DNA from: an uncultured Gammaproteobacteria bacterium
GTDB lineage: Bacteria; Pseudomonadota; Gammaproteobacteria; UBA9214
Length of the DNA: 64,000 bases
Assembly: GCA_963773065.1 (NCBI GenBank)
Contig: CAVYZN010000016.1
Span: 32,001 to 96,000 of the forward strand
Direction of reading: 5' to 3'
Below are positions 1 through 64,000 of this stretch, piece by piece (position 1 is the stretch's first letter; the number at the start of each line of letters is the position of its first letter). The notes under the pieces were generated by a model. The model was given only the letters and a program-made list of their open reading frames with translations. It made no database searches and had not been told where the DNA came from. The translations under genes and the position numbers were made by a program.

Positions 1-278
1 CGCTGCTGGCTTCCATACAGGAGGCCGTGCGCAGTGGTCCGCGCGGCATCTTGTATGAACTATCCCTGTACACGCATGAATGGGATTTCAGACCGGAGGA
101 GATTGTCATGACCGTCGACCTCTGGCATGGCGAGGCGGATCCCATCGTACCCGTGGTGCATGCGCGCGCACTGGTTGAAAGACTGCCTCGTGTCCGTCCC
201 AGAATCCTGGCCGAGGAAGGTCATTTCTCGCTGCCCATAAACCACATGGAAAGCATTCTCCTGTCGTTGACGGGTTGA
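1..278 (+). CDS. alpha/beta hydrolase, C-terminal part (5' end outside window)
   Basis: LWHGEADPIVP...EEGHFS matches the acid and His catalytic region of alpha/beta hydrolases. Confidence 0.75.
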   Translation, partial: LLASIQEAVRSGPRGILYELSLYTHEWDFRPEEIVMTVDLWHGEADPIVPVVHARALVERLPRVRPRILAEEGHFSLPINHMESILLSLTG

Positions 279-303
279 CACCGGACCTGCTATTTCATGA
301 TTT

Positions 304-367
304 AAACGCCAAAACGCCAAGATTTTATCTTCGATTCCAACTATTTACTCATGGCGTCTTGGCGGTT
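304..367. repeat. inverted pair of CGCCAAG-doublet repeats
   Basis: aaacgccaaaacgccaaga (304-322) against the reverse complement of tcatggcgtcttggcggtt (349-367), 16/19 identical; related copy at 10443-10458. Confidence 0.6.
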
Positions 368-668
368 CCATATGAATAAAACAGACCCTCCCTCATGCGC
401 TGCTGGTCGCTAAGTTTCCGTCGATTATTTTTTCACCTGATACCAGTCGATCTGCCTGCCGATTCGGCTCTCTTGTCTCAAGAAGCCGATCGGTGCCGGT
501 AACCCAGATACCGCGAAAAACTGCAGGAACCTGACCAGTCGCTACAGGCCAGGACATCACCAGCCGATAATGATTCTGTCCTATGTAATGTAATGACCGC
601 GAGATATACCTCGCTGTCCAGGGGTAGTGTCAGGCGGTATCTAATGACGCTGCCATGGAGGAAACGCA

Positions 669-986
669 ATGACCACCTACTATGCCGTTGATCACAAAGA
701 CATATGGTTAGTGGATGGATCCAGCACGGGGAATGTTATCCACCTCCAGCTTCCATGTACTGCACGTGTCACCGCTAGGGAATGCTGGTTGCTGCTGGGC
801 CAGAATGATATCCAAGGGGCGGCGGATAAATTGTCTGACATGCTGGAGCTGAACGACTGGGATCAACGCGCGGCGGATGACCCGCGGTTTATCTTCTTCC
901 TGAAGCTGTCTGCCGCACGGCAGGGGATGCTCTCGTCGGATACCGTCAGGGAACTGGTCGCGCACATGCTGGCCATCGGGGATTGA
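669..986 (+). CDS. hypothetical protein, 105 aa
   Basis: ORF with strong GGAGG RBS upstream, followed by a perfect palindrome. Confidence 0.6.
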   Translation: MTTYYAVDHKDIWLVDGSSTGNVIHLQLPCTARVTARECWLLLGQNDIQGAADKLSDMLELNDWDQRAADDPRFIFFLKLSAARQGMLSSDTVRELVAHMLAIGD

Positions 987-1027
987 CCCGCTAAGCAATC
1001 TCTGATGCGGCTATTCCGGTGCATCAA

Positions 1028-1067
1028 TCAAACGGAGACGGCGGCCATGGCCGCCGTCTCCGTTTGA
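1028..1067. terminator. perfect 40-bp palindrome, probable terminator hairpin
   Basis: tcaaacggagacggcggcca|tggccgccgtctccgtttga, 20-bp arms with no spacer, 42 bp after the stop of 669..986. Confidence 0.6.
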
Positions 1068-1370
1068 GGTCTGGGTTCGGCAATAGGGCAGGATCATTGC
1101 AATTCACGGCAGTCCGGACATCGCTCGCCGATCCCTTGCGTCCACTCTATACTGGTATTCAGCATGTTGCCTGAGGGGCTGCGGTTGGTTAATCGGTACT
1201 TTGGCCTTTTGCCAGGCATACCCTTCGCCATGTGTGAGGCTTGAGATACAGCCCTATCGGGACATGGAGACAGGCTAGCTGTCGCGGACTGTTCAAGCGC
1301 GGTTTCAACCTGTAACTGATTGCGGATTGGCTTGATTGCCGCGTACCGCAGCAGACAAGAGAATAATCAC

Positions 1371-2330
1371 ATGCATATACACGAGCTTGAGCACTGGCAG
1401 CATGCCCATGACTTTTCGGTGCTGCATGAGCATGGGGAAAGACGTACGCTGCAGGTACTCATACTCACAGCCACCATGATGGTTGTCGAGGTCGTTGCCG
1501 GCATCATCTATGGGTCAATGGCACTGCTGGCCGATGGCTGGCATATGGGCACCCATGCCGCTGCCTTCATGATCACCATCTTTGCTTACCGTTATGCCAA
1601 AAAAAACGCTGCCAGTCCGGCGTTCGCATTCGGTACCGGCAAGGTGAGTGTGCTGGGGGGGTTTGCCAGCGCCGTGACCCTGGCCGTCATTGCCCTGGTC
1701 ATGCTGACCGAATCGGTACAACGTCTGTTCAATCCGCATGTCATCCATTTCAATGAGGCGATCGGTGTCGCGTTGCTTGGATTGTCCATCAATATTATCA
1801 GCGCCTTTCTGTTACAGGACCATCACGGCCATGAGGCCCATGATGACCATGATCATGACAGTCATCATCACCATGACCACAATCTGAGGGCGGCCTACCT
1901 GCACGTACTGGCGGATGCGCTGACGTCCGTGCTCGCCATCATCGCCTTGGTATCGGGTAAGTATTTTGGCTGGAACTGGCTCGATCCGGTCATGGGTATA
2001 GTCGGCGCGGCCGTTATTACCCGCTGGTCATACGGGCTATTGAAGGAAACGGGTCCGGTATTGTTGGATGAAAGCATCGATGAACAATACAAGTCGCACA
2101 TCAAGCAAAGGATAGAGAATGATGCGGACAATGGCGTAACGGACCTGCATGTTTGGAGGGTCGGGCCGGCTCACTACGCGGTCATCCTGTCACTGGTTAC
2201 GCAATACCCGAGGCCGCCGGAGCATTACAAGGCGCTATTGGACGATCTGGACCGGCTTTCCCACGTCACTATTGAGGTAAATCATTGCGCGGGTGGGCCC
2301 TGTGTTGTGCCAGGAACAAAAATCGCCTGA
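1371..2330 (+). CDS. dmeF: CDF-family Co(II)/Ni(II) efflux transporter, DmeF type
   Basis: GSMALLADGWHMGTH, His-rich loop, NLRAAYLHVLADALTS; ATG at 1371. Confidence 0.9.
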   Translation: MHIHELEHWQHAHDFSVLHEHGERRTLQVLILTATMMVVEVVAGIIYGSMALLADGWHMGTHAAAFMITIFAYRYAKKNAASPAFAFGTGKVSVLGGFASAVTLAVIALVMLTESVQRLFNPHVIHFNEAIGVALLGLSINIISAFLLQDHHGHEAHDDHDHDSHHHHDHNLRAAYLHVLADALTSVLAIIALVSGKYFGWNWLDPVMGIVGAAVITRWSYGLLKETGPVLLDESIDEQYKSHIKQRIENDADNGVTDLHVWRVGPAHYAVILSLVTQYPRPPEHYKALLDDLDRLSHVTIEVNHCAGGPCVVPGTKIA

Positions 2331-2443
2331 CCAGATATTGCCGCCGCAGAAACGTTGTGGGCTTTGATAATGTTGGCTTATTTTCGTATCGTGCTTTATG
2401 GCCCGAGAACGAAAGACCACTTTCACTGATTTGAGTCAAACAT

Positions 2444-2514
2444 TATATTGATATAAATATCAATATAAATAAATATCAGTCAATAATTGATAAATATATC
2501 AATAATTGATATAT
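2444..2514. promoter_or_regulatory. AT-rich operator array upstream of the HipB-like gene
   Basis: palindromes tatattgatat-aa-atatcaatata (2444-2467), attgata-aata-tatcaat (2486-2503) and atatatcaat-a-attgatatat (2494-2514). Confidence 0.65.
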
Positions 2515-2548
2515 ATTACATATCACTTGATTAGTACATCAAAATTTT

Positions 2549-2791
2549 ATGAGTGCAACGACTGAACTGCTCACCCAAATTATTACCCTTGGCAGGCAAA
2601 AGGGACTCAAACAGCAGGATATCGCCCGGCGCGCCAGGCTTCACCCGGAGTCGCTCTCGCGCGCCAAGAAATCCGGTGATATGCATGTTTCCAGTCTCGA
2701 TGAACTGGCCCGCGTGGTCGGATTGAAACTGGCCCTGGTGTCCGATCAGCCCGTGATCGAGAAGATCGATAAAGGGACCCTGTTTGAATGA
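2549..2791 (+). CDS. Xre-family HTH antitoxin (HipB-like)
   Basis: 80 aa, GLKQQDIARRARLHPESLSR helix-turn-helix; stop overlaps the start of the HipA-like gene (ATGA). Confidence 0.8.
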   Translation: MSATTELLTQIITLGRQKGLKQQDIARRARLHPESLSRAKKSGDMHVSSLDELARVVGLKLALVSDQPVIEKIDKGTLFE

Positions 2792-4160
2792 GCCGCGATC
2801 GTGAGGCGGTCGTCTGGACCAGTCTGGCCACACCTCCGGTACGTATGGGGCGGCTGTATCTGACGGACACGGATTGCCGCTTTTCCTATGACCCTGCCTA
2901 TCTGCAAACCGGGTTGCCTGGTTTGGGCCTGGTTTATGCGCCGGATATCTACCGGGAAAACACCATCATTCGAAAGCGGACGGCGTTCTTCGACTTCCTG
3001 CCGCCAATCCAGTCGCTGATACCACCGCAGGGTGAAAAGAATTTCCAGCGGCGTCTCATTCTGAGTTATCTCGCTAATACCGGGATTGTCCCCGCCCGGG
3101 GGATCGATGAGGACTGGGAGATTCTCAAGGTGTCGGGGCATGGCGCCATCGGCCACCTGGACGTTTTTGAATCGGACGAAAAGGCGCTGGCGTGGTACGC
3201 CGCTTCTGCCGATTCCACCTTGTTCGAAATTACCGCCGACCTGGGTTTTTCGCTGAAGGCATTTCTTACCTGGTTTGATCAGGATGCGGATGCCTGGCTG
3301 CACGTCATCGGCCCGACACCGAGCATCGGCGGGGCCATACCTAAACTGCTGGTGTCGATCCCGGAATCCGGTTGGGACGGTCGCATCGGCTTGCCGACCC
3401 GCATCGGTGTGCGCGGGGTAACCGATGTCGTACTTAAGCTTGAACAATCCAGCGCCTACCCGGGGATCATCGAGCTGGAAGCGCTGGCCCTCGCTATCCA
3501 CCGGGAAGCCGGGTTTGATGTGCCCAGGCACTGGATCGCGGAGATCAACGGCATCCCGGCACTGGCGGTCGAGCGCTTCGACCGGGATGGCACGCACACC
3601 CCGGTATTCACCGAGTCCCTGTATTCGATGCTCGCCTCGGGTGACGCGTCCGTCACCAACAACTACAGCTACAGCTATGACAAAATTGGGAGGGCATTCG
3701 ACCGGTCGCCCATCACACTGGTCGCCGACCGTGTCGCCGCGAAGCGGCATCTCCTGCAACGACTCGTTCTGGCGCTCCTGACAGGCAACGGCGACCTGCA
3801 TCTGGAGAACCTGTCGATTATCGATCGCGGTGAAGGGCCGCGTTTCTCCCCGTCTACGATCCCACCCCGATGCGTGCCTACTCGATCCACAATATGCTGT
3901 CCGTGATGCCCTTTGGCGACTACGGCGAGTTCACCGGCACACGCGGTGAACCCGTTGGCTTTACCGAGGCCGTGCTTAATTTCACGCGCAATCTGGGCAT
4001 CGGCAGGGCCGTGCTGCGCGATATCATCACCGCCTCACTTGAGTGTACGCGTGATTATCACCAGCGCGTCGCGGCGCTAAGGTCGCTGCCAGATGCCAAC
4101 AAGCAGAACCTGATCGCAATCACCCGGAAAATGGCATCGATGCTGGAAACTGTTGTCTAG
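2788..4160 (+). CDS. hipA: HipA-family Ser/Thr kinase toxin, one frameshift near 3850-3870
   Basis: SIGGAIPKLL, LAVERFDR, GNGDLHLENLS motifs; C-terminus continues in ORF 3870..4160. Confidence 0.85.
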
Positions 4161-4202
4161 ATGCGCACAATCCGGCAACCACACCACATGAGGGACGTCA
4201 CC

Positions 4203-6056
4203 ATGCGAGATCGCCTGATGCGCTTCGGCGGTGTCGCCGCCATGTTCCCGCTATCCGCATCGGCCTCGGGTGCGGGCGCCATGCCTTCCCTGGTGCATGA
4301 TATCGGCTACTGCGTCGTGCTGGCGGGCGTGCTTGCCATCGTGTTCACCCGCCTGAGGATACCGGTCATTGCGGCATTTCTGTTTGCCGGGGTGGTGGTG
4401 GGTCCGGTCGGGGCGGGGCTGGTAACCGATCCCGCCAACATCGAGACGATCTCCGGGCTGGGGTTGATCCTGTTGCTATTCCTGATCGGTCTCGAGATCG
4501 ATTTCCGCAAGCTACTGGCCAGCGGGCGTGTCCTGATTCTGAGCGGGGCGTTGCAATACCCGCTGTCGGTCGCCTTTGGTTTCGTCATTGCGCACTTGCT
4601 CATCTGGCTCGGGGTCGGCACGCAACTGCTGGGCGCCGGTAGCTATGCGCCTCTCTATGTCGGCTTCGTGGTGGCGGCATCCTCCACGCTGCTGGTGGTG
4701 AAGCTATTTCAGGAGTCTTTCGAACTGGATACCGAGGTGGGACGTGTGTCACTCGGCATACTCATCTTCCAGGATATCTGGGCGATCGGCATAATCGCCG
4801 CCCAGCCGAGCTTCAACGACCCCAAGATCGTACCGATACTGTTTTCCTTTCTGGGCATCGGCGTGCTGGCTCTGATAGCGGTGCTGTTTGCCCGGTTCGT
4901 CATCCCAATCGGCTTCCGCTGGGTCGCCAAGATGCCGGAAGTCATACTCGTGGCGGCGGTGTCGTGGTGCTTCATGGTGGTGTTCCTCGGGATGAATCTT
5001 GACGAGATCACCCGGGCGGCCTTTGGCTTCGACCTGCACATGGCCGTCGGTCCCGGCATGGGTGCGCTGATTGCCGGGGCCAGTATCGCCAGCCTGCCCT
5101 ACAGCACGGAAATCGTCGGCAAGGTCGGGGTGGTGAAGGACTTCTTCGTGACGCTATTCTTCGTCGGTCTCGGCATGGGTATACCCATGCCCGACGGTCC
5201 CGATGTGCTGTTGGTTGCCGGGCTGCTGGCCGCGCTGGCGCTGCTGGCCCGTTACGTGATCTTCTTTCCCTTGCTCTACTTCACGGGGCTGGACCGCGGC
5301 AATGCCATGGTGGCCTCGATCCGTCTCGCACAGATCTCCGAATTCAGCTTGGTGATCGGTTTTATGGGCACGCAGCTGGGCCATATCACAAATGGTCTGA
5401 ACAGCGCCATCATCTTCGCCTTCGTGATCACCGCGCTGCTGACCCCCACGCTTTACCGTCAGGCCGACCTCATCCACGAGAAACTCGCGGCGCTGTTGGA
5501 ACGCATCGGCTTCCGGGCGCCGGCAAGCATGGCGGCCGGTGAGGAGGAATCCTACCGGCTCGCGTTGCTCGGTTTCCATCGGGTCGCTTCTTCCCTGCTG
5601 CACGAGCTTGGCAGGAGGCATCCCGGGCTGCTTGCAAAGACGCTGGTCGTTGATTTCAATGTCACCATCCACCCCAGGATCGCCTCGCTCGGTCTTGCCG
5701 TGAAGTACGGTGACCTGCGCAACTCGGAAACCCTGCGGCATGCGGGGGTGGACAAGGCCAGGGTTATCGTCTGCACCGTACCGGATGACGTCCTGAAAGG
5801 CACGACCAACCTCCAGATCGTCGCGCTGGCCCGCCGCGTCAATCCAGGCGCCGTTATCATTGCCAACGCCATCGAACTGAAAGACAGCGGGAGACTGTAT
5901 GAAGCGGGCGCGGACTACGTCATTCTTCCGCGCATTGAAACGGCCAAGGCCGTGGAGCAGGCAATCGAGAAGGCGCTTGCCGGGGAGATCAGGGCGTATC
6001 GCGCGCAGGTCGAGGCCGGAGAAGGCGAGTGGCATGCGCGTCAGGAGGTCTTGTGA
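4203..6056 (+). CDS. CPA2 cation:proton antiporter with C-terminal TrkA-N/KTN domain (Kef-like)
   Basis: LLFLIGLEID, GILIFQDI, LAQISEFS; C-terminal YGD..Rossmann-like domain. Confidence 0.85.
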   Translation: MRDRLMRFGGVAAMFPLSASASGAGAMPSLVHDIGYCVVLAGVLAIVFTRLRIPVIAAFLFAGVVVGPVGAGLVTDPANIETISGLGLILLLFLIGLEIDFRKLLASGRVLILSGALQYPLSVAFGFVIAHLLIWLGVGTQLLGAGSYAPLYVGFVVAASSTLLVVKLFQESFELDTEVGRVSLGILIFQDIWAIGIIAAQPSFNDPKIVPILFSFLGIGVLALIAVLFARFVIPIGFRWVAKMPEVILVAAVSWCFMVVFLGMNLDEITRAAFGFDLHMAVGPGMGALIAGASIASLPYSTEIVGKVGVVKDFFVTLFFVGLGMGIPMPDGPDVLLVAGLLAALALLARYVIFFPLLYFTGLDRGNAMVASIRLAQISEFSLVIGFMGTQLGHITNGLNSAIIFAFVITALLTPTLYRQADLIHEKLAALLERIGFRAPASMAAGEEESYRLALLGFHRVASSLLHELGRRHPGLLAKTLVVDFNVTIHPRIASLGLAVKYGDLRNSETLRHAGVDKARVIVCTVPDDVLKGTTNLQIVALARRVNPGAVIIANAIELKDSGRLYEAGADYVILPRIETAKAVEQAIEKALAGEIRAYRAQVEAGEGEWHARQEVL

Positions 6057-6165
6057 GTGGGGGATGAGTTGGCTGTGCCGGCTTCCACCGTGGCAGTGAC
6101 GGAAACACATGCCCGCTTCCGGCATCACCGGCCGATTCCCGAGCGGATACCCGAACGGTTCCGCC

Positions 6166-7224
6166 TCAGCGTTGCCCGGCCGCGAAGTCGATCATGCGTT
6201 GGGTGGCTCTCAGGGCCTTCTTCCTGATTTCCTCTGGGACGAATACTTCATTGCGGCTGCTCTGCAGGACCTCCGCGAGATTGCGCAGGGTATTCATCGC
6301 CATCCATGGACAGTGCGCGCAGCTCTCGCAGGTGGCGCCTACACCCGCGGAAGGGGCTTCCAGGAAGATCTTGTCGGGCGCGGCCTGTTTCATCTTGTAG
6401 AAGATGCCGTTGTCCGTGGCCACGATGAATTTTGTGTTGGGCAACCGTTGCGTCGCCCTGATGAGCTGGGTGGTCGAGCCGACGACATCCGCCAGCGCGA
6501 TGACCTCCTCCGGCGATTCCGGGTGTACGAGGATGGCGGCATCCGGGTGCTGCTTCGCCAGAACTTGCAGCGCCTCCGCCTTGAAGCGTTCATGGACGAT
6601 ACAGCTCGCCCGCCACAGCAACATGTCGGCCCCGGTGGTACGCCGCACATAGTCGCCCAGATAGCGGTCCGGGGCCCAGAGGATTTTATTGCCCTTGTCC
6701 TTGAGATAACTCACCACGGGAACGGCGATACTGGAAGTGACGACCCACTCGGCTCGCGCCTTGACCTCGGCGCAGGTATTGGCGTACACGACCACGGTAC
6801 GCTCCGGATGAGCGTCGCAGAAGGGGATGAATTCATGCGGCGGGCAACCCAGATCCAGCGAGCATTCGGCCTGCAGTGTGGGCATGAGGACGCGCTTCTC
6901 CGGGTTGAGGATCTTCGCGGTCTCGCCCATGAAGCGCACGCCGGCCACCACCAGAGTACTGGCCGGGTGCCGGTTTCCGAAGCGCGCCATCTCGAGTGAG
7001 TCGGATACCATACCGCCGGTCTCGTCTGCGACCTGCTGCAGGTCTTCATCCGTGTAGTAATGTGCGACCAGCACGGCGTCCTTTTCCCGAAGCAGGTGCT
7101 TGATCTCCTCGATGAGCGATTCGCGTTCACCGGGTGCATACAGCGGGCGTCCGATGCTCCCGGGCAGAGGGTACTCCCGCTCCAGCAGGATCGGGGGTAT
7201 CTGGGGAGTGGTCATATTGGTCAT
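6166..7224 (-). CDS. nadA: quinolinate synthase
   Basis: [42 protein letters not shown]. Confidence 0.95.
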
Positions 7225-7386
7225 ATCACCAAGCCTGTACAGTCGTCTTCAAATATAAAAAATACAACTTATTGTTTTATATAAAAATGGTTGGTTTAGT
7301 CAGGTTATTGCATCAGGGCTTTGGCAACGGGAGAGCGGCGGTGCCGGCAGAGTGCGCCCCGATCACCGCCGGCGGCCGGGGATGTT

Positions 7387-7785
7387 TCATGCGACAGTCT
7401 GGTGTTCCTCGGCGGAAAGTTCCTTTTCTACCAGCTTCAGATAGCTCGAAGCCTCCTGGTCGCCCTGGCTGGCGGCGCGTTTGAACCATCTGGCGGCCTC
7501 GAGGTGGTCGCGCGGCATGCCCTGGCCATAGTAGTACATCATGCCGAGGTTGGTCTGCGCGTCCATAAATCCCTGTTCGGCCGCCTTGTGGTACCAACTG
7601 GCGGCGGTGACCAGATCCTGGATTATGCCCGCGCCCTCATCGTACATGACCCCGAGGTTGTACTGGGCCTCGACGTCACCAAGTTCCGCGAGGGGCAGCC
7701 ATTCCTCGTAGGCGGCCTGGTAATCGCCTTTCAGGTAGGATTGATAGCCACCCCCGAGAATTGTCCAGGTGGGCATGCCGGCCAT
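7387..7785 (-). CDS. Sel1-repeat protein (start uncertain)
   Basis: AQYNLGVMYDEGAG and AQTNLGMMYYYGQG Sel1 repeats. Confidence 0.85.
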   Translation of the reverse strand: MAGMPTWTILGGGYQSYLKGDYQAAYEEWLPLAELGDVEAQYNLGVMYDEGAGIIQDLVTAASWYHKAAEQGFMDAQTNLGMMYYYGQGMPRDHLEAARWFKRAASQGDQEASSYLKLVEKELSAEEHQTVA

Positions 7786-7927
7786 CAGGTATTGCTCATG
7801 ACTAGGGGATCGATAAACATCGGCGCAATTCTAATGATTTTCTCTCCGACATGTATAGTTATTGTTTATCGGGGTTCTTAATATGTGTGAGATGCCAGGC
7901 ACTGGTTAAACTCTATGTCGTCACCCC

Positions 7928-8362
7928 ATGAATAGGAAGCTGGGCATGTATCGTGTATCAAAGTCTGTCTCATTCTGTTACGGTCATCGCCTCATCAATT
8001 ACCAGGGCAAGTGTCAGCATCTCCACGGTCATAACGCGCGCGCGGTGATCACGCTGGAGAGTACCCACCTGGATGAACGCGGCATGGTTGAAGATTTCAG
8101 CGATGTCAAACGGCTGGTCTGGGAATGGCTGGATCGCGAGATTGATCATACCTTGCTGTTGCACAAGGATGACCCGGTATTACCGGTGCTGCAGGGCGCC
8201 GGTGAACGGGTCAGGGCCGTTGATCACAATCCGACGGCGGAAAATATTGCTCGCATGATCTACGATTTCGTGGCGAACACGGGCTACCCCGTGGTCGACG
8301 TCACCGTGTGGGAGACGGAGACCAGCCGTGCCAGCTATTCACGCATGCAGGCAGATACCTGA
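7928..8362 (+). CDS. queD: 6-carboxytetrahydropterin synthase
   Basis: CYGHRL..KCQHLHGHN, DH, PTAENIA, VWET. Confidence 0.9.
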   Translation: MNRKLGMYRVSKSVSFCYGHRLINYQGKCQHLHGHNARAVITLESTHLDERGMVEDFSDVKRLVWEWLDREIDHTLLLHKDDPVLPVLQGAGERVRAVDHNPTAENIARMIYDFVANTGYPVVDVTVWETETSRASYSRMQADT

Positions 8363-8527
8363 GTGCGCACATGGGCGCAGTCGCGTGGCCGTATCCGTGT
8401 AAATCGGGGATATGGCAATGTCGGTAGCAACTCTCATGGGGCGCGTTCTCAAGGTTTTTCCTGTTCACTGTCGGCGCAGCGGCCATCGTTAACCTGACTT
8501 TCGCAACTCAAGCGCAGTGGTCGCCGC

Positions 8528-9745
8528 TCAATCCCGCCAGCGCCTGAAAATCAGCGTTGCGTTGGTGCCGCCAAAGCCGAAGCTGTTGGACATGATGGTA
8601 TTCAGCCCGGCGTTGGTCTGGCATTGGCGCACGATCGGGAAATCAGCGCCGGCCGGATCGAGTTCGGTAATGTTCGCCGACGCGCTGATGAAGTTCTCTT
8701 GCATCATCAACAGCGAGTATATGGCCTCATGCACGCCGGCGGCGCCAAGCGAGTGGCCCGAAAGGGACTTCGTCGAGGTGGTCCGGGGCGGCTTCGCGCC
8801 GAAGACCGTGCGGATGGCTTCCAGTTCACGCATGTCGCCGACCGGTGTACTGGTGCCATGGGCATTGATGTAATCAATCGGTTCATCAATCGTGGCCATG
8901 GCCTGCTGCATGCACCGCACGGCGCCTTCGCCTGAGGGTTGCACCATGTCATAACCATCGGAGGTCGCGCCATAGCCCACGAGTTCCGCGTAGATCCTGG
9001 CGCCGCGTTTACGGGCGTGTTCGAGTTCTTCCAGCACGACCATGCCGCCGCCGCCGGCGATGACGAAACCGTCACGGGTCGCATCGTAGGGACGCGAAGC
9101 GGTTGCCGGTGTCGCGTTGTATTTCGATGACAAGGCGCCCATGGCATCGAACATCAGCGTCAACGTCCAGTGCAGTTCCTCACCGCCGCCGGCAAAGACG
9201 ATATCCTGCTTGCCAAACTGAATCAGTTCATAGCCATTGCCTATGCAGTGGGCGCTGGTGGAGCAGGCGGAGCTGATGGAGTAATTCACCCCATGGATAC
9301 TGAAGGGGGTTGCCAAACAGGCGGAATTGGTGCTCGACATGGTCCGCGGCACCATGTAGGGTCCGACGCGCCGGATGCCCTTTTCCCTGAGTAGGTCGAT
9401 GGCCAGGGACACGTTCTCTGTGGATGCGCCGCCGGAACCGGCGATCAGGCCGGTACGGGGGTTCGATATCATGTCTTCACCGAGGCCGGAATCCTCCACC
9501 GCTTCCTTCATGGCGAGATAGTTATAGGCGGCGCTGTTTCCCATGAACCGCCGCAGCTTGCGGTCGATCAGGGCATCGACGTCAATGTTGATGGTGCCGG
9601 CAATCTGGCTGCGGAAACCAAGCTCCTCGTATTCCTTGATGAATTCGATCCCGGATCGCCCCGCGCGCAATGAGTCGGTGACTTCCCGCTTGTTATTGCC
9701 AATGCTGGAAACGATGCCCAGGCCCGTGATGACAACACGACGCAT
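8528..9745 (-). CDS. fabB: beta-ketoacyl-ACP synthase I
   Basis: [35 protein letters not shown]; adjacent to fabA. Confidence 0.95.
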
Positions 9746-9755
9746 AACGAATTTC

Positions 9756-10298
9756 CTAGAAATTTTCCGTGGAGGTGAACAGACCGACACGCAGGCCGGT
9801 TGCATGATAAATCTCGCGACCGTCGACTTCGACGGTGCCATCGGCGATGCCCATGTTGAGCGTGCGCTGGATGACGCGCTTCATGTCGATGCGGTAGGTT
9901 ACCAGTGAATTCTTCGGCGTAACCTGCCCGGTGAATTTTACCTCACCGGCGCCCAGCGCACGCCCGCGTCCGGGGCTGCCGTTCCAGCCCAGGAAGAATC
10001 CGACCAGTTGCCACATGGCATCAAGACCAAGACAGCCCGGCATGACGGGATCTCCATCGAAATGACAGGCGAAAAACCACAGCTCCGGTTTGATGTCAAG
10101 TTCGGCGATGATATGGCCCTTGCCATAGGCGCCGCCCGAATCACTGATGTGGGTGATGCGCTCGAACATCAGCATGGGCGGCAGCGGCAGTTGTGCATTC
10201 CCAGGGCCAAACATCCTGCCATGTCCGCATTCAAGGAGTTCGGCAAAAGAAAAACTGTTTTTGCGTCCGGCACCTGGCTTTGGCGTTGTCTGGGTCAA
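9756..10298 (-). CDS. fabA: 3-hydroxyacyl-ACP dehydratase/isomerase
   Basis: [31 protein letters not shown]. Confidence 0.95.
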
Positions 10299-10665
10299 TG
10301 TTGATATTCCCTGCTGCGCGCAGCGTATTTGATCGGGGCGGGTATTCTAGTCTATTTTCCGGCTGTACTGTACTGGCATTCTCCATATGCCACTCGACGG
10401 GCCGTGAGGCACGTTCCTGCAACTAGCCAGCCCGAATTTTTAGCGCCAAGACGCCAAGAATTTCAATTGATGTGTCATACCGGATCGATAAAAAAGACCG
10501 TCAGAATAAACGAGGTATCCTAATAGAAGACACCGCTTGAATGTGTCAGGCGAATAAAATCCCCACAAGCTGCAACATACTGTGTGCCTTCAACAGAAAC
10601 CGAATGTTGTTAATACTTTGTTTTCTACTGGTGCGCATGGCGTTTTGATTAATGATAAATCGAGA

Positions 10666-11148
10666 TTAGTCCCGGAAATTGATATATTGCAGCGGCAGGC
10701 CAAGATTAGCCTCCCGCAGCAGGCGTATGACATCTTGCAGGTCGTCACGTTTCTTGCCGTTGACCCTGACCTTGTCTCCCTGGACGCTGCTCTGTACTTT
10801 TATTTTCGATTCCTTGATTTGTTTGATGATCATTCTGGCTGAATCCTGGTCTATGCCCTGGCGTATGGTGATATCCAGCTTCGCCTTGTTACCACTCGTC
10901 TCGATATCGCCCTCTGACAAGGCGTCGATATCAATGCCGCGTTTTGCCATTTTCTTGTGCAGAATGTCGAGCATCTGCTTTATCTGGAATTCATTGCCGG
11001 CCTGCAGTGACAGAACAGCATCTGTTTTCTCTACCCTGGCACCGCTACCCTTGAAGTCGAAACGAGTGTCGATTTCACGATTGGTCTGATCAATCGCGTT
11101 GGCGACTTCATGCATGTCAACTTCCGAAACGATATCAAACGACGGCAT
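10666..11148 (-). CDS. yajQ: YajQ-family nucleotide/c-di-GMP-binding protein
   Basis: MPSFDIVSEVD, RFDFKG, RV.GKKRDDLQ, PLQYINFRD. Confidence 0.95.
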   Translation of the reverse strand: MPSFDIVSEVDMHEVANAIDQTNREIDTRFDFKGSGARVEKTDAVLSLQAGNEFQIKQMLDILHKKMAKRGIDIDALSEGDIETSGNKAKLDITIRQGIDQDSARMIIKQIKESKIKVQSSVQGDKVRVNGKKRDDLQDVIRLLREANLGLPLQYINFRD

Positions 11149-11334
11149 GCATCACTCCTGAAGACATGTGTATGATGGGGTTAGTCCGGCGATGGGCATT
11201 ATAGCCCCATAAACGATCGATGGTGGAGTACGCGCGTCGGGGAGGGGCGTTGTGATATTACCGCAGGTCCGGCATTGGCCGCAGCATGCGGTCTCAGGCG
11301 TGCCGGATGGGATGGATGTGTTGCAGGGTTGCGC

Positions 11335-12909
11335 TTATATGCCTGAGCGGATCAGCCCGAACCAGGTGAGTGTTCTTTTCAGGAAGCCGGGACGTCTGGT
11401 GACCCGTTTCGGTTTGGTGGCTCTGTCCCTGTTTTTTACCTGCTCCCGGTCGGCACAAGACAGAGCCGCTTTTTGTTCGGGCCAGTCTGCTGCGGCGTCC
11501 GCAAACAAGGGTGTCAACAGGATCGTGGAGTCCTGGTCATCCCCGTTCAATGATGTATCGGTCTCCACGGCATCCATGGAGACGGCTGGATACCCGGAAC
11601 ATGCAACGCGCGGTATGACTGGTGCTGGCGCTGTCCCACCGTGGCTTTCATTCATTGCGATGGGTGCGGGTACGACGGCCATTTTCTCGGGTACCGACCC
11701 GGCGAAGGTGTTTGAAATGCGTTCGGGTATCTCTGCGACCAGGCAGTCGGTCTCATCGGCTTTCTTGTTTGCCGTGCTGAAATGATCATATTGAAAGCCG
11801 GGAGAGAATATCTCGATTTCTTCAACCTCCATGTCCTCGCTCTGGAACAAATTCCTGGTGTTGGTAATGGTCTTGGGTACCCTATTGACGAAGGCAGCTT
11901 CAGCATCACTGCCTGTTTCAGGTTCAGTCAGCATAACCTGTTCTGTTTCAGGAGTTGCATCAGGGAGGGTAGTTTCATCATAAACGATCTGGTTGCCACC
12001 TCGTGTAATTGCCCGGGTCAACCGCTGATCGGCGATGGCGATCAGTTCACTAAGCCGCATATCCCTGCGGATTTCAGGCGTGGCGACACCGATGCTGACT
12101 GTTACGGTCGCCTTGTCATTACCTGATTTGAAGATGCGGGTACTGATATTGCTATTAATACGCTCTGCCAGGTTGTGTATTCCCGACTTGTTCATGCCGA
12201 GCAAAAGCAGTGCAAAGCGCGCCGTACCGATGCGCGCTACGACGTCTTCCTGACGAACTGACATGCTCAGGATTCTCGCCAGGGTTTGAATGATGGACTC
12301 GGAGAATGATTCTCCGTATTGCCGGTAGACTGTGAGGTACCTGTCGATCTCTATACGGAACAGGGTAAGACTTTTGTAGTGCCGGATGGCATAAGACAGT
12401 TGCTGGTAGCCGCGCTCCATGAAAGCGGCTTCGTTAGCAAGCCCGGTGAGTGTATCTATCGTCGACCTGTCTTCCAGGGCGGTAGTTTTTTCCTTGAGTG
12501 CGTTGGTGACCGCGTGAGAATTGGCGTGCGTCTGGGTGCGTGCGAGCAGATAAACCGCGTCGAATGGTTTGCCGATGAAATCAGTGGCGCCGGCCTGTCG
12601 CGCCCGTTCCATGGTGGTCTCAGTATCATTCGCGCCGGTTATGATAATGACCGGAAGTTCACGGATATGTGGCAGGTGAGAGTTCCTGATCCGATTGAGC
12701 AGGCCAAAACCATCCAGTTTTGGCATGGTAAGATCGGAAACAACCAGAGAGACGTGCATATCACCGCTGAGGATTTCCCAAGCATTCTCGCCATCAACGG
12801 CTTCGATGGTTTCAAAATGATCGCGCAGTATCTTGCGGGCTGTCACCCGGATGACCTTAGAATCATCTACAATCAGTAATCTTTGTTTTTCCTTGGACTT
12901 ATCACTCAT
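11335..12909 (-). CDS. response regulator with REC domain, degenerate GGDEF domain and low-complexity tail
   Basis: LLIVDDS..SDLTMPKLDG..DFIGKPF; DTLTGLAN..ARIGTARF in place of GGDEF. Confidence 0.85.
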   Translation of the reverse strand: MSDKSKEKQRLLIVDDSKVIRVTARKILRDHFETIEAVDGENAWEILSGDMHVSLVVSDLTMPKLDGFGLLNRIRNSHLPHIRELPVIIITGANDTETTMERARQAGATDFIGKPFDAVYLLARTQTHANSHAVTNALKEKTTALEDRSTIDTLTGLANEAAFMERGYQQLSYAIRHYKSLTLFRIEIDRYLTVYRQYGESFSESIIQTLARILSMSVRQEDVVARIGTARFALLLLGMNKSGIHNLAERINSNISTRIFKSGNDKATVTVSIGVATPEIRRDMRLSELIAIADQRLTRAITRGGNQIVYDETTLPDATPETEQVMLTEPETGSDAEAAFVNRVPKTITNTRNLFQSEDMEVEEIEIFSPGFQYDHFSTANKKADETDCLVAEIPERISNTFAGSVPEKMAVVPAPIAMNESHGGTAPAPVIPRVACSGYPAVSMDAVETDTSLNGDDQDSTILLTPLFADAAADWPEQKAALSCADREQVKNRDRATKPKRVTRRPGFLKRTLTWFGLIRSGI

Positions 12910-13219
12910 GTCCTGTCCCGGATGGTCCACCTCTTGTGTGCTTGGATATCGACATCCGGTGGGCGACCTTTAGGTTGTCAGTCGATAAGTGCGGGGTCGA
13001 TCCGGATTAACATCCGCTGGATGCATGGAATGGTGATATTCCATCTGCGATTTATAAGGATTTGGATGGGGTGATATGATCCACGACACGGCAGCATCCA
13101 GCAGGGCGGGGATTCAGTCCATGCAGACCGGGGCGACACTGCCGCTACATGAGGGCATGGAAACGCAGGGACAGCAGTGATATGGACATGGGGATATCAT
13201 CAGTCGGGCAGAAAAAAGG

Positions 13220-14620
13220 ATGACGCTGGCCCTCAATAAGATGTTTACATGGTTCAACGGGCTGGTCTGGGAGCAAGACCTGCGTCAACTGAGCGGCCTG
13301 CACAGGGTGGTGGTTTTTATTGCTCGTGTACTGCACATGCTCGTGAGGGAGCTGCTGGGTGGGCAGCTCAACCTGCGTGCCATGAGTCTCGTCTACACCA
13401 CGCTGTTATCACTGGTTCCCCTGCTGGCGGTCAGCTTCTCGGTGCTCAAGGGTTTCGGTGTTCACAACCAGATAGAACCGATGCTGCGCAATATCCTAGC
13501 TCCGCTGGGGCCGGAGGGGGGCGAGGTGGCCGAGAAGCTCATAACCTTCGTCGAAAATGTCAATGTCGGCGTACTGGGTTCGGTCGGTGTGGCACTGCTC
13601 ATCTATACAGTCATCGCGCTGTTGCAGAAGATCGAGGCGGCCTTCAACTTCGTCTGGCAGGTCGAGCATTTGCGTTCGTTTTCACGGCGTCTAAGCAACT
13701 ATCTCAGCGTGGTCCTGATCGGCCCGGTCATGATATTCACCGCCACTGTTCTCAGTTTGGACATTGCGCAGCGGCTCCTTGCGATCAAACCTTTTACCAA
13801 GGTGCTCATGTCTGCGGGCGAATTGGTTCCCTATTTTCTCGTATGCCTGGCATTCACATTTATTTATTTTTTTATGCCCAATACCCGTATCCGGGTACGG
13901 GCGGCGCTGGTTGGCGGCGTCATTGCCGGCATACTCTGGAAAATGACCGGCTGGGGATTTTCGGTCTTTATCGCCTCTTCTTCGAAATATGCCGCGATCT
14001 ATTCGAGCTTCGCGATATTCATTCTGTTGCTCATCTGGTTTTATGTGAGCTGGCTGATTCTTCTCGTGGGGTCGCGGATTGCCTTTTTTGTTCAGTACCC
14101 GAAATACATGACCCTGCATCGGGTGCAGTTTGTGCTGAGTAACCGGTTGCGTGAGCGGCTGGCGATACAGATCATGTACCTGGTTGCCTATGACTTTTAT
14201 CACAACGGGTCGCCGTGGAGCCTCGATGCGCTGGTTGAACGACTCGATCTGCCAGCAGAGCCGGTACACCGCGTTGTCTCGATACTGGTTGAATATGGTT
14301 ACCTGGTGGAAGTTACTGGGGAGGATCCGACGGTTTACCTGCCGGCGCATGCTATCGAAACCATGCGCTTATCCGATATGCTGGCCAATGTACGCCAGGC
14401 CGGTGAAAGCCGATTCCTGAACGACCAGCAGTTAAAACCGATCAGCATCGCCGATCAGGTGATCCTCGAACTCGAAGGTGTATGCAGGGAAACTATGGGT
14501 GGCAGGACGCTCAAGGACCTGGTGGTTGCCGGGGATGGGAGAATGCTCGGACTAGGGATGTGCCTGTGCGCGAACCGGGGTTACCATTGCGGTCACCGGA
14601 TTCTGCCTGGCCTGCAATGA
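13220..14620 (+). CDS. YihY/BrkB-family membrane protein with C-terminal winged HTH
   Basis: RAMSLVYTTLLSLVPLLAV, IEAAFNFVW, PN.R, YAAIYSSFA; 3' end uncertain. Confidence 0.85.
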   Translation: MTLALNKMFTWFNGLVWEQDLRQLSGLHRVVVFIARVLHMLVRELLGGQLNLRAMSLVYTTLLSLVPLLAVSFSVLKGFGVHNQIEPMLRNILAPLGPEGGEVAEKLITFVENVNVGVLGSVGVALLIYTVIALLQKIEAAFNFVWQVEHLRSFSRRLSNYLSVVLIGPVMIFTATVLSLDIAQRLLAIKPFTKVLMSAGELVPYFLVCLAFTFIYFFMPNTRIRVRAALVGGVIAGILWKMTGWGFSVFIASSSKYAAIYSSFAIFILLLIWFYVSWLILLVGSRIAFFVQYPKYMTLHRVQFVLSNRLRERLAIQIMYLVAYDFYHNGSPWSLDALVERLDLPAEPVHRVVSILVEYGYLVEVTGEDPTVYLPAHAIETMRLSDMLANVRQAGESRFLNDQQLKPISIADQVILELEGVCRETMGGRTLKDLVVAGDGRMLGLGMCLCANRGYHCGHRILPGLQ

Positions 14621-15100
14621 AGCCACTTTAATCGTGATCCATTGCGGCAGCTTGGCCCTGAGTTCCCGGTACAAGTTGTCTGTCGATATCGCCGGGCATC
14701 CCGCAAGACCGGGTTCATGGCTGATGCGGTAGTACCAGGCCGGGTAGCCGCCAAGTTTAATCGGGGCGGTGGACGGATAGGGGCCGCTACGGTCAACGGA
14801 TGCACCATTCATCAGCCAGTTGCCACCGCAGAACTTCCTTCCTACCTCGTCTTTTGCCCGCCCCAGTTCGACATGGACGAGTGCCTCGGCGACGGATGCC
14901 GTTTTGGCCTTGTCTCGCGGTATCCAGGCGATAAAATGATCCAGTCGCGGATCCACCTGTATGACTTCACTGACGGTGTCGGGTTCCATGCCGTCATTTT
15001 CGGTGACGCCCACCCGATGTGTGGCGCAACCCTCCAGCAGCGCGACCAGGCCGATCAGGGTGATGCTTGCGATGTACCTGGAGTGCATGCGGGCCGTCAC
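14552..15100 (-). CDS. hypothetical lipoprotein
   Basis: signal peptide ending in LEGC lipobox. Confidence 0.6.
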   Translation of the reverse strand: MTARMHSRYIASITLIGLVALLEGCATHRVGVTENDGMEPDTVSEVIQVDPRLDHFIAWIPRDKAKTASVAEALVHVELGRAKDEVGRKFCGGNWLMNGASVDRSGPYPSTAPIKLGGYPAWYYRISHEPGLAGCPAISTDNLYRELRAKLPQWITIKVASLQARQNPVTAMVTPVRAQAHP

Positions 15101-15287
15101 TTGTCATCTCCGAACCTGATATCATTTGCCGGTATTCACCTGCCACAGTCCTGGTTATCAGGATAGTGACCCTGGAGCGGGAATTCTGTGAACCGGGGCG
15201 GATATTTCCAAACCGGCACGTACGCGGCCTTACGGGAAGATTTTCCTGCTACGATTTACGACTTGTAATTACGTTCAGGTGGAATGT

Positions 15288-15492
15288 AATGCCGGTTGGG
15301 CATGGAAAAATTGATGAGTGCGTCGAGGCCTTGTGTCACAAGGGCTGTAGCATGGTTTATGGGTATATCCGCGCATTGCAGCAGGACGAGGAATTCCCCG
15401 AGGTGGCGGATCTCTCCAAGGCAGAACGCCAGTCAGTACTGGCGCAACTAATAGCCATCATGGATATCTACGACGGCAGTTGTGGCAGTTAA
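15288..15492 (+). CDS. small hypothetical protein (about 67 aa; start approximate)
   Basis: MPVGHGKIDECVEALCHKGC..LIAIMDIYDGSC reads as protein-like and precedes the yjbQ remnant. Confidence 0.5.
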
Positions 15493-15507
15493 AGACGGGT
15501 AAGAGTA

Positions 15508-15737
15508 ATGGTATTTCAGGACAGTTTTATTGTTGCAACCCGCGGACGAGGCACTTATTCGATCACTGCGGCGGTCCAGGAGAGAGTGCCAGATCGGGCG
15601 TGCAAACCGGGCTATGCAATGTATTTATCCACCATACCAGCGCCTCCCTGATTCTCTGCGAAAATGCCGACCCGCAGGTACGTGCTGACCTGGGACGCTA
15701 CATGGAACGGCTGGTCCCGATCGCCTGCAATTGCTAG
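15508..15737 (+). pseudogene. yjbQ: truncated YjbQ (UPF0047) homologue
   Basis: MVFQ..TRGRG then GLCNVFIHHTSASLILCENADPQVRADL; stops at RLVP and the C-terminal half is not visible. Confidence 0.7.
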
Positions 15738-15853
15738 GGCATCCTGCCTCTCGCGACGCTTGCTCATCATTGTAGATCGCCCCTGCTGTCATGCACCACG
15801 GACTGAATGACGAATAAATCAGAGCCTGCTTGTCGAAGTTCTATCCACAGGCA

Positions 15854-16573
15854 TCAGATGCGACACACCGAACGTGCACCAAAAATGATGCTGCCCACGC
15901 GCACCATGGTTGAGCCCTCGGTGACGGCTATTTCGTAGTCCCCGCTCATTCCCATGGACAGTTCGCGGAACATGTCATCGCCAAAACGCGCTGCGCAGGC
16001 ATCGCGCAGTTTGCGAAGTCCAGAAAATGCCAAGTGAGAGCCAGGAATGGAAGACTCACGACGTCCGATCGTCATAAGACCCCGCAGTCTGATGCCGTTA
16101 AGATCTGCCTGCAATAACTCATCCACGAAGGTGTAGACACTCTCCGGCTGCAGACCGAATTTAGCCGGGTCATCTGCGATGTTGATCTGTAACAGGGTAT
16201 TCACCACTACCCCCGAAGCCTCGGCATAGACGGAAAGTTTGTGCGCGAGTTTAAGGCTGTCCAGTGTATGGAGCCATGTAAAATTCCCCGGGATATGTCT
16301 GGCCTTGTTGGTTTGCAGATGACCGATGAAGTGCCATTCGTTTGCCTGATCCCGTATGAGCGGCAGCTTGGTCATGGCATCCTGAACGGTACTTTCCCCA
16401 AAAATATGTTGTCCCGCTTCGATGGCGCGGATGATGTCTGCGGTAGTTATGTATTTTGAAACGGCAATCAGGCGGATTTCATCCGGATTCCGTCCGGCTG
16501 ACATGGCCGCGTTGCGGATGCGTTCCCTGACGGTCTGCAGGTTGGCCTGAATATCGGGTGATGGTCTTGTCAT
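15854..16573 (-). CDS. yggS: PLP homeostasis protein
   Basis: LIAVSK, WHFIGHLQTNK, LRGLMTI, LSMGMSGD, VRVGSIIFG. Confidence 0.95.
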   Translation of the reverse strand: MTRPSPDIQANLQTVRERIRNAAMSAGRNPDEIRLIAVSKYITTADIIRAIEAGQHIFGESTVQDAMTKLPLIRDQANEWHFIGHLQTNKARHIPGNFTWLHTLDSLKLAHKLSVYAEASGVVVNTLLQINIADDPAKFGLQPESVYTFVDELLQADLNGIRLRGLMTIGRRESSIPGSHLAFSGLRKLRDACAARFGDDMFRELSMGMSGDYEIAVTEGSTMVRVGSIIFGARSVCRI

Positions 16574-16600
16574 GCCAACGGTGGCGCGGGGATGAGAGCG

Positions 16601-17559
16601 TCAGGGACAGACAAGATTGCGCGGTGTTCCGTCCAACCATGCCTTGATGTTGCCGGCAATCTCATCGATGAGTCTTTGCCGGGCATTGATACTGGCCCAG
16701 GCGATATGGGGAGTCACCAGCAGGTTTGGCATTGATACTTGCAGCAACGGATTACCGCCATGCGGCGGTTCCTCGCTCAGCACATCAACGGCTGCGCCCG
16801 CAATCCGTCCGGTCCGTACTGCGCGCAAGCAACGCAGCTTCATCGACAATTCCACCGCGCGCCGTGTTGATCAGGATGGCATCCCGGCGCATCAGTCCGA
16901 ATTCCCTGTCGCCGATCAGATTGCGTGTCTCCTCCGTCAACGGGCAGTGCAGACTGATTACATGGGATTTTTCCAGCAGGCTGTCCAACGGTGTTCGTCC
17001 CGGGCGAAGAGGGGATCCGGGTCGTTCGGCGACCAGGACGTTCATGCCGAACGCTACGCCTATCCTGGCGACGGCGTGGCCGAGTTCGCCATAACCGATG
17101 ATGCCGAGCGTCAACCCTTTCAGTTCCCGGATCGGGAAATCCATTAAACAGAAATCATCGGTTTTCTGCCATCGACCCTCTGCAATGGCCGCGCGGTATT
17201 CGGTCAGCCGTCGGGTGAGGGAGAGTATCTGCGCATAAACATGCTCGACGACCGACGGTGTAGCATAGCCGGTGACATTGCAAACGGCGATATCCAGGGT
17301 GCGGCATGAATCGAGGTCGATGTTGTTGGTGCCGGTGGCGGCAATGCAGACGAGTTTCAGCCTGTCAGCCGACCGGAGCGTGATATCCTTCGAGTCTGAC
17401 CTTGTTGCTGACGACGATGTCGGCATAGCGGACACGCTCGATGATCTGGGCCGGAGCGGTCCAGTCGTGGTATTCCCATTCATTCACGCTCGATCGGAGC
17501 GATGTCAGGTCAAGGTCATCACGGTCGACCGTGCGAAGGTCGAGGAACACGCCGCGCAT
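16601..17559 (-). CDS. D-2-hydroxyacid dehydrogenase (glycerate dehydrogenase-like), two frameshifts
   Basis: ATGTNNID, GIIGYGELG, SLHCPLT, INTARG, TPHIAWAS across three ORFs. Confidence 0.9.
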
Positions 17560-17566
17560 GATCGTG

Positions 17567-18139
17567 CTAGTCGATACCCAACATGCCCTGCTTCAGCGAA
17601 TTGCTGACCGGGTGCGCACCCAGCCAGATCGCGAGCAGGGAGCGAAAGAAGTCATCGCCTTCCACGTTGCCGCGCCATTCACCATTTATCCGCACTTCGG
17701 TCCCTGTGCCCGGCAGATAATTGATCTGGATGACCTCACCCTCGTGCATGGTGCGGAACAGGGTATTGAATTTATCGAGTCGCGATTTCAGTGCCGTCAT
17801 TTCAGCCGCAGTCAGATTGGCGGTCAGGCCGTCTGTCCATGCGTCGGTAATCTTCTCCTTGCTGACTTCCTTGTAGAGGAAATGCATCATTACACTGGCC
17901 GGACCTGAACCGGAAAGGATTGCCTGCGCATCGCTCGTTTTCGCCGGCAGGTAAAGTGCGCCGATGTAAATATCGAGGAACAGCTTTTCGCGGACACCGG
18001 CGCCGTTCAGTACCAGTGTGGGTCCGCCGTTTGCCAACGTCAGGGAGTCGGGGATCTCGACGCCGCTTATCTTGACGGCCGCGGCCGGTAAGCTGGTGAG
18101 AATCAGGTTTAATAAAAGAAATACAGCTCGCTTGCGCAT
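17567..18139 (-). CDS. chalcone isomerase-like periplasmic protein
   Basis: signal peptide; LVLNGAGVREKLFLDIYIGALYL; IWLG..PV. Confidence 0.85.
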   Translation of the reverse strand: MRKRAVFLLLNLILTSLPAAAVKISGVEIPDSLTLANGGPTLVLNGAGVREKLFLDIYIGALYLPAKTSDAQAILSGSGPASVMMHFLYKEVSKEKITDAWTDGLTANLTAAEMTALKSRLDKFNTLFRTMHEGEVIQINYLPGTGTEVRINGEWRGNVEGDDFFRSLLAIWLGAHPVSNSLKQGMLGID

Positions 18140-18194
18140 TGTGGTTGCTCCGTTGGTTTTCACGATAATCGGTTCAGGTTCCGGGTACCGGAAT

Positions 18195-18743
18195 TTACTG
18201 CCGCCTGGAAGGGTGGCGGGTGATTTCTTCCACATAGACGGGGAAGGCATTTCCCTTTAGATCGCTACAGTATTTGCTGAGGGTAAGCTTGACAACCGGG
18301 AATGCCAATTGGTCCCAGGGTATCTCGTGTTCTCCAAACAACCTGACCTCAAGGCTCTCCGGGCCGGGTTCAAATTTTTCCTCCTCGAGGCTGGCGCGGA
18401 ACATCAGGTAGACCTGGCTGATATGGGGGATGCTGAAAACACCGTAGAGTTCCAGTTTGCCGACCCGGGCGCGGGCTTCTTCCCAGGTTTCACGGGCGGC
18501 GGCCTGTTCGGTTGTTTCGCCGTTTTCCATGAACCCTGCCGGCAGGGTCCATAGACCGTAGCGAGGCTCGATGGCGCGCCGGCAGAGCAACAGGCGACCT
18601 TTCCATTCCGGAATGCAGCCGGCCACGATCTTCGGGTTCTGGTAATGAATCGTGGCGCAGGCTTCGCACACATGGCGGTGCCGGTCATCGCCTGCGGGTA
18701 TTTTCACGGTTAGCCGTGCGCCGCAGTTGCTGCAAAAGATCAT
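18195..18743 (-). CDS. NUDIX hydrolase with N-terminal zinc ribbon
   Basis: FCSNCG..CEAC..HYQNPK; PAGFMENGET..AARETWEE. Confidence 0.9.
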   Translation of the reverse strand: MIFCSNCGARLTVKIPAGDDRHRHVCEACATIHYQNPKIVAGCIPEWKGRLLLCRRAIEPRYGLWTLPAGFMENGETTEQAAARETWEEARARVGKLELYGVFSIPHISQVYLMFRASLEEEKFEPGPESLEVRLFGEHEIPWDQLAFPVVKLTLSKYCSDLKGNAFPVYVEEITRHPSRRQ

Positions 18744-18954
18744 GCGAATCTCTTGGCGGTGGATTCTTAACAGAGCGGGATGAGTAGTACAGACGGACAA
18801 TAGCATAGATTCAGGAGGTAAGGCAGAATCTTAAGGATGGAATGATACTATTGAAACTTAATGAATATAATCACGCAATAACAATCGATGCAGATATTCA
18901 TTGCATATGATTTATTTTTTGACGTTTCGCTAATAAGTGTCTTTGTATACCGGC

Positions 18955-18980
18955 AAAAAACCGGCTTCGGCCGGTTTTTT
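18955..18980. terminator. intrinsic terminator
   Basis: aaaaaaccggc-ttcg-gccggtttttt just downstream of the minus-strand NUDIX gene. Confidence 0.85.
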
Positions 18981-18992
18981 CTGGGTGGGGCC

Positions 18993-19515
18993 TCAGGGAT
19001 AAACATAAGATGCCGCCAGCAGCAATCCAAGCATGGTCTTGGCGTCATGGATAGTGCCGTCGTGAACCTGTTCGATTGTCTTGCTGAAAGGCACCCAGTG
19101 AATCTCGATTAATTCATGCCGCTCCGGGCTGTGCGGCAACCGGTGTCAACTCTCTGGCAAGGAAGAGGTGAATTACCTCGTCGCAAAAACCGGGCGTCAT
19201 CAGCACCGCACCGAGAGTCTGCCAGTGTCTGGCCCGCAGTCCGGCTTCCTCCGTCAGTTCACGCGCGGCGGCGGCTTGCGGTTCTTCATTTTTATCAAGC
19301 TTGCCGGCCGGCAGTTCCCACAGCCAGCCGCCTGCGGCATGCCGGAACTGGCGCAGCAGGCAAACGTGCTGATTTTCATTCAAGGCGACAACCGCCGCAC
19401 CGCCAGGATGACGGACAATCTCCAGTTCCAGCGGTTCTCCGTTGGGAAGGGTAAGGGATTCGATGCCGAGCCGGACGACCCGGCCCTCGAATACCGGCTT
19501 GGTCTTGTGGGACAA
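18993..19515 (-). CDS. NUDIX hydrolase (ADP-ribose pyrophosphatase-like), frameshift near 19125
   Basis: EIVRHPGGA, WELPAGKLD..ARELTEEAG, TPGFCDE; tail ..IHDAKT.. in a second frame; GGAG RBS before a TTG start. Confidence 0.85.
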
Positions 19516-19601
19516 TGTTTTCTCCAGTGGGCAGCCGTGATGTCCGCGATCCACACGATGATACTGTAAAACGCGGCAATTCTGCGGAGAAAGGTCGGGT
19601 G

Positions 19602-20027
19602 ATGGAACCATTTTATGAAAGACAGCCACTGCGGTTTGATTGCACCCGTTGCGGGCGTTGCTGTGTGACGGGTGAAGGTTATTACGTCTTTCTGAACGGG
19701 AATGAAGCGGAACGAATCCGTGCCTATCTCAAGTTGTCCCACAGATGGTTTCGCCGCCGGTACCTGCAACGGTTGCCGGACGGTGATCTGGTTGCGGCAT
19801 CGCAGAGTGACGGGCGCTGTGTGTTTCTCGAAGTCAGTGGAAGTTGCGGCGTTTACCCGGTACGCCCCTTGCAATGCAGCACGTATCCGTTCTGGCCCGA
19901 GATCGTGTCCTGTCAGACGGACTGGAAGCGGGAATCACGGCGCTGCGAAGGCATCAATCGAGGCGAGGTGGTGCCGGTCACACGCATAAGGAAGCTTGTC
20001 AACGCCTGTCTTGCACGGAAAGTCTGA
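19602..20027 (+). CDS. YkgJ-family cysteine-cluster protein
   Basis: FDCTRCGRCC, CVFL, CGVYPVRPLQCSTYPFW. Confidence 0.9.
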   Translation: MEPFYERQPLRFDCTRCGRCCVTGEGYYVFLNGNEAERIRAYLKLSHRWFRRRYLQRLPDGDLVAASQSDGRCVFLEVSGSCGVYPVRPLQCSTYPFWPEIVSCQTDWKRESRRCEGINRGEVVPVTRIRKLVNACLARKV

Positions 20028-20028
20028 A

Positions 20029-20865
20029 TCATTCACTCCGGGGTTCGAATACGGAAAACCACTGGCTGGCGCCGGATGGTGCGTGCCAGTCGAGATAGAG
20101 GCTGACCAGTCGCATCCCCAGCGCCGGTTCAAAGACGTTGCCGCGCATGAGCGTGTCGAATTGATCTCCAGCCAGCAGTTGGTGCGTCGTTGTCAGGTAG
20201 AGGCGGTCCAATACCCTTGCGTCCAACAGGGTGTGCAGAACATCGGGTCCGGCGATGGCGTAGATGTTGCCGTATCCCATGGTGGCCAGTGTTGCGACCA
20301 ACTCGGCACCGTCCACCGTTCTGTCCGCGCCGGCAAATATGACATCGACTCCATGATCCCTGAACAGAGCTACCCGGTCGGGTTCTGTTTGACGGCCAGT
20401 GAAGATGAAGATCCGGCGGTTCTGGTACGCCTTGAGCGACTCGACAGGGATTGCAAGGCTGCGGCTCAGAATGGCGATATCCGGCTGTGCCGTCAGGCCG
20501 TGACGGCTGCGCCATTCCCGGATGTCACGATAATCCGGGTGGTCGCTCACCGGCAGCTTATCCTGGGCTTCCTCACTTTCGCTCTGTCTGAAAAACCGCC
20601 CGCTGGTGACCAGGATATCGGCCTGTCCCGCAAGTTCCTGGTAAAGCCGCCAGTCGCGGGGGTTGTTTATCGCGGTGGGAACCTGGTGTGTCGCCCGTCC
20701 TGTCCTTGCGATGGCGATTCGACCATCGAGGGAAGAGATGAAGTTGCTGTAGACAAATGGTTTCTCTGAAGTCCCCTTGGTGTGCAATGCCTGTTCAAGA
20801 TAGAGGCCCTCCAGCTGGTATTCCTTGGAAGAGGGCGGGAATAGCCGGGAAATGGTCGCTTGCAT
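20029..20865 (-). CDS. RibD C-terminal/dihydrofolate reductase-like protein
   Basis: PFVYSNFISSLDGRIA; LLDARVLDRLYLT. Confidence 0.8.
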   Translation of the reverse strand: MQATISRLFPPSSKEYQLEGLYLEQALHTKGTSEKPFVYSNFISSLDGRIAIARTGRATHQVPTAINNPRDWRLYQELAGQADILVTSGRFFRQSESEEAQDKLPVSDHPDYRDIREWRSRHGLTAQPDIAILSRSLAIPVESLKAYQNRRIFIFTGRQTEPDRVALFRDHGVDVIFAGADRTVDGAELVATLATMGYGNIYAIAGPDVLHTLLDARVLDRLYLTTTHQLLAGDQFDTLMRGNVFEPALGMRLVSLYLDWHAPSGASQWFSVFEPRSE

Positions 20866-21072
20866 GGGGTGAGATTCTATAAGGCCGGCAGTATAACGAC
20901 AGGATCTTGCCGCTGCGTACCTGCTGGCAGCAAATGCGCGGTCCGGAGCGATGACTTCGGTGATACGGGTGATAGCGACTTAGCCGGCATTGGCTTGACC
21001 AGCGAGAAGCCTGTTAACTGGAGAAACGGGGCCAGCATGGCCCCGTTTTCCAATCGAAATGATGCAGTTAAC

Positions 21073-21474
21073 TCAAACCTTGGCAGTCTGATCCCCGACA
21101 TTTTTCTTATGGTAGTTTTCGATCGCGGCTTTGATGGCATCCTCTGCCAGTACTGAACAGTGAACCTTGACCGGCGGCAGGGCCAATTCCTCGGCAATGT
21201 CAGTGTTCTTGATTTGCCGCGCTTCATCAAGGGTTTTACCTTTGACCCATTCGGTCAGCAGTGAACTGGAAGCAATCGCGGAACCGCATCCATAGGTTTT
21301 GAACCGGGCATCTTCAATGATGCCGTTCTCATTGACCTTGATTTGCAGCTTCATCACATCGCCGCAGGCCGGAGCGCCGACCATGCCAGTACCGACCTGC
21401 TTATCATCCTTGTCAAAGGAACCGACATTACGCGGGTTTTCATAGTGATCAAGTACTTTTTCACTGTAAGCCAT
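21073..21474 (-). CDS. iscU: Fe-S cluster scaffold
   Basis: MAYSEKVLDHYENPRNVG, APACGDVM, GCGSAIAS, LPPVKVHCS. Confidence 0.97.
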   Translation of the reverse strand: MAYSEKVLDHYENPRNVGSFDKDDKQVGTGMVGAPACGDVMKLQIKVNENGIIEDARFKTYGCGSAIASSSLLTEWVKGKTLDEARQIKNTDIAEELALPPVKVHCSVLAEDAIKAAIENYHKKNVGDQTAKV

Positions 21475-21511
21475 TTAAGTTTCTCCAGACAAACCAAGTT
21501 AAAAAAAGTGA

Positions 21512-21955
21512 TCAGGCCGCGCTTTTCTGCAAACCCGTGTGAAACAGCGAGGACTGGGTATTCTCCATCTGGGGTTCCACTGCCTCGGCCAGGGATATGC
21601 CATCCAGATAGTCATATACCTGGCTACTCAATCGCCGCCACATCAACAGGCTGCCCGGAATCTCTCTTTCAGCGCTTGGTATCTCCTGGTGTTTCACCAT
21701 GTCATCGACTGCGTTGAGAACCTGTGCGATTGTGATCTCGCTGGCCGGGCGGGCAAGAAAATAACCACCACCTGGTCCGCGCATTCCCGTTACCAGCCCG
21801 TGCTGACGTAGCTTCGCGAACAACTGTTCGAGGTAGGAAATCGAAATGGACTGTTGGGAAGAAATATCCGCCAGGGTCACAGGCCCTTTTTTCTGATGCA
21901 GGGCCAATTCCATCATTGCTGTAATAGCATGACGACCTTTCGTTGATAACTTCAT
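21512..21955 (-). CDS. IscR-like Rrf2 regulator lacking all Cys residues
   Basis: MKLSTKGRHA, ISYLEQLFAKLR, RGPGGGY; no Cys in the 147 aa. Confidence 0.9.
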   Translation of the reverse strand: MKLSTKGRHAITAMMELALHQKKGPVTLADISSQQSISISYLEQLFAKLRQHGLVTGMRGPGGGYFLARPASEITIAQVLNAVDDMVKHQEIPSAEREIPGSLLMWRRLSSQVYDYLDGISLAEAVEPQMENTQSSLFHTGLQKSAA

Positions 21956-22076
21956 AACAAACCTCGATGAATACGGTACTGTCGGATTTTCTCCGATGCT
22001 CTCTGCCCCGTATTCCACGCAGATAACCCGCATCGTTACAAAGAAGTGATCTTAATGTTCCTTGCAAAAATAATAG

Positions 22077-22105
22077 TAATTGTTGACTATAATAGTCAAC
22101 AATTA
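22077..22105. promoter_or_regulatory. type-1 IscR box
   Basis: perfect palindrome taattgttgactat-a-atagtcaacaatta; the 25-mer 22079-22103 fits ATASYYGACTRwwwYAGTCRRSTAT at 23/25. Confidence 0.85.
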
Positions 22106-22577
22106 TTTGGTGTGCCCTATAGGATCAATCAGGAAAAAATAGGATAGATAAATATTACAAACAATGGCTTAATTAACCACCTACCCTTAAGGGGATATAA
22201 GGCATAAAGCGGTCCTTGTTTGTGTGAAGAGAACGAGGACAAATGTCCGGAAATGCCATGAAAATGTATCAGCCAGATTCATTTCATGAATATTCAAGGA
22301 GACACTGTGTGTTGTCATTACGATTGGAGCAATGCCAAAGCAGGCGTCAAATGCCGGAAATCGAGAATTGATTTTGACTGCTTAATCGAATCATCTCCCC
22401 CATTGTGTGATAATGCAATGGCAGGTACTGAGCAGGTAGAGGCGGCGGGATTGGCACGGTGTTAATGAGTCAGCGATTCAGCATCTATGTCATAGGTTAT
22501 ACCTGTTTCTTATTAATCAACTGCGTATGAAGTGATTTGCTACAATCGGACCGATCATAACTCGGCAGGAGCACACC

Positions 22578-23036
22578 ATGGGATCCCAACACAAGTCGGA
22601 AGTCGATCGTCGCACGAAGTCACGTGACAGACTGGATGGTCTCGTTCAGTCCCGCACGGAAACGTTGTCCTTGTTGACCGAACTGGCAGGTCGACAGCCT
22701 TTTACCGCCGATCCTGAAATCGAACGAGCCCTGCGCCGTTTTTGCGAGGCATTGATCGACTATACGGCTAGCGCGCATTTCCAGTTGTACCGATATCTGG
22801 CGGACAACCGGGAACGTCAGGCAGTCAGTTATTACCATGGCTGACAGGATATATCCGAGAATTGTTGAAACGACGGATGTCATTTTGCGCTTCAATGACA
22901 AGTATGAAGCCATGTCACTGGACAACAGCGTCGAATTTCTCGCCGCAGATTTATCCAGCCTGGGTGAATGCCTCGCCGACCGAATCCAGCTTGAAGACCG
23001 GATCTATCAGCCGCCATGAACGGCACGAAGCATTAG
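22578..23036 (+). CDS. rsd: Rsd/AlgQ-family anti-sigma70 factor, frameshifted
   Basis: FCEALIDYTASAHFQLY, IYPRI..TT..ILRFNDKY, LS.LGE.LA.R..LED. Confidence 0.85.
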
Positions 23037-23209
23037 CTCGGTCAGTCTATGGAGAGCGCCGGCCAGGCCAGGCGTGTTCATGTATAATAACTGCGCCATA
23101 ATATATGGCATGTATCTGATTTTACCTGAATACAGTCAAGTTATCCTACGATCTGTGGTGATTGGCATGTCACGGTCAGATGATAGTACCCGCCGGGGGG
23201 CTGCCAATA

Positions 23210-23740
23210 ATGAACAGACGCGAATTCCTGCGACTCGGCAGCGGGGCAGCCGCCATCCTGATCGTACCGGCGGGTTTACCAAACCGGATCTCCCTCTGGA
23301 ACGCTCCCTCGGTTTCTATAATACCCACACCGACGAAACACTGAAAACCGTCTACTGGGTGGAAGGAAAATACCAGCCTGATGGTCTGTCGGAGATCGAC
23401 CGGATTCTCCGTGATCATCGCACAGGTGATGTCTACAAGATGGATAAAAGGCTTGCTGGACCTACTGTATATGCTGCAAACCCGGATTGGACGCACGGAC
23501 AGGTTCCACATCATTTCCGGCTACCGTTCCCCCGCCACCAATGCGAAACTGCACGCGCAGAGTGCCGGCGTCGCAAAGCACAGCTATCACATGCAAGGAA
23601 AGGCCGTTGATATACGGCTGCCCGGCTATGACCTGAAAAAACTGCATCAGGCCGCGTTGGCTTTGAAGGCCGGCGGTGTGGGTTGCTATCCTTCCTCGAA
23701 TTTCATCCACGTGGATGTGGGGCCGGTGCGTCATTGGTAG
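23210..23740 (+). CDS. YcbK/DUF882 peptidase M15 family protein with Tat signal, frameshifted
   Basis: MNRREFL; FYNTHTDE; IISGYRSPATN; HSYHMQGKAVD; FIHVDVG. Confidence 0.88.
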
Positions 23741-23985
23741 TCGAGGATACGCATACCGCCGATTATCCTGCCGCAACAGCAGGCCGTGGGCGTTCAGGCA
23801 TCCCCGCTTCATTTTCCCTGTCGCATGCCCGCAGGGAATAATAATTGCTGTACCGGTTTGCCGGACCCATTCCCATTCCGACCTTAATTTTCGTACAGTT
23901 AGTTGTAATATCCGCTGTCTCGCGCATTTATTTTAGCCGGCGGGATCTGACATATACTGCAGCAGTCAGAAACGGAGTAGCTCCA

Positions 23986-24786
23986 ATGCAAGTAGACGAT
24001 TGCGCACCGGCGACAATCCGGACACTGCTAGACATCATGGCCCGGCTGCGTGACCCGGATAATGGCTGTCCCTGGGACAGGCAACAGGATTTCCGCAGCA
24101 TTGCGCCCTATACCCTGGAGGAAGCCTGCGAGGTCGTTGATGCGATCGAGCGTGATGACAGGGCTGACCTTCAGGACGAGTTGGGTGATCTGTTGTTCCA
24201 GGTGGTCTATCATGCCCAGTTGGCCAGTGAGTCCGGGTGGTTTGATTTTTCCGATGTCGTGCGGGGCATCTGCGACAAGATGGTCCGCAGGCATCCGCAC
24301 GTCTTCGCCGACGTGGTTATTTCCGATGCCGATGCGCAGACCCATGCTTGGGAGAGGCACAAGCAAGGGGAGCGGGGCGAGCTTCCCGGCGGCAGCGCGC
24401 TTGACGGCGTGCCCCTTGTGCTGCCGGCGCTTATGCGTGCCAACAAGCTGCAGAAGAAGGCATCCCGCGTTGGTTTCGACTGGCCGGATATACTGGGTGT
24501 TTTCGACAAGGTGGATGAGGAACTGGACGAACTGCGCGTCGAAATCGATAACGGCCTGGATCAGGAGGCGCTGAAAGATGAGGCCGGAGACCTGTTGTTC
24601 GCCGTAGTCAACCTGGTGCGTCATGCGGGGGTGGAACCCGAATCCGCCCTGCGCCAGGCCAACAGGAAATTCACGAAACGATTTCACCAGGTTGAGAAAC
24701 ACTGTCATGAAGATGGAATCAGCGTCAGCGAAACCGATCTCGATACACTGGACTGGTATTGGGATCAGGTAAAACTTAAGGAATGA
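23986..24786 (+). CDS. mazG: nucleoside triphosphate pyrophosphohydrolase
   Basis: LRDPDNGCPWD, ELGDLLFQVV, RRHPHVF, VGFDW, GDLLFAVVN. Confidence 0.95.
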   Translation: MQVDDCAPATIRTLLDIMARLRDPDNGCPWDRQQDFRSIAPYTLEEACEVVDAIERDDRADLQDELGDLLFQVVYHAQLASESGWFDFSDVVRGICDKMVRRHPHVFADVVISDADAQTHAWERHKQGERGELPGGSALDGVPLVLPALMRANKLQKKASRVGFDWPDILGVFDKVDEELDELRVEIDNGLDQEALKDEAGDLLFAVVNLVRHAGVEPESALRQANRKFTKRFHQVEKHCHEDGISVSETDLDTLDWYWDQVKLKE

Positions 24787-24907
24787 AGCGTGCGACCGCT
24801 TGCCGACCGGCGCTTGTCGATGTACAGATGTTTGGGTAACAGTAGGGCGGCATACCCCGCCGTGTACCCCATGTTCGATACACATCAGAGCCTGAGAGCA
24901 TGACAGC

Positions 24908-25726
24908 ATGACAGAGAATCATCCCGGAAACGTCATTGAAATCGAGGACCTCGTGACCCATTACGGGACCAGGGAGATCCTGAAAGGGATAAACCTTGCC
25001 ATCCGCTCGGGTGAGATCATGGTCATCATGGGAGGCAGCGGATCCGGCAAGACCACGTTGATGCGCAACCTGCTGGGGCTGAATCGCCCGACCTCGGGCC
25101 GTATTCGTATTCTTGGAAAGGACATCACACAAATCGGCACGCGTGAGCTTTATGAGCTGCGCCGCAAGATGGGCGTTGCATTTCAGGGCGGGGCCTTGAT
25201 TGGTTCCATGAGCGTCGCCGAAAACATCGAACTGCCGCTGCGCGTCCATACCAGGCTTGATGAAAAGACGATACGCATCATGACGCGCATGAAACTCGAG
25301 GTGGTGAATCTTGCCGGGTTCGAGAACCTGATGCCCTCGGAGCTTTCCGGCGGCATGCTCAAGAGAGCGGCGCTGGCGCGCTCGATCATCATGGATCCGA
25401 GCCTGCTGTTCTTCGATGAGCCATCCGCGGGACTGGATCCGGTCGTTTCCGCCGAGCTGGATGAGCTGATCCTGCGTCTCAAGGACGCGATGAGCGTCAC
25501 CATCGTTGTGGTTACCCATGAACTCGAAAGCGCCCTCAAGATTGCCGACAGGATTACGGTGCTCGGGGACGGGCGTGTGCTGATGACCGGGACGGTTGAG
25601 GAGATAGGCAATAGTACTGATGCGACGATCCAGGGCATGCTCAATCGCCGCCCCAGAGAGGAGGCGGTGAATGCGGAGGATTACCTGGCGCGACTTACCG
25701 CTGACCGCAGCCAGCGGCATTACTAG
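24908..25726 (+). CDS. mlaF: MlaF/Mkl-type ABC ATPase
   Basis: GGSGSGKT, ELSGGM.KR, FFDEPSAGLDP, VVVTHE; convergent with mlaEDAC. Confidence 0.88.
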   Translation: MTENHPGNVIEIEDLVTHYGTREILKGINLAIRSGEIMVIMGGSGSGKTTLMRNLLGLNRPTSGRIRILGKDITQIGTRELYELRRKMGVAFQGGALIGSMSVAENIELPLRVHTRLDEKTIRIMTRMKLEVVNLAGFENLMPSELSGGMLKRAALARSIIMDPSLLFFDEPSAGLDPVVSAELDELILRLKDAMSVTIVVVTHELESALKIADRITVLGDGRVLMTGTVEEIGNSTDATIQGMLNRRPREEAVNAEDYLARLTADRSQRHY

Positions 25727-25844
25727 AGGTCCCCGGCCCTGAAATTAACCAACAATGCCAAGACGCAAAGGATTTGATTGTCAGGTTGTTAAAGTTTCAT
25801 TGCGGGCTGTGGTCTTGCGTGAAACGGTGTTATGCGACACTTGC

Positions 25845-26445
25845 CTAGGATGGCTGGTTGGCAAGTTCCCTGACTTTCTCTTCCATCTTCGCCAGCAGGC
25901 CGGTGAAGCCTTCCTTCATCACGATTTCCTGATACGAGGTGCGGTAGTTGCTGATCAGGCTTACTCCTTCGATGCTGACATCATAGACCAGCCACCGCTC
26001 ATCCTTCAGGTGCAGCTTGTAGCTGACGGGTATCTCCGCGTTGCTGGTAATGATCATGGTATCCACAACCGCGCGGTCATCCATGACCTTCTCCCGCGAG
26101 TATACCACCGTTTCGTTGGTATAGGCTTCGACCCGGCCAATATAGGTGTTCTGGATCAGTTCGGCGAACAGGTCAACGAAATGTTGTTGCTCCTCCTTCG
26201 ATGCCTTTTTCCAGTTGGTGGCGAGGGTGCGCTGGGACATGGCGCGGAAATCAAAACGCTCGGTAATCACAACCCGTATTTTCTCGCGCCTGGCCGGTTG
26301 ATCCAGTCTGTGTATCCTTGAGTATGCCGATGATGGCTTCCACCGACGTGCGCACGGACTCGGTGGCGGTGGTCCCGGCAAAAGTCGTGCTTGCCAGTGT
26401 CGTCATGAAACCGAACAGTAACGGCAGGGAGAAACGTTTCAGCAT
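25845..26445 (-). CDS. mlaC: MlaC/Ttg2D phospholipid-binding protein, frameshifted
   Basis: FDFRAMSQRTL..W, WLVYDVSIEGVSLISNYR. Confidence 0.9.
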
Positions 26446-26511
26446 AATCGATGCCTCCTTACGGCATACGCCGGGTTCAGGTGATAGCACGCCCGTGGTT
26501 ACGCCCATGAG

Positions 26512-27280
26512 TCAGTTCTTGACCTTGTTCTCGCGGTATTGCATATAGGCATCCCGTACAAACAAATAGGGATCCAGAGCATCCTTCTTGATGGCCTCAT
26601 AGGTATCCTTGTCCAGCGACAGGTCATTGATTTTCTCATAGCCCTTGACCTCCCAGTAAGTCCAGCCCTCAAACAGGTAGTAGAGCAGATTCATGCGTGA
26701 ATCGGCGAAGGTGCCAATGGCATCCCTGACATCCGAGGGTCCCAGTATCGGCAGCACCAGATAGAAACCCGGTCCGATGCCATAGTGTCCCAGCGTCTGG
26801 CCCGTATCCTCATCCTGTTTTCTCAGATTAAAATGGTCCTTGGCCGTATCGAACAGGCCGCCGATCCCGAGTCGTTGTATTGACGAAAAAACGGGTCAAC
26901 TCATTTCCGGCAACCGTGAACTTGCCCTGGAAGCCCGCATTAACAATTCTAACGGGTGATGCCAGGTTGGAAAAAACATTCTGCACGGATACCCGCCAGG
27001 GCTCGGGCACGGCCCACCGGTAACCCCTGGCGACCGGTTTGAAGAGGTAGAAATACAGCTTGTCGTTAAACCAGAAGATGCCGCGATTGAGGGGCTGGAG
27101 CGGGTCGGAAACACTGTATTCCTCTTGCTCCTCATCAAACGGAAACTCGTCTTCTTCATTGTTCTGTGTATCCCCGGCAGCATCGGTCTGCGTCGCTTCA
27201 ATGGCGTCAGACCCGGGGTCCAGACTCGCGGCGGTCGGTGGGTAGGTAAGCACCAGCACAAGGATAAGCAGTTTTTTCAT
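26512..27280 (-). CDS. mlaA: MlaA/VacJ lipoprotein, frameshifted
   Basis: DPLQPLNRGIFWFND, RFFVNTT, LPILGPS.VRD, DPYLFVRDAY.Q.R. Confidence 0.9.
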
Positions 27281-27300
27281 GGTATCCCCTGAAACCATCG

Positions 27301-27747
27301 TTATTTTTTCTCGAATATGTATTTGCTGACCAGTTCTTCCAGGCTGATGGCCGATTCGGTTTCCTGAATCTCGCCACCCGGGCCCAGATAATCTTCCGAC
27401 CCGCCGGGGGTGAGTTTGATGAAGCGGTCGCCAATAATACCGGCTGTCCTGATCGAGGCAATGCTGTCATCGCTGAGATGGACAGCCTGGCTGATATCCA
27501 TGTGGACCACGGCCTCGTAATCCTCGCCATCGAGCTCGATCCCGGACACCTTGCCCACCTTGACGCCGGCCAGTTCAACGACCGCGCCTTCCTTGAGCCC
27601 GCTGATGGAAACGAACCGCGCCGAGACCGGGTATGACTTATCCATGAACAGGCGAATATCGCCCATCTTGATGGCAATAAAGGAAAAGCTGGCAAAACCC
27701 GCCAGCAGGAAGAGCCCCACGATCATTTCCAGGTTCATTTTTTTCAT
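27301..27747 (-). CDS. mlaD: MlaD (MCE domain)
   Basis: F.SISGLKEGA.V.LAGVKVGKV, IRTAGIIGD, LEELVSKY. Confidence 0.92.
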   Translation of the reverse strand: MKKMNLEMIVGLFLLAGFASFSFIAIKMGDIRLFMDKSYPVSARFVSISGLKEGAVVELAGVKVGKVSGIELDGEDYEAVVHMDISQAVHLSDDSIASIRTAGIIGDRFIKLTPGGSEDYLGPGGEIQETESAISLEELVSKYIFEKK

Positions 27748-27793
27748 AACTGGCTCCAAGTCGTCCGGTCACTGAAAGCCACCGGCGGTCTTC

Positions 27794-28585
27794 TCATGAA
27801 AGCACCAGTGACCCGATCAGGTAATCCCACACGAGTATAGTGACCGAGGCGAGCACCACGGCATCGGTCGTGATGCGGCTAACCCCCTCGGCGCCGAACA
27901 CGCCGCCGCGGTTGAGGTGCAGGAAATACCCCTTAAATGAGGCTATCCAGACGATGAGTACGCCGAAGATCATGGCCTTGATGGCGCACAGGCGGATGTC
28001 CACCCATTCCACGCTGTCATACATGCCCTGGAAATACGCGCCTTTCGCCACGCCCAGGAATACGACCCCGGCAAGATAACCGCCGATGATGCCAAGGATG
28101 TTGAAGATGAAGGTCAGCGCCGGCAGCGAGATGAGCGCGGCGATGAACTTGGGTGCGATCAGGAACTTGTAGGGATCGATGGCCATGCATTCCAGTGCAT
28201 CGATCTGTTCCGAGTGGCGCATGATGCCGATTTCCGCGCAGATGGCCGATCCGGCGCGACCGATCACCATCAGCGCCGTGAGCACCGGGCCCAGCTCCTG
28301 AATGAGGCTGAGCGCGACCGCCGAGCCGAGCAGTTCCTCCGAGCCGAATTTCTTGAGGTTGTGATAGCCCTGCAATCCGAGCACCATGCCGGTAAACAGG
28401 CCGGTGACCAGGATGACGATGACCGAGCGCGCGCCGATGAAATAGACCTGCCGGATAACGGGGTAGAGGGTGTAGGGCGGTTTCAGGATATTGATCAGTG
28501 TGGTGGCGAAGAAGATGCCCATCCTGCCAGAATTCTCAAGCAGATACAGAAATTCCCGGCCGAGTTTCTCGATCGCGCCACGCAT
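27794..28585 (-). CDS. mlaE: MlaE permease
   Basis: GMVLGLQ, ELGPVLTAL, GRAGSA..AEIG.M..EQIDAL. Confidence 0.92.
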   Translation of the reverse strand: MRGAIEKLGREFLYLLENSGRMGIFFATTLINILKPPYTLYPVIRQVYFIGARSVIVILVTGLFTGMVLGLQGYHNLKKFGSEELLGSAVALSLIQELGPVLTALMVIGRAGSAICAEIGIMRHSEQIDALECMAIDPYKFLIAPKFIAALISLPALTFIFNILGIIGGYLAGVVFLGVAKGAYFQGMYDSVEWVDIRLCAIKAMIFGVLIVWIASFKGYFLHLNRGGVFGAEGVSRITTDAVVLASVTILVWDYLIGSLVLS

Positions 28586-28680
28586 GGATAGTAAATGCCC
28601 TGGATGTCCTTGGTGTAGTCAGCGTACCGGCAGGCGAGGGATGATAGCGCATTTCATCGACGCCGGCGGGAACGCGGTGT

Positions 28681-29007
28681 TCATGCTTTTATCCCTTCCT
28701 CGACGGTTGCATACAGGGTGAAAACCGTGTCAAGCCGGGCCAGTTCCAGGACGCGTCGGGTCGGCTCGCTGGCCGCCACCAGGGCAAACCTGCCGCCATT
28801 GCGCTTCGACGCCTGCAGTGCCTCGACCAGCGAGGCGACGCCGGAACTGTCGATGTAGGTCACGCTGGAGAGGTCAACCAGGACCCTGCCGGCGCCATCG
28901 ACGGTTTTCAGCAGGATTTCGCGGGCGGCGGGCGAGCTTTCGAGATCCACGTCGCCTTTCAATACCACGATGGATGCGCCTTGTTTTTTGATAACCTCAT
29001 GTTTCAT
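28681..29007 (-). CDS. STAS anti-anti-sigma factor (RsbV/SpoIIAA-like)
   Basis: LVDLSSVTYIDSSGVASL with the phosphoacceptor Ser. Confidence 0.9.
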   Translation of the reverse strand: MKHEVIKKQGASIVVLKGDVDLESSPAAREILLKTVDGAGRVLVDLSSVTYIDSSGVASLVEALQASKRNGGRFALVAASEPTRRVLELARLDTVFTLYATVEEGIKA

Positions 29008-30763
29008 CTTTGTGTCTCTTGAAGAATTTTACCATCCGCAGCAGATTTCCCTGGCCGGAAGGCGCGGGAAGATACTCCACCCTGTCCATGATGTTGTGAA
29101 TCAGGCACACGCCCAGCCCGCCGGGGTGCACCTCCTTCGGCCACACGGGCTTGACCTTCTCCTGGTCAACCGGAGGGGCCGAGTCTGTCAGGCAAAATTC
29201 CAGTATGCCGTCACGGCACAGGATCTCCAACGTGGCCTCACCATCGGCGACCCCCTTATAGGCGTGGCGGACCACATTCTGGCAGGCCTCCCCGACGGCG
29301 ATGACCAGGTCCTGCGCCAGGGCGGGCGGGCAGCCGCATTTCTCGCAGGTCTCGCGCACCACCTCCCGTACCGGCTGCAGTTCTTCCGCGCGGGCCGGGA
29401 AGGTAAGGCTGACCAGTGGCTCGGCGCAGCGGTTGGCGTCGTCTTTCATCATCTGGCGTGTCGGGTCCTCCACCGCCAGGATGGTGATATCATCATGGCG
29501 TTGTTGTCCGCTGTCCCTGAGCCGCGAGACGACGGATTGAATGCGCGCGGCGGCGGAATCCGCGTTGCACTCGGTGATGATCGCCTTAAAGCCCTGCACG
29601 TCGAGCCGCTGTCCGGTCCTTACCCTGCCTTCGGTGACACCGTCCGTGAATATGTAGAGTGTGCCACCATCGAGATCGATTAGCTCCTCCCGAATACCGT
29701 TCAACCCAGGTTTCAGCGGCATGATACCGAGTGGCGGCACGCTGGCGGGCACCGGGGTGAAGCTTCCGTCGGGGCGATGTATGAGGGGCGGTTCATGGCC
29801 GGCATTGGCCAGTCGCACCCTGCCGGTGGCGGGATCCAGCATTCCGCAAACCATGGTGACAAACATGCCGTGTATGGCCGTCTCGCAGAGTTCCCTGTTG
29901 ATGGTTGCCAGCAGGGCGCCGGGATCATGTAAGGTCTTGCCCATGCAGCGGAACAGGCTGGCCGTTTTGGACATGAGCAGTGCCGCGTCCATGCCCTTGC
30001 CGGAGACGTCCCCCAGACTGAAATAGATGCGGCCGTCTTCCAGTTCGAAGTAGTCGTAGAAATCTCCCGAAACCTCGTAGGCCGGCAGGTTGATCCCACA
30101 TACCGGGAACGGCGCCGGGCGCGCCGCTGGCAGCAGGCTGCGCTGCATTTCGATGGCAAGTTCAATTTCACGGTTGACGCGTTCCTGCTGCACCAGTACC
30201 TCCGCCATGCGGGCATTCCGGACGGCAAGGGCGGCCGCCGCCGTGAGGGTCTGCAGCATCATGAGATCCGTCTCGGAAAACAGGCCGTTTCCCTCCTTTT
30301 TGTTGATGAGTTCGATGGCGCCAAGCCGGATGTTCTGGGTGCTCATGGGTGAACACAGGATGGAACGGGTGTGGAAACCGGTGGTTTCATCGACGAAGTG
30401 AGTAAAGTTCGGATCCGTACTGACATCGCGCACCATGCGGCTGGAATTTTCCCTGACGCATTGTCCCACGATCCCTTCGCTGGCCTTCAAGGTGATGCCG
30501 CGTATATCGACCGGTCCGACGCTGGCCTTGCAGGTCAGCCGCAGGCCATTGTCTTCGAGAAGAAACAGGGAACCCGCCTCGGCGTTGACATACTTGGTGA
30601 TCAGTTCGAGCGCCTTCTGAATGGTGTCCTCGATGTTGAGTGTGACCGCCAGATGGCCGCTCATCTTGGCCAGCAATTCGAGATGCCCGGCCAGCGCCGG
30701 TGACTTGCGCCGATCCAGCCGGTTTGGATCCCTGCGTTCGCCTCCCGGGGGTAAGCTTTTCAT
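28997..30763 (-). CDS. GAF + SpoIIE/PP2C phosphatase + RsbW-like HATPase fusion
   Basis: GAF (TGFHTRSILCSP..ELINK), VSGDFYD..GDVSGKG..NAGH..TDG..DDIT, EACQNVVRHAY..GGLG. Confidence 0.9.
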   Translation of the reverse strand: MKSLPPGGERRDPNRLDRRKSPALAGHLELLAKMSGHLAVTLNIEDTIQKALELITKYVNAEAGSLFLLEDNGLRLTCKASVGPVDIRGITLKASEGIVGQCVRENSSRMVRDVSTDPNFTHFVDETTGFHTRSILCSPMSTQNIRLGAIELINKKEGNGLFSETDLMMLQTLTAAAALAVRNARMAEVLVQQERVNREIELAIEMQRSLLPAARPAPFPVCGINLPAYEVSGDFYDYFELEDGRIYFSLGDVSGKGMDAALLMSKTASLFRCMGKTLHDPGALLATINRELCETAIHGMFVTMVCGMLDPATGRVRLANAGHEPPLIHRPDGSFTPVPASVPPLGIMPLKPGLNGIREELIDLDGGTLYIFTDGVTEGRVRTGQRLDVQGFKAIITECNADSAAARIQSVVSRLRDSGQQRHDDITILAVEDPTRQMMKDDANRCAEPLVSLTFPARAEELQPVREVVRETCEKCGCPPALAQDLVIAVGEACQNVVRHAYKGVADGEATLEILCRDGILEFCLTDSAPPVDQEKVKPVWPKEVHPGGLGVCLIHNIMDRVEYLPAPSGQGNLLRMVKFFKRHKDET

Positions 30764-30972
30764 CTTGTTTGGGTTCTGCCGGTAGTCATAATGCGGTACT
30801 GTTTTCAGGATATGGCATTATATAGCGATTCGGGATAGCGGGTGGCGAGTGATGGATATTGGATTAAGTTGCCGGCCGTGTTAGCGCGCCGGCAGTCATT
30901 CTGTATGAACGCGATGTGTGGCCCGTTGGCTAGTCAGAATACTTCCATTCCCATGTTATTTCACGGTATTGC

Positions 30973-32379
30973 ATGATGGTTGCGCACGCTCATTTGAATG
31001 GTGTGAAAACGGCTACGAGGTGCTTTTCTGCCTGGCTTCACCAGGCGCCACGCTCCACGCGCGCGCGGCGGTTGGCGCGTGTGATCTGCCTGCTCTCGTT
31101 AATCCAGCCATGCGCCCGCAATGTCCCGGCGGCAGATGACGGCACCGGTTCCGCGGCGGGGGCGGCGATTGAGCCCGCAACCCTGGCGGTCATCGTGAAC
31201 GATGCCGACCCGTTAAGCCGGCGCATCGGCGCCTATTACGCACAGCGGCGCCATATCCCGGAAAAAAATCTGATTCATGTGAGTTTCGCGCCGGGTAATG
31301 CGGACATGACGCGCGGGGAGTTCGAGCGGGTCATGGCGAGCGTGAACGCCCGGGTATCTCCATCGGTCCAGGCCTATGCGTTGGCCTGGACCGTGCCCTA
31401 CCGGGTTGATTGCATGTCGATCACCACGGCCTTCGCCGCCGGTTATGACCCGGCATTCTGCGCCTCGGGTTGCAAGGCGACGCGGGCAAGCCCCTACTAC
31501 GATTCCGACAGCCGCCGGCCCCATGATGACTACACCTGGCGTCCGGCGATGATGCTGGCCGGAACCGGTTTCGATGACGTCAAGGCCCTGATCGATCGCG
31601 GGGTTGCGGCCGATGGCGCCCATCCGCGCGGAACCGCTTACCTGGTGAGCACCAGCGACACGGCGAGAAACGTGCGCAGTCGCTTTTATCCCGGCATTAT
31701 CCTGATGCAGTCGGATCGTTTCGCAGTTGAACTGATCAAGGGCGATACGCTGCGTTACCGCACGAATGTGATGTTCTACTTCACCGGACTTGCCAAGGTG
31801 AGCGGGATTGAAACCAACCGCTATTTGCCCGGCGCCATCGCCGACCATCTGACCTCGGGCGGTGGCATATTGACGGGCAACGGGCAGATGAGCAGTCTGC
31901 GCTGGCTGGAGGCCGGGGCGACGGGAAGCTACGGCACGGTCGTGGAACCCTGTGCGTTCACCCAGAAGTTTCCGCGGCCCGACATCGTGATAAACCGCTA
32001 CCTGGATGGCGAATCGCTCCTGGCGGCTTACTGGAAAAGCGTCGCCTGGCCGGGGCAGGGGGTTTTTATCGGCGAACCCCTGGCGGCTCCTTTCCGGGAT
32101 GGCATCGCGGACAAACAGGACGGGAGCCGGCGTTGCCCGCCGCCGCGGGTCAGAACTGAGGCGATGCCCCACGGGAACCGGAGCGACGCGCTTGCAACGC
32201 GGCTGTGCGCGGCCGGTCTCACGGACACGGAAGGGCCGGCGCGGCGACGGGACACAGGGCCGCGGCGGCCTTCGGTTCGGGTAACGTGCGAGCGGTTTTT
32301 TGGGTTACCATCGCTCATCACTCGATGGAAATGGGACACAAGACGTGAAGCGATTCAAGAATATCCTGTTTGTTCATGA
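30973..32379 (+). CDS. TIGR03790-like exported protein (both ends uncertain; true end probably near 32150)
   Basis: LAVIVN..S..IG.YY..R.IP; PGAIADHLTS.GG; GATGSYGTVVEP; IGEPL. Confidence 0.8.
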   Translation: MMVAHAHLNGVKTATRCFSAWLHQAPRSTRARRLARVICLLSLIQPCARNVPAADDGTGSAAGAAIEPATLAVIVNDADPLSRRIGAYYAQRRHIPEKNLIHVSFAPGNADMTRGEFERVMASVNARVSPSVQAYALAWTVPYRVDCMSITTAFAAGYDPAFCASGCKATRASPYYDSDSRRPHDDYTWRPAMMLAGTGFDDVKALIDRGVAADGAHPRGTAYLVSTSDTARNVRSRFYPGIILMQSDRFAVELIKGDTLRYRTNVMFYFTGLAKVSGIETNRYLPGAIADHLTSGGGILTGNGQMSSLRWLEAGATGSYGTVVEPCAFTQKFPRPDIVINRYLDGESLLAAYWKSVAWPGQGVFIGEPLAAPFRDGIADKQDGSRRCPPPRVRTEAMPHGNRSDALATRLCAAGLTDTEGPARRRDTGPRRPSVRVTCERFFGLPSLITRWKWDTRREAIQEYPVCS

Positions 32380-33339
32380 GCTGGCGGTTGAGGACACGGC
32401 GGCGTTTGAGCGGGCGGCGGTGCTGGCCGAGGAAAACACGGCGCGTCTCAGGGTCATCGAGGTGCTTGAGGAAGTCTCGCCCGATATCGGAGTGCCGGTT
32501 CCGGTGCTGTTGACACAGGCCCTGCGCAATACCCTGATCGAGGAAAGCCGTGAGCAGATGGAGGAACTCGTCGCGCCGCTGCGGGAGAGAATCGATATCA
32601 GCATCGAGGTGCTCACCGGAACGTCTTTCCTGGAAATCATCCGCGAGGTCCTGCGCAACCGCCATGACCTGGTCATCAAGGCGGCCGACAAGGGCGGCCT
32701 GATTACCCGGATCTTCGGCAGTACCGACATGCACCTGCTGCGCAAATGTCCCTGCCCGGTGTGGCTGCACAAACACGGTCCGAACAAACCCTACCATCGC
32801 ATACTGGCGGCCGTGGATTTCGATGAATTCAGCGGCACGGAACAGGGAAAGCACGATCAACCGGGATATCATGGATCTGGCCGCCTCGCTGGCGCAGCGT
32901 GAACACAGCGAGTTGTATATCGGGCATGCCTGGTCTCCCAAGAGTGCGGAGCTGCTGCAAACCCGGCCAAGCGGACTGACGGAAGAGGAAATCAATGACT
33001 ACATCAACGAGACCCAGGCTTGCAACGAACGCCGGCTGAACGAGTTGATGGGCCGGGCGGAGGCCTGGGCGGGCGAAGATATCTGGCGCGAGGTCAAACC
33101 GCAAACCCGCCTGGTCAAGGGTCTGGCGCGCCGGGCGATTCCGGATCTGGCCGAGGAGCTGCAGGCGGAGCTTATCGTGATGGGAACGCTCGGGCAGTGC
33201 CGGCATCGCGGGTATTCTCATCGGCAACACGGCGGAAACCATACTCAACCGCATCGACTGTTCGGTGCTGGCAATCAAGCCGGAGGGATTTGTCACCCCG
33301 GTGACGCTACAGGAATCCGTAGCTTATGACAATGCGTGA
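32345..33339 (+). CDS. tandem-domain universal stress protein (UspE-like), frameshifted
   Basis: FKNIL, FGSTDMHLLRKCPCPVW, ILAAVD, IVMGT..GNTAE..CSVLAIKP. Confidence 0.88.
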
Positions 33340-33673
33340 CGATTCCTGCAATCCCTCACTATCATCCGGTTATGTGAAGGTCGCTCAGCGCGGCGATATT
33401 CCGCCCGGTAAGATGGCCTGCGTGCGCGTCAACGGCCGGCGCATCCTGCTCGCCAACGTGGAGGGCAGCATCTACGCCGCCGACGACACCTGCACCCACG
33501 AGGAGGCCTCGCTCTCGAAGGGCTTTCTCAAGGGCGAGTGGGTCAAATGCCCGCTCCACGGCAGCCGCTTCAATCTGCGCACCGGCGAGGTGGTGGACGA
33601 TCCAGCGGACGAGAACCTGCGCGTCTATCCCGTGCGCCTCGACGGCGACGATATTTTAATAGCCTTGAACTGA
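33326..33673 (+). CDS. Rieske [2Fe-2S] ferredoxin
   Basis: CTH..CPLHGSRF. Confidence 0.9.
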   Translation: MTMRDDSCNPSLSSGYVKVAQRGDIPPGKMACVRVNGRRILLANVEGSIYAADDTCTHEEASLSKGFLKGEWVKCPLHGSRFNLRTGEVVDDPADENLRVYPVRLDGDDILIALN

Positions 33674-33683
33674 TCCGCGTCCC

Positions 33684-34814
33684 ATGAGCACAGCCGCCCC
33701 CGTCATGCCATCCGATCCTGCGACCACGATGCGCTCGATCATCAAGCGCATCGCCACCGGCCCGGAGCTGAGCAAGGACATTTCCTTCGACGAGGCGCGC
33801 GAAGGCATGCGCATCGTGCTCGACGGCGCGGTGGACCCGGTGCAGGCGGCGCTGTTCCTGATCGCGTTGCGCATGAAGCGCGAAACCGACGACGAGAACC
33901 GCGGCGTGCTCGCCGCGATCCGCGACGCGACGCGCACCGTCACCGCCGAAGTGGACGACGTGCTCGATCTCGCCGACCCCTACGACGGCTTCAATCGCAC
34001 GCTGCCGCCCGCGCCGTTCCTGCCGGCCGTGCTCGCGGCCTGCGGCGTACCTTGTATCTCGCATGGCGTCGAGCGCATGGGACCGAAGTTCGGCGTCACG
34101 CATCGCCAGATCCTGCGCGCCGCCGGGATAGCCGTGGATCTCGCGGTCGAGGACGCCGCCGCGCGCCTAGCCGACCCGCGCATCGGCTGGGCCTACGTGG
34201 ACCAACGGCACTTCTGCCCCAAGCTGCACCAGCTCGCCGACTTCCGCACGCTGATCGTCAAGCGCCCGGCGATCACGACCGCCGAGGTGCTGGCGGGCCC
34301 GGTCCGCGGGCGGCGCCGCACTCACATCGTGACCGGCTTCGTACACAAGCCCTACCCGCGCATCTACGCGCTGCTCGCGCGCCACGCCGGTTTCGATTCG
34401 GCGCTCATCGTGCGCGGCGTCGAGGGCGGCGTGATCCCGTCGCTGCGCCAGAGCGGGAAGGCATTCTTCTATCACGACGGCGGCGAGGAACGCGCGCTCG
34501 ATTTCGCGCCGGCCGATTTCGGCATCGAACAGTCGCTGCGCGCGCCGCCCTTGCCGCCCGGGCTTTCCCCCGACGAGGACGAAGCAGTAGCCGCCGCGCT
34601 CGACACCGAGGCCATCGCGAAGGCGGCGGCCTCGGCGGGTCTTGAAGCGCTCGAAGGATCGCCGGGCGCGACGCGCGACTGCCTGGTGAGCGCCGCGGCG
34701 CTCTGTCTCTGGCACCTCAAACGATTCGAGTCGCTGCGCACCGCCGCCGATGCGGTGCGCGCCGTGCTCGACAGCGGCGCGGCGCTGGCGCGTTTCACCC
34801 GCGCCCAGGCATAA
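33684..34814 (+). CDS. TrpD/YbiB-like glycosyltransferase family 3 protein
   Basis: FLIALRMKRET..E; SHG..PK.GVT; VHKPY; RGVEG. Confidence 0.8.
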   Translation: MSTAAPVMPSDPATTMRSIIKRIATGPELSKDISFDEAREGMRIVLDGAVDPVQAALFLIALRMKRETDDENRGVLAAIRDATRTVTAEVDDVLDLADPYDGFNRTLPPAPFLPAVLAACGVPCISHGVERMGPKFGVTHRQILRAAGIAVDLAVEDAAARLADPRIGWAYVDQRHFCPKLHQLADFRTLIVKRPAITTAEVLAGPVRGRRRTHIVTGFVHKPYPRIYALLARHAGFDSALIVRGVEGGVIPSLRQSGKAFFYHDGGEERALDFAPADFGIEQSLRAPPLPPGLSPDEDEAVAAALDTEAIAKAAASAGLEALEGSPGATRDCLVSAAALCLWHLKRFESLRTAADAVRAVLDSGAALARFTRAQA

Positions 34815-34842
34815 CCCCGCCGGCCTGGCCCGCCAGCGCTAA

Positions 34843-35860
34843 TTACCCGGTCATCCGGTATTGCGCCGGTGATTTCCCGGTCCAGCGCTTGAAGGCGCGG
34901 GTGAAATTGCTGGGTTCCGAGAAACCCAGCAAATAGGTGATCTCGCCGATGCTGCGCCGGGTATCCCGCAGGTACTGCAGTGCGAGTTGCTGGCGGGTGT
35001 CCTCCAGCAGATCCTTGAAACTGGTGTCTTCATCTTTCAGCCGGCGCTGCAGGCTGCGCAGGCTGACGTGCAGCGTGTCGGCAATCGCCTCCTGCTTCGG
35101 GATGCCGTCCGGGAGCTGGTGGATGATCTTCGAGCGTACCTGCATGGCGATGCTGTCCCGGTCAAAGCGGGCCAGGTAATCCACGACGACCTGGTCGTTG
35201 ATCCGCGCGAGTTCCGGATTGGCCGATGCGAGATGACGGGTGAGCAGTTGCCGGTCGAAGCACAGCCGGTTGTCGGGCGCCCCATAGTCGATGGAGGCGC
35301 CGAACATCTCTTCAAACTGCGCGCGACAGGGCGGCAGCGGGTCGCTGCAATGTGACATGCCGGGGCAGGATGGGATGGCCTGCCGTGATCTGACACATGC
35401 GCAGAAAGGCCGCCATGCCCAGGTCTGCTGCCGCGTACTCGAAGTCAGGCGGGAGTATCTCCGGCAGCACGGTGACCAGGTCGATGGAATCCGGCTGTTC
35501 TTCCAGGCGGAAATGGAGGGCGCTGTTGATCAGGCGCGCATAGCGCACCAGACGGCCAAACGCATCCAGCAGGGTGTCACTGACCAGCCAGGCAAGACCC
35601 AGCCCGTGCAGCATGGCGGGCTGGAACTGGCGTGCGGCGACCAGTCCCAGGCAGGGGTCGCCGGTGGCCGCGACGGCGAGCTTCCACAGTTTCTGCATCC
35701 GCGGCATGGGAAAGCGCGCATTGGGGTCGGTGGCCCTGCCCAAATCGATGCCCGCCGCGACAAACAACGGCTCCGGATCACAGCCGCAGGCGCGCAGGGT
35801 CGTGGCGATGAGCCCCGCTACGCTGCCCAGCGTGGTGATTTCCGGTATCGAGTACGCCAT
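34843..35860 (-). CDS. AraC-family transcriptional regulator, frameshift near 35350
   Basis: SLRSLQRRL..LGFSEPSNFTRAFKRWTG.SP; N-terminal TGDPCLGL domain. Confidence 0.9.
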
Positions 35861-35983
35861 GGCTTGCAGTTTGGTCCCGGCGGATAAGGCAATGGCACCC
35901 AGTGATTAACCAAGCCTAGCAGGATCCGGCTAAGGTGGTAGTCCTGAAGGGGGGTTGTTCCGCCTGTAAACCACCAACCGGGA

Positions 35984-36577
35984 GTGCTGTATGGGAATCA
36001 CGGTAAAGATCCAGATCTACATCTGGCGGCATTGCCGATCGAATACCTGGCCCGGCAGGATGGCCTGCTGGAGCGGATACGCGCCGATGAGCGTGCGTTC
36101 AACCCCTACCGGGAGGTCTTCATCACGGGTATGCGGGCCTACCAGCAGCATACCTATCTCGAACTGGTGCGGCGGACCTACGGCCGCGCCGTGGCGCACC
36201 AGGTCGAAGTACACCAGCGCCACATGCTGGATTTCATGACGGGCATGGGACGACGCATCGAGCAGGCTCTGGACCTGATCGAAGGGGCGCTCGACACCCG
36301 GGCAGTCAGCGCCGCCACGCGCCACGGCGAGATCGAGATACCGATTGAAATGAATGTGGCGCTGGCCCTGCTGCTGGGGCTGGAGGAATCACCGGATTAT
36401 GTCGCGACGGCGGCGCGGCGTGCCGAGCAGATCACCCGCATGCAACCGGAAATCGACTGGCGCCTGGCGCATGGCCTGGCGCGCGCCCGGGAGGAGATGG
36501 TGAAGACATTCTCGCCGGTGCTGGTCTGTCTTGACGGCGTCGCCGGGAAAAGAACCGGCATCAGCCTCTCCGGATGA
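35984..36577 (+). CDS. hypothetical protein
   Basis: 197-aa ORF with host-like codon usage and GGAG upstream. Confidence 0.6.
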   Translation: MLYGNHGKDPDLHLAALPIEYLARQDGLLERIRADERAFNPYREVFITGMRAYQQHTYLELVRRTYGRAVAHQVEVHQRHMLDFMTGMGRRIEQALDLIEGALDTRAVSAATRHGEIEIPIEMNVALALLLGLEESPDYVATAARRAEQITRMQPEIDWRLAHGLARAREEMVKTFSPVLVCLDGVAGKRTGISLSG

Positions 36578-36637
36578 GTGGCGTATCTCAGTCACCGATG
36601 AGGGTTTGCGCAGGAAATTTTCTCGACCGGTTTCCCC

Positions 36638-36778
36638 ATGCTTAAATTGATCGGTAGTATTTTGCTTGTTTATTACCTCATCCTGGGGGTGGCTGCGCTC
36701 ATTTTCCTGGCATGGGGCTACATCGACGATCACAGGCAAGCGAAACGGCGCAAGCGCGAAACCCGGATCCGGAACTGA
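36638..36778 (+). CDS. putative 46-aa single-TM protein (below the ORF-track cutoff)
   Basis: [46 protein letters not shown]. Confidence 0.45.
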
Positions 36779-36969
36779 TCACGCACGCGCGGCCCGCACC
36801 GGGGGCGAGAAGGCGATCTGAACCGCCGCAAGAAGCAAAACAGGCCGGTCGCCCGCCGGATAACGTCGTAGGTTCAAGCACGACAAATGATGCGCCCGGT
36901 CCGGCGCGCTGCCGCATGCCAAGGCCCGGTATTTTCGCTACACTAGGGCGCCTGAATCCGGATCCGTCC

Positions 36970-39225
36970 ATGCCAGCCGCCGCCATTCCCGCCGTCCGCA
37001 CCGCCCTGTTCGACTACCCGAAGTACTGGGCCGAGTGCTTTGGCAGCGCCCCGTTTCTGCCCATGAGCCGCGCGGAGATGGATGCCCTGGGCTGGGATTC
37101 CTGCGACATCATCCTCGTCACGGGCGATGCCTACGTCGATCACCCCTCCTTCGGCATGGCCATCATCGGGCGGCTGCTGGAGGCCCAGGGTTTCCGCGTC
37201 GGCATCATCGCCCAGCCGGACTGGCAGTCGAAAGCGGCGTTCGAGGCGCTCGGCCGGCCGAACCTCTTCTTCGGCGTCACCGCCGGCAACATGGATTCCA
37301 TGATCAACCGCTATACCGCGGACCGCAAACCCCGTTCCGACGACGCCTACACCCCCGGCGGGCGGGCGGGCAGTCGCCCGGACCGCTGCTCGCTGGTCGT
37401 ATGCGCAACGCTGCCGGGAGGCGTACCCGGACGTGCCGCTGGTGCTGGGCGGCATCGAGGCCTCGCTGCGGCGCATCGCCCATTACGATTACTGGCAGGA
37501 CAAGGTGCGCCGTTCGCTGCTGGTGGACGCCGGCGCCGACATCCTGCTCTACGGCAATGCCGAGCGGGCCGTGGTGGAACTGGCCCACCGCCTCGCCCGC
37601 GGCGAGGCCATCGCCGACATCACCGACGTGCGCGGCACCGCCTTCATCCGCCGCGACACCCCCGCGGACTGGTGGGAAGTCGATTCCACCCGCATCGACC
37701 GCCCGGGCAGGATCGACGGCGTCATCAACCCCTATATCAACACCCAGGCGATGGATGCCTGCGAACGGGAACGGCGCAACAGCGCCCGCTACGGCTTCGG
37801 CTTCGACGCAGCACGGCGCGCCGCTGATCCCGGCGCCCCAACCGCGACTGGATCGCGCGCGCACCGTGATTCGCCTGCCGTCATTCGAGAAGGTGCGCAA
37901 CGACGCCGTGCTCTACGCCCACGCCAGCCGGGTGCTGCACCTGGAAACCAATCCCGGCAATGCCCGGGCGCTGGTGCAGCAACACGGCGCGGTCGATGTC
38001 TGGCTGAACCCGCCGCCGATTCCGCTCACGACCGAAGAAATGGACTACGTGTTCGGCATGCCGTTCGCGCGCGTGCCCCACCCCCGCTACCGGGGCGAGA
38101 ACATCCCGGCCTGGGAGATGATCCGCTTCTCGGTCAATATCATGCGCGGCTGCTTCGGCGGCTGCACCTTCTGCTCCATCACCGAGCACGAGGGCCGCAT
38201 CATCCAGAACCGTTCGCAGGAGTCGATCCTGCGGGAAATCGAGGACATCCGCGACAAGGTGCCGGGCTTCACCGGCGTCATCTCGGACCTCGGCGGTCCC
38301 ACCGCCAACATGTACCGCATCGCCTGCAAAAGCCGCGACATCGAGGCCGCCTGCCGCAAGCCGAGCTGCGTCTATCCGGGCATCTGCCCGAACCTCGACA
38401 CCGATCATTCCGCGCTCACGCGGCTCTACCGGGAGGCCCGCACGTCTGCCGGGCATTAAAAAGGTCCTGATCGCCTCCGGGCTGCGCTACGACCTGGCGG
38501 TGCGCGACCCGGAGTACGTGAAGGAGCTGGTCACCCACCACGTCGGCGGTTACCTGAAAATCGCGCCGGAACATACCGAGGAAGGTCCGCTGTCGATGAT
38601 GATGAAGCCGGGGGTCGGCGCCTACGATGCCTTCAAGCGGCTGTTCGAGAAATTTTCCGCGGAAGCCGGCAAGGAGCAGTACCTGATCCCGTATTTCATC
38701 GCCGCCCATCCGGGCACCAGCGATGAGGACATGGTGAACCTGGCGCTCTGGCTGAAGCGCAACGGCTTCCGGGCCGACCAGGTGCAGGCGTTCTACCCCT
38801 CGCCGATGGCCACCGCCACGGCCATGTATCACTCGGGCAAGAATCCCCTGCGCCGGGTGCGCTACAAGAGCGAGGGGGTGGATGTCGTCAAGGATGCCGG
38901 GCGGCGCCGGCTGCACAAGGCGTTCCTGCGCTACCACGATCCGCGGCACTGGCCGCTGCTGCGCGAGGCGCTCCTGGCGATGGGACGGGCGGACCTGATC
39001 GGCGGCGGCCCCCACCAGCTCATCCCGCACGAACAGCCGGACGAAGGCAAGGACTACCGGGCGCCGCGCCGCAAGAACTCCGCGCAGGCGCATCAACGGC
39101 GCCTCGAGGGAACGCTGCTGACCCGGCATACCGGTCTGCCGCCCTGGCAGGAGGGCAGCCGTAAAGCCGGTCAAGAGGGGACGGGGAAACGCAGGCGCAA
39201 GCCGTCGGTCGAACGACCGCGCTGA
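36970..39225 (+). CDS. ygiQ: YgiQ-family radical SAM protein, several frameshifts
   Basis: [59 protein letters not shown]. Confidence 0.92.
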
Positions 39226-39228
39226 TGT

Positions 39229-39249
39229 TCAATGGGGTCACCCCATTGA
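39229..39249. repeat. GGGGTCA-family palindrome
   Basis: tcaatgggg-tca-ccccattga immediately before the IS end. Confidence 0.55.
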
Positions 39250-39275
39250 TCTCGGACGTCTGATATGACTTCCAC

Positions 39276-39558
39276 TGTCAAGCAAAGCCGCTGAAGTTAA
39301 TGAATCGATGGGTGAGCGGTTCACGGTGGGTGACCGAGCCATTGGAAGAGACGCAGCCAGTAATAGCGACGGTTGATCATGCTGATATCCGTGGGTTGGT
39401 TACCACCTTACTTGTGTCCGTCGGGTACCTGCCTCGATCTAGGGACGAGCATTTATTTCAGGCTCCTAACGTCTTCGAGGGTTGTACCAACACCGGGGCT
39501 GCGTCTCTTCCAATAGCTCGGGCTTTGTGTCGGGTCTGTATGGTTCGGCGATACCGGG
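39276..39558 (-). ncRNA. candidate bridge/seek RNA in the IS downstream non-coding end
   Basis: 25-nt stem (39334-39358 with 39497-39521, 24/25) enclosing two stem-internal-loop modules; IS1111-type position. Confidence 0.65.
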
Positions 39559-40669
39559 TTACACGGCTGAGTGGTGTTTGTTTGGCGATGGCCCAGATAA
39601 AGGCGGCCATTTCGCGGGCGATGGCGACGGTGACCTGGTTCTGATGTTTGCCCTTGTTCACCAGGGTGCGATAGCGTTTACAGAGTCTGATCTGCGCCTT
39701 CCAGCTGATATCCTGAATCGGCTGGCTGAGCTTTTCGAGTCGCAGCTGCAGGTGTCGGCTGACCTTGGCCGGGTAGCGGTAGGCCCAGGCGCCCTCGACG
39801 AGCGCCTTGCGGGCGTGGGTGTTACCGGTCTTGGTGATGCCGCCCTGACGGCGCTGCCCGCCGCTGGAGTACTCGGAGGGGGTGAGGCCGAGATAGCTCA
39901 TGAGCTGGCGGGGATTATCGAAACGGGTGAGATCGCCGAGTTCGGCGATGAGGGAGACGGCGGTGATGAACTGCACGCCTCTGAGGGCCTGGATGGCCTC
40001 GACCACGGGGAACAGGCGCCAGTTGCGGGTGTGGTCCTGAAGTTCGGCCTCCAGGCGTTGCATCCGTTGATGCGTCGGTAACGCAACGAGGTACTCCTGG
40101 AAGACAATCTGTTGCGCGGGGGTGTCGCAGACGACCTCAGCCAGCCAGCCAGATGGCGGCTCCCCAGTTGGCCTTGCCCTGGTAGCGATATCGTGGCGCA
40201 GCAGAAAGGCCTTCAGGCGGAACTTGGCGGGCTTGAGGTCCGTGAGGGCGTCTTCGCGGGCGCGGGTAAGATCGCGGATGGCCTCGTCGGCGACGTCCGG
40301 GACATAGACGGGGGTGAGGTCGCCGCTGCGCATCAGGCGGGCGAGTTCGATGGCATCGCGGCGGTCGGTCTTGACGCGGTCGCCGGCTTTTTTGGGGATG
40401 AGCGAGGGGGCGATAACCCAGCAGGTAAGTTTTTTCCTGGTCAGGTAGCGATACAGCCAGTAACCACAGGGGCCGGCCTCATAAACGAAGACCAGTCGGG
40501 CGGATTTGGATTTCAGTGTGCGGATCAGTTTATCGATGTCGCACTGGCGGGTACCGATGGTCCCGAGGGCGACAACGGCGGAGTCCCGGTCGTCCGGTGC
40601 ATAGGCGACCGCGATGGATTCCTTGTGGACGTCAAGACCGACGTAGAGTGTGGTGCTAGACTGTTTCAT
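39458..40669 (-). CDS. IS110-family DEDD transposase/recombinase (true stop probably near 39559)
   Basis: [36 protein letters not shown]. Confidence 0.93.
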
Positions 40670-40793
40670 GGCTGACCTCCGAGCTCGTTAACCGATTGTG
40701 CCGAGAGCACGCTGCGGCTCTGGCCTTCATAGGCTAACCCGCGATTGAGACGGAGGTCAGCCTCCAACTGTGGAAGTCATAATGTCTAATCAA

Positions 40794-41832
40794 ATGAACA
40801 AGAATCGGCTTCTATTGATGCCGGTTGTTGTTAAAATAGTTGATGCCCTCGGTCGGGGAGAATTGCAGGAATATTCCATGGTGGGTGATAAAGAAAGAAC
40901 ATTAAGTGATATCGAATGGTTACTAGGTAATGCAAAGGTAGCCGCAAAGGTAGCCGCAGTTCTCCAGAAAGCGCTTCAGAGTTACAAACAAGGCGACCTG
41001 GCAATGGCTCTTGAATTCAGCGAGGAGGCGATTCTTCTTAATGCCCTGTACGCTAACGCGTATATCATGCACGCAATGATCTTGATGCAAATGAAACGCT
41101 TCGATGAGGCGCGTAGCGCCTTACTGAAGGCAATTCAGCTACAACCTGATATAAAGAATGCAAAATATTATCTGGCTGCGCTGGGCCATGCAGATATGCC
41201 AGATAAGTCCCCGGAAACATATGTTAGCGAGTTGTTTGATGATTACGCTGACCGTTTCGATGAAGATCTAGTTGTTAAGTTGGGTTACCAGGTGCCCCAG
41301 CATCTTTACAATATTACATGCAGGCATCTTGGTGGTATGAAAAGAAAGCTCGATATATTGGATCTTGGCTGTGGTACTGGTTTGTGCGGTATCGCGTTTG
41401 CAGGTCTTTCAAGAAATCTTGTAGGCATAGATCTTTCTAGAAAAATGATTAATAAGGCGGGGGGAGCGCGGGATCTATTCTCAACTCATCCAAGGTGACA
41501 TTTCTACTATCTTGGGAAAGTACCGGAAGCAATTCGATCTTGTATTGTCAGGTGACGTATTTATTTACCTTGGTGATCTTAGTGAGGTATTCAGATTAAC
41601 CAAAGAGCAGCTGAAATTTGGTGGACTTTTTGCGTTCTCGATTGAGGTCAACAAATCAGAAGAGGACTATAAGATACAAACATCATGTCGCTATAAGCAT
41701 TCCCCGGAGTATATAAAACGACTTGGTAAGGAATATGGACTGGATGTGATTGAAAATAAAACAATCACTCTTCGTTACGATCGAAAGACACCGGTTGCTG
41801 GGAATGTCATTGTTTTGAGATCTGTATTGTAG
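40794..41832 (+). CDS. TPR + class I SAM methyltransferase, lower GC, frameshift near 41460; start uncertain
   Basis: TPR helices, YVSELFDDYADRFD, LDLGCGTGLCG, DVFIYLGDL, GGLFAFSIE. Confidence 0.85.
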
Positions 41833-41944
41833 ATAGCGCCTGAAACAGGCTCATCTAGGAAGATCTCATCATGCTACAGCTAGGGGCAATGTGAGGTGCG
41901 GTCCAAATCCTACTTGGTCTTGGACTGTATGTCTGCTTCTGGCA

Positions 41945-42161
41945 GATAGTATTGAAAAACTTGAAAATTTGATGAGACCAATTTTTAGCCAAATCTCACT
42001 CCTTTCTAAAGTGTGATTCAATTCTTGTGTTTGAGGCAATGCGAGGGTAACTGGCGAGAGCTTGGATATTTCTGATACCCCTCATATCTGCAGAATCAAA
42101 ACTCGTCATAGAGGCTAAGAAATATTCATTATCACCAGAAACAGAGTTTTTCAACACTTTC
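41945..42161. mobile_element. MITE-like element with IS1182-like ends
   Basis: TIRs gatagtattgaaaaact and agtttttcaacactttc (15/17); no ORF inside. Confidence 0.6.
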
Positions 42162-42268
42162 GGCCCGTTAGCGAAGTACGATGGCAGGATGGGAACGGCA
42201 AGTTATGCTGCAACCCGGTCATAACCGCTCCCGGTAGATATGTCTTCTTTCGTGCGCATTCAAGACAT

Positions 42269-42300
42269 AAAACGGCGGCCTTCGGGTCGTCGGTTTATTT
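42269..42300 (+). terminator. terminator-like hairpin
   Basis: cggcggcc-ttcg-ggtcgtcg followed by a T-rich run; near copy at 42841-42868. Confidence 0.55.
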
Positions 42301-42589
42301 CAGCAGTAACTTGGCAATGGCCTGAAACCTTGCTATCCGTCTTCGTGTGTACGTTTATCCTTTACTTCCTGATTAGAGAAAGGGCCTACGCAGTTGACCC
42401 GATCGCTGCCATTGCACCGGCTCACACGCCTCCGCGAACTTAGACGGGCAAGCGAGTCATCTCCGCGCCGGATCGCCGCCCCTGCGCCACGACATGCGGC
42501 CAGGTAATCCCGGCGCGGCCGGCCAGGGTGTAGAATTTCTCATTACCTGTTCTAGAACGAGTAACTCAGATCGTGATCGGGGTGCGTAT

Positions 42590-42839
42590 ATGGCAAGGCT
42601 AGTAATAGTGCTGGCGCTGATCGGGATTGCTTACTGGTATTGGTCAGGGCCTTATCAGAATTCTGCGAACACGCCTCCTGTAGACGATACGAAGCAAAAC
42701 GCCGAGATCATGGCGCGCTGTCTCGCGGACGAGAACTTCGCGGAATCAGACGATGTCAGGGCCCGGAGAAGACGCCGAAGAAGTGTGCGCGGATGAGAAC
42801 AGCCTCATTAAGATGGATGGGAAGTGGTATCACAGATGA
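42590..42839 (+). CDS. small membrane-anchored/exported hypothetical protein, frameshifted
   Basis: MARLVIVLALIGIAYWYWSGP..C..; tail EEVCADENSLIKMDGKWYHR in another frame; terminator follows. Confidence 0.6.
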
Positions 42840-42840
42840 C

Positions 42841-42868
42841 GCGGCGGCCCTCGGGTCGCCGTTTTTTC
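42841..42868 (+). terminator. intrinsic terminator
   Basis: gcggcggcc-ctcg-ggtcgccgt followed by a T run. Confidence 0.75.
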
Positions 42869-43167
42869 GCCCTATGTCTGGTTATGCGGCACAGTTGCCC
42901 TTCGCTGGTCATCCGTGTAGGTCAGAAGATGGCCGATCTACGACCTTCCTCCTCGCTCCGAGCACTTCGCCCGACGCCCGCAGTCACTCCCCGTAGAGTT
43001 CCCAGCAACCGTTCCCAAGGACGCAGTACCAGGTAACGGCAGGCGGGGGCTCAGAACTCAGAGCTCAGTGCGAAGGGCTAGGGGGAGGGTGTACGTCATA
43101 GGCAGAATGTCTGGAAGGTTACTGATGCCGGACATTCTGGTTCAGGGGGCTATCGTCAGCCATCGAC

Positions 43168-43309
43168 CCAGGCTGTGTAAAAACTCATTTTTTTGAAAGG
43201 CGCTCAGAGAGGCGACCTTACCAGACGCACCACGATCAACGATCTCATGTGAGGTAATGGTTTTGGGAACCCTGTTTTCGAGATCATTCGGAGTTTTTAC
43301 ACAGCCTGG
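43168..43309. mobile_element. MITE of about 140 bp with IS1182-like ends
   Basis: perfect 19-bp inverted repeat ccaggctgtgtaaaaactc / gagtttttacacagcctgg; gaccca repeated at both junctions. Confidence 0.75.
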
Positions 43310-43588
43310 ACCCAACCCGGACGTCCAGCATTTCGGGCTTCATGACGTGTTTGTACTGTAGTCGGACCTTTAGTATCAGGAGCACAGGGGTTATTGACTC
43401 TTCCTCGCCACTTATCCGCTACTATCATAAAAATAATTTAGCTTGAACAACTCATTCTCGGACAACTAGATTAATCACATGAAACCGGGCGTTTATCCGT
43501 CATAATAAACTTGAAAAAAAGGGGTATCGCTTATCCTATAGTTAGACTTAAGCAAATCATTTAATTCCGGTAACTGACGGAGGAAGTC

Positions 43589-43984
43589 ATGTACGCGATG
43601 AAACGCACTCTGACCTGTTTCCATTCGGCCCTGCTTAATTTAGCTTGTGCCTCATCAGTGCTCGCCGCAGAACAGGTACCAACCCAACCATATCCATGGC
43701 CGGGGTGGCACGCAATGCCTTGGCCAGCTTTCTGGTGGATATTTCCGCTCATGTTTTTCGTGATGATGATTGTGATGATCATTTTCATGATGAGAAGGGG
43801 GTGCATGGGCTGCATGTGGCGTGATCGTATGATGGATAGACCCGAATTTCGCGATGCCATGAAACGATCTTTGGGCGAACATTCAGAGTCCGCTCTGGAA
43901 ATACTGAATAAACGCTATGCAAAGGGTGAAATCGACACGAAAGAGTACGAAGAGAAAAAAGCTGCAATTACTCGCTCAGGGTAA
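43589..43984 (+). CDS. SHOCT-domain membrane protein
   Basis: Met/Trp-rich TM segment; ALEILNKRYAKGEIDTKEYEEKK. Confidence 0.85.
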   Translation: MYAMKRTLTCFHSALLNLACASSVLAAEQVPTQPYPWPGWHAMPWPAFWWIFPLMFFVMMIVMIIFMMRRGCMGCMWRDRMMDRPEFRDAMKRSLGEHSESALEILNKRYAKGEIDTKEYEEKKAAITRSG

Positions 43985-44558
43985 CCTTTTTGTGGATATG
44001 TTGCCTAACCCCTCGCTTCGAGTATGACCTCGTAAAACGTTCCACGCGTTTCTCGGCGCCTCAAGCAGAAAGTCGGTGTAGTTTAGTGGAGTGCAGATCA
44101 CAATCTGTATTTGAATGCCTGCCTTACAGCATTAATCAGGCTTACAATGAAATTTGGCATATGATCTGTATTGGCCGATAACCAAAGTACGATTGCCGGA
44201 TATGAACGGCAAGTTATGCTGCGTTCCTGACCTACACAAGGAGTTGGGGAACGGCAAGTCCTGGCCGATAGTTGCCAACCAGGGACCACGCATAAGCGGG
44301 GTTCTGTGCTTCTGGGAGTGGCATGTTCTGGCGCGTGTCCGGAAATTTAATCAGCTCTTCTATTAGGGTCAGCTAATTGGCGGGAGACGACCCAAATGAA
44401 CCCTTTATCGCCTCTGGCTATTGTTAGTGCATCTTGCCTTTAACTTATGTTTACACTCAAAGGCACCATTAGCCATGTATCCGCAGTCTTCACGCCGAAT
44501 CGCACTTAGTTAAACCCTGACTCGGGTAAATAGCCACGGAACCCCACGGAAGACCCGG

Positions 44559-44627
44559 CTGTAGGTGCGAATTTATTCGCATATACTGACCCATGAGTTA
44601 ACCGTGCGAATAAATTCGCACCTACAG
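44559..44627. repeat. GTAG-type REP doublet (REPIN-like)
   Basis: ctgtaggtgcgaatttattcgca (44559-44581) and its exact reverse complement (44605-44627). Confidence 0.85.
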
Positions 44628-44643
44628 GGGAGGACGCAGGGCA

Positions 44644-44714
44644 GAAAAGGGGTCGAAGCTCTATTATTGCCATTTCTGTATTCCGACTCCAAGAAAAGGG
44701 CATTTACCCCTTTT
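44644..44714. repeat. degenerate AAAAGGGGTC-family palindrome doublet
   Basis: gaaaaggggtcgaagctctatt and gaaaagggcatttacccctttt. Confidence 0.6.
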
Positions 44715-44733
44715 TCCGATAGAATCCGGAGCC

Positions 44734-47700
44734 ATGCTGCACATCTGCCGTTCCAATCGCGTCGAGTCACTGCTAGAGCGCCTGGCGGACCGGCTCGGCG
44801 AGGAGCCGCTTTCCTCGCCTTTCCTGCCCGAGGTGGTGGTGACGCCGAGCCCCGCTATGGCGCGCTGGGTCAATCTGCAACTCGCCGGCCGGCACGGGGT
44901 GGCGGCCAATTACCGCTATCCGCTGCCGGCCGCGTTCATCTGGCAGCTCGCGCGCGATCTGCTCGGCGATCTGCCCGATACCGACCCGCTCGCGAGCGAT
45001 GTCATGACCTGGAAGGTCTACGCGCTGCTGCCTGAACTGATTGAGGAGCCGGCCTTTGAATCCATCGCTCACTACCTGCAGCAGGATGCCGGTGGCCTGA
45101 AGCGTTTCCAGCTCGCCGGCCGGATCGCGGACGTCTTCGACCGTTACCAGTTCTACCGGCCGCAGCTGTTGCGTGACTGGGGTGCCGGCAAGGACGGACA
45201 GTGGCAGGCGGTGTTGTGGCGCCGGTTGACCCGCGGGATCACCCAGCACCGCCTCGCCGTCATCGCGCGCCTGCTGTCGCGCCTCCAGAAAAGAAGGGAA
45301 AAGGGGTCAGAGCCCTTTTCTGAACAGAGTGGCCTGACTGGTAATTTTATTTCGCCTGAAGAAAAGGGGTCTGACCCCTTTTTGCCGGAGCGCGTCAGCC
45401 TGTTCGCCATCTCCAGTCTGCCGCCGCTGTTCGTCGAGGTGCTGCACGCGCTCGCCGCGCATACCCGCATCGACCTCTACCTGCACAGTCCGACCGACCA
45501 GTTCTGGGCGGACCTGGTATCCCAGAAGACGCTGGCGCGCAAGCGTCTGGCTGAGCCCGAGGCCGCCGAGCTGTGGGAAACGGGTAACAGCCTGCTGGCC
45601 TCCTGGGGCCGCCAGGGGCAGGCCCTGCAGGATCTGTTGCTGATGCAGGAAACCCCGGCCACCGAGGAGGATGCCTTCAGCGCGCCCGAGACGGAGTCGC
45701 TGCTTGCGCATCTGCAGCGGGACATCTACACCCTGCGGCCCATGGCGGCCCCCGGCGAGCGGATGGCCGTCGAACCCGACGCTTCGCTGCAGGTGCATGT
45801 GTGTCACAGTCCGCAGCGGGAATGCCAGGTGCTGCACGATGGCCTGCTGGCGATGCTGGACGGCGACCCGGCACTGCGTCCCGAGGACATGCTGGTCATG
45901 GTGCCGGAGATCAGCCTCTATGCCCCCTACATCGAGGCCGTGTTCGAACAGGATGCGGAATCCGACCGGCCGTTCATTCCCTGGAACCTGTCGGATATCT
46001 CGCTGCGCGACGAGCATCCGCTGGTGCGGGTGTTCCTGCAGTTGCTGGACCTGCCGCACAGCCGTTTCAGCCACACGGAAATCCTGTCCTGCCTCGACGT
46101 GCCGGAGCTGGCCGGACGGTTCGGGCTGGACGGCGAGGCGCTGGCGCAGATCCGGGAATGGCTGGCAGAGGCCAGGCTGCGCTGGGGATTGAGCGGTGCG
46201 CACAAGCGGCAGTTCGGCCTGCCCGGCACGGAGGAGAACACCTGGGCGCAGGTCGAACGACGCCTGTTCGGCGGCTACGCCCTGGGCGAGGGCGAGCTGT
46301 TCGAAGACATCGCCCCGATTGCCGGCGTGGATGGCGCCCGGGGCGAAATCCTCGGCCGGTTCTGGCGGCTGCTGTCCTGTCTCATCGAGTATGCCGAGCG
46401 GCTGCGCCGCCCGCGCCGCGCCGGCGAGTGGCAGGAATGTCTGGGCCGCCTGCTCGATGATTTCTTCGGTGAACAGGAGGACGAGGAGGGCAGGATCCAG
46501 AAAATCCGCGATGCCCTGGCGGATCTGGCCGGACAGGCCGGCGGCCTGGACGAGACCCTGCCCGTTGCCCTGGTGCGTCACTGGCTGGAGCGGCAACTGG
46601 GCACGCAGACCCGTCACGGACGCTATTTCAGCGGCGGCGTGACCTTCTGCGGCATGCGCCCCATGCGCAGCCTGCCCTTCAAGGTGATCTGTGTGCTGGG
46701 ACTGCATGACCAGGCATTTCCGCGCCGCGAGCAGCCGGCCGAGTTCGACCTGATGCGCGAGCACTGGCGTCCCGGCGACCCGCGCAAGGGGGCCGAAGAC
46801 CGCTACCTGTTCCTGGAAACGCTGCTGTGCGCGCGGCAGGTCCTCTACCTCAGCTACGTCGGGCGCGACATCCGCAACAACAGCGAGCGCCAGCCCTCGG
46901 TGCTGCTGCGGGAACTGCTGGATTATATCGACCAGCAGTACGTGGATGCCGGTGGCGATGCCGGGGACCAGGCTCAGTGCGCGGCTGACGCGCGTGCATC
47001 CGCTGCAGCCCTTCAGTCGCGCGCAATTACCGCGGCGAGCCGCGCAGCTACGACGGCGACTGGTGTGCGGTGGCGCAGGCGATGCGGCAGCCGCTGCGGC
47101 CCGAACCGGCGGGCGCGGACTGGAACCGCACCCGGTTGCCCGCCGCCCCGGACACCCTGCGCACCGTCAGCCTCACGCAATTGCTGCGCTTCGTGCGCCA
47201 TCCGGTCAGGTACTTCGTGAATACGCGCCTGCAGGTCTACCTGCGGGAGGAGGCGCCGGGTGAAGATGACGAGGTGTTCAGCGCTGGATGCGCTGCAGAG
47301 CTTCAGCCTGAAACAGCGCCTGGTGGATGATTACCTCAAGGGACGGCCGACTCCCGCGCGGCAACTCAGTGCCGAGGGCATCCTGCCGCACGGGGCCTTC
47401 GCCGGTCTCGCCTGGCAGCAGGAGTCACTGAAAGTGCAGCCACTGACGCAGCGGCTCGCGGCCTACCGGGCGCACCCGCCGGAGCAACGGCTGGTCGACC
47501 TGCCATTCGAGAACGAGGCCGCGGGATCGCTCCGACTCGCGGGGCAGATCAAGGGCATTTACCCGGGGCCCGGTCTGCTGCGCTACCGGCCGGGTGCCCT
47601 CAAGGGGCCGGACATCCTGGCGCTGTGGCTGGAACACCTGGCCTGGTGCGCCGGTGATGGCGGCCGGCGACAAATGCAGCACCCTGCACGGGACGACCGG

Positions 47701-48044
47701 GCAGTTCACCCTCACGCAGAGCCTTGACCCGGCCGAGGCGCGGGCGCACCTCGCCCGCTACCTGCAGTGGTACCGGGAGGGGCTGCACCGGCCGCTGCCG
47801 TTGCTGCCCGGCGCGAGCCATGCGTGGATGCGCGCGAGTCAGGGCGGCCGGGCCGACCCGCTCAACGCCGCGCTCGCCGCCTGGAACGGCAACGAATTCA
47901 CCGGTATCCCCGGCGACAAGGACGATGCCTATATCGAACTGGTGATGCGCGGCGTCGCGGGGAACCCGATCGACCAGCCGGAGTTCGCGGAACTGGCGGC
48001 AGGCGTTCTACGCCGACGCGCTGGCCGCAGGAGAGCTGTCATGA
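44734..48044 (+). CDS. recC: exodeoxyribonuclease V gamma subunit, several frameshifts
   Basis: SNRVESL, DVFDRYQFYRP, LLASWG..G, HVCHSPQRE, PMRSLPFKVICVLG, DRYLFLE. Confidence 0.95.
45298..45382. repeat. palindromic REP-like doublet inside the recC reading frame
   Basis: gaaaaggggtcagagcccttttc and gaaaaggggtctgacccctttt are inverted copies differing at one base. Confidence 0.85.
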
Positions 48045-51000
48045 GTTTCCAGATGCTCGATCCGCCGGCGGTACTCGCATTCCCCCTGACCGGCATGCGG
48101 CTGATCGAGGCGAGCGCCGGGACCGGCAAGACCTACACCATCGCCAATCTCTACCTGCGCCATATCGTGGAAGGGCGCGATGTCGCCGAGGTGCTGGTGG
48201 TGACTTTCACGGTGGCCGCCACCGATGAGCTGCGCGGGCGCATCCGCGCGCGCCTGTTCGAGACCCTGGCACTGCTGGAACACGAGGCGGACACGGACGA
48301 CAGTTTCCTGGCCGGACTGGCCGTCCGGCTCAAGGAACAGGGCCTCGCGGAACAAACCGTCAAGCGCCTGCGGCTCGCGGTGCGCGCCATGGACGAGGCC
48401 GCTATCTACACCATCCACGGCTTCTGCCAGCGCACCCTGAGCGAATTCGCCTTCAACAGCGGCCAGCAGTTTCAGCTTGAGGTGCTGGCCGACGACGGCG
48501 ATTTGTGGCGCCGGGCCATTCAGGACTGGTGGCGCAAGACCGGTTATCCTCTTGATGCGGTGCAGGCCCGCCTGTTCCGCGACAGCCTGGGAGACCTCGA
48601 CGCGTTCGAGGCGCTGGTCAAGCCGCTGCTCGGTGTGCAGCACAAGCGGTTGCTGCCCGAGGTGGAAAACTGGGATCAGTTGCTCACCCGCTGGGATGCG
48701 CTCGCCGTCGAGCTGGATGCACTGGCCGACCACTGGCGAGGGGATGGCGCCTCGCTGCAGCAGATATTGCGCGAATCGAAGGGGCTCAGCCGTGCCCAGT
48801 CAAGTCCCTATCAGTCGGACCGGATCGATCAGGCGCTTGCCCTCCTCGACGACTACTTCGCCGAGGCGGAACGCATGCCGCCGCCGGATGCCTTCGAAGT
48901 GCTGACGCCGCAGTGCCTGCGGCGGTTTGCGTTGAAGAAGGCCGATCCGGCGCTCGAGCGAGGGTTTTTCCTGCGCTGCGGTGAGGTATGGGGAAGGTCT
49001 GCGCGCGCTGAAACGCGACCTGCGCGCCGCCGCCCTGACAGAAGCCGCGGCCTTCGCGCGCGAGCAGGTCAGGCAGGCCAAATTCACGGCCCAGGTGCTC
49101 TCCTACGACGATTTGCTCGCCGAGATGTACCGGGCGCTGCAGAGCGGCAACGGCGCGGCTCTGGCGGAGTCGGTGTGCACGCGTTTTCCGGTGGCGATGA
49201 TCGACGAGTTTCAGGATACCGACCCGGTGCAGTACGGCATCTTCCGCGAACTCTACCGCGGCCGGCTGGACTGCGGCCTGATCCTGATCGGCGACCCCAA
49301 GCAGGCCATCTACAGTTTCCGCGGCGGCGATATCTTCACCTACATGCAGGCCAAGCAGGACGTGGGCGCGGACAGCGTCTACACCCTGAACATCAACTGG
49401 CGCTCGACGCCGGAGGTGCTGAACGCAGTTAACGCCTTCTTCAGGCAGCGTGAGAGGGATGCCTTCGTTTATGGAGAAACCATTCCGTTTATCGGCACCC
49501 ACGCGGCGGACAAGTCGCATCGCTATCTGCAAAGGGACGGTGAGCGGCAAGCCGCGCTGCAACTCTGGTTGCTGCCCGAGGGCCGCAACGCGAAAGGCGA
49601 GGCGAAACCGCTCTCGAAAGAGGAGGCGAGCGGGCTGAGCCATGACGCCGTGGCGCAGGAGATCACGCGGCTCATCGCCGAGGGCAGAGCCGGGACGGCG
49701 CGGCTCGGCGACCGGGCGCTCTGTCCCCGCGATATCGCGGTGCTGGTGCGTACCTCCTTACGAGGCCTCGGGTCTGCGCCGGGTGCTCTCGGAACATGGC
49801 GTCAATGCCGTCTCCGTCGGGCGCGAGGGCGTGTTCAATACCCCGGAGGCGGCGGCTCTGGAGGTGCTGCTCCAGGCCGTGCTCGCCCCGCGCGAGCGGG
49901 AACTCGCGCGCCTGGCGCTGACCTCCGCGCTGCTCGCCCTGGACTACGCGCAGATCGAGCGCATCCTCCAGAGCGAAGCGCAGTGGGTGGACTGGGTGGA
50001 TCAATTGCGGCTGTTGCACCAGGTCTGGCAGCGCAAGGGATTCATGTCGATGTTCCAGCAGATGCTGCGTCGCCTGGGTATCGCCGAGGCGCTCGGCCGG
50101 GGCGAACAGGCCGAGCGCCGCCTGACCAATCTGCTGCATCTGGGCGAGTTGCTGCAGCAGGCTTCCAAGGCTCACCCGGGCATGGACGCGTTGCTGGGAT
50201 GGTATCGGGAGCAGCGCGACCGCGGCGCGGCGGAAGAATCCGAACTGCGTCTGGAAAGCGATGAGGAGCTGGTGCAGATCGTCACCATCCATGCCAGCAA
50301 GGGGCTGGAGTATCCGGTGGTCTTCGTACCCTACCTGTGGGGCTGCAAACCGCGCGCACTGAACGGCTTGCTGGGGTTTCACCGCGGCAACGAGGCGTGT
50401 CTGGATGCCGGGTCCGACGCCATCGAGGAGCATCTCCTCCTCGCCGAGCAGGAACGCCTGGCCGAGGACGTGCGCCTGGCCTATGTGGCGCTGACCCGCG
50501 CGGAGGCCGCCCTCTATCTGGTGTGGGGGCGGGCCGGATCCAGAGACGGTTCCGCCGGCCAGACCGCGCTGGCCTGGCTGCTGCACCCGCACCAGGCGCG
50601 GGAACGGCTGGCCGCGGAGCGCCCGGACGCGTTTGCCGGCCTGGCGGACCTGGAGCCGGACCTGCACCGGCTGGCGGAGCGGGCGCGGGGCGACATCGTC
50701 GTTACCCCGCTGCCGCAGTCCGTGGCGGAGACCGTGGCGCCGCCGGCCGGAGAAGCCGGAAGCGCTGGCGCCCCGGCGCTTCACCGGTCACATCGCCACC
50801 GACTGGCGGATCAACAGCTTTTCCGCCCTGACACGGGATGTCCATTCCGGTCCGGCGATTCCGCGTGCCGGCGCGGCGGATGACCCGGCGCTGCAATTTC
50901 CGGCGGGCAGCCATGTCGGCTCCTATCTCCACTTGCTGCTCGAATGCCTGGATTTCCGGGGCGATGTCGAACGGCAGGTGCTGCAGCACAGCGCGCAGGT

Positions 51001-51616
51001 GGCCGCGCGCTTCAACCTGGATCACGAACGCTGGGGCGCGAGCGCGGCCGAGTGGCTGGCGCGGGTGATCGCCACGCCGCTCGATGCGCAGGGGTTGCGG
51101 CTGGCGCAACTGCCGCCGCAGGCGCGGCTCAACGAACTGGAGTTCGATTTCTCCACGCAGCGGGTCGACATCCCTTCCCTGAATGCCTTACTGGAACAGG
51201 CGGCCGGTCGGCCTCTGCCGCCGCTCGAGGTCGCGACCTTCCGGGGCATGGTCACCGGCATCATCGACCTGGTGTTCGAGTACGAGGGCCGGTTCTACAT
51301 CGCCGACTACAAGAGCAACTTCCTCGGCGGGCAGTTCGGCGACTACGAACGGCCCGGGCTCGAGCGGGCCGTGTACGAACGCCGCTATGACCTGCAGTAC
51401 CTGCTCTACACCCTGGCGCTGCACCGCTACCTGCGCCAGCGCGTCGACGGCTACGACTATGCGCGCCATTTCGGCGGGATCCACTACCTGTTCCTGCGCG
51501 GCATGCGGCCGGAAAGCGGGGCGGCGTGCGGGGTGTACTTCGTCCGGCCCGACCCGGCGCTGGTGGAGGCGCTGGACCGGCAAATATTCCACCCTGATGA
51601 GGCGGTAGCGACATGA
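48041..51616 (+). CDS. recB: exodeoxyribonuclease V beta subunit, several frameshifts
   Basis: IEASAGTGKT, TIHGFC, IDEFQDTD, GDPKQAIYSFRG, TIHASKGLEY, YVALTRA, IDLVF..DYKSN, YDLQY. Confidence 0.95.
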
Positions 51617-53440
51617 GCGACGTGTTGCGGCGCCTGATGGACACCGGCGGTCTCCCGCCGCTGGCGTATTACTTCGCCCGCTTCGTGGCGCGCGGCTGCG
51701 GGGTGGATGAGGACGGTCTGCTGGCCCGGAGCGCCGCCCTGGTCAGCCTGCGCAACCTGCAGGGCGACGTCTGCGTGGACCTCGCGCAGTATGCGGGCCG
51801 ACCCCTGTTCGGGGATGACGACGAGGCATCGCGCGAGCTTCCCCGTGCACCGGCGCTCGGCGAGTGGCTGGAGGCGCTGGCCGCTGCGACCTGGGTGGGT
51901 CGGCCCGGCATCAGCGCGCCGCTCATCCTGGATAACCACCGCCTCTACCTCGGCAAGTACTGGCAGTACGAACAGACAGTGGCCGAGGCCCTGCGGGAGC
52001 GTCTGGAATCCGTGGCGGCGCTGGACGCGGCGCGGCTGGCCGATGGCCTGCGGCGGCTGTTCAGGGATGCGCAGGATGGCGCGACAGATTGGCAGAAGGT
52101 CGCGGCGGCGATCGCGGTCAGCCGCCGTTTTGCCGTGATTTCGGGCGGACCGGGTACCGGCAAGACCACCACCGTGGTGAAGGTGCTGGCGCTGCTGTTG
52201 GAGCAGGACCCGAGACTGCACATCGCCCTGGCGGCGCCCACCGGCAAGGCGGCGGCGCGTCTCACGGAAGCCATCCGCGGCGGCAAGGGCTGCGTCGACG
52301 CCGCGGCTGGAGTGCTGGCCGGCATACCGGAGGAGGCGAGCACGCTGCACCGGTTGCTCGGCGCCGGGTTCGGCAGCGGCTTCCGCCACAACCGGGACAA
52401 CCCGCTGGTGCTCGACTGCCTGGTGGTGGACGAGGCCTCGATGATCGACCTGCCGCTAATGGCCCGTCTGCTCGAGGCCCTGCCGGCGCAGACCCGCCTC
52501 ATCCTGCTCGGCGACCGCGACCAACTGGCCTCGGTCGAGGCGGGCAACGTGCTCGGTGATATCACCGGTCATGGCCAGGAGATCCGTTACAGCCGGCCGC
52601 AAATCGATTTCCTGGAAGCTCTCGGCGTGGCGCCCGGCGGGGTGCTGCCGAGAGCGTCGCAGTCGCCGCGCGTCGCCGATGCGGTGGGACTGCTGCGGGT
52701 CAGCTACCGTTTTGCCGCGGACAGCGGCATCAGCGAGTTGGCGCGCCGGGTCAATGCCGGGGAGGGGGAGGCAGCGCTGCGGCTGTTCGGGGATGATCGC
52801 TACCGCGATATCGCCTGGCTCGACGCGCGGGAGGGTGGCCTCAATCCCGCCTGCATGGACTGGGCGGTGGATCGCTATGCCCGTTATCTGCAGGAGGACG
52901 ATGTGGCCGCCGCGCTTCGGTCCTTCGAGCAGACGCGGGTGCTGGCCGCGCTGCAGGGCGGAGCCTTCGGCGTCGAGGAAATCAACCGGCGCATCGCCGA
53001 GCGGCTGCAGGCGCGTGGGCTGATCCAAGGCGGCGAGGAATACCACGGCAAACCCGTCATGGTGACGACCAACGACTACGAAGTGGGCCTGTTCAACGGC
53101 GACATCGGCCTGTTATGGCGCGCCGCGGACGATACCCTGCGCGCCTGGTTTGCCTTCACGGCAAACGAGCCGCGCAGTGTTTCCATCCGCCAGTTGCCCG
53201 AACACGTCTGTGCCTACGCCCTGACGGTGCACAAGAGCCAGGGTTCCGAGTTCGACGAGGTGCTGCTGGTGTTACCCGCAACGGAAAGCCGGGTGCTGAC
53301 CCGTGAGCTGGTTTACACCGGTGTTACCCGGGCGAGACGCCGGGTAACCATCCAGGGCGAGCGGCAGACCTTCCTGCAAGGCTGCCAGCATCGCGTGCTG
53401 CGGGCCTCCGCCCTGTCGGAGAAGCTCGGCTGGGGCAGGG
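51613..53440 (+). CDS. recD: exodeoxyribonuclease V alpha subunit (3' end approximate)
   Basis: GGPGTGKTT, APTGKAA, TLHRLLG, VDEASM, GDRDQL, TVHKSQGSEF, YTGVTRA. Confidence 0.95.
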
Positions 53441-53541
53441 AGCAGAGGAAACATCATCAGGCCACCCTCAATAATCCTGAACAAATCCCGATTTTTCGAG
53501 GTTCCCATGCGTTGGGAGGCATGGACGCGTGTCGGGTGCGG

Positions 53542-54405
53542 CTACCCCCGCTGCTTGAAAATCCAGACTTCATTCAGGCGGAGTGTTTCCTTGACCTCTT
53601 CGGCATGGGTTTGCGCTTCTTTTGCCGTCGCAAAGCCGGTGAGCTGTACGCGCCAGAACATCCGGCCTTTCACCTCGGCTTGGTTCTGCTCCACGGGGAC
53701 GCCGCGGTCGCGTGCGCTGGCCGCGAACCGTCCCGCCACCGCCTTGTTCGGGTCGGACAGCAAATTGATCACCCAAGGGCCCTTCTTGCCGCTCCCCTGC
53801 GCAAGAACCGCGTCGGTTGCGAGGGCGGTGGTAATCGGGATTGCTGGTTCTCCTTTGCGTGCCTCGACCGGTGTCTCCTTCACGGAATCCTGCGCCGCCG
53901 CGGTGTCACCCGCTGCCCCGCTGACCATGGTCACAGGTTGCGACTCGACGGGTGTGGACGCCGCCGCGGGTGTTTCCGCAAGCGCTCTCCTCACTCTGCC
54001 GGTGGCTTCCGTAGATTCGGGCGCGACATCGGCAGGCGACCGCGCAATGCCTGCCGCGGGCGCCTCGGAAGGGATGTCCACTTCCGTGATTGCCGTCGTC
54101 CCTTCCTCTGCTGCCCAGGCCGCGACGGTAGCCTGCCGCTGCTGCGAGGTGACCGAGGCGAGTTTGGCGTCGAGACCGGAAAATGCCTCGGTCAGCGCCC
54201 GTACGCGCGCATTCAGTGAGGTATATTTTCCCTCGAGCAGGCTGGCGGGAAAGGCCCAGGTCTTTACCTCGACCAACTCGCTTTCCAGTGCACTCAGCCG
54301 CTTGTTGATGTCGAAAATATAGAGATTGACGCCAACGGTAAGACAGATAACGACGATCAGGGAAAACAGCTCCAGATATTTCAATATGCGATTATTAATG
54401 GCCAA
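53542..54405 (-). CDS. membrane-anchored SPOR-domain protein
   Basis: N-terminal TM, Ala/Pro/Glu linker, WVINL.S..WRVQLTGF.T..EA. Confidence 0.8.
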   Translation of the reverse strand: MAINNRILKYLELFSLIVVICLTVGVNLYIFDINKRLSALESELVEVKTWAFPASLLEGKYTSLNARVRALTEAFSGLDAKLASVTSQQRQATVAAWAAEEGTTAITEVDIPSEAPAAGIARSPADVAPESTEATGRVRRALAETPAAASTPVESQPVTMVSGAAGDTAAAQDSVKETPVEARKGEPAIPITTALATDAVLAQGSGKKGPWVINLLSDPNKAVAGRFAASARDRGVPVEQNQAEVKGRMFWRVQLTGFATAKEAQTHAEEVKETLRLNEVWIFKQRG

Positions 54406-54690
54406 CGGTATTTGCCCTTGAGTTGTGAGTCGATTGACGTCGGGTTCTTTCCGGATAGGTCAAGGCGCCCGGGGTGGCTGGAGTTCTGCAGGGCCGGTCT
54501 CTGTAGAGGAAGAGTCCTGCGTTTTCCGCTACCTCTATTACACAGGCAAGCATCATTCAAACAGGTACTGAAAACCCGGCCTTTGTGGATGCTCATTTTT
54601 CTGATTGGTACAGCAAAACAAGAACGACGGCCCGGCGGGCGGCGCTACGTTTAGGGATCGACATGGTGATGGCAATTGACAGTGCTGGCA

Positions 54691-54894
54691 TCACCATCTT
54701 TTCACTATCCGACAAAGTAATCTTGTGAACAGGGTTTCAGTCGCCGGGTGATTATAAACATGCTCCAGAGGTACCCATTCTGCCGAGATACTATTCAATC
54801 GCCGGTCTGGGAATCTTCGCCGATTGTGGGGATAGGCCTGCTCCTCCTTGGTGTCGAAGCTGCGCCTGTCTGTCAACTTCCTCCGGTCTCGCAT
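54691..54894 (-). CDS. small hypothetical protein with DRR repeats
   Basis: DRR..DRR..NRR..DRR pattern. Confidence 0.45.
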   Translation of the reverse strand: MRDRRKLTDRRSFDTKEEQAYPHNRRRFPDRRLNSISAEWVPLEHVYNHPATETLFTRLLCRIVKRW

Positions 54895-55080
54895 CCCTCA
54901 TCCTGCATTCATGAGTTTTCAAGCGGAGGGATTCTATCAAATCACTGTCCTAGTGACTAACGCTTCTGATCTTCGAGGAGAACGTCGCATTGGGGTCACC
55001 AAATTTTCACCTCCAGCCCCCGCATTCGCGGGGTATTGGCTAGAATGACGGGTTTGGTCAGGGTATCACCTGACCCCGTG

Positions 55081-55398
55081 TCAGCCGCCTCTGTCGACCT
55101 CTTCCGATGGATTGTCCGGCAAGCGGGCATAGGGGTGGTCAATGGGCGTTTCCACATAGGCCTGGCGTGTCTTTTCGGATTCGAAATAAATGGTCAGATT
55201 CCCATCGACGATATAGGGGTGGCCTGATACGTTCTCGATATCCCGGTTGGTAATCGGATCAATGGTATTGATGAGATGGTCCGGCTCATGCAGCCGATGG
55301 CTTTGCTCCCGATCGCGAGGCAATGGATCCGAAGCGACCCAGTTGAGGTTTTCAATACCCTGAACCGGGGTACGTTGAGTAGGTGTCGAGATGGTCAT
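55081..55398 (-). CDS. small YHS-like protein
   Basis: IDPIT...DGNLTIYFESEKTRQAY resembles a YHS fold without Cys; AAGGAG RBS. Confidence 0.6.
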   Translation of the reverse strand: MTISTPTQRTPVQGIENLNWVASDPLPRDREQSHRLHEPDHLINTIDPITNRDIENVSGHPYIVDGNLTIYFESEKTRQAYVETPIDHPYARLPDNPSEEVDRGG

Positions 55399-55517
55399 TG
55401 TAGTCTCCTTAACCTTATCGGTTGATCGAGTCGCCGAACGCGCCTGCTGCGCCTAGCGAACCTCGTTGTGTGTGTCAGGATGAGTGGCTGGCGGCTAGCC
55501 TGTTCAGGCGCCGACGA

Positions 55518-56030
55518 TCAGACGTGCAAGGCATCGACGCTCCAGCCTACCCCACCTGCCATGGCTTCAGGATGGTTCCGATGGACCATTGCCTCCACTT
55601 TGGCTACCTGCCAGACGGGCACATCGATCATCAGCAGTATCTCCCGGTGTTTCATCGCACTCTGGAATTCGGCCAGATGGACGTTGGGGACGCGCATGAC
55701 AAATTCCAGCCCCAACAGAAAAGATGCCAGCATCACTCCCGCCGGTATCGCTAGCCAAAACCAGGGTGCCTGCAGCAGCGCAAGCACCACCAGCGCACTT
55801 AATGCCATGAAAAACAGGGTCAGATTGCCGCCCCACAGATAATTCTCGATGCGTGCCCCAAGATCATCACGCTGCGTCGGCGAAGCGACGGGTAATCCAC
55901 CCACTTCACCACCGCGTCCCGCGATGGCATGCATAGAATTACGCTCGAATCCCCGCAATTCCAAGTCACTTACCAACGCTCGGGCATGTTCGCTATCGGG
56001 CGACAGAAAATAGAGACGTCGCTTAATCAT
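55518..56030 (-). CDS. membrane protein, DUF1269-like
   Basis: RRLYFL.PD, two TM segments, F..A....ILLMIDVP; GAGGAG RBS. Confidence 0.7.
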   Translation of the reverse strand: MIKRRLYFLSPDSEHARALVSDLELRGFERNSMHAIAGRGGEVGGLPVASPTQRDDLGARIENYLWGGNLTLFFMALSALVVLALLQAPWFWLAIPAGVMLASFLLGLEFVMRVPNVHLAEFQSAMKHREILLMIDVPVWQVAKVEAMVHRNHPEAMAGGVGWSVDALHV

Positions 56031-56299
56031 AGGCTCCTCGCTAGAACGGTCTGATGCTGGATCCCTCCAGCTCGCCGGCCGTGGGATGTTTACCCAACAT
56101 GTTCATCACGCCACGGATCTAATTCTTGGTACTTAATAAACATAGTAAACCTGAGTGTTTTAGTCAAGTATTATGCGCCGCTGACCGATTGCGTATTTTT
56201 CTACCAATTCGCGCCATGGCTCTTACTCTGAAGCTGAGAGTGCGTCAGCAGCCGACGGCCATCTCTTTGACGGGACAATCGGCGGACGTCCTGTAATCG

Positions 56300-56761
56300 C
56301 TACGCGTCCACATTGATGGGCAGGGCGGTGGTGTACTTCATCTGTTCCATGGCGAAACTCGAGGTGACATTGGATAGTTCGATGCGGTCGATCAGCTTCT
56401 TGTAAAACCGGTCGTAGGCCTCGATGCTGTCGACCGCGACACGCAGCAGGTAATCAATTTCACCGCTCATGCGATAAACCTCCATAACCTCCGGCAGGTT
56501 ACTGACCGCCTTGTCGAAGCGCGCTATCCATTCCCTGGTGTGCTGGTCGGTCTTGATCGCCACGAAGACCGTGACATCGGCGTTGACTTTTTTGGGGTCC
56601 AACAGCGCGACCCTGGCTCGAATGTAGCCCTCCGTTTCCAGTTTTTGAATCCGCTTCCAGCATGGCGTAACCGACAGGGGGATTTGCCCGGCAATTTGTT
56701 TAACTGTCAGGCTGGCATCTGTTTGGAGGAGATTCAGTATTTTCCTGTCAGTCGCATCCAT
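56300..56761 (-). CDS. Lrp/AsnC regulator (DecR-like)
   Basis: DRKIL.LLQ.D, LSVTPCWKRIQKLE, YRMSGEIDYLLRV, SSFAMEQMKYTTALP. Confidence 0.92.
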   Translation of the reverse strand: MDATDRKILNLLQTDASLTVKQIAGQIPLSVTPCWKRIQKLETEGYIRARVALLDPKKVNADVTVFVAIKTDQHTREWIARFDKAVSNLPEVMEVYRMSGEIDYLLRVAVDSIEAYDRFYKKLIDRIELSNVTSSFAMEQMKYTTALPINVDA

Positions 56762-56925
56762 AGATAAATATCCTATTTATACGGATTATACAAATAATAT
56801 ATTTTCACAATAGCAGATACCCTGCGTATTATAATAATTATTTTCTACAGATAATAGAATATGGATAAAAACAATATAGACTGATATCTACCGTCGGCAG
56901 TTGACATTACGCTAGGAGAGGAACG

Positions 56926-57345
56926 ATGGAATCCGTCATGAATCCGCTGGAAATCACAGGATTACCGTCCAATGTCGGCAGTTGGAGCGCGGTCAGCATC
57001 CCCGGGTTTCTCATCGCGGTTCTCAACCGCTGGCAGAGACACTTGGGGAGACTGCCGGCGCGATTTGTGTTGGTCGCCTGCCCACAGGTGGAAGTCAATG
57101 CCGTGGGGGGTCTTCCGTCCCGGGTCAGGGAACTGACGAATCCGCGTCAGCGGTTGCAGCATTTTACCGGTTGTCACAAGCCCTATCTGGTCATATTCCT
57201 GGTGGGCGAGGATACTGAAGCCCGCCGTGAAGAAATCCAGAAATGGCTCTCGTGGTCTGAAGGCTATCAGGTGGAATTCACGGACGGGACTCTACGACTG
57301 CGTTTCATCGAAGCAATCGAGGAGCGTGACGACGTCGCCGCATAA
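56926..57345 (+). CDS. hypothetical protein divergent from the Lrp regulator
   Basis: AGGAG RBS; follows an AT-rich intergenic region. Confidence 0.55.
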   Translation: MESVMNPLEITGLPSNVGSWSAVSIPGFLIAVLNRWQRHLGRLPARFVLVACPQVEVNAVGGLPSRVRELTNPRQRLQHFTGCHKPYLVIFLVGEDTEARREEIQKWLSWSEGYQVEFTDGTLRLRFIEAIEERDDVAA

Positions 57346-57741
57346 GGGCATGAGGGAAATGCGCGGGGCCGGTGACCGCCACGCGGGTTCGAACGGGAAC
57401 GCGATACCACCTCATGGCATCGAAGGAAAGCCGGCTTCATTCGGCCCATGCCATACCCGCGCAAGCGGGACAACCCCTCAGTAGCTTTGAGCAGCCGCAG
57501 ATAGGCTCGCACCGCGAATACTCAGAGTAGTTCGCGCACATCCCGCGCAAGATCAGTATTGTTTCGTCGCACCGGCGGGTCATAGCTGGAAATTCCACGC
57601 CAATGGGCTAATCTGACAGTTGTCTCTCGTGCGGTGACCACGGCCATACCCATGGTGCGAACGGCAACCGTGAACAGGCTCGATTGGCGGGAGACAGTCC
57701 GGGAATTACCTGCTACTGACTAACGTTCATGGAGAAGACTT

Positions 57742-58011
57742 ATGATGATGACACGCAAGAAAATGACGGGCCTGCTGCTGGCTACAACCGCCGCCGCGCT
57801 GTTTAGCACCGCGAACATCACGGCAGCCGCAGAGGAAACCGCGAAAAGCGCGGAGGTGAAGTGCATGGGCATCAATTCCTGCAAGGGTACTTCCGAGTGC
57901 GCGAGCGCAACCAATTCCTGCAAGGGACATAATAGCTGCAAGGGCCAGGGTTGGGTGCACGCGAGCAAGGAGGACTGCACCGCCAAGGGCGGCAGCGTAA
58001 TCGAAAAGTAA
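57742..58011 (+). CDS. Cys-rich RiPP precursor with signal peptide (bufferin BufA-like)
   Basis: signal peptide then [32 protein letters not shown]; upstream of DUF692. Confidence 0.88.
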
Positions 58012-58024
58012 TACCGCTACAAAT

Positions 58025-58055
58025 GCCAGGGCGCCGTCCGGCTCCCTGGCGTTTT
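58025..58055 (+). terminator. hairpin after the precursor gene
   Basis: gccagggcgccg-tc-cggctccctggc followed by gtttt. Confidence 0.6.
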
Positions 58056-58199
58056 CAACCAACGGTGTACCAACGACATAATCGGGCCGGTCGCACCGGA
58101 GCGCAGGCGCGGCGGAGCGGATCAGCGTTGCCGCTGCCTGCCGGCCGGCGCTACCATGTCCATCAGTACCCCGCACCCGCGCGGCGTACCATCAGGAAC

Positions 58200-59075
58200 A
58201 TGATGGCGAAGTCAGAGCAAGGCCAAACCCGATTCCCGGATCTCGGCTTCGGGCTGGGTTTGCGCACGCAGCACTATCAGGAAATCCTGGACAGCGCTCC
58301 GCCCGTGGACTGGTTCGAGGCGCTGACGGAGAACTATCTCGTCCCCGGCGGCAAACCGCTCCATTATCTGGAGCAGGTCCGCGCCCGTTATCCGCTCGTT
58401 CTGCACGGGGTATCCCTGTCCATCGGCAGTTCCGATCCCCTCAATTGGGACTATCTGCGGCAGCTCAAGGCGCTGGCGGCCCGCATCGAGCCGATCTGGA
58501 TCTCCGATCATTTGTGTTGGACGGGGCTTAACGGGCGCAACCTGCATGATCTCCTGCCCTTGCCCTACACGGAGGAGGCCGTGCTCCACGTGAGCGATCG
58601 CATCCGGGCGGTGCAGGATTTCCTCGGCCGCCGCCTGCTGATCGAGAACGTATCGAGTTACCTCACCTATACCGATTCCTGCATGAGCGAGTGGGAGTTC
58701 CTGAGCGCGGTCGCCGGGCGCGCCGACTGCCTGATACTGCTCGACATCAACAACATCTACGTCAGCAGTTTCAACCATGAATTCGATCCGCTGGAGTACC
58801 TGCGGGGAGTACCCGTGGAGCGGGTACAGCAGTTCCACATCGCCGGGCATCGCAATCACGGCGACTATATCGTCGATACGCACGACGAACCGGTGATCGA
58901 TCCGGTGTGGCGACTGTACGCCGACGCCTGCCGGCGCTTCGGACCGGTGTCCACCATGATCGAACGGGATGACAACATCCCCCCGCTCGCGCAATTGCTG
59001 GAGGAGCTCGATCGGGCGCGCCGCATCGCGGCCGGCATGGCCGTGCAGGCTCCGGAACGGGCAGGCGCCACATGA
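58200..59075 (+). CDS. DUF692 multinuclear non-heme iron oxidase (MNIO)
   Basis: [57 protein letters not shown]. Confidence 0.95.
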
Positions 59076-59860
59076 GCAGCGGCAGTCTGCGCGAGCTGCA
59101 GGAACAGTTCCAGTCCCATCTGCTGCATGGCGATCCCCGCGTGCAGGATCGCATCATCGGCACACCCCGGGTGGACGCGCACACGCGGCTCGCGATCTAT
59201 GGCGATGCCTATCGCCTGCGATTGCTGGAGGCATTGAGGACTGACTTTCCCGCGCTGCATACGCTCGCGGGTGACGCGGAATTCGAACGCATCGGGCGCG
59301 CGTACATCGACGCCCATCCCTCCGGGCACTTCTCGATCCGTTATTTCGGCCGCCGGCTCGGCGAGTTCTTGCGGCGGGACGAGCGCTGCCGGCGGATCCC
59401 GGTGTTTGCGGAGATGGCCGATTTCGAGTGGGCCTTGGGTTTGTCCTTCGATGCCCCCGACAGCGGGGTGATCGGCGTGGAGGACGTCGCCGCGATTCCA
59501 GCCGCGGCGTGGGCCGGGATGCGCATCGGCCTGCATCCCTCGCTGCAGCGGCTGGATCTGATCTGGAACGTGCCCGGACTCTGGAATGCGATTGATGAGG
59601 AGCAGCCGCCACAGGCGCCGGTCGCCGCCGACTGCCCGCTTGCCTGGATCATCTGGCGCCGGGAATTGCGCACGCTTTTCCGTTCCCTGCCGGTGGATGA
59701 AGCCTGGGCGATCGATTTCCTGGGGCAAGGACACGGCTTCGCGGAGATGTGCGAAGGGTTGTGCGAGTGGGTCGACGCGGCAGTGGCGGGAGCGCAGGCG
59801 GCGCTGTTCATGCGCCGCTGGGTGCAGGACGGACTCATCGCCCGCATCGATCTGGATTAA
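59072..59860 (+). CDS. DUF2063-family MNIO partner protein
   Basis: RLAIY..AY..RL..AL..DFP; MADFEWA; overlaps the DUF692 stop. Confidence 0.88.
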
Positions 59861-59908
59861 CCCGGATTATTAACCGCCAAGCCAGGATAACAGGGTACCG
59901 CTGTTGCC

Positions 59909-60526
59909 ATGTGGACGTGGTCGCTCAACTGGGGAGAAGTCTCGCCGCACATCGTGGTGGGAACCTGTCCGATGGCGCCGGAGGATGTCGGGCGCATCCA
60001 GGCGGGGGCGGGGGTATCCGCCGTCCTGTCCCTGCAGCATGACGACTGTCTGGCGTACTGGGGCATCGACTATGACGCCATGCACAACCAGGGATCGCGG
60101 CTCGGTCTCACCATGAGACGGTGCCCGCTCCGTGATTTCGACATCCCGAACCAGCGTGAGCGGCTGCCGCATGCCGTTGCGGCGCTGACCCGCCTGCGCT
60201 CGGAGGGACACCGCATCTACGTGCATTGCACCGCGGGTTTGGGTCGGGCGCCACTGACGGTATTGGCTTACCTCACCTGGGTGGAGGGTCAGCCGCCCGA
60301 GTGCGCGATACGCACGATTCATAACGCGCGGCCAGGCGCGGTGCCCGCCTGGGAGGCTTATCATGGGTGCCGCGCAGACCTCGTCGCGAGATACCGTTCG
60401 ATGATCGAGCGGCGGGCCTATGAACTGCATGAAAAAGGCGGCCCAAGAACCGCGCTCGATAACTGGGTCGATGCCGAAACCGGGGTCATCCGATCCGCGC
60501 TCATGGAATTATCCCTGCTCGGATAA
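59909..60526 (+). CDS. dual-specificity phosphatase, LSF2/SEX4-like, with DUF2934-like tail
   Basis: YVHCTAGLGRAP active loop, RDFD acid loop, LSLQ..D..YWGID; tail IERRAYEL.E.GG..ALDNW..AE. Confidence 0.85.
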   Translation: MWTWSLNWGEVSPHIVVGTCPMAPEDVGRIQAGAGVSAVLSLQHDDCLAYWGIDYDAMHNQGSRLGLTMRRCPLRDFDIPNQRERLPHAVAALTRLRSEGHRIYVHCTAGLGRAPLTVLAYLTWVEGQPPECAIRTIHNARPGAVPAWEAYHGCRADLVARYRSMIERRAYELHEKGGPRTALDNWVDAETGVIRSALMELSLLG

Positions 60527-60537
60527 CAGGCTAAAGC

Positions 60538-62142
60538 TCATTGAAACAGGGATTTCAATTTGTCCAGGGTCCGCTTTGAGACATCTGAAACTGCGTTGGT
60601 GCTCTCGAGTTCCAACAGGCGTTTGTTGTCCGGATCAACCGCCAGTCCCCGATCTCGATAGACTTGCGCCTTGCCGTAATGGAACTGGTCGAGCTCCCGT
60701 TGCGCCAGGTCGGCGTAGCGATCGGCGATCTGCGCCACGCCCGTTAACGCCTCCTCGTTATCGGGATCCTCTGCCAGGATCCTCTGGTAATAGTAATACG
60801 CGTTGTTCATTTCCGGTGTGGTGAGACGGTAGTCATCCAGCGCCTGCCTGGCCAGCAACAAGTCATTCTCACGTTGCAGTGTCAGGTCATCGCTCAGGCG
60901 CAGCACAACCTTTTGTGTTGTTGCCTTACCAGCCGGCAAACTCACGGTTTGCTCTTCCTCCGTCATCATCAACGGTTCTGAGATGAACAATTTTAAGGTG
61001 ACAGTCAACAATAGCAACATCACCGCGCCGGTTAGCGCCCAGCGGATGCGGACGTGGTCAGCAAGGATTTCCTGCAACTTCCGGAATGCGACTCGCGACC
61101 GGTGACCGAGCTGGTAAACAGTATCCGCACCGGCTCTGTCGTGATCTATCGGCAATCGTTCCCTGCGTTGTCCTACTTCCACGGTAACTGCTCCCTGCGT
61201 TACCCTACCTCCTACATCCCTGTAGTCGTGCATTTTTGCAGTCATACGAGCGGCGATCCTGGCGGCGATGACTTTTATCCGCGCCCATGGCCTGGAATTG
61301 CGCAGGTCCCGGACAGCACCGGCTACTGCCGCTGCAGCGACGCCCCGCGGCCGGTGCTGCCGAAGCTCCCGGATGATCCCGACCATTTCCCCGGCGGTGG
61401 CGTAGCGGTCGTCAGGCGCTTTCGCGACCATCCGTTCGATCAACTCCTGATAACGGCTCAGCTCCGCCGGCAAAGCGGGACAAGGCCTGGTCAGGTGGGC
61501 CATGATGGTTTCGATCGGAGAGTCGCCCTGAAATGGCTTAACGCCCGTCAGCATCTCATAGAGAATGATGCCGAGCCCGTAGATGTCGGCGCGCCCGTCC
61601 AATGGTTTGCATTCGGCCTGTTCCGGGCTGAGGTAATACGGGCTGCCCAGCGCGGTGCTGTCCAGCGTCAGCCGGATGTCATTCTCCAGGTGCTTGGCGA
61701 TCCCGAAATCGGTGAGTACCGGGGTCCCGTCCTTGCGAAACAGGATGTTCGCCGGCTTGATGTCGCGGTGAATGATGTCTCTGCGGTGCAGGAAATCCAG
61801 GCAGCCGCCGATGATCTCCGCCAGCTCGAGCGCCGCCTCGATGTTCATGCCCTTGCTGATCCGCTTCTCCAGGTCGCCATCCTCGAGGTATTCCATGGAT
61901 ATGTAGTGCCGCTCGCCGACGACGCCGATATCGTGGATGGTGATGATGTTGCGGTGATTGAGCGAGGCGATGATCCGGCCCTCGTTGCGGAACCGGGTGG
62001 ACTGCAGGGGGTTATCGATATTCTTCAGCAGTTTGAGGGCGACCTGCCGCTCCAGGGATTCCTGTATGGCCAGGTGCACGGATGCCATGCCGCCATCGGC
62101 GATGGGTCGTATGATTTTGTAGCCGGGTATCTGCAGATCCAT
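60538..62142 (-). CDS. Hanks-type Ser/Thr protein kinase with TM and TPR-like C-terminus
   Basis: GGMASV, VALK, HRDIKPAN, TDFGIA, GSPYYLSPEQ. Confidence 0.93.
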   Translation of the reverse strand: MDLQIPGYKIIRPIADGGMASVHLAIQESLERQVALKLLKNIDNPLQSTRFRNEGRIIASLNHRNIITIHDIGVVGERHYISMEYLEDGDLEKRISKGMNIEAALELAEIIGGCLDFLHRRDIIHRDIKPANILFRKDGTPVLTDFGIAKHLENDIRLTLDSTALGSPYYLSPEQAECKPLDGRADIYGLGIILYEMLTGVKPFQGDSPIETIMAHLTRPCPALPAELSRYQELIERMVAKAPDDRYATAGEMVGIIRELRQHRPRGVAAAAVAGAVRDLRNSRPWARIKVIAARIAARMTAKMHDYRDVGGRVTQGAVTVEVGQRRERLPIDHDRAGADTVYQLGHRSRVAFRKLQEILADHVRIRWALTGAVMLLLLTVTLKLFISEPLMMTEEEQTVSLPAGKATTQKVVLRLSDDLTLQRENDLLLARQALDDYRLTTPEMNNAYYYYQRILAEDPDNEEALTGVAQIADRYADLAQRELDQFHYGKAQVYRDRGLAVDPDNKRLLELESTNAVSDVSKRTLDKLKSLFQ

Positions 62143-62534
62143 GGTCTAGCGTTTAGTGAAGGCCGGTTAGAGAGCGGGCACTGCCCCGGGTATCACGTCC
62201 AAGGAGATTGGTCTACCACGGCGATGTTCATTGAACCCAGCCTGGAACAAGGCGTTAGTCACCGCTATCGACCGTACTATCGAATTCCTGAACGATCATG
62301 CCGTGGCCATGCTAAGGCCGTCGTTAGTGGATCCACTTTGCGAAGGTACGGTCGGGGATGGGCTTGCCGGGACCGTGTGCCGCCAGGACGGCGGCACCCG
62401 AGCCTACAGGGACGTATTCACGGCGTGTCCCGGCAAGTCCATCCCGGACCAGGTGGCACTTCGTGGTCTTGAGCGTTGGCAGGCAGACTCAACCCTCAGC
62501 GACAGGGATCAAAGGGCATCACCATCGGGACAGT

Positions 62535-64000
62535 TTACCGCTCGTCACGTTCGGACCGGGTAGCGGAGGCGGATTCGGTACCGTCGGTCTTGTCGCCGAG
62601 CAGCCGGCGCATCACGACATAGAACACCGGCACGAACAGCACGCCGAGCAGCGTCGCGCCGACCATGCCGCCCATCACATCCGTGCCGATCGCATGCCGG
62701 CTGTTGGCGCCGGCGCCGGTGGAGATGGCCAGCGGCAGCACGCCGAGGATGAAGGCGATGGAGGTCATCAGGATCGGCCGGAAGCGCAGCCGGCAGGCCT
62801 CCAGCGTGGCCTCCAGCAGGCCGCGGCCCTGCGCTCGCATGGTGTTGGCGAACTCGATGATCAGAATCGCGTTCTTGGCGGACAGGCCGATCACCGCGAT
62901 CAGGCCGACCTTGAAATACACGTCGTCCTCGAGGCCCCGCAGCCAGGTGAAGGTGAGCGCGCCCAGCACGCCGAGCGGCACCACCAGCATCACCGCCACC
63001 GGGATGGACCAGCTCTCGTAGAGCGCGGCCAGCGCGAGGAACACCACCAGCAGCGACAGGGCGAAGAGGATGGGCGCCTGCTGGCCGGAGATGATCTCCT
63101 GCAGCGACTGGCCGGACCATTCATAGCCGATGCCCTGGGGCAGATACTTCTTTACGATCTCCTGCATGGTGTCCATGGCCTGTCCGGAGCTGTAGCCCGG
63201 GGAGGGGGAACCGTTGATCTGGATCGCGGGGTGGCCGTTGTAGTGATCGATTGCCGGTGGTCCGAGCGTCCAGCTCGATGAGACGACGCTGGTGAGCGGT
63301 ACCATGTTATCGATGCCGCCCCGGCTGGCGGGAATGTAGTAATGGCTCAGGTCCTCGATACGGCTGCGGTAGTCGGCATCCGCCTGCAACAGCACCTTGA
63401 GTACGCGGCCCTGGTAGTTGAAATCATTGGCGTAGACCGGCGCCATCATCAGGCGGATGGCGTCGTAGATATCCGTCAGTGACAGTCCCATGGACTGCGC
63501 CTGCACGCGGTCCACCTCGAGGTGCAGTTCGGGCGCGTCCTCCAACTGGTTGGGCCGCACCCCGGACAGCACCGGATTGCCCGTGGCCTTGCCGAGCAGG
63601 GTATTGCGGGCCTGCATCAGCGGGTCGTGTCCCAGTCCGGCCCGGTCCTCGAGGCGGAAGTCGAAGCCGCCGAAGCGGCCCAGGCCGCGAATGGTGGGCA
63701 GGTTGATGACGAACAGGCGCGCGCCCTTGATGGCCTGCAGCGCGCCGTTCGTCCACTGGATGAAGGCATTGATCTGTTCGTCCGCCTTGCGGCGATCGTC
63801 CCAGTGCTTGAGGCGGATGAAGCCGAGGCCGACGTTCTCGCCCTGGCCGATGAAGCTGAAGCCCGCCACGTCGAGCACCTGTTCCACCGCCGGGCTCCGC
63901 TGAATGATGGTCTCCATCTGTCGCAGGATATCACCGGTGCGTTCCATGCTGGCGCCGGGCGGCAGTTGCACGATCACCAGCGCGTAGCCCTGGTCCTCCT
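62535..64000 (-). CDS. HAE1 RND efflux permease (AcrB/MexB-like), 5' part outside window
   Basis: LAALYESWSIP, GLSAKNAILIIEFA, RFRPILMTSIAFILGVLPL. Confidence 0.95.
   Translation of the reverse strand, partial: EDQGYALVIVQLPPGASMERTGDILRQMETIIQRSPAVEQVLDVAGFSFIGQGENVGLGFIRLKHWDDRRKADEQINAFIQWTNGALQAIKGARLFVINLPTIRGLGRFGGFDFRLEDRAGLGHDPLMQARNTLLGKATGNPVLSGVRPNQLEDAPELHLEVDRVQAQSMGLSLTDIYDAIRLMMAPVYANDFNYQGRVLKVLLQADADYRSRIEDLSHYYIPASRGGIDNMVPLTSVVSSSWTLGPPAIDHYNGHPAIQINGSPSPGYSSGQAMDTMQEIVKKYLPQGIGYEWSGQSLQEIISGQQAPILFALSLLVVFLALAALYESWSIPVAVMLVVPLGVLGALTFTWLRGLEDDVYFKVGLIAVIGLSAKNAILIIEFANTMRAQGRGLLEATLEACRLRFRPILMTSIAFILGVLPLAISTGAGANSRHAIGTDVMGGMVGATLLGVLFVPVFYVVMRRLLGDKTDGTESASATRSERDER

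What the first reader, a model, noticed from the sequence alone, without database searches (positions are those of the whole stretch)
45288..45383. Palindromic REP-like element inserted in frame inside recC
Seen: RecC reads ...LLSRLQ-KRREKGSEPFSEQSGLTGNFISPEEKGSDPF-LPERVSLF. KGSEPF and KGSDPF are translations of two inverted copies of the palindrome gaaaaggggtctgacccctttt, which flank an AT-rich spacer in a GC-rich gene. A degenerate doublet of the same family lies in non-coding DNA just upstream (44644-44714). Knowledge: E. coli RecC has only a short linker before LPSRV, and Rickettsia palindromic elements are the precedent for repeats becoming protein sequence. Inference: a mobile repeat has added about 25-30 residues to a surface loop of a core DNA-repair protein while keeping the frame.
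Basis: partly seen in the sequence, partly recalled or inferred. Interest (0 to 1): 0.7.

Follow-up and report, generated by a model that had tools for sequence, protein, structure and literature searches.

The report
Mobile palindrome pair inside recC gene
A small selfish DNA palindrome pair (a REPIN) sits in frame in a flexible loop of the DNA-repair protein RecC and adds 24 amino acids, which is a real and nicely documented example of something already described for other repair genes.

Summary
Two inverted 21-nt palindromes (45299-45319 and 45362-45382) flank a 42-nt spacer inside recC and are read in frame.

- **Absent from relatives.** Same-genus genomes G002 and G003 lack the insert and are exactly 72 nt (24 codons) shorter.
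- **Not an artefact.** A contig from an unrelated metagenome run spans the insert without a gap.
- **What it is.** It is a REP doublet (REPIN) of a low-copy family. An IS200-like Y1 transposase (RAYT) gene on contig C17 is flanked by inverted copies of the same repeat.
- **A polymorphic site.** The same RecC loop carries other in-frame versions (+42, +48, +54 nt) in related metagenome contigs. It is enlarged in 10 of the 19 closest RecC clusters, but in only 1 of 88 readable distant ones.
- **A second copy.** Another copy lies in frame in the linker of a double UvrA.
- **recC is not a pseudogene.** Its five frameshifts are best read as assembly errors, because rpoB is split too.
- **Novelty.** REP dimers inside uvrA and recB/recD are in print (Di Nocera 2013). 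This is a new member of a known kind.

The parts
44734..48044 (+). recC (exodeoxyribonuclease V gamma). It is read in one frame up to about 46968, followed by five single-base insertions relative to G002 at 46969, 47019, 47282, 47665 and 48000.
   Evidence: TIGR01450 scores 735 bits against a cut-off of 582.9 on residues 1-732. Pfam Exonuc_V_gamma also matches. tblastn with the G002 RecC gives pieces in successive frames, and the DNA alignment places the breaks. The model matches E. coli RecC with TM 0.84-0.87.
45286..45384 (+). Variable loop segment of recC: 99 nt (33 codons) here, against 27 nt (9 codons) in G002, G003, L016, L019, L021 and L022. Net gain is 72 nt.
   Evidence: Codon-by-codon comparison; BLAST alignment.
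45299..45319 (+). Left REP arm, read as (E)KGSEPF.
45320..45361 (+). 42-nt spacer (45% G+C). It forms the loop of the long hairpin and is read as SEQSGLTGNFISPE.
   Evidence: It shows no significant similarity to 8 other spacers (p >= 0.117).
45362..45382 (+). Right REP arm, a perfect palindrome, read as (E)KGSDPF.
44644..44714 (.). Degenerate REP-like pair in the non-coding DNA 20 nt upstream of the recC start.
   Evidence: D1, I4. One search gives 44694-44714 with 3 mismatches. G002 has a decayed counterpart at the same place (printout).

Best explanation
The feature is an 84-bp REPIN: two inverted REP arms of 21 nt plus a 42-nt spacer. As a single strand it folds into one long hairpin.

It belongs to a low-copy REP family with core AAAAGGGG-(T/A)C-N-G(A/T)-CCCCTTTT. 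The cognate enzyme is an IS200-like Y1 transposase (RAYT) encoded elsewhere in the genome, on contig C17, and flanked by the same repeat.

The element lies in the loop between the helix that carries the Chi-contact arginine equivalent (R173 here, R186 in E. coli) and the next beta-strand of RecC domain 1. It replaces a 9-residue loop with 33 residues.

It is tolerated for three reasons:
- The REP arms carry no stop codon in the frames seen in use.
- The whole element is open in the frame used.
- The loop is a flexible excursion outside the folded core.

recC stays under purifying selection.

The site has a history of more than one event. Related lineages carry an empty site, a scar, short-loop REPINs in both loop orientations, or this long-spacer REPIN. 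All of these are in frame.

**Shown:** presence, family membership, RAYT association, absence in relatives, in-frame allelic series, and predicted disorder.

**Inferred:** that RAYT moved the element by single-strand transposition, that the peptide is made, and that it is neutral or nearly so.
For: **Structure and family**
- Arms and frame.
- 0 matches expected by chance.
- Long hairpin: DNA -25.1 kcal/mol (z -5.8) and RNA -48.3 kcal/mol (z -6.2), with 0 of 200 shuffles as good.
- Genome census: 14 hits at <=3 mismatches against 0 in the reversed-genome control, and 26 against 1 at <=4.
- All 5 of 5 A2G4-N5-C4T2 hairpins in the genome carry family loops.
- The family occurs in 13 of 18 other genomes of the same family, at 1-11 copies per strand in the genomes that have it, with control 0.
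- In the doublets of relatives the right arm is the reverse complement of the left, whatever the variant.

**RAYT**
- The C17 ORF 85844-86572 matches Pfam Y1_Tnp at 41 bits against a cut-off of 23.
- It is flanked by inverted REPs at C17:85770-85790 and 86534-86554.
- A homologue in Clostridium sp. CAG:452 is flanked by the exact 21-mer, and a homologue in an alphaproteobacterial MAG has 7 copies within about 1 kb. That is 2 of 5 genomes examined.

**Insertion**
- G002 and G003 are 72 nt shorter.
- A 213-nt contig in run X1 spans 45247-45459 with 0 gaps and 10 mismatches.
- L017, L018 and L020 carry +48, +42 and +54 nt versions at the same codons.
- Contigs in X3 and X5 are 42-46 nt shorter across the site.
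- Loop length exceeds 22 residues in 10 of the 19 closest clusters, and in 1 of 88 readable distant ones; 13 of the 101 distant clusters were unreadable by my pattern.

**Gene alive**
- dN/dS is 0.17 over 708 codons against G002.

**Protein model**
- AF2 model has pLDDT 86.1. It shows helix 173-189, pLDDT below 50 for residues 194-212, and strand 220-224.
- Its best PDB matches are RecC chains.
Against: - **Copy number** is far below classical REPINs: 9 copies at <=2 mismatches.
- **Not clearly extragenic in this genome.** Two of the four clean doublets here are intragenic, so 'extragenic' is not met in G000.
- **RAYT match is partial.** It scores below the NCBIfam equivalog cut-off for REP-associated tyrosine transposase (64.9 bits against 80). 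It has no sequence match in the PDB. Its nearest homologues in same-genus genomes are only 47-55% identical.
- **REP variants differ.** The RAYT-flanking variant (GTCAGTAC core) is not the variant found in recC.
- **No sign of recent copying.** The recC spacer resembles no other spacer, so there is no evidence of recent copy-and-paste.
- **No direct evidence** of transposition, of transcription or of the peptide.
- **Assembly quality.** The assembly carries many single-base errors. The exact base count of the insert therefore rests on the X1 contig, which has a depth of only 2.3.
Confidence: 0.8

Rival explanations
1. Hot-spot reading. The loop is a preferred landing or exchange site. Successive REPINs of different sub-variants inserted there independently, or replaced a resident copy by homing or conversion, rather than one old insertion simply drifting.
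For: - Three REP sub-variants occupy the same codons: GTCAGAG/GTCTGAC in G000, GACAGAC with AAAC/GTTT ends in L017, and GTCAGTAC in L018 and L020.
- The 7-nt loop is CTGGAAG in L017 and L020 but its reverse complement in L018.
- A flank tree does not group the element-bearing alleles, and holding them together is rejected (p-AU 0.0057; tree).
- The empty alleles of G003 and L016 share a homologous native loop, so the ancestor was empty.
- The double-UvrA linker shows the same pattern with two different REP families. G002 also keeps the first nine bases of the other family's arm.
Against: - The clade for the AU test was named after the tree was seen.
- Recombination between close lineages could move one old allele about.
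- G000, L017 and L018 share a local haplotype (VI[AT]RLLS), and L020 and G002 share another (LLFRL), which fits allele exchange.
- No common target sequence is visible at the junctions of four copies.
Confidence: 0.4
2. The insert has been co-opted. Either the peptide changes RecBCD behaviour, for instance near the Chi-recognition groove, or the -48 kcal/mol mRNA hairpin tunes recC expression.
For: - The insert starts 13 residues after the equivalent of E. coli R186, a Chi-recognition residue in a groove at the 1A/1B interface (passages of PMC4614115).
- Enlarged loops persist in 10 of the 19 closest clusters.
- Di Nocera et al. argue that REPs in repair genes are unlikely to be fortuitous (passages).
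Against: - Sequence, length, reading frame and loop orientation of the insert all vary between alleles.
- Close relatives do without it.
- The region is predicted to be disordered.
- No terminator-like site lies on the sense strand.
Confidence: 0.08
3. recC is a decaying pseudogene, and the insert is just one more lesion that happens to be in frame.
For: - There are five +1 frame breaks in the last third of recC, and more in recB.
- With this query, RecC was not found in 0 of 14 genomes of the other genera of the family, so the system is dispensable there.
Against: - The same kind of isolated single-base insertion occurs in other genes of the window.
- The essential rpoB of this assembly is split over three frames, while G002's is whole.
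- All five breaks are single-base insertions.
- dN/dS is 0.17.
- Relatives with insert alleles have full-length RecC of 1088-1100 aa.
Confidence: 0.05
4. The palindromes are not transposase-moved elements. They are hairpin motifs, for example terminator-like, that arise and spread by template switching or gene conversion, and the link to the transposase is incidental.
For: - The exact 21-mer occurs in many phyla, with about 1600 stored stretches estimated.
- Spacers of paralogous copies are mostly unrelated.
- G002 has a half-arm in a loop of native length.
Against: - Y1 transposase genes flanked by inverted copies were found in three unrelated genomes.
- Homologues in the family all carry inverted repeats with the GGGGTCAGA-type core.
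- Within G000 there are no A/G4-N5-C4/T hairpins with other loops.
- The sense-strand terminator scan is negative.
Confidence: 0.07

Closest known systems
Intragenic REP dimers in DNA-repair genes (Di Nocera, De Gregorio, Rocco 2013, BMC Genomics 14:522, PMC3733652). I read passages and rows of supplementary file 3.
   Same: - REP dimers encode 20-30 residues in frame.
- They are found in uvrA (including an 1889-aa UvrA of Thioalkalivibrio with two dimers), recB and recD.
- Different REPs are reported at about the same site of recB in two Xanthomonas species.
- The authors suggest the inserts sit in linkers or loops.
   Different: - Their families are defined by a GTAG or CGTC tag at one end. 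The arms here have neither.
- No recC row is in their list: 'recc' has 0 occurrences in text and supplements, and the 4 exodeoxyribonuclease V rows are alpha or beta subunits.
- They give no allelic series across close relatives.
REPIN-RAYT systems (Bertels and Rainey 2011, PLoS Genet 7:e1002132, PMC3116915). I read passages.
   Same: - Two REPs sit as an inverted pair with a spacer and fold into a hairpin.
- Start-to-start spacing is 63 nt here, against 71 bp for their GI doublet.
- The REP is found beside a RAYT gene.
- The family is inherited vertically and shared across a bacterial family.
   Different: - There are 1-11 copies per genome, instead of tens to hundreds.
- Half of the clean doublets in this genome are inside genes.
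- Spacers are not conserved between most paralogous copies.
- The REP core is identical in distant phyla.
Rickettsia palindromic elements (RPE). Described in passages of the review PMC10969869. The original Ogata et al. papers are recalled, not read.
   Same: Palindromic mobile repeats inserted in frame in unrelated genes and compatible with the fold of the host protein.
   Different: RPEs are about 100-150 bp, specific to Rickettsia, and numerous in coding DNA. No sequence relation was tested here.

Membership tests
REP / REPIN | Short palindromic unit repeated in the genome above chance | tested here: met
   14 hits at <=3 mismatches against 0 in the reversed genome, and 26 against 1 at <=4. 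Window expectation is 0.00.
REP / REPIN | Two units in inverted orientation with a short spacer that fold into one hairpin | tested here: met
   Arms are 96% complementary (I3). Fold z is -5.8 for DNA and -6.2 for RNA. The arms covary in the doublets of relatives.
REP / REPIN | A RAYT (Y1 transposase) gene flanked by the same repeat | tested here: met
   The C17:85844-86572 ORF is flanked by REPs at 85770-85790 and 86534-86554. The same arrangement occurs in Clostridium sp. CAG:452.
REP / REPIN | Predominantly extragenic location | tested here: inconclusive
   In G000, 2 of 4 clean doublets (recC and the double-UvrA linker) are inside genes. None of 10 loci taken from G001-G004 is spanned by a frame of at least 120 codons with third-position G+C above 0.79; recC's frame has 0.81.
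REP / REPIN | High copy number (tens to hundreds) | tested here: not met
   9 copies per strand at <=2 mismatches in G000, and 0-11 in 30 relatives.
GTAG/CGTC-tagged REP superfamilies (Di Nocera 2013) | GTAG or CGTC tetranucleotide at one end of the palindrome | tested here: not met
   The arms read AAAAGGGGTC.GACCCCTTTT and carry no such tag. A different family in the window, at 44559-44627, does start with GTAG.
RAYT (REP-associated tyrosine transposase) | Y1_Tnp domain over the curated threshold; equivalog model NF047646 | tested here: inconclusive
   Pfam PF01797 scores 41 bits against a cut-off of 23, so that is met. NF047646 scores 64.9 bits, below its cut-off of 80. An H-V-H and a later Y-I-E-L-N-P stretch are present in the translation. 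That these are the catalytic motifs is recalled, not tested.
RecC (exodeoxyribonuclease V gamma) | Equivalog model and fold | tested here: met
   TIGR01450 scores 735 bits against 582.9. Foldseek best hits are RecC chains 8b1t_C and 1w36_C, with TM 0.84-0.87.
Mobile element (any) | Presence/absence polymorphism at an otherwise conserved site | tested here: met
   The site is empty in G003, L016, L019, L021 and L022, and occupied in G000, L017, L018 and L020. Actual transposition was not tested.
Rickettsia palindromic elements | Sequence membership in an RPE family | not tested
   No RPE sequence was fetched. The resemblance is by behaviour only.

The most novel reading that the evidence does not exclude
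The RecC loop and the UvrA-UvrA linker may be re-used landing pads. Successive REPIN generations, even of different REP families, would home to or replace a resident copy. DNA-repair enzymes of this lineage would then carry a continually renewed, REPIN-encoded peptide.

On this reading the concentration of REPs in repair genes, noted in 2013, is not an accident of tolerance. It would reflect an interplay between RAYT/REPIN single-strand transposition and the RecBCD and UvrA machinery.

A linked point is that the same REP core with a flanking RAYT occurs in distant phyla, which would make this an unusually conserved and widely spread REP-RAYT pair.
Probability: 0.15. Interest if true: 0.65.

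Novelty: new member of a known kind. Interest (0 to 1): 0.4.

Why it matters
- **A natural allelic series.** The site runs from empty, through a scar, short REPINs in both loop orientations and a long REPIN, all in frame in a well-understood enzyme. This shows how a selfish palindrome becomes protein sequence and is later trimmed.
- **Independent support for a published pattern.** It adds to the published, little-followed observation that REP dimers turn up in DNA-repair genes.
- **Two clean test sites.** The RecC loop and the double-UvrA linker can be used to test whether that pattern reflects tolerance or targeting.
- **Annotation.** Such inserts should not be mistaken for native loops or for errors.

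Tried and rejected
- **Pseudogene reading of recC.** Rejected, because isolated single-base insertions also hit other genes and rpoB, and dN/dS is 0.17.
- **Assembly artefact.** Rejected on the gap-free X1 contig and on the related alleles.
- **Sequencing runs.** They held at most 0.21 of the sampled words, so they are relatives. Nothing is concluded from uncovered bins or from habitat labels.
- **Spacer homology.** The recC spacer against 8 other spacers gave no significant score (p >= 0.117).
- **RAYT against solved structures by sequence.** No match at E <= 0.01.
- **Sense-strand terminator.** None found. There is one weak site on the minus strand, no more than the shuffles give.
- **Weak REP-like hits inside other ORFs** (C26:57153, C18:13480, C33:24316, C11:28111). 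Pfam domain positions place them upstream of, or at the edge of, the domains, or they are 4-mismatch hits. They were not counted as intragenic.
- **Literature search for the 13-nt core.** 0 papers hold it.
- **Earlier findings of this scan by sequence.** Nothing found.
- Two of my own were corrected.
Full report
**1. Observation**

Two 21-nt palindromes sit in inverted orientation at 45299-45319 and 45362-45382. They are separated by 42 nt and lie inside the open frame that starts at 44734. A scan for the motif with up to three mismatches finds only these copies plus one degenerate copy upstream, against 0.00 expected in 100 shuffles. The element is 46% G+C in a gene of 68.5%. The frame is RecC: TIGR01450 scores 735 bits against a cut-off of 582.9 on residues 1-732. 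The upstream 'doublet' at 44644-44714 is real but decayed. One arm has 3 mismatches and the other keeps only half.

**2. It is an insertion, and it is real**

Two genomes of the same genus lack it. G002 has an intact RecC of 1078 aa. G002 and G003 are both exactly 72 nt shorter between the conserved codons for ...RL and PERV. E. coli RecC has a loop of the short length at this place.

A 213-nt contig from an unrelated public run (X1) lies on 45247-45459 with no gap and 10 mismatches. A related strain elsewhere therefore carries an insert of the same length. This contig has a depth of only 2.3.

**3. The assembly is error-prone, not the gene dead**

Against G002, recC carries five isolated single-base insertions, at 46969, 47019, 47282, 47665 and 48000. 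recB has several more. The same kind of lesion occurs in other genes of the window. The essential rpoB of this assembly is split over three frames, while G002's is whole. dN/dS between G000 and G002 over 708 recC codons is 0.17. I therefore read the frame breaks as assembly errors. Only accurate reads from the source can prove that.

**4. What the element is**

*Fold.* As a single strand the 96 nt fold into one long hairpin, arm against arm. The energy is -25.1 kcal/mol as DNA (z -5.8) and -48.3 as RNA (z -6.2), and 0 of 200 shuffles do as well.

*Family within the genome.* The genome holds a small family. There are 14 hits at <=3 mismatches to four arm variants, against 0 in the reversed genome, and 26 against 1 at <=4. 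All 5 of 5 hairpins of the form A2G4-N5-C4T2 carry family loops.

*Clean doublets.* These lie:
- between a tRNA gene and tuf (C8);
- at C11:329956;
- in recC;
- at C11:293733.

*Transposase.* On contig C17 a 243-codon ORF matches Pfam Y1_Tnp at 41 bits against a cut-off of 23. It is flanked by inverted copies of the repeat, 54 nt before its start and overlapping its last codons. This is the arrangement that defines REP-RAYT systems (passages of PMC3116915). Three cautions apply:
- The NCBIfam equivalog for REP-associated tyrosine transposase scores 64.9 bits, below its cut-off of 80.
- There is no sequence match in the PDB.
- The nearest homologues in relatives are 47-55% identical. Each is flanked by inverted repeats with a related core.

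*Family across relatives.* The repeat family occurs in 13 of 18 other genomes of the taxonomic family, at 1-11 copies per strand in those that have it. It occurs in 2 of 12 genomes of other families, and the control pattern gives 0 everywhere. Doublets come in a long form (spacers of about 37-42 nt) and a short form (loops of 7-10 nt). Whatever the arm variant, the right arm is the reverse complement of the left.

**5. The RecC loop is a polymorphic site**

Metagenome contigs encoding close relatives show the states below.

| State | Contigs or genomes | Detail |
|---|---|---|
| Empty, 9-residue loop | G003, L016, L019, L021, L022 | native loop |
| Native length with a half-arm | G002 | reads RKRGLPAGV |
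| Short-loop REPIN | L018, L017, L020 | +42, +48 and +54 nt |
| Long-spacer REPIN | G000 | +72 nt |

Further points on the allelic series:
- All lengths are multiples of three.
- The left arm is read as KRGQ(T/Y)PF in the short alleles but as EKGSEPF in G000, so the same arm is decoded in two frames.
- The 7-nt loop is CTGGAAG in L017 and L020 and its reverse complement in L018.
- Three arm sub-variants occupy the site.
- Contigs of runs X3 and X5 cross the site with 42-46 nt left out, which fits the short alleles.

Among 120 RecC clusters, the distance from the HR motif to PER is as follows.

| Group | Native length | Enlarged | Unreadable or mis-anchored |
|---|---|---|---|
| 19 closest clusters | 9 at 22 residues | 10 at 34-46 residues | 0 |
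| 101 more distant clusters | 86 at 20-26 residues | 1 at 37 residues, with an unrelated insert | 13 unreadable by my pattern, 1 mis-anchored |

A tree of the flanks does not group the occupied alleles, and forcing them together is rejected (p-AU 0.0057). I named the group after seeing the tree. The empty alleles of G003 and L016 share a homologous native loop, so the ancestor was empty. More than one event is needed: insertion, replacement, inversion, or exchange of alleles by recombination. I cannot tell which.

**6. Place in the protein**

By alignment to E. coli RecC, the insert lies about 13 residues after the equivalent of R186 and before the strand LPSRV.... R186 is one of the Chi-recognition residues and lies in a groove at the 1A/1B interface (passages of PMC4614115).

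An AlphaFold model built on 69 sequences has pLDDT 86.1 and pTM 0.84. It shows a confident helix at 173-189, no secondary structure at 190-219 with pLDDT below 50 at 194-212, and a confident strand at 220-224. The best structural matches are RecC chains, with TM 0.84-0.87. Exposure within the RecBCD complex was not tested.

**7. A second case in the same genome**

The doublet at C11:293733-293815 lies in frame in the linker between the two UvrA units of a double UvrA. The open frame is 1807 codons here and 1894-1941 in three relatives.

| Genome | What the linker holds |
|---|---|
| G000 | long REPIN |
| G004 | short REPIN of the same family |
| G001 | REPIN of a second REP family |
| G002 | REPIN of the second family, with nine bases of the first family's arm kept beside it |
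| G003 | a decayed, G+C-enriched remnant |

A partial copy also lies inside the first UvrA unit at C11:292730.

**8. What is known**

- **Di Nocera et al. 2013 (PMC3733652).** They report REPs inside genes, many of them in replication and repair genes, mostly as dimers encoding 20-30 residues. Their list includes an 1889-aa UvrA of Thioalkalivibrio with two dimers, recB of two Xanthomonas species and of Sulfurovum, and recD of Opitutus terrae. They note different REPs at about the same site of recB in two species (passages and supplementary file 3). RecC is not in their text or tables, and their families carry GTAG or CGTC tags that this one lacks.
- **RPEs of Rickettsia.** These are the older precedent (passages of PMC10969869).
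- **The 13-nt core of this repeat.** It is in no paper of the library searched.

The finding is therefore a new member of a known kind. The added value is an allelic series and a second site.

**9. Mechanism, with the steps marked**

*Shown:*
- A REPIN-type element of a RAYT-associated family is in frame in a RecC loop.
- It is absent from close relatives.
- The site is variably occupied, and always in frame.
- The gene is under purifying selection.
- The insert is predicted to be disordered.

*Inferred from knowledge of IS200/IS605-type Y1 transposases and REPINs:*
- The element moved as single-stranded DNA through the action of the RAYT in trans.
- Only in-frame, stop-free insertions in tolerant loops survive.
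- Later deletions trim them back, G002 being a candidate scar.

*Not shown:* transposition, transcription through the hairpin, the peptide itself, and any effect on RecBCD.

Noticed in passing
window 44559-44627: A perfect inverted pair (23-nt arms, 23-nt spacer) of a different, GTAG-tagged REP family lies upstream of recC. The genome has 14 copies at <=3 mismatches against 0 in the control, including three on C28 where another Y1 transposase homologue lies.
   Followed up: partly
window 46969, 47019, 47282, 47665, 48000 (recC); 49139-50751 (recB); 32844-38442 (other genes): Isolated single-base insertions or deletions relative to G002 break many reading frames. rpoB on C8 is in three frames as well. 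This looks like consensus error in the assembly.
   Followed up: partly
G000 contig C11:290335-295755 (locus L034): A double UvrA (two UvrA units in one frame) carries a REPIN in frame in the inter-unit linker and a partial copy in the first unit. Across five genomes of the genus the linker holds REPINs of two different families or a decayed remnant.
   Followed up: yes
loci L077-L205 (genome contigs); L216, L217: The exact 21-mer AAAAGGGGTC(A/T)GACCCCTTTT occurs in many phyla (129 stretches shown, about 1600 estimated), often as doublets 25-64 nt apart. In Clostridium sp. CAG:452 a Y1 transposase homologue (36% identity) is flanked by it. In an alphaproteobacterial MAG seven copies lie within about 1 kb of a homologue. 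No copy lies near the homologues found in Olsenella uli (1) or Desulfobotulus alkaliphilus (only 1 of its 3 matches checked), nor near a second homologue in the same Clostridium genome. No homologue was found in the Odyssella MAG.
   Followed up: partly
G000 contig C11:147764-148657 (locus L038): A second Y1 transposase homologue (C11:148003-148347) is flanked by inverted copies of a related repeat (AAAAGGGGACATTCTGG type). This is the family that occupies the UvrA linker in G001 and G002.
   Followed up: partly
protein P0119 (distant RecC, 1149 aa): It carries an unrelated 15-residue insert with a palindrome-like peptide (SESASAAVSASAV) at the same RecC loop.
   Followed up: no
window 51613-54219: The recD frame stays open for 868 codons, far past the expected end, and runs over an opposite-strand ORF at 53542-54405.
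   Followed up: no
relatives G005-G018: With the RecC query no match was found in any of 14 genomes of the other five genera of the family, against 3 of 4 in the window's genus. recBCD seems patchy in this family.
   Followed up: no
G000 C11:329956-330038; G003:C3, G003:C618, G002:C23: One long-spacer REPIN type has a conserved 37-nt spacer, shared by orthologous loci and by a paralogous copy with different arms in G003. The recC, uvrA and C8 spacers are not alike, apart from a weak similarity between the C8 spacer and that of G003:C618, p 0.001.
   Followed up: partly

Follow-up and report, generated by a model that had tools for sequence, protein, structure and literature searches.

Bacterial phosphatases of the dual-specificity fold, with plant SEX4, LSF1 and LSF2 as their closest characterised relatives

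The phosphatase gene and its surroundings

Within the window (the whole stretch of 64,000 nucleotides that was analysed), a complete gene encodes a phosphatase of 205 residues (Table 1). The protein carries, in this order, VGTCPMAPEDV (residues 17–27), LSLQHDDCLAYWGID (residues 40–54), RDFD, HCTAGLGRAP and AYLTW (residues 120–124). An earlier reading of this DNA, made from the letters alone (the sequence-only reading), had described the ORF and these five motifs and had called them colinear with motifs of plant SEX4 and LSF2; all five are present and the colinearity holds, the earlier list having merely given them in a different order. The start codon is backed by relatives: among the 120 closest homologues, 104 have M1 and 111 have each of W2, W4 and W8, the other nine being shorter at the N-terminus. 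One homologue (P0001) is also 205 residues long and is 94% identical. No signal peptide and no membrane segment were found in the protein sequence. The window protein is a cytoplasmic, intact, cysteine-dependent phosphatase of the dual-specificity fold.

Table 1. Position of the phosphatase gene and its features in the window
Feature	Position	Strand	Remarks
Phosphatase gene, complete	59909..60526	+	ATG-started ORF, 205 aa
N-terminal aromatic motif MWTWSLNW, residues 1–8	59909..59932	+	Signature of the bacterial family (alignment)
Variable loop LQHDDCLAYWGID, residues 42–54	60032..60070	+	Y50/W51 align with LSF2 Y135/W136
D-loop RDFD, residues 75–78	60131..60142	+	D76/F77 align with LSF2 D161/F162
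Catalytic phosphate-binding loop HCTAGLGRAP, residues 106–115	60224..60253	+	C107, R113
C-terminal three-helix region, residues 148–204	60350..60520	+	Helices of the model; lies where LSF2 has its C-terminal (CT) motif

Upstream, on the same strand, lies a DUF2063 gene, and the phosphatase gene begins 48 bases after it. The order DUF692, DUF2063, phosphatase is repeated in locus L001, and a predicted protein of 464 residues (P0121) joins DUF2063 to a related phosphatase. A scan of positions 57400–60800 for one promoter type returned no promoter-like site, and the two terminator-like sites seen on the opposite strand did not exceed the number in shuffled sequence. This arrangement would suit an accessory gene of the upstream bufferin-type peptide cluster, co-transcribed with it and acting on that system. 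However, of 81 sources only the window and L001 have the DUF692 neighbour, the remaining relatives lie in unrelated contexts, the promoter scan speaks for a single promoter type, and bufferins are periplasmic, going by the name of the NCBIfam model, whereas the phosphatase has no export signal. Such a role is considered very improbable.

Downstream, a convergent gene on the opposite strand encodes a Ser/Thr kinase of 534 residues with a C-terminal extension and ends 11 bases from the phosphatase stop codon. This adjacency would favour a protein phosphatase acting on phospho-Tyr, -Ser or -Thr in signalling, for example by reversing the Hanks-type kinase encoded alongside. For comparison of neighbourhoods, 1015 ORFs from the best 80 related loci and the window were clustered by all-against-all BLASTP, and 385 neighbour representatives were taken: a single member of each cluster of ORFs with 280 residues or more, together with immediate neighbours of 100 residues or more. 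None of the 385 contained a Pkinase domain, so the kinase adjacency is particular to the window; L001, the closest named relative, keeps the upstream genes and has no kinase.

The sequence-only reading had suggested looking in the genome for glycogen (glg) genes and a glucan water dikinase-like gene, and no such context link was found in the window and the 80 loci. The 69 window ORFs scanned contained no glycogen gene and no PPDK_N dikinase domain, Pfam analysis of the 385 representatives revealed no cluster of glgA/B/C/P/X type, and no neighbour family recurred in more than 8 of the loci or sources. Enzymes of alpha-glucan metabolism lie near the gene in 3–4 of the 80 loci (GH13 in L002 and L068, GH57 in L052 and probably L054), which by a rough estimate is about the level of chance. 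In L002, the GH13 gene is immediately downstream on the same strand. A 1043-residue ORF in L016, with a C-terminal dikinase nucleotide-binding domain preceded by a weak match to a phosphohistidine domain, was set aside as a coincidence because tblastn gave no match to it in the 80 other sources and because it has an N-terminal hydrophobic segment.

Sequence and fold comparisons

When the window protein was searched with phmmer against 177,635 sequences of solved structures, the best matches were LSF2 (E = 1e-26), SEX4 (1.1e-22) and LSF1 (1.6e-17), followed by the best generic phosphatase (3.7e-10), laforin (1e-8) and PTPMT1 (3RGO, 6.3e-4). In BLASTP, the protein was 42% identical over 120 residues to P0258, an LSF2 orthologue that itself matches the LSF2 structure 4KYQ at 1.8e-78, and 32% identical over 161 residues to Vitis SEX4/DSP4. 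Comparison by hhalign with a profile of ten LSF2 orthologues gave a probability of 100 and an E value of 2.3e-46 over 192 columns, with query residues 5–204 aligned to LSF2 residues 93–284, that is, through the CT motif.

Generic phosphatase families also scored over their Pfam cut-offs. DSPc (PF00782) reached 39.8 bits (cut-off 33.5), PTP-SAK 28 bits and Tc-R-P (PF22785), a profile of dual-specificity phosphatases of polymorphic toxins, 36.6 bits (cut-off 27). The last profile does not discriminate, because plant LSF2 and SEX4 rows match it too; the window protein is a stand-alone chain of 205 residues that lacks delivery and repeat domains, and PADLOC gave no match for it. Apart from phosphatase-domain families, Pfam returned a weak C-terminal match only, in agreement with the earlier statement that a carbohydrate-binding module (CBM) is lacking.

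That C-terminal match concerns DUF2934, a module the sequence-only reading had assigned to the tail. The tail does carry a DUF2934-like RAYEL...W..AE motif, and the relative P0122 scores 25.7 bits against PF11154 (curated cut-off 22). The window protein itself reaches only 13.5 bits (E = 0.058, residues 165–190), and other relatives likewise stay under the cut-off (15.0–15.3 bits for P0001, P0105 and L036, 21.6 bits for P0180); PF11154 was precomputed for four of the 120 listed homologues. The assignment is confirmed only in part. In the literature listed, DUF2934 is mentioned just in passing, in five papers.

A predicted model of the window protein (pLDDT 97.1, pTM 0.92) places all 205 residues in one phosphatase domain and three C-terminal helices (residues 148–161, 163–175 and 182–204). 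In a Foldseek search with this model, ranks 1–7 all went to the three types of glucan phosphatase that are known, namely LSF2, SEX4 and laforin. The best match was LSF2 (TM 0.79, 197–206 columns); SEX4 superposed with an rmsd of 1.5–1.6 over only 156–157 columns, laforin stood at ranks 6, 7 and 9, and PTPMT1 at rank 8 (E = 1.6e-9, TM 0.58). Altogether 236 PDB entries matched at E ≤ 0.001, and all those listed were phosphatases of the PTP/DSP fold.

LSF2 (LIKE SEX FOUR2, a plant chloroplast phosphoglucan phosphatase; 4KYQ and 4KYR) is thus the best match in both sequence and fold. Like the window protein, it is CBM-less and has one phosphatase domain followed by a C-terminal helical tail, and the two tails align at the CT motif. 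The proteins differ in that the window protein has no transit peptide, has MWTWSLNW in place of ...PYEYHH.LG, carries the DUF2934-like motif in its tail and has C20 and C47 in place of Q and D. SEX4 (DSP4, a plant starch phosphatase; 3NME and 4PYH) comes second in sequence and, unlike the window protein, has a CBM48 after its phosphatase domain. Laforin (an animal and protist glycogen phosphatase; 4RKK and 4R30) acts on glycogen, the polymer that bacteria store, but it resembles the window protein in fold-search rank rather than in sequence, has an N-terminal CBM20 and belongs to a different fold lineage.

Phmmer, Foldseek and profile comparison together make the protein a specific homologue of SEX4, LSF1 and LSF2 and not of generic protein or lipid dual-specificity phosphatases. 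These results also bear on a protein phosphatase reversing the neighbouring kinase. In favour of such an enzyme are the dual-specificity fold, the DSPc match and the protein phosphatases of archaea and humans that turn up lower in the sequence and fold searches, but in phmmer protein phosphatases score at least 16 orders of magnitude worse than LSF2.

Active-site residues and family tree

The HCX5R loop is complete (H106-C107-T-A-G-L-G-R113), and its cysteine and arginine are invariant across all groups compared. D76, the presumed general-acid aspartate, precedes the loop by about 30 residues, aligns with LSF2 D161 and is kept in all 244 rows; the role of this Asp in catalysis is described in PMC5779698. 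By homology, C107 would attack the phosphate ester, R113 would hold the phosphate and D76 would protonate the leaving group. The catalytic residues are complete, and the enzyme is predicted to be catalytically competent.

The loop signature of glucan phosphatases is C-(hydrophilic)-A-G-(aliphatic)-G-R. C-T-A-G-[LM]-G-R is common to 10 of 10 LSF2 orthologue rows and 8 of 8 SEX4 rows (HCTAG[LM]GR in the former, HCTAG[LM]GRAP in SEX4; Arabidopsis LSF2 has HCSAGLGRAP), and the window protein has C-T-A-G-L-G-R. Among its 120 closest homologues, position 111 is L or M in 118 and G112 is kept in 118, as in all LSF2 and SEX4 rows.

The aromatic channel of LSF2 comprises Y83, Y85, Y135, W136 and F162 according to PMC5779698; the channel residue lists used here were taken second-hand from that paper and PMC12892837. 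In the phmmer alignment, Y50 pairs with Y135, W51 with W136, F77 with F162, D76 with D161 and C107 with C193. Among the 120 closest homologues these are kept in 112 (Y50), 117 (W51), 117 (F77), 120 (D76) and 120 (C107), and F77 is nearly invariant, and D76 invariant, in every group compared. At the positions of Y50 and W51, all ten LSF2 rows have Tyr and Trp, whereas the eight SEX4 rows have Phe at that of W51. Three of the five channel residues are thus in place, whereas Y83 and Y85 have no secure counterpart because the N-terminus reads MWTWSLNW where the plant enzymes have ...YxYHH.LG.xY (...PYEYHH.LG in LSF2); MAFFT bridges a gap to align W2 with a plant Tyr, and the hhalign and phmmer alignments begin at residues 5–6. 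The aromatic YW/F residues named in the sequence-only reading are present as the Tyr-Trp pair and the D-loop Phe. W51, together with the small residues A144/V145 at the position of LSF2 G230, suggests that the site may be LSF2-like (C3-type) over SEX4-like. Glucan-binding sites on the protein surface leave no signature in a sequence (PMC5779698). The conserved aromatic variable loop is a feature of glucan phosphatases and not of protein phosphatases (PMC5779698), and together with the scores and neighbourhoods above it makes a signalling protein phosphatase rather unlikely.

The window protein belongs to a large bacterial family whose members start with MWxWxLNW and which lies outside the plant clade. 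In a careful tree, the plant SEX4/LSF1/LSF2 clade comprised 19 rows (support 96/96) and excluded the window protein, which fell inside a bacterial clade of 13 rows (support 99/98); a quick tree of 140 rows separated plant and bacterial proteins likewise. The protein is accordingly placed not inside the SEX4/LSF2 clade but in a separate bacterial family. This MWxWxLNW family is uncharacterised; among characterised proteins it is closest to the plant phosphoglucan phosphatases SEX4, LSF1 and LSF2, and the window protein is not an orthologue of LSF2 or SEX4. A literature search for a bacterial SEX4/LSF2-like family returned no description.

In the careful tree, the nearest neighbour of the plant clade was a second group of short proteins (support 95/90), which an Atlas lead suggests to be bacterial. 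The taxa of this 'bridge' group and of the eukaryote-like group come from Atlas leads only. The outgroup was a single plasmid phosphatase of Deinococcus deserti, and the root is not trustworthy because the outgroup branch is very long (4.2) and joins an unresolved backbone. A eukaryote-like clade of proteins of 300–600 residues (P0143, P0152, P0159, P0171, P0186 and others) nests among the bacterial rows. Its members match query residues 2–197 with 36–44% identity, begin likewise with W.W.LNW and also have the phosphatase domain and a DUF2934-like tail, but have transit-peptide-like N-terminal extensions, long coiled-coil-like C-terminal extensions and HCTAGINR, and are without the Tyr-Trp pair (42 of 42 rows). 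A eukaryotic, chlorophyte origin of this clade is a lead from the Atlas only.

Within the family, the hallmark residues occur only in the subfamily of the window protein. The second G of the loop is replaced by N in 29 of 52 rows of other bacterial branches and in 42 of 42 eukaryote-like rows, and both that G and the Tyr-Trp pair are absent from much of the family, including the proteins of Competibacter, Contendobacter and Defluviicoccus (an example of this type has CLEKLEID with HCTAGINR). Candidatus Competibacteraceae and Defluviicoccus are glycogen-accumulating organisms, and the best 80 genome loci include 18 from Candidatus Competibacteraceae and 2 from Defluviicoccus. As these proteins are without the hallmarks, the link to glycogen accumulators concerns the hallmark-less variant.

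Candidate substrates

A single domain without a CBM, a helical tail, the same catalytic loop, the Tyr-Trp pair and the D-loop Phe together point to a phospho-alpha-glucan as the likeliest substrate, and in a bacterium this would probably be glycogen bearing phosphate monoesters. Their removal would let phosphorylase and debranching enzyme complete the degradation of glycogen. Glucan phosphatase activity is the best-supported hypothesis for the window protein, judged from its residues and relatives, with a probability of about 40%. Both this proposal and that of reversible glycogen phosphorylation stay hypotheses, since the trees separate the protein from the plant clade, counterparts of Y83 and Y85 are not secure, the hallmarks are limited to one subfamily and the neighbourhoods give no link to glycogen.

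A CBM-less precedent is provided by OsttaDSP, an LSF2-type enzyme of Ostreococcus tauri, which keeps the channel and, despite lacking the surface sites of LSF2, removes phosphate from amylopectin (PMC5779698). By analogy, channel residues alone may suffice. OsttaDSP, likened here by its published description, differs in being eukaryotic, plastid-targeted and within the LSF2 clade.

The substrate could instead be another non-protein molecule, such as a phospholipid head group (as for PTPMT1), a sugar phosphate, another phosphopolysaccharide or the 5′ end of a nucleic acid. Relatives of this phosphatase fold act on many non-protein substrates (PMC6056723), a bacterial enzyme of PTPMT1 type has been reported in Rhodopirellula (PMC3576122), PTPMT1 appears among the first ten fold matches, and the absence of glycogen gene context fits. 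The change between HCTAGLGR and HCTAGINR from branch to branch also suggests that substrates have diversified. Against this, PTPMT1 reaches a sequence E value of only 6e-4 where LSF2 reaches 1e-26, and the window subfamily has the loop and channel residues of LSF2 and SEX4 and those of no other family. Another non-protein substrate is accordingly regarded as rather unlikely, and a phosphoglucan is preferred.

Reversible phosphorylation of glucans is central to starch turnover in plants, and its failure leads to Lafora disease in humans. To our knowledge, removal of phosphate from glycogen is not a process known in bacteria. The sequence-only reading had noted that these enzymes are usually described as eukaryotic, and PMC2714694 and PMC13666283 do describe them as absent from bacteria: both have laforin absent from prokaryotes, and the former, a 2009 survey, found laforin and SEX4 absent from bacteria and archaea and held a bacterial glucan phosphatase to be unlikely. 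The survey looked for a phosphatase domain combined with a CBM in the same protein (PMC2714694), so proteins without a CBM, such as LSF2 and the window protein, would have been missed. No glucan-phosphorylating enzyme is known in prokaryotes according to PMC13666283, and an LSF2-like bacterial glycogen phosphatase, if real, would imply a so-far unknown prokaryotic activity of this kind. The broader proposal, that some bacteria dephosphorylate glycogen with an LSF2-like enzyme and that SEX4, LSF1 and LSF2 descend from a bacterial radiation, is judged quite unlikely.

A widespread bacterial family related to LSF2 and SEX4 offers a concrete gene with which the question of a bacterial glucan phosphatase can be tested, and the MWxWxLNW proteins bear on the origin of the plant starch phosphatases. 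If the enzyme proves to act on something other than a glucan, these proteins would nonetheless form a large branch of the phosphatase fold that is uncharacterised and whose new substrate awaits discovery.

In tblastn searches, phages gave no match and plasmids one distant match. Cultured carriers of the family are Halochromatium glycolicum DSM 11080 and Thioalkalivibrio denitrificans ALJD.

Homology of the phosphatase to LSF2 and SEX4

The gene is a 205-codon ORF with an ATG start, and every motif that the sequence-only reading had named was found in its product (positions and domain scores are in the table of features). It is intact, and the catalytic apparatus is complete (C107, R113 and D76). 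The start codon is supported by an N-terminus, MW.W.LNW, that is common to 111 of the 120 closest homologues listed, the remaining 9 being N-terminally shorter; P0001, a 205-aa relative, is 94% identical to the window protein over its full length. No NCBIfam model fits the protein, the sole match scoring 27 bits where 505 are required.

When the window protein was compared with all solved-structure sequences using phmmer (107 matched at E ≤ 1), LSF2 (1e-26 and 2.5e-25), SEX4 (1.1e-22) and LSF1 (1.6e-17) were followed, below a gap, by an engineered phosphatase of archaeal type (3.7e-10), by laforin (1e-8) and, lower still, by ordinary protein phosphatases. P0258, identified as an LSF2 orthologue by its match to 4KYQ (1.8e-78), is 42% identical to the window protein over 120 residues, and P0272, a Vitis protein called 'phosphoglucan phosphatase DSP4' by its source, 32% over 161 residues. 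Profile-profile comparison (hhalign) of thirty family members (alignment A1) with ten LSF2-clade sequences (A2) aligned 192 columns with probability 100 and E 2.3e-46, spanning window-protein residues 5 to 204 and reaching through the LSF2 C-terminal motif. An AlphaFold2 model generated from A1 was very confident (pLDDT 97.1, pTM 0.92) and predicts a phosphatase fold with confidence. With this model as query, Foldseek ranked LSF2 first in the PDB (E about 5e-16, TM 0.79, 197-206 columns), SEX4 next (E about 1e-13; 156-157 columns at rmsd 1.5-1.6), and after these laforin, with PTPMT1 and the laforin phosphatase domain behind it, so that all three known kinds of glucan phosphatase are the closest structural relatives. 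A specific relationship to the plant phosphoglucan phosphatases SEX4 and LSF2, as proposed from the motifs, is supported.

The C-terminal region contains a conserved RAYEL...(D)W..AE..V.R motif (A1) and was paired by hhalign with the LSF2 C-terminal motif; the Foldseek alignment is ~40 columns longer for LSF2 than for SEX4. PF11154 matched the motif above threshold in the relative P0122 but weakly in the window protein, where the DUF2934-like module noticed earlier is present as a motif and falls short of the curated cut-off. From these alignments we infer that the module corresponds to the CT motif of LSF2.

Features of the window, of the window protein and of related locus L016
Feature	Position	Strand	Evidence or remark
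Phosphatase gene	window 59909..60526	+	
VGTCPMAPEDV	residues 17-27		
LSLQHDDCLAYWGID	residues 40-54		
RDFD	residues 75-78		
HCTAGLGRAP	residues 106-115		
AYLTW	residues 120-124		
DSPc			Pfam 39.8 bits, curated cut-off 33.5
Tc-R-P			Pfam 36.6 bits, curated cut-off 27
PTP-SAK			Pfam 28.0 bits, curated cut-off 27
DUF2934	residues 165-190		Pfam 13.5 bits, curated cut-off 22, E 0.058
C-terminal helices	residues 148-161, 163-175, 182-204		model
Bufferin-type ribosomal peptide cluster	window 57742-59860	+	
BufA2 precursor	window 57742-58011	+	NF050166 93.7 bits, cut-off 60
BufB MNIO maturase	window about 58236-59075	+	NF050167 388.5 bits, cut-off 310; Pfam MbnB_TglH_ChrH 6e-113
DUF2063 protein	window 59072-59860	+	PF09836 73.5 bits, cut-off 27.2
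Hanks-type Ser/Thr kinase, 534 aa	window 60538-62142	-	convergent, 11 bases between stop codons
1043-aa ORF	L016 12781-15909	-	
Phosphohistidine domain of 1043-aa ORF	residues 550-589		weak, E 0.0011
PPDK_N of 1043-aa ORF	residues 678-1015		6.6e-27
UPF0047 ORF	window 15480-15737	+	profile positions 12-54 of 117 only
MlaA	window 26515-27298	-	split into two ORFs
Partner-switching pair	window 28684-30763	-	
Radical-SAM ORF	window 37035-38459	+	end of N-terminal domain only
IS110-family transposase	window 39461-40669	-	
RecC/RecB region	window 44734-50880	+	three ORFs

Phylogeny and distribution of the bacterial family

Domain rows covering at least 135 query residues and starting at or before residue 15 were retained (216 of 277), the 120 close homologues were thinned to 15, and the window protein was added together with 19 named loci. 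The quick tree (140 rows, 208 columns) contained a 20-row plant-type clade (SH-aLRT 96) of LSF2 rows, SEX4 rows and two ~600-aa proteins, the latter two kinds carrying CBM48; the ~600-aa proteins, with CBM48 C-terminal to the phosphatase domain, are labeled LSF1-like by architecture alone. A group of 10 short proteins adjoined this clade (89), and a 106-row group comprised the window protein and every named bacterial locus, together with 42 long proteins that formed a clade of their own. For a more careful tree, 53 of the 140 rows were dropped, chiefly close homologues and long proteins (29 of the latter's 42), leaving 87 rows and 201 columns (support as ultrafast bootstrap/SH-aLRT). It contained the plant clade (19 rows, 96/96), the plant clade with the short 'bridge' group (29 rows, 95/90), the clade with the window protein (13 rows, 99/98), the long-protein clade (13 rows, 100/96) and the long-protein clade with two neighbouring bacterial-type rows (15 rows, 80/85). 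The window protein's clade includes Halochromatium, Thiodiazotropha, Methylococcaceae, Desulfobacterales, Planctomycetaceae, Gemmatimonadota, Kiritimatiellae and an Olavius symbiont. The protein thus belongs to a bacterial sister family, without orthology to LSF2 or SEX4: the kinship held, but membership in the plant clade did not.

The backbone of the careful tree lacked resolution, and the sole outgroup, a Deinococcus deserti plasmid phosphatase, sits on a branch 4.2 changes per column long, making the root untrustworthy. Bacterial sequences surround the plant clade, a pattern compatible with, but no proof of, the plant enzymes having come from bacteria.

The long proteins (P0143, P0149, P0152, P0157, P0159, P0171, P0186 and 35 others; 300-600 aa) were nested among bacterial rows. 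They have transit-peptide-like N-terminal extensions, low-complexity or coiled-coil tails and the loop HCTAGINR. In common with the bacterial family they start with W.W.LNW and have the phosphatase domain and a DUF2934-like tail; in one of them, P0186, the C-terminal end is a CP12 domain. They look eukaryotic, apparently green-algal, a taxonomy that is an Atlas lead only (nearest clusters Chlorophyta, scores 0.82-0.84), and the clade may reflect gene transfer between bacteria and algae. An Atlas lead (Pseudomonadota, score 0.95) likewise points to the 'bridge' group being bacterial; its member P0180 matched LSF2 and SEX4 best and laforin next. A further relative, P0124 (648 aa), contains the SEX4-type unit of phosphatase domain and CBM48 in tandem, with nearly identical halves.

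The window protein's family is large and bacterial. A word-indexed protein search gave 1257 candidates and 600 proteins at E ≤ 1e-5, of which the 120 listed are 181-244 aa long, 57-94% identical to the window protein and, where named, called 'dual specificity protein phosphatase family protein' or 'hypothetical protein'. Among cluster representatives, searched exhaustively, 1854 proteins matched at E ≤ 1e-3; 490 did so at E ≤ 1e-10, and at E ≤ 1e-30 there were 69. Scanning one genome per species with the single peptide pattern [VTI]Y[VL]HCTAG[ILM] gave 194 stretches, 186 encoding relatives. The best 80 of the 186, retained as loci, came from Candidatus Competibacteraceae (18), Rhodospirillales (12, including 2 Defluviicoccus), Chromatiales in NCBI's sense (7), Desulfobacterales/Desulfobulbales (7), Actinomycetota (3), Planctomycetaceae (2), Gemmatimonadota, Kiritimatiellota, Eiseniibacteriota, Methylococcaceae, Acidiferrobacterales and Thiohalobacteraceae (1 each), and Proteobacteria without finer classification or sources of unstated phylum (25). 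Plasmids gave a single distant match and phages none.

No description of a bacterial SEX4/LSF2-like family was found in the full-text literature, whose coverage excludes most subscription journals. A 2009 survey reasoned that no bacterial protein joins a phosphatase domain to a CBM (PMC2714694), a criterion by which CBM-less enzymes such as LSF2 would be overlooked; a 2026 review describes laforin as lacking in prokaryotes and E. coli glycogen phosphate as low but measurable (PMC13666283). We assign the window protein to a bacterial branch that lacks a CBM, has a DUF2934-like tail and is related to the plant phosphoglucan phosphatases.

Glucan-specific residues and candidate substrate

The loop signature C-hydrophilic-A-G-aliphatic-G-R is a hallmark of glucan phosphatases. 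The aromatic channel of LSF2 consists of Y83, Y85, Y135, W136 and F162, with C193 as catalytic cysteine (PMC5779698), and C3 specificity is set by W136 and G230 (PMC12892837). In the phmmer residue alignment, Y135, W136, D161, F162 and C193 correspond to Y50, W51, D76, F77 and C107 of the window protein, and G230 to A144, with V145 at the SEX4 Phe position. Y83 and Y85 lie upstream of the phmmer and hhalign alignment starts; the pairing of W2 with a plant-invariant Tyr by MAFFT, across a gap only, is tentative.

Residues at glucan-specific positions (window-protein numbering), by group
Position	Closest, of those listed (120)	Other bacterial-type (52)	Eukaryote-like (42)	LSF2 (10)	SEX4 (8)
50	Y 112	Y 13	A 41	Y 10	Y 7
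51	W 117	W 12	L 35	W 10	F 8
77	F 117	F 46	F 42	F 10	F 8
111	L 100, M 18	I 28, L 11, V 8	I 42	L 9, M 1	L 8
112	G 118	G 21, N 29	N 42	G 10	G 8

By this group-by-group conservation, the LSF2-like hallmarks belong to the window protein's own subfamily and do not extend family-wide. Competibacter, Contendobacter and Defluviicoccus proteins belong to a variant in which both the Tyr-Trp pair and the loop's second glycine are missing (for example, CLEKLEID with HCTAGINR, or CRAAFGID with HCTAGLNR). HCTAG[IL]NR replaces HCTAGLGR, with Tyr-Trp absent, at L042, L054 and L059 (Competibacteraceae), L036 (Defluviicoccus), L038, L041, L055 and L075; the Asn is, we presume, reminiscent of RNA 5′-phosphatases with the same fold. 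Enrichment of the family in glycogen-accumulating lineages is suggestive but weak, since these carry the variant, essentially one or two lineages are involved, and the narrow search pattern and ranking by similarity shape the locus set.

The window protein would act on a phospho-alpha-glucan, here considered the single most likely substrate (probability about 0.4); the function is plausible and unproven. This reading is based on the LSF2 loop and three of five channel residues in the subfamily, the aromatic-rich N-terminus, the CBM-less architecture and the CT-like tail, and on OsttaDSP as precedent. That enzyme dephosphorylates amylopectin with the channel conserved but not the surface sites (PMC5779698). 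A protein substrate appears rather unlikely, and so does another non-protein phosphoester.

Genomic context and other features of the window

The phosphatase gene lies 48 bases behind the bufferin-type cluster, on the same strand; Pfam did not recognize the BufA2 precursor. Among the 80 related loci and the window, bufferin genes adjoin the phosphatase only in the window and at L001, where the same cluster precedes it, and by implication on the contig of P0121. On the other side, the kinase domain of the convergent neighbour strongly matched PADLOC PD-T4-6 (2e-73) and also MAD6 models, as any such domain may.

No glycogen or starch gene or PPDK_N dikinase was found among 69 window ORFs scanned. 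In the neighbourhood set (1015 ORFs; 80 loci and the window) no neighbour family recurred in more than 8 sources, and a Pfam scan of 385 neighbour representatives from related loci gave no Pkinase. In the same scan, alpha-glucan enzymes were found near the phosphatase at 3-4 of 80 loci: a GH13 gene immediately downstream in the same orientation (L002), an adjoining GH13 fragment (L068) and a GH57 gene about 3 kb away (L052, with a cluster in common with L054). This is by our estimate roughly the chance level, assuming ~ten such genes per 4000-gene genome and ~twelve genes per locus. Context thus backs neither a glycogen role, a kinase partner nor a role tied to the bufferin cluster, the last being highly improbable, and the phosphatase behaves as a stand-alone gene. 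Of the glg and glucan water dikinase-like genes that the sequence-only reading suggested looking for in the genome, none was among the window ORFs scanned. Homology, the loop and three channel residues speak for its proposed bacterial phosphoglucan phosphatase, an activity as tentative as the substrate.

At L016, from a gammaproteobacterial MAG, the 1043-aa ORF lies ~4 kb from the phosphatase gene. It has an N-terminal hydrophobic segment and, before its C-terminal PPDK_N nucleotide-binding domain, a weak phosphohistidine-domain match, an order that we take to be that of plant glucan, water dikinases, unlike PEP synthase. It has no counterpart in the other 80 sources.

Several window genes look broken or truncated, including a radical-SAM ORF whose match is limited to the end of its N-terminal domain and the RecC/RecB region, where the RecC C-terminal piece opens a RecB-like ORF; an IS110-family transposase lies near such genes, which may reflect pseudogenes or sequence errors. 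The partner-switching pair consists of a 588-aa protein with GAF, SpoIIE (PP2C-type phosphatase) and HATPase_c_2 domains and an adjoining 108-aa STAS-domain protein.
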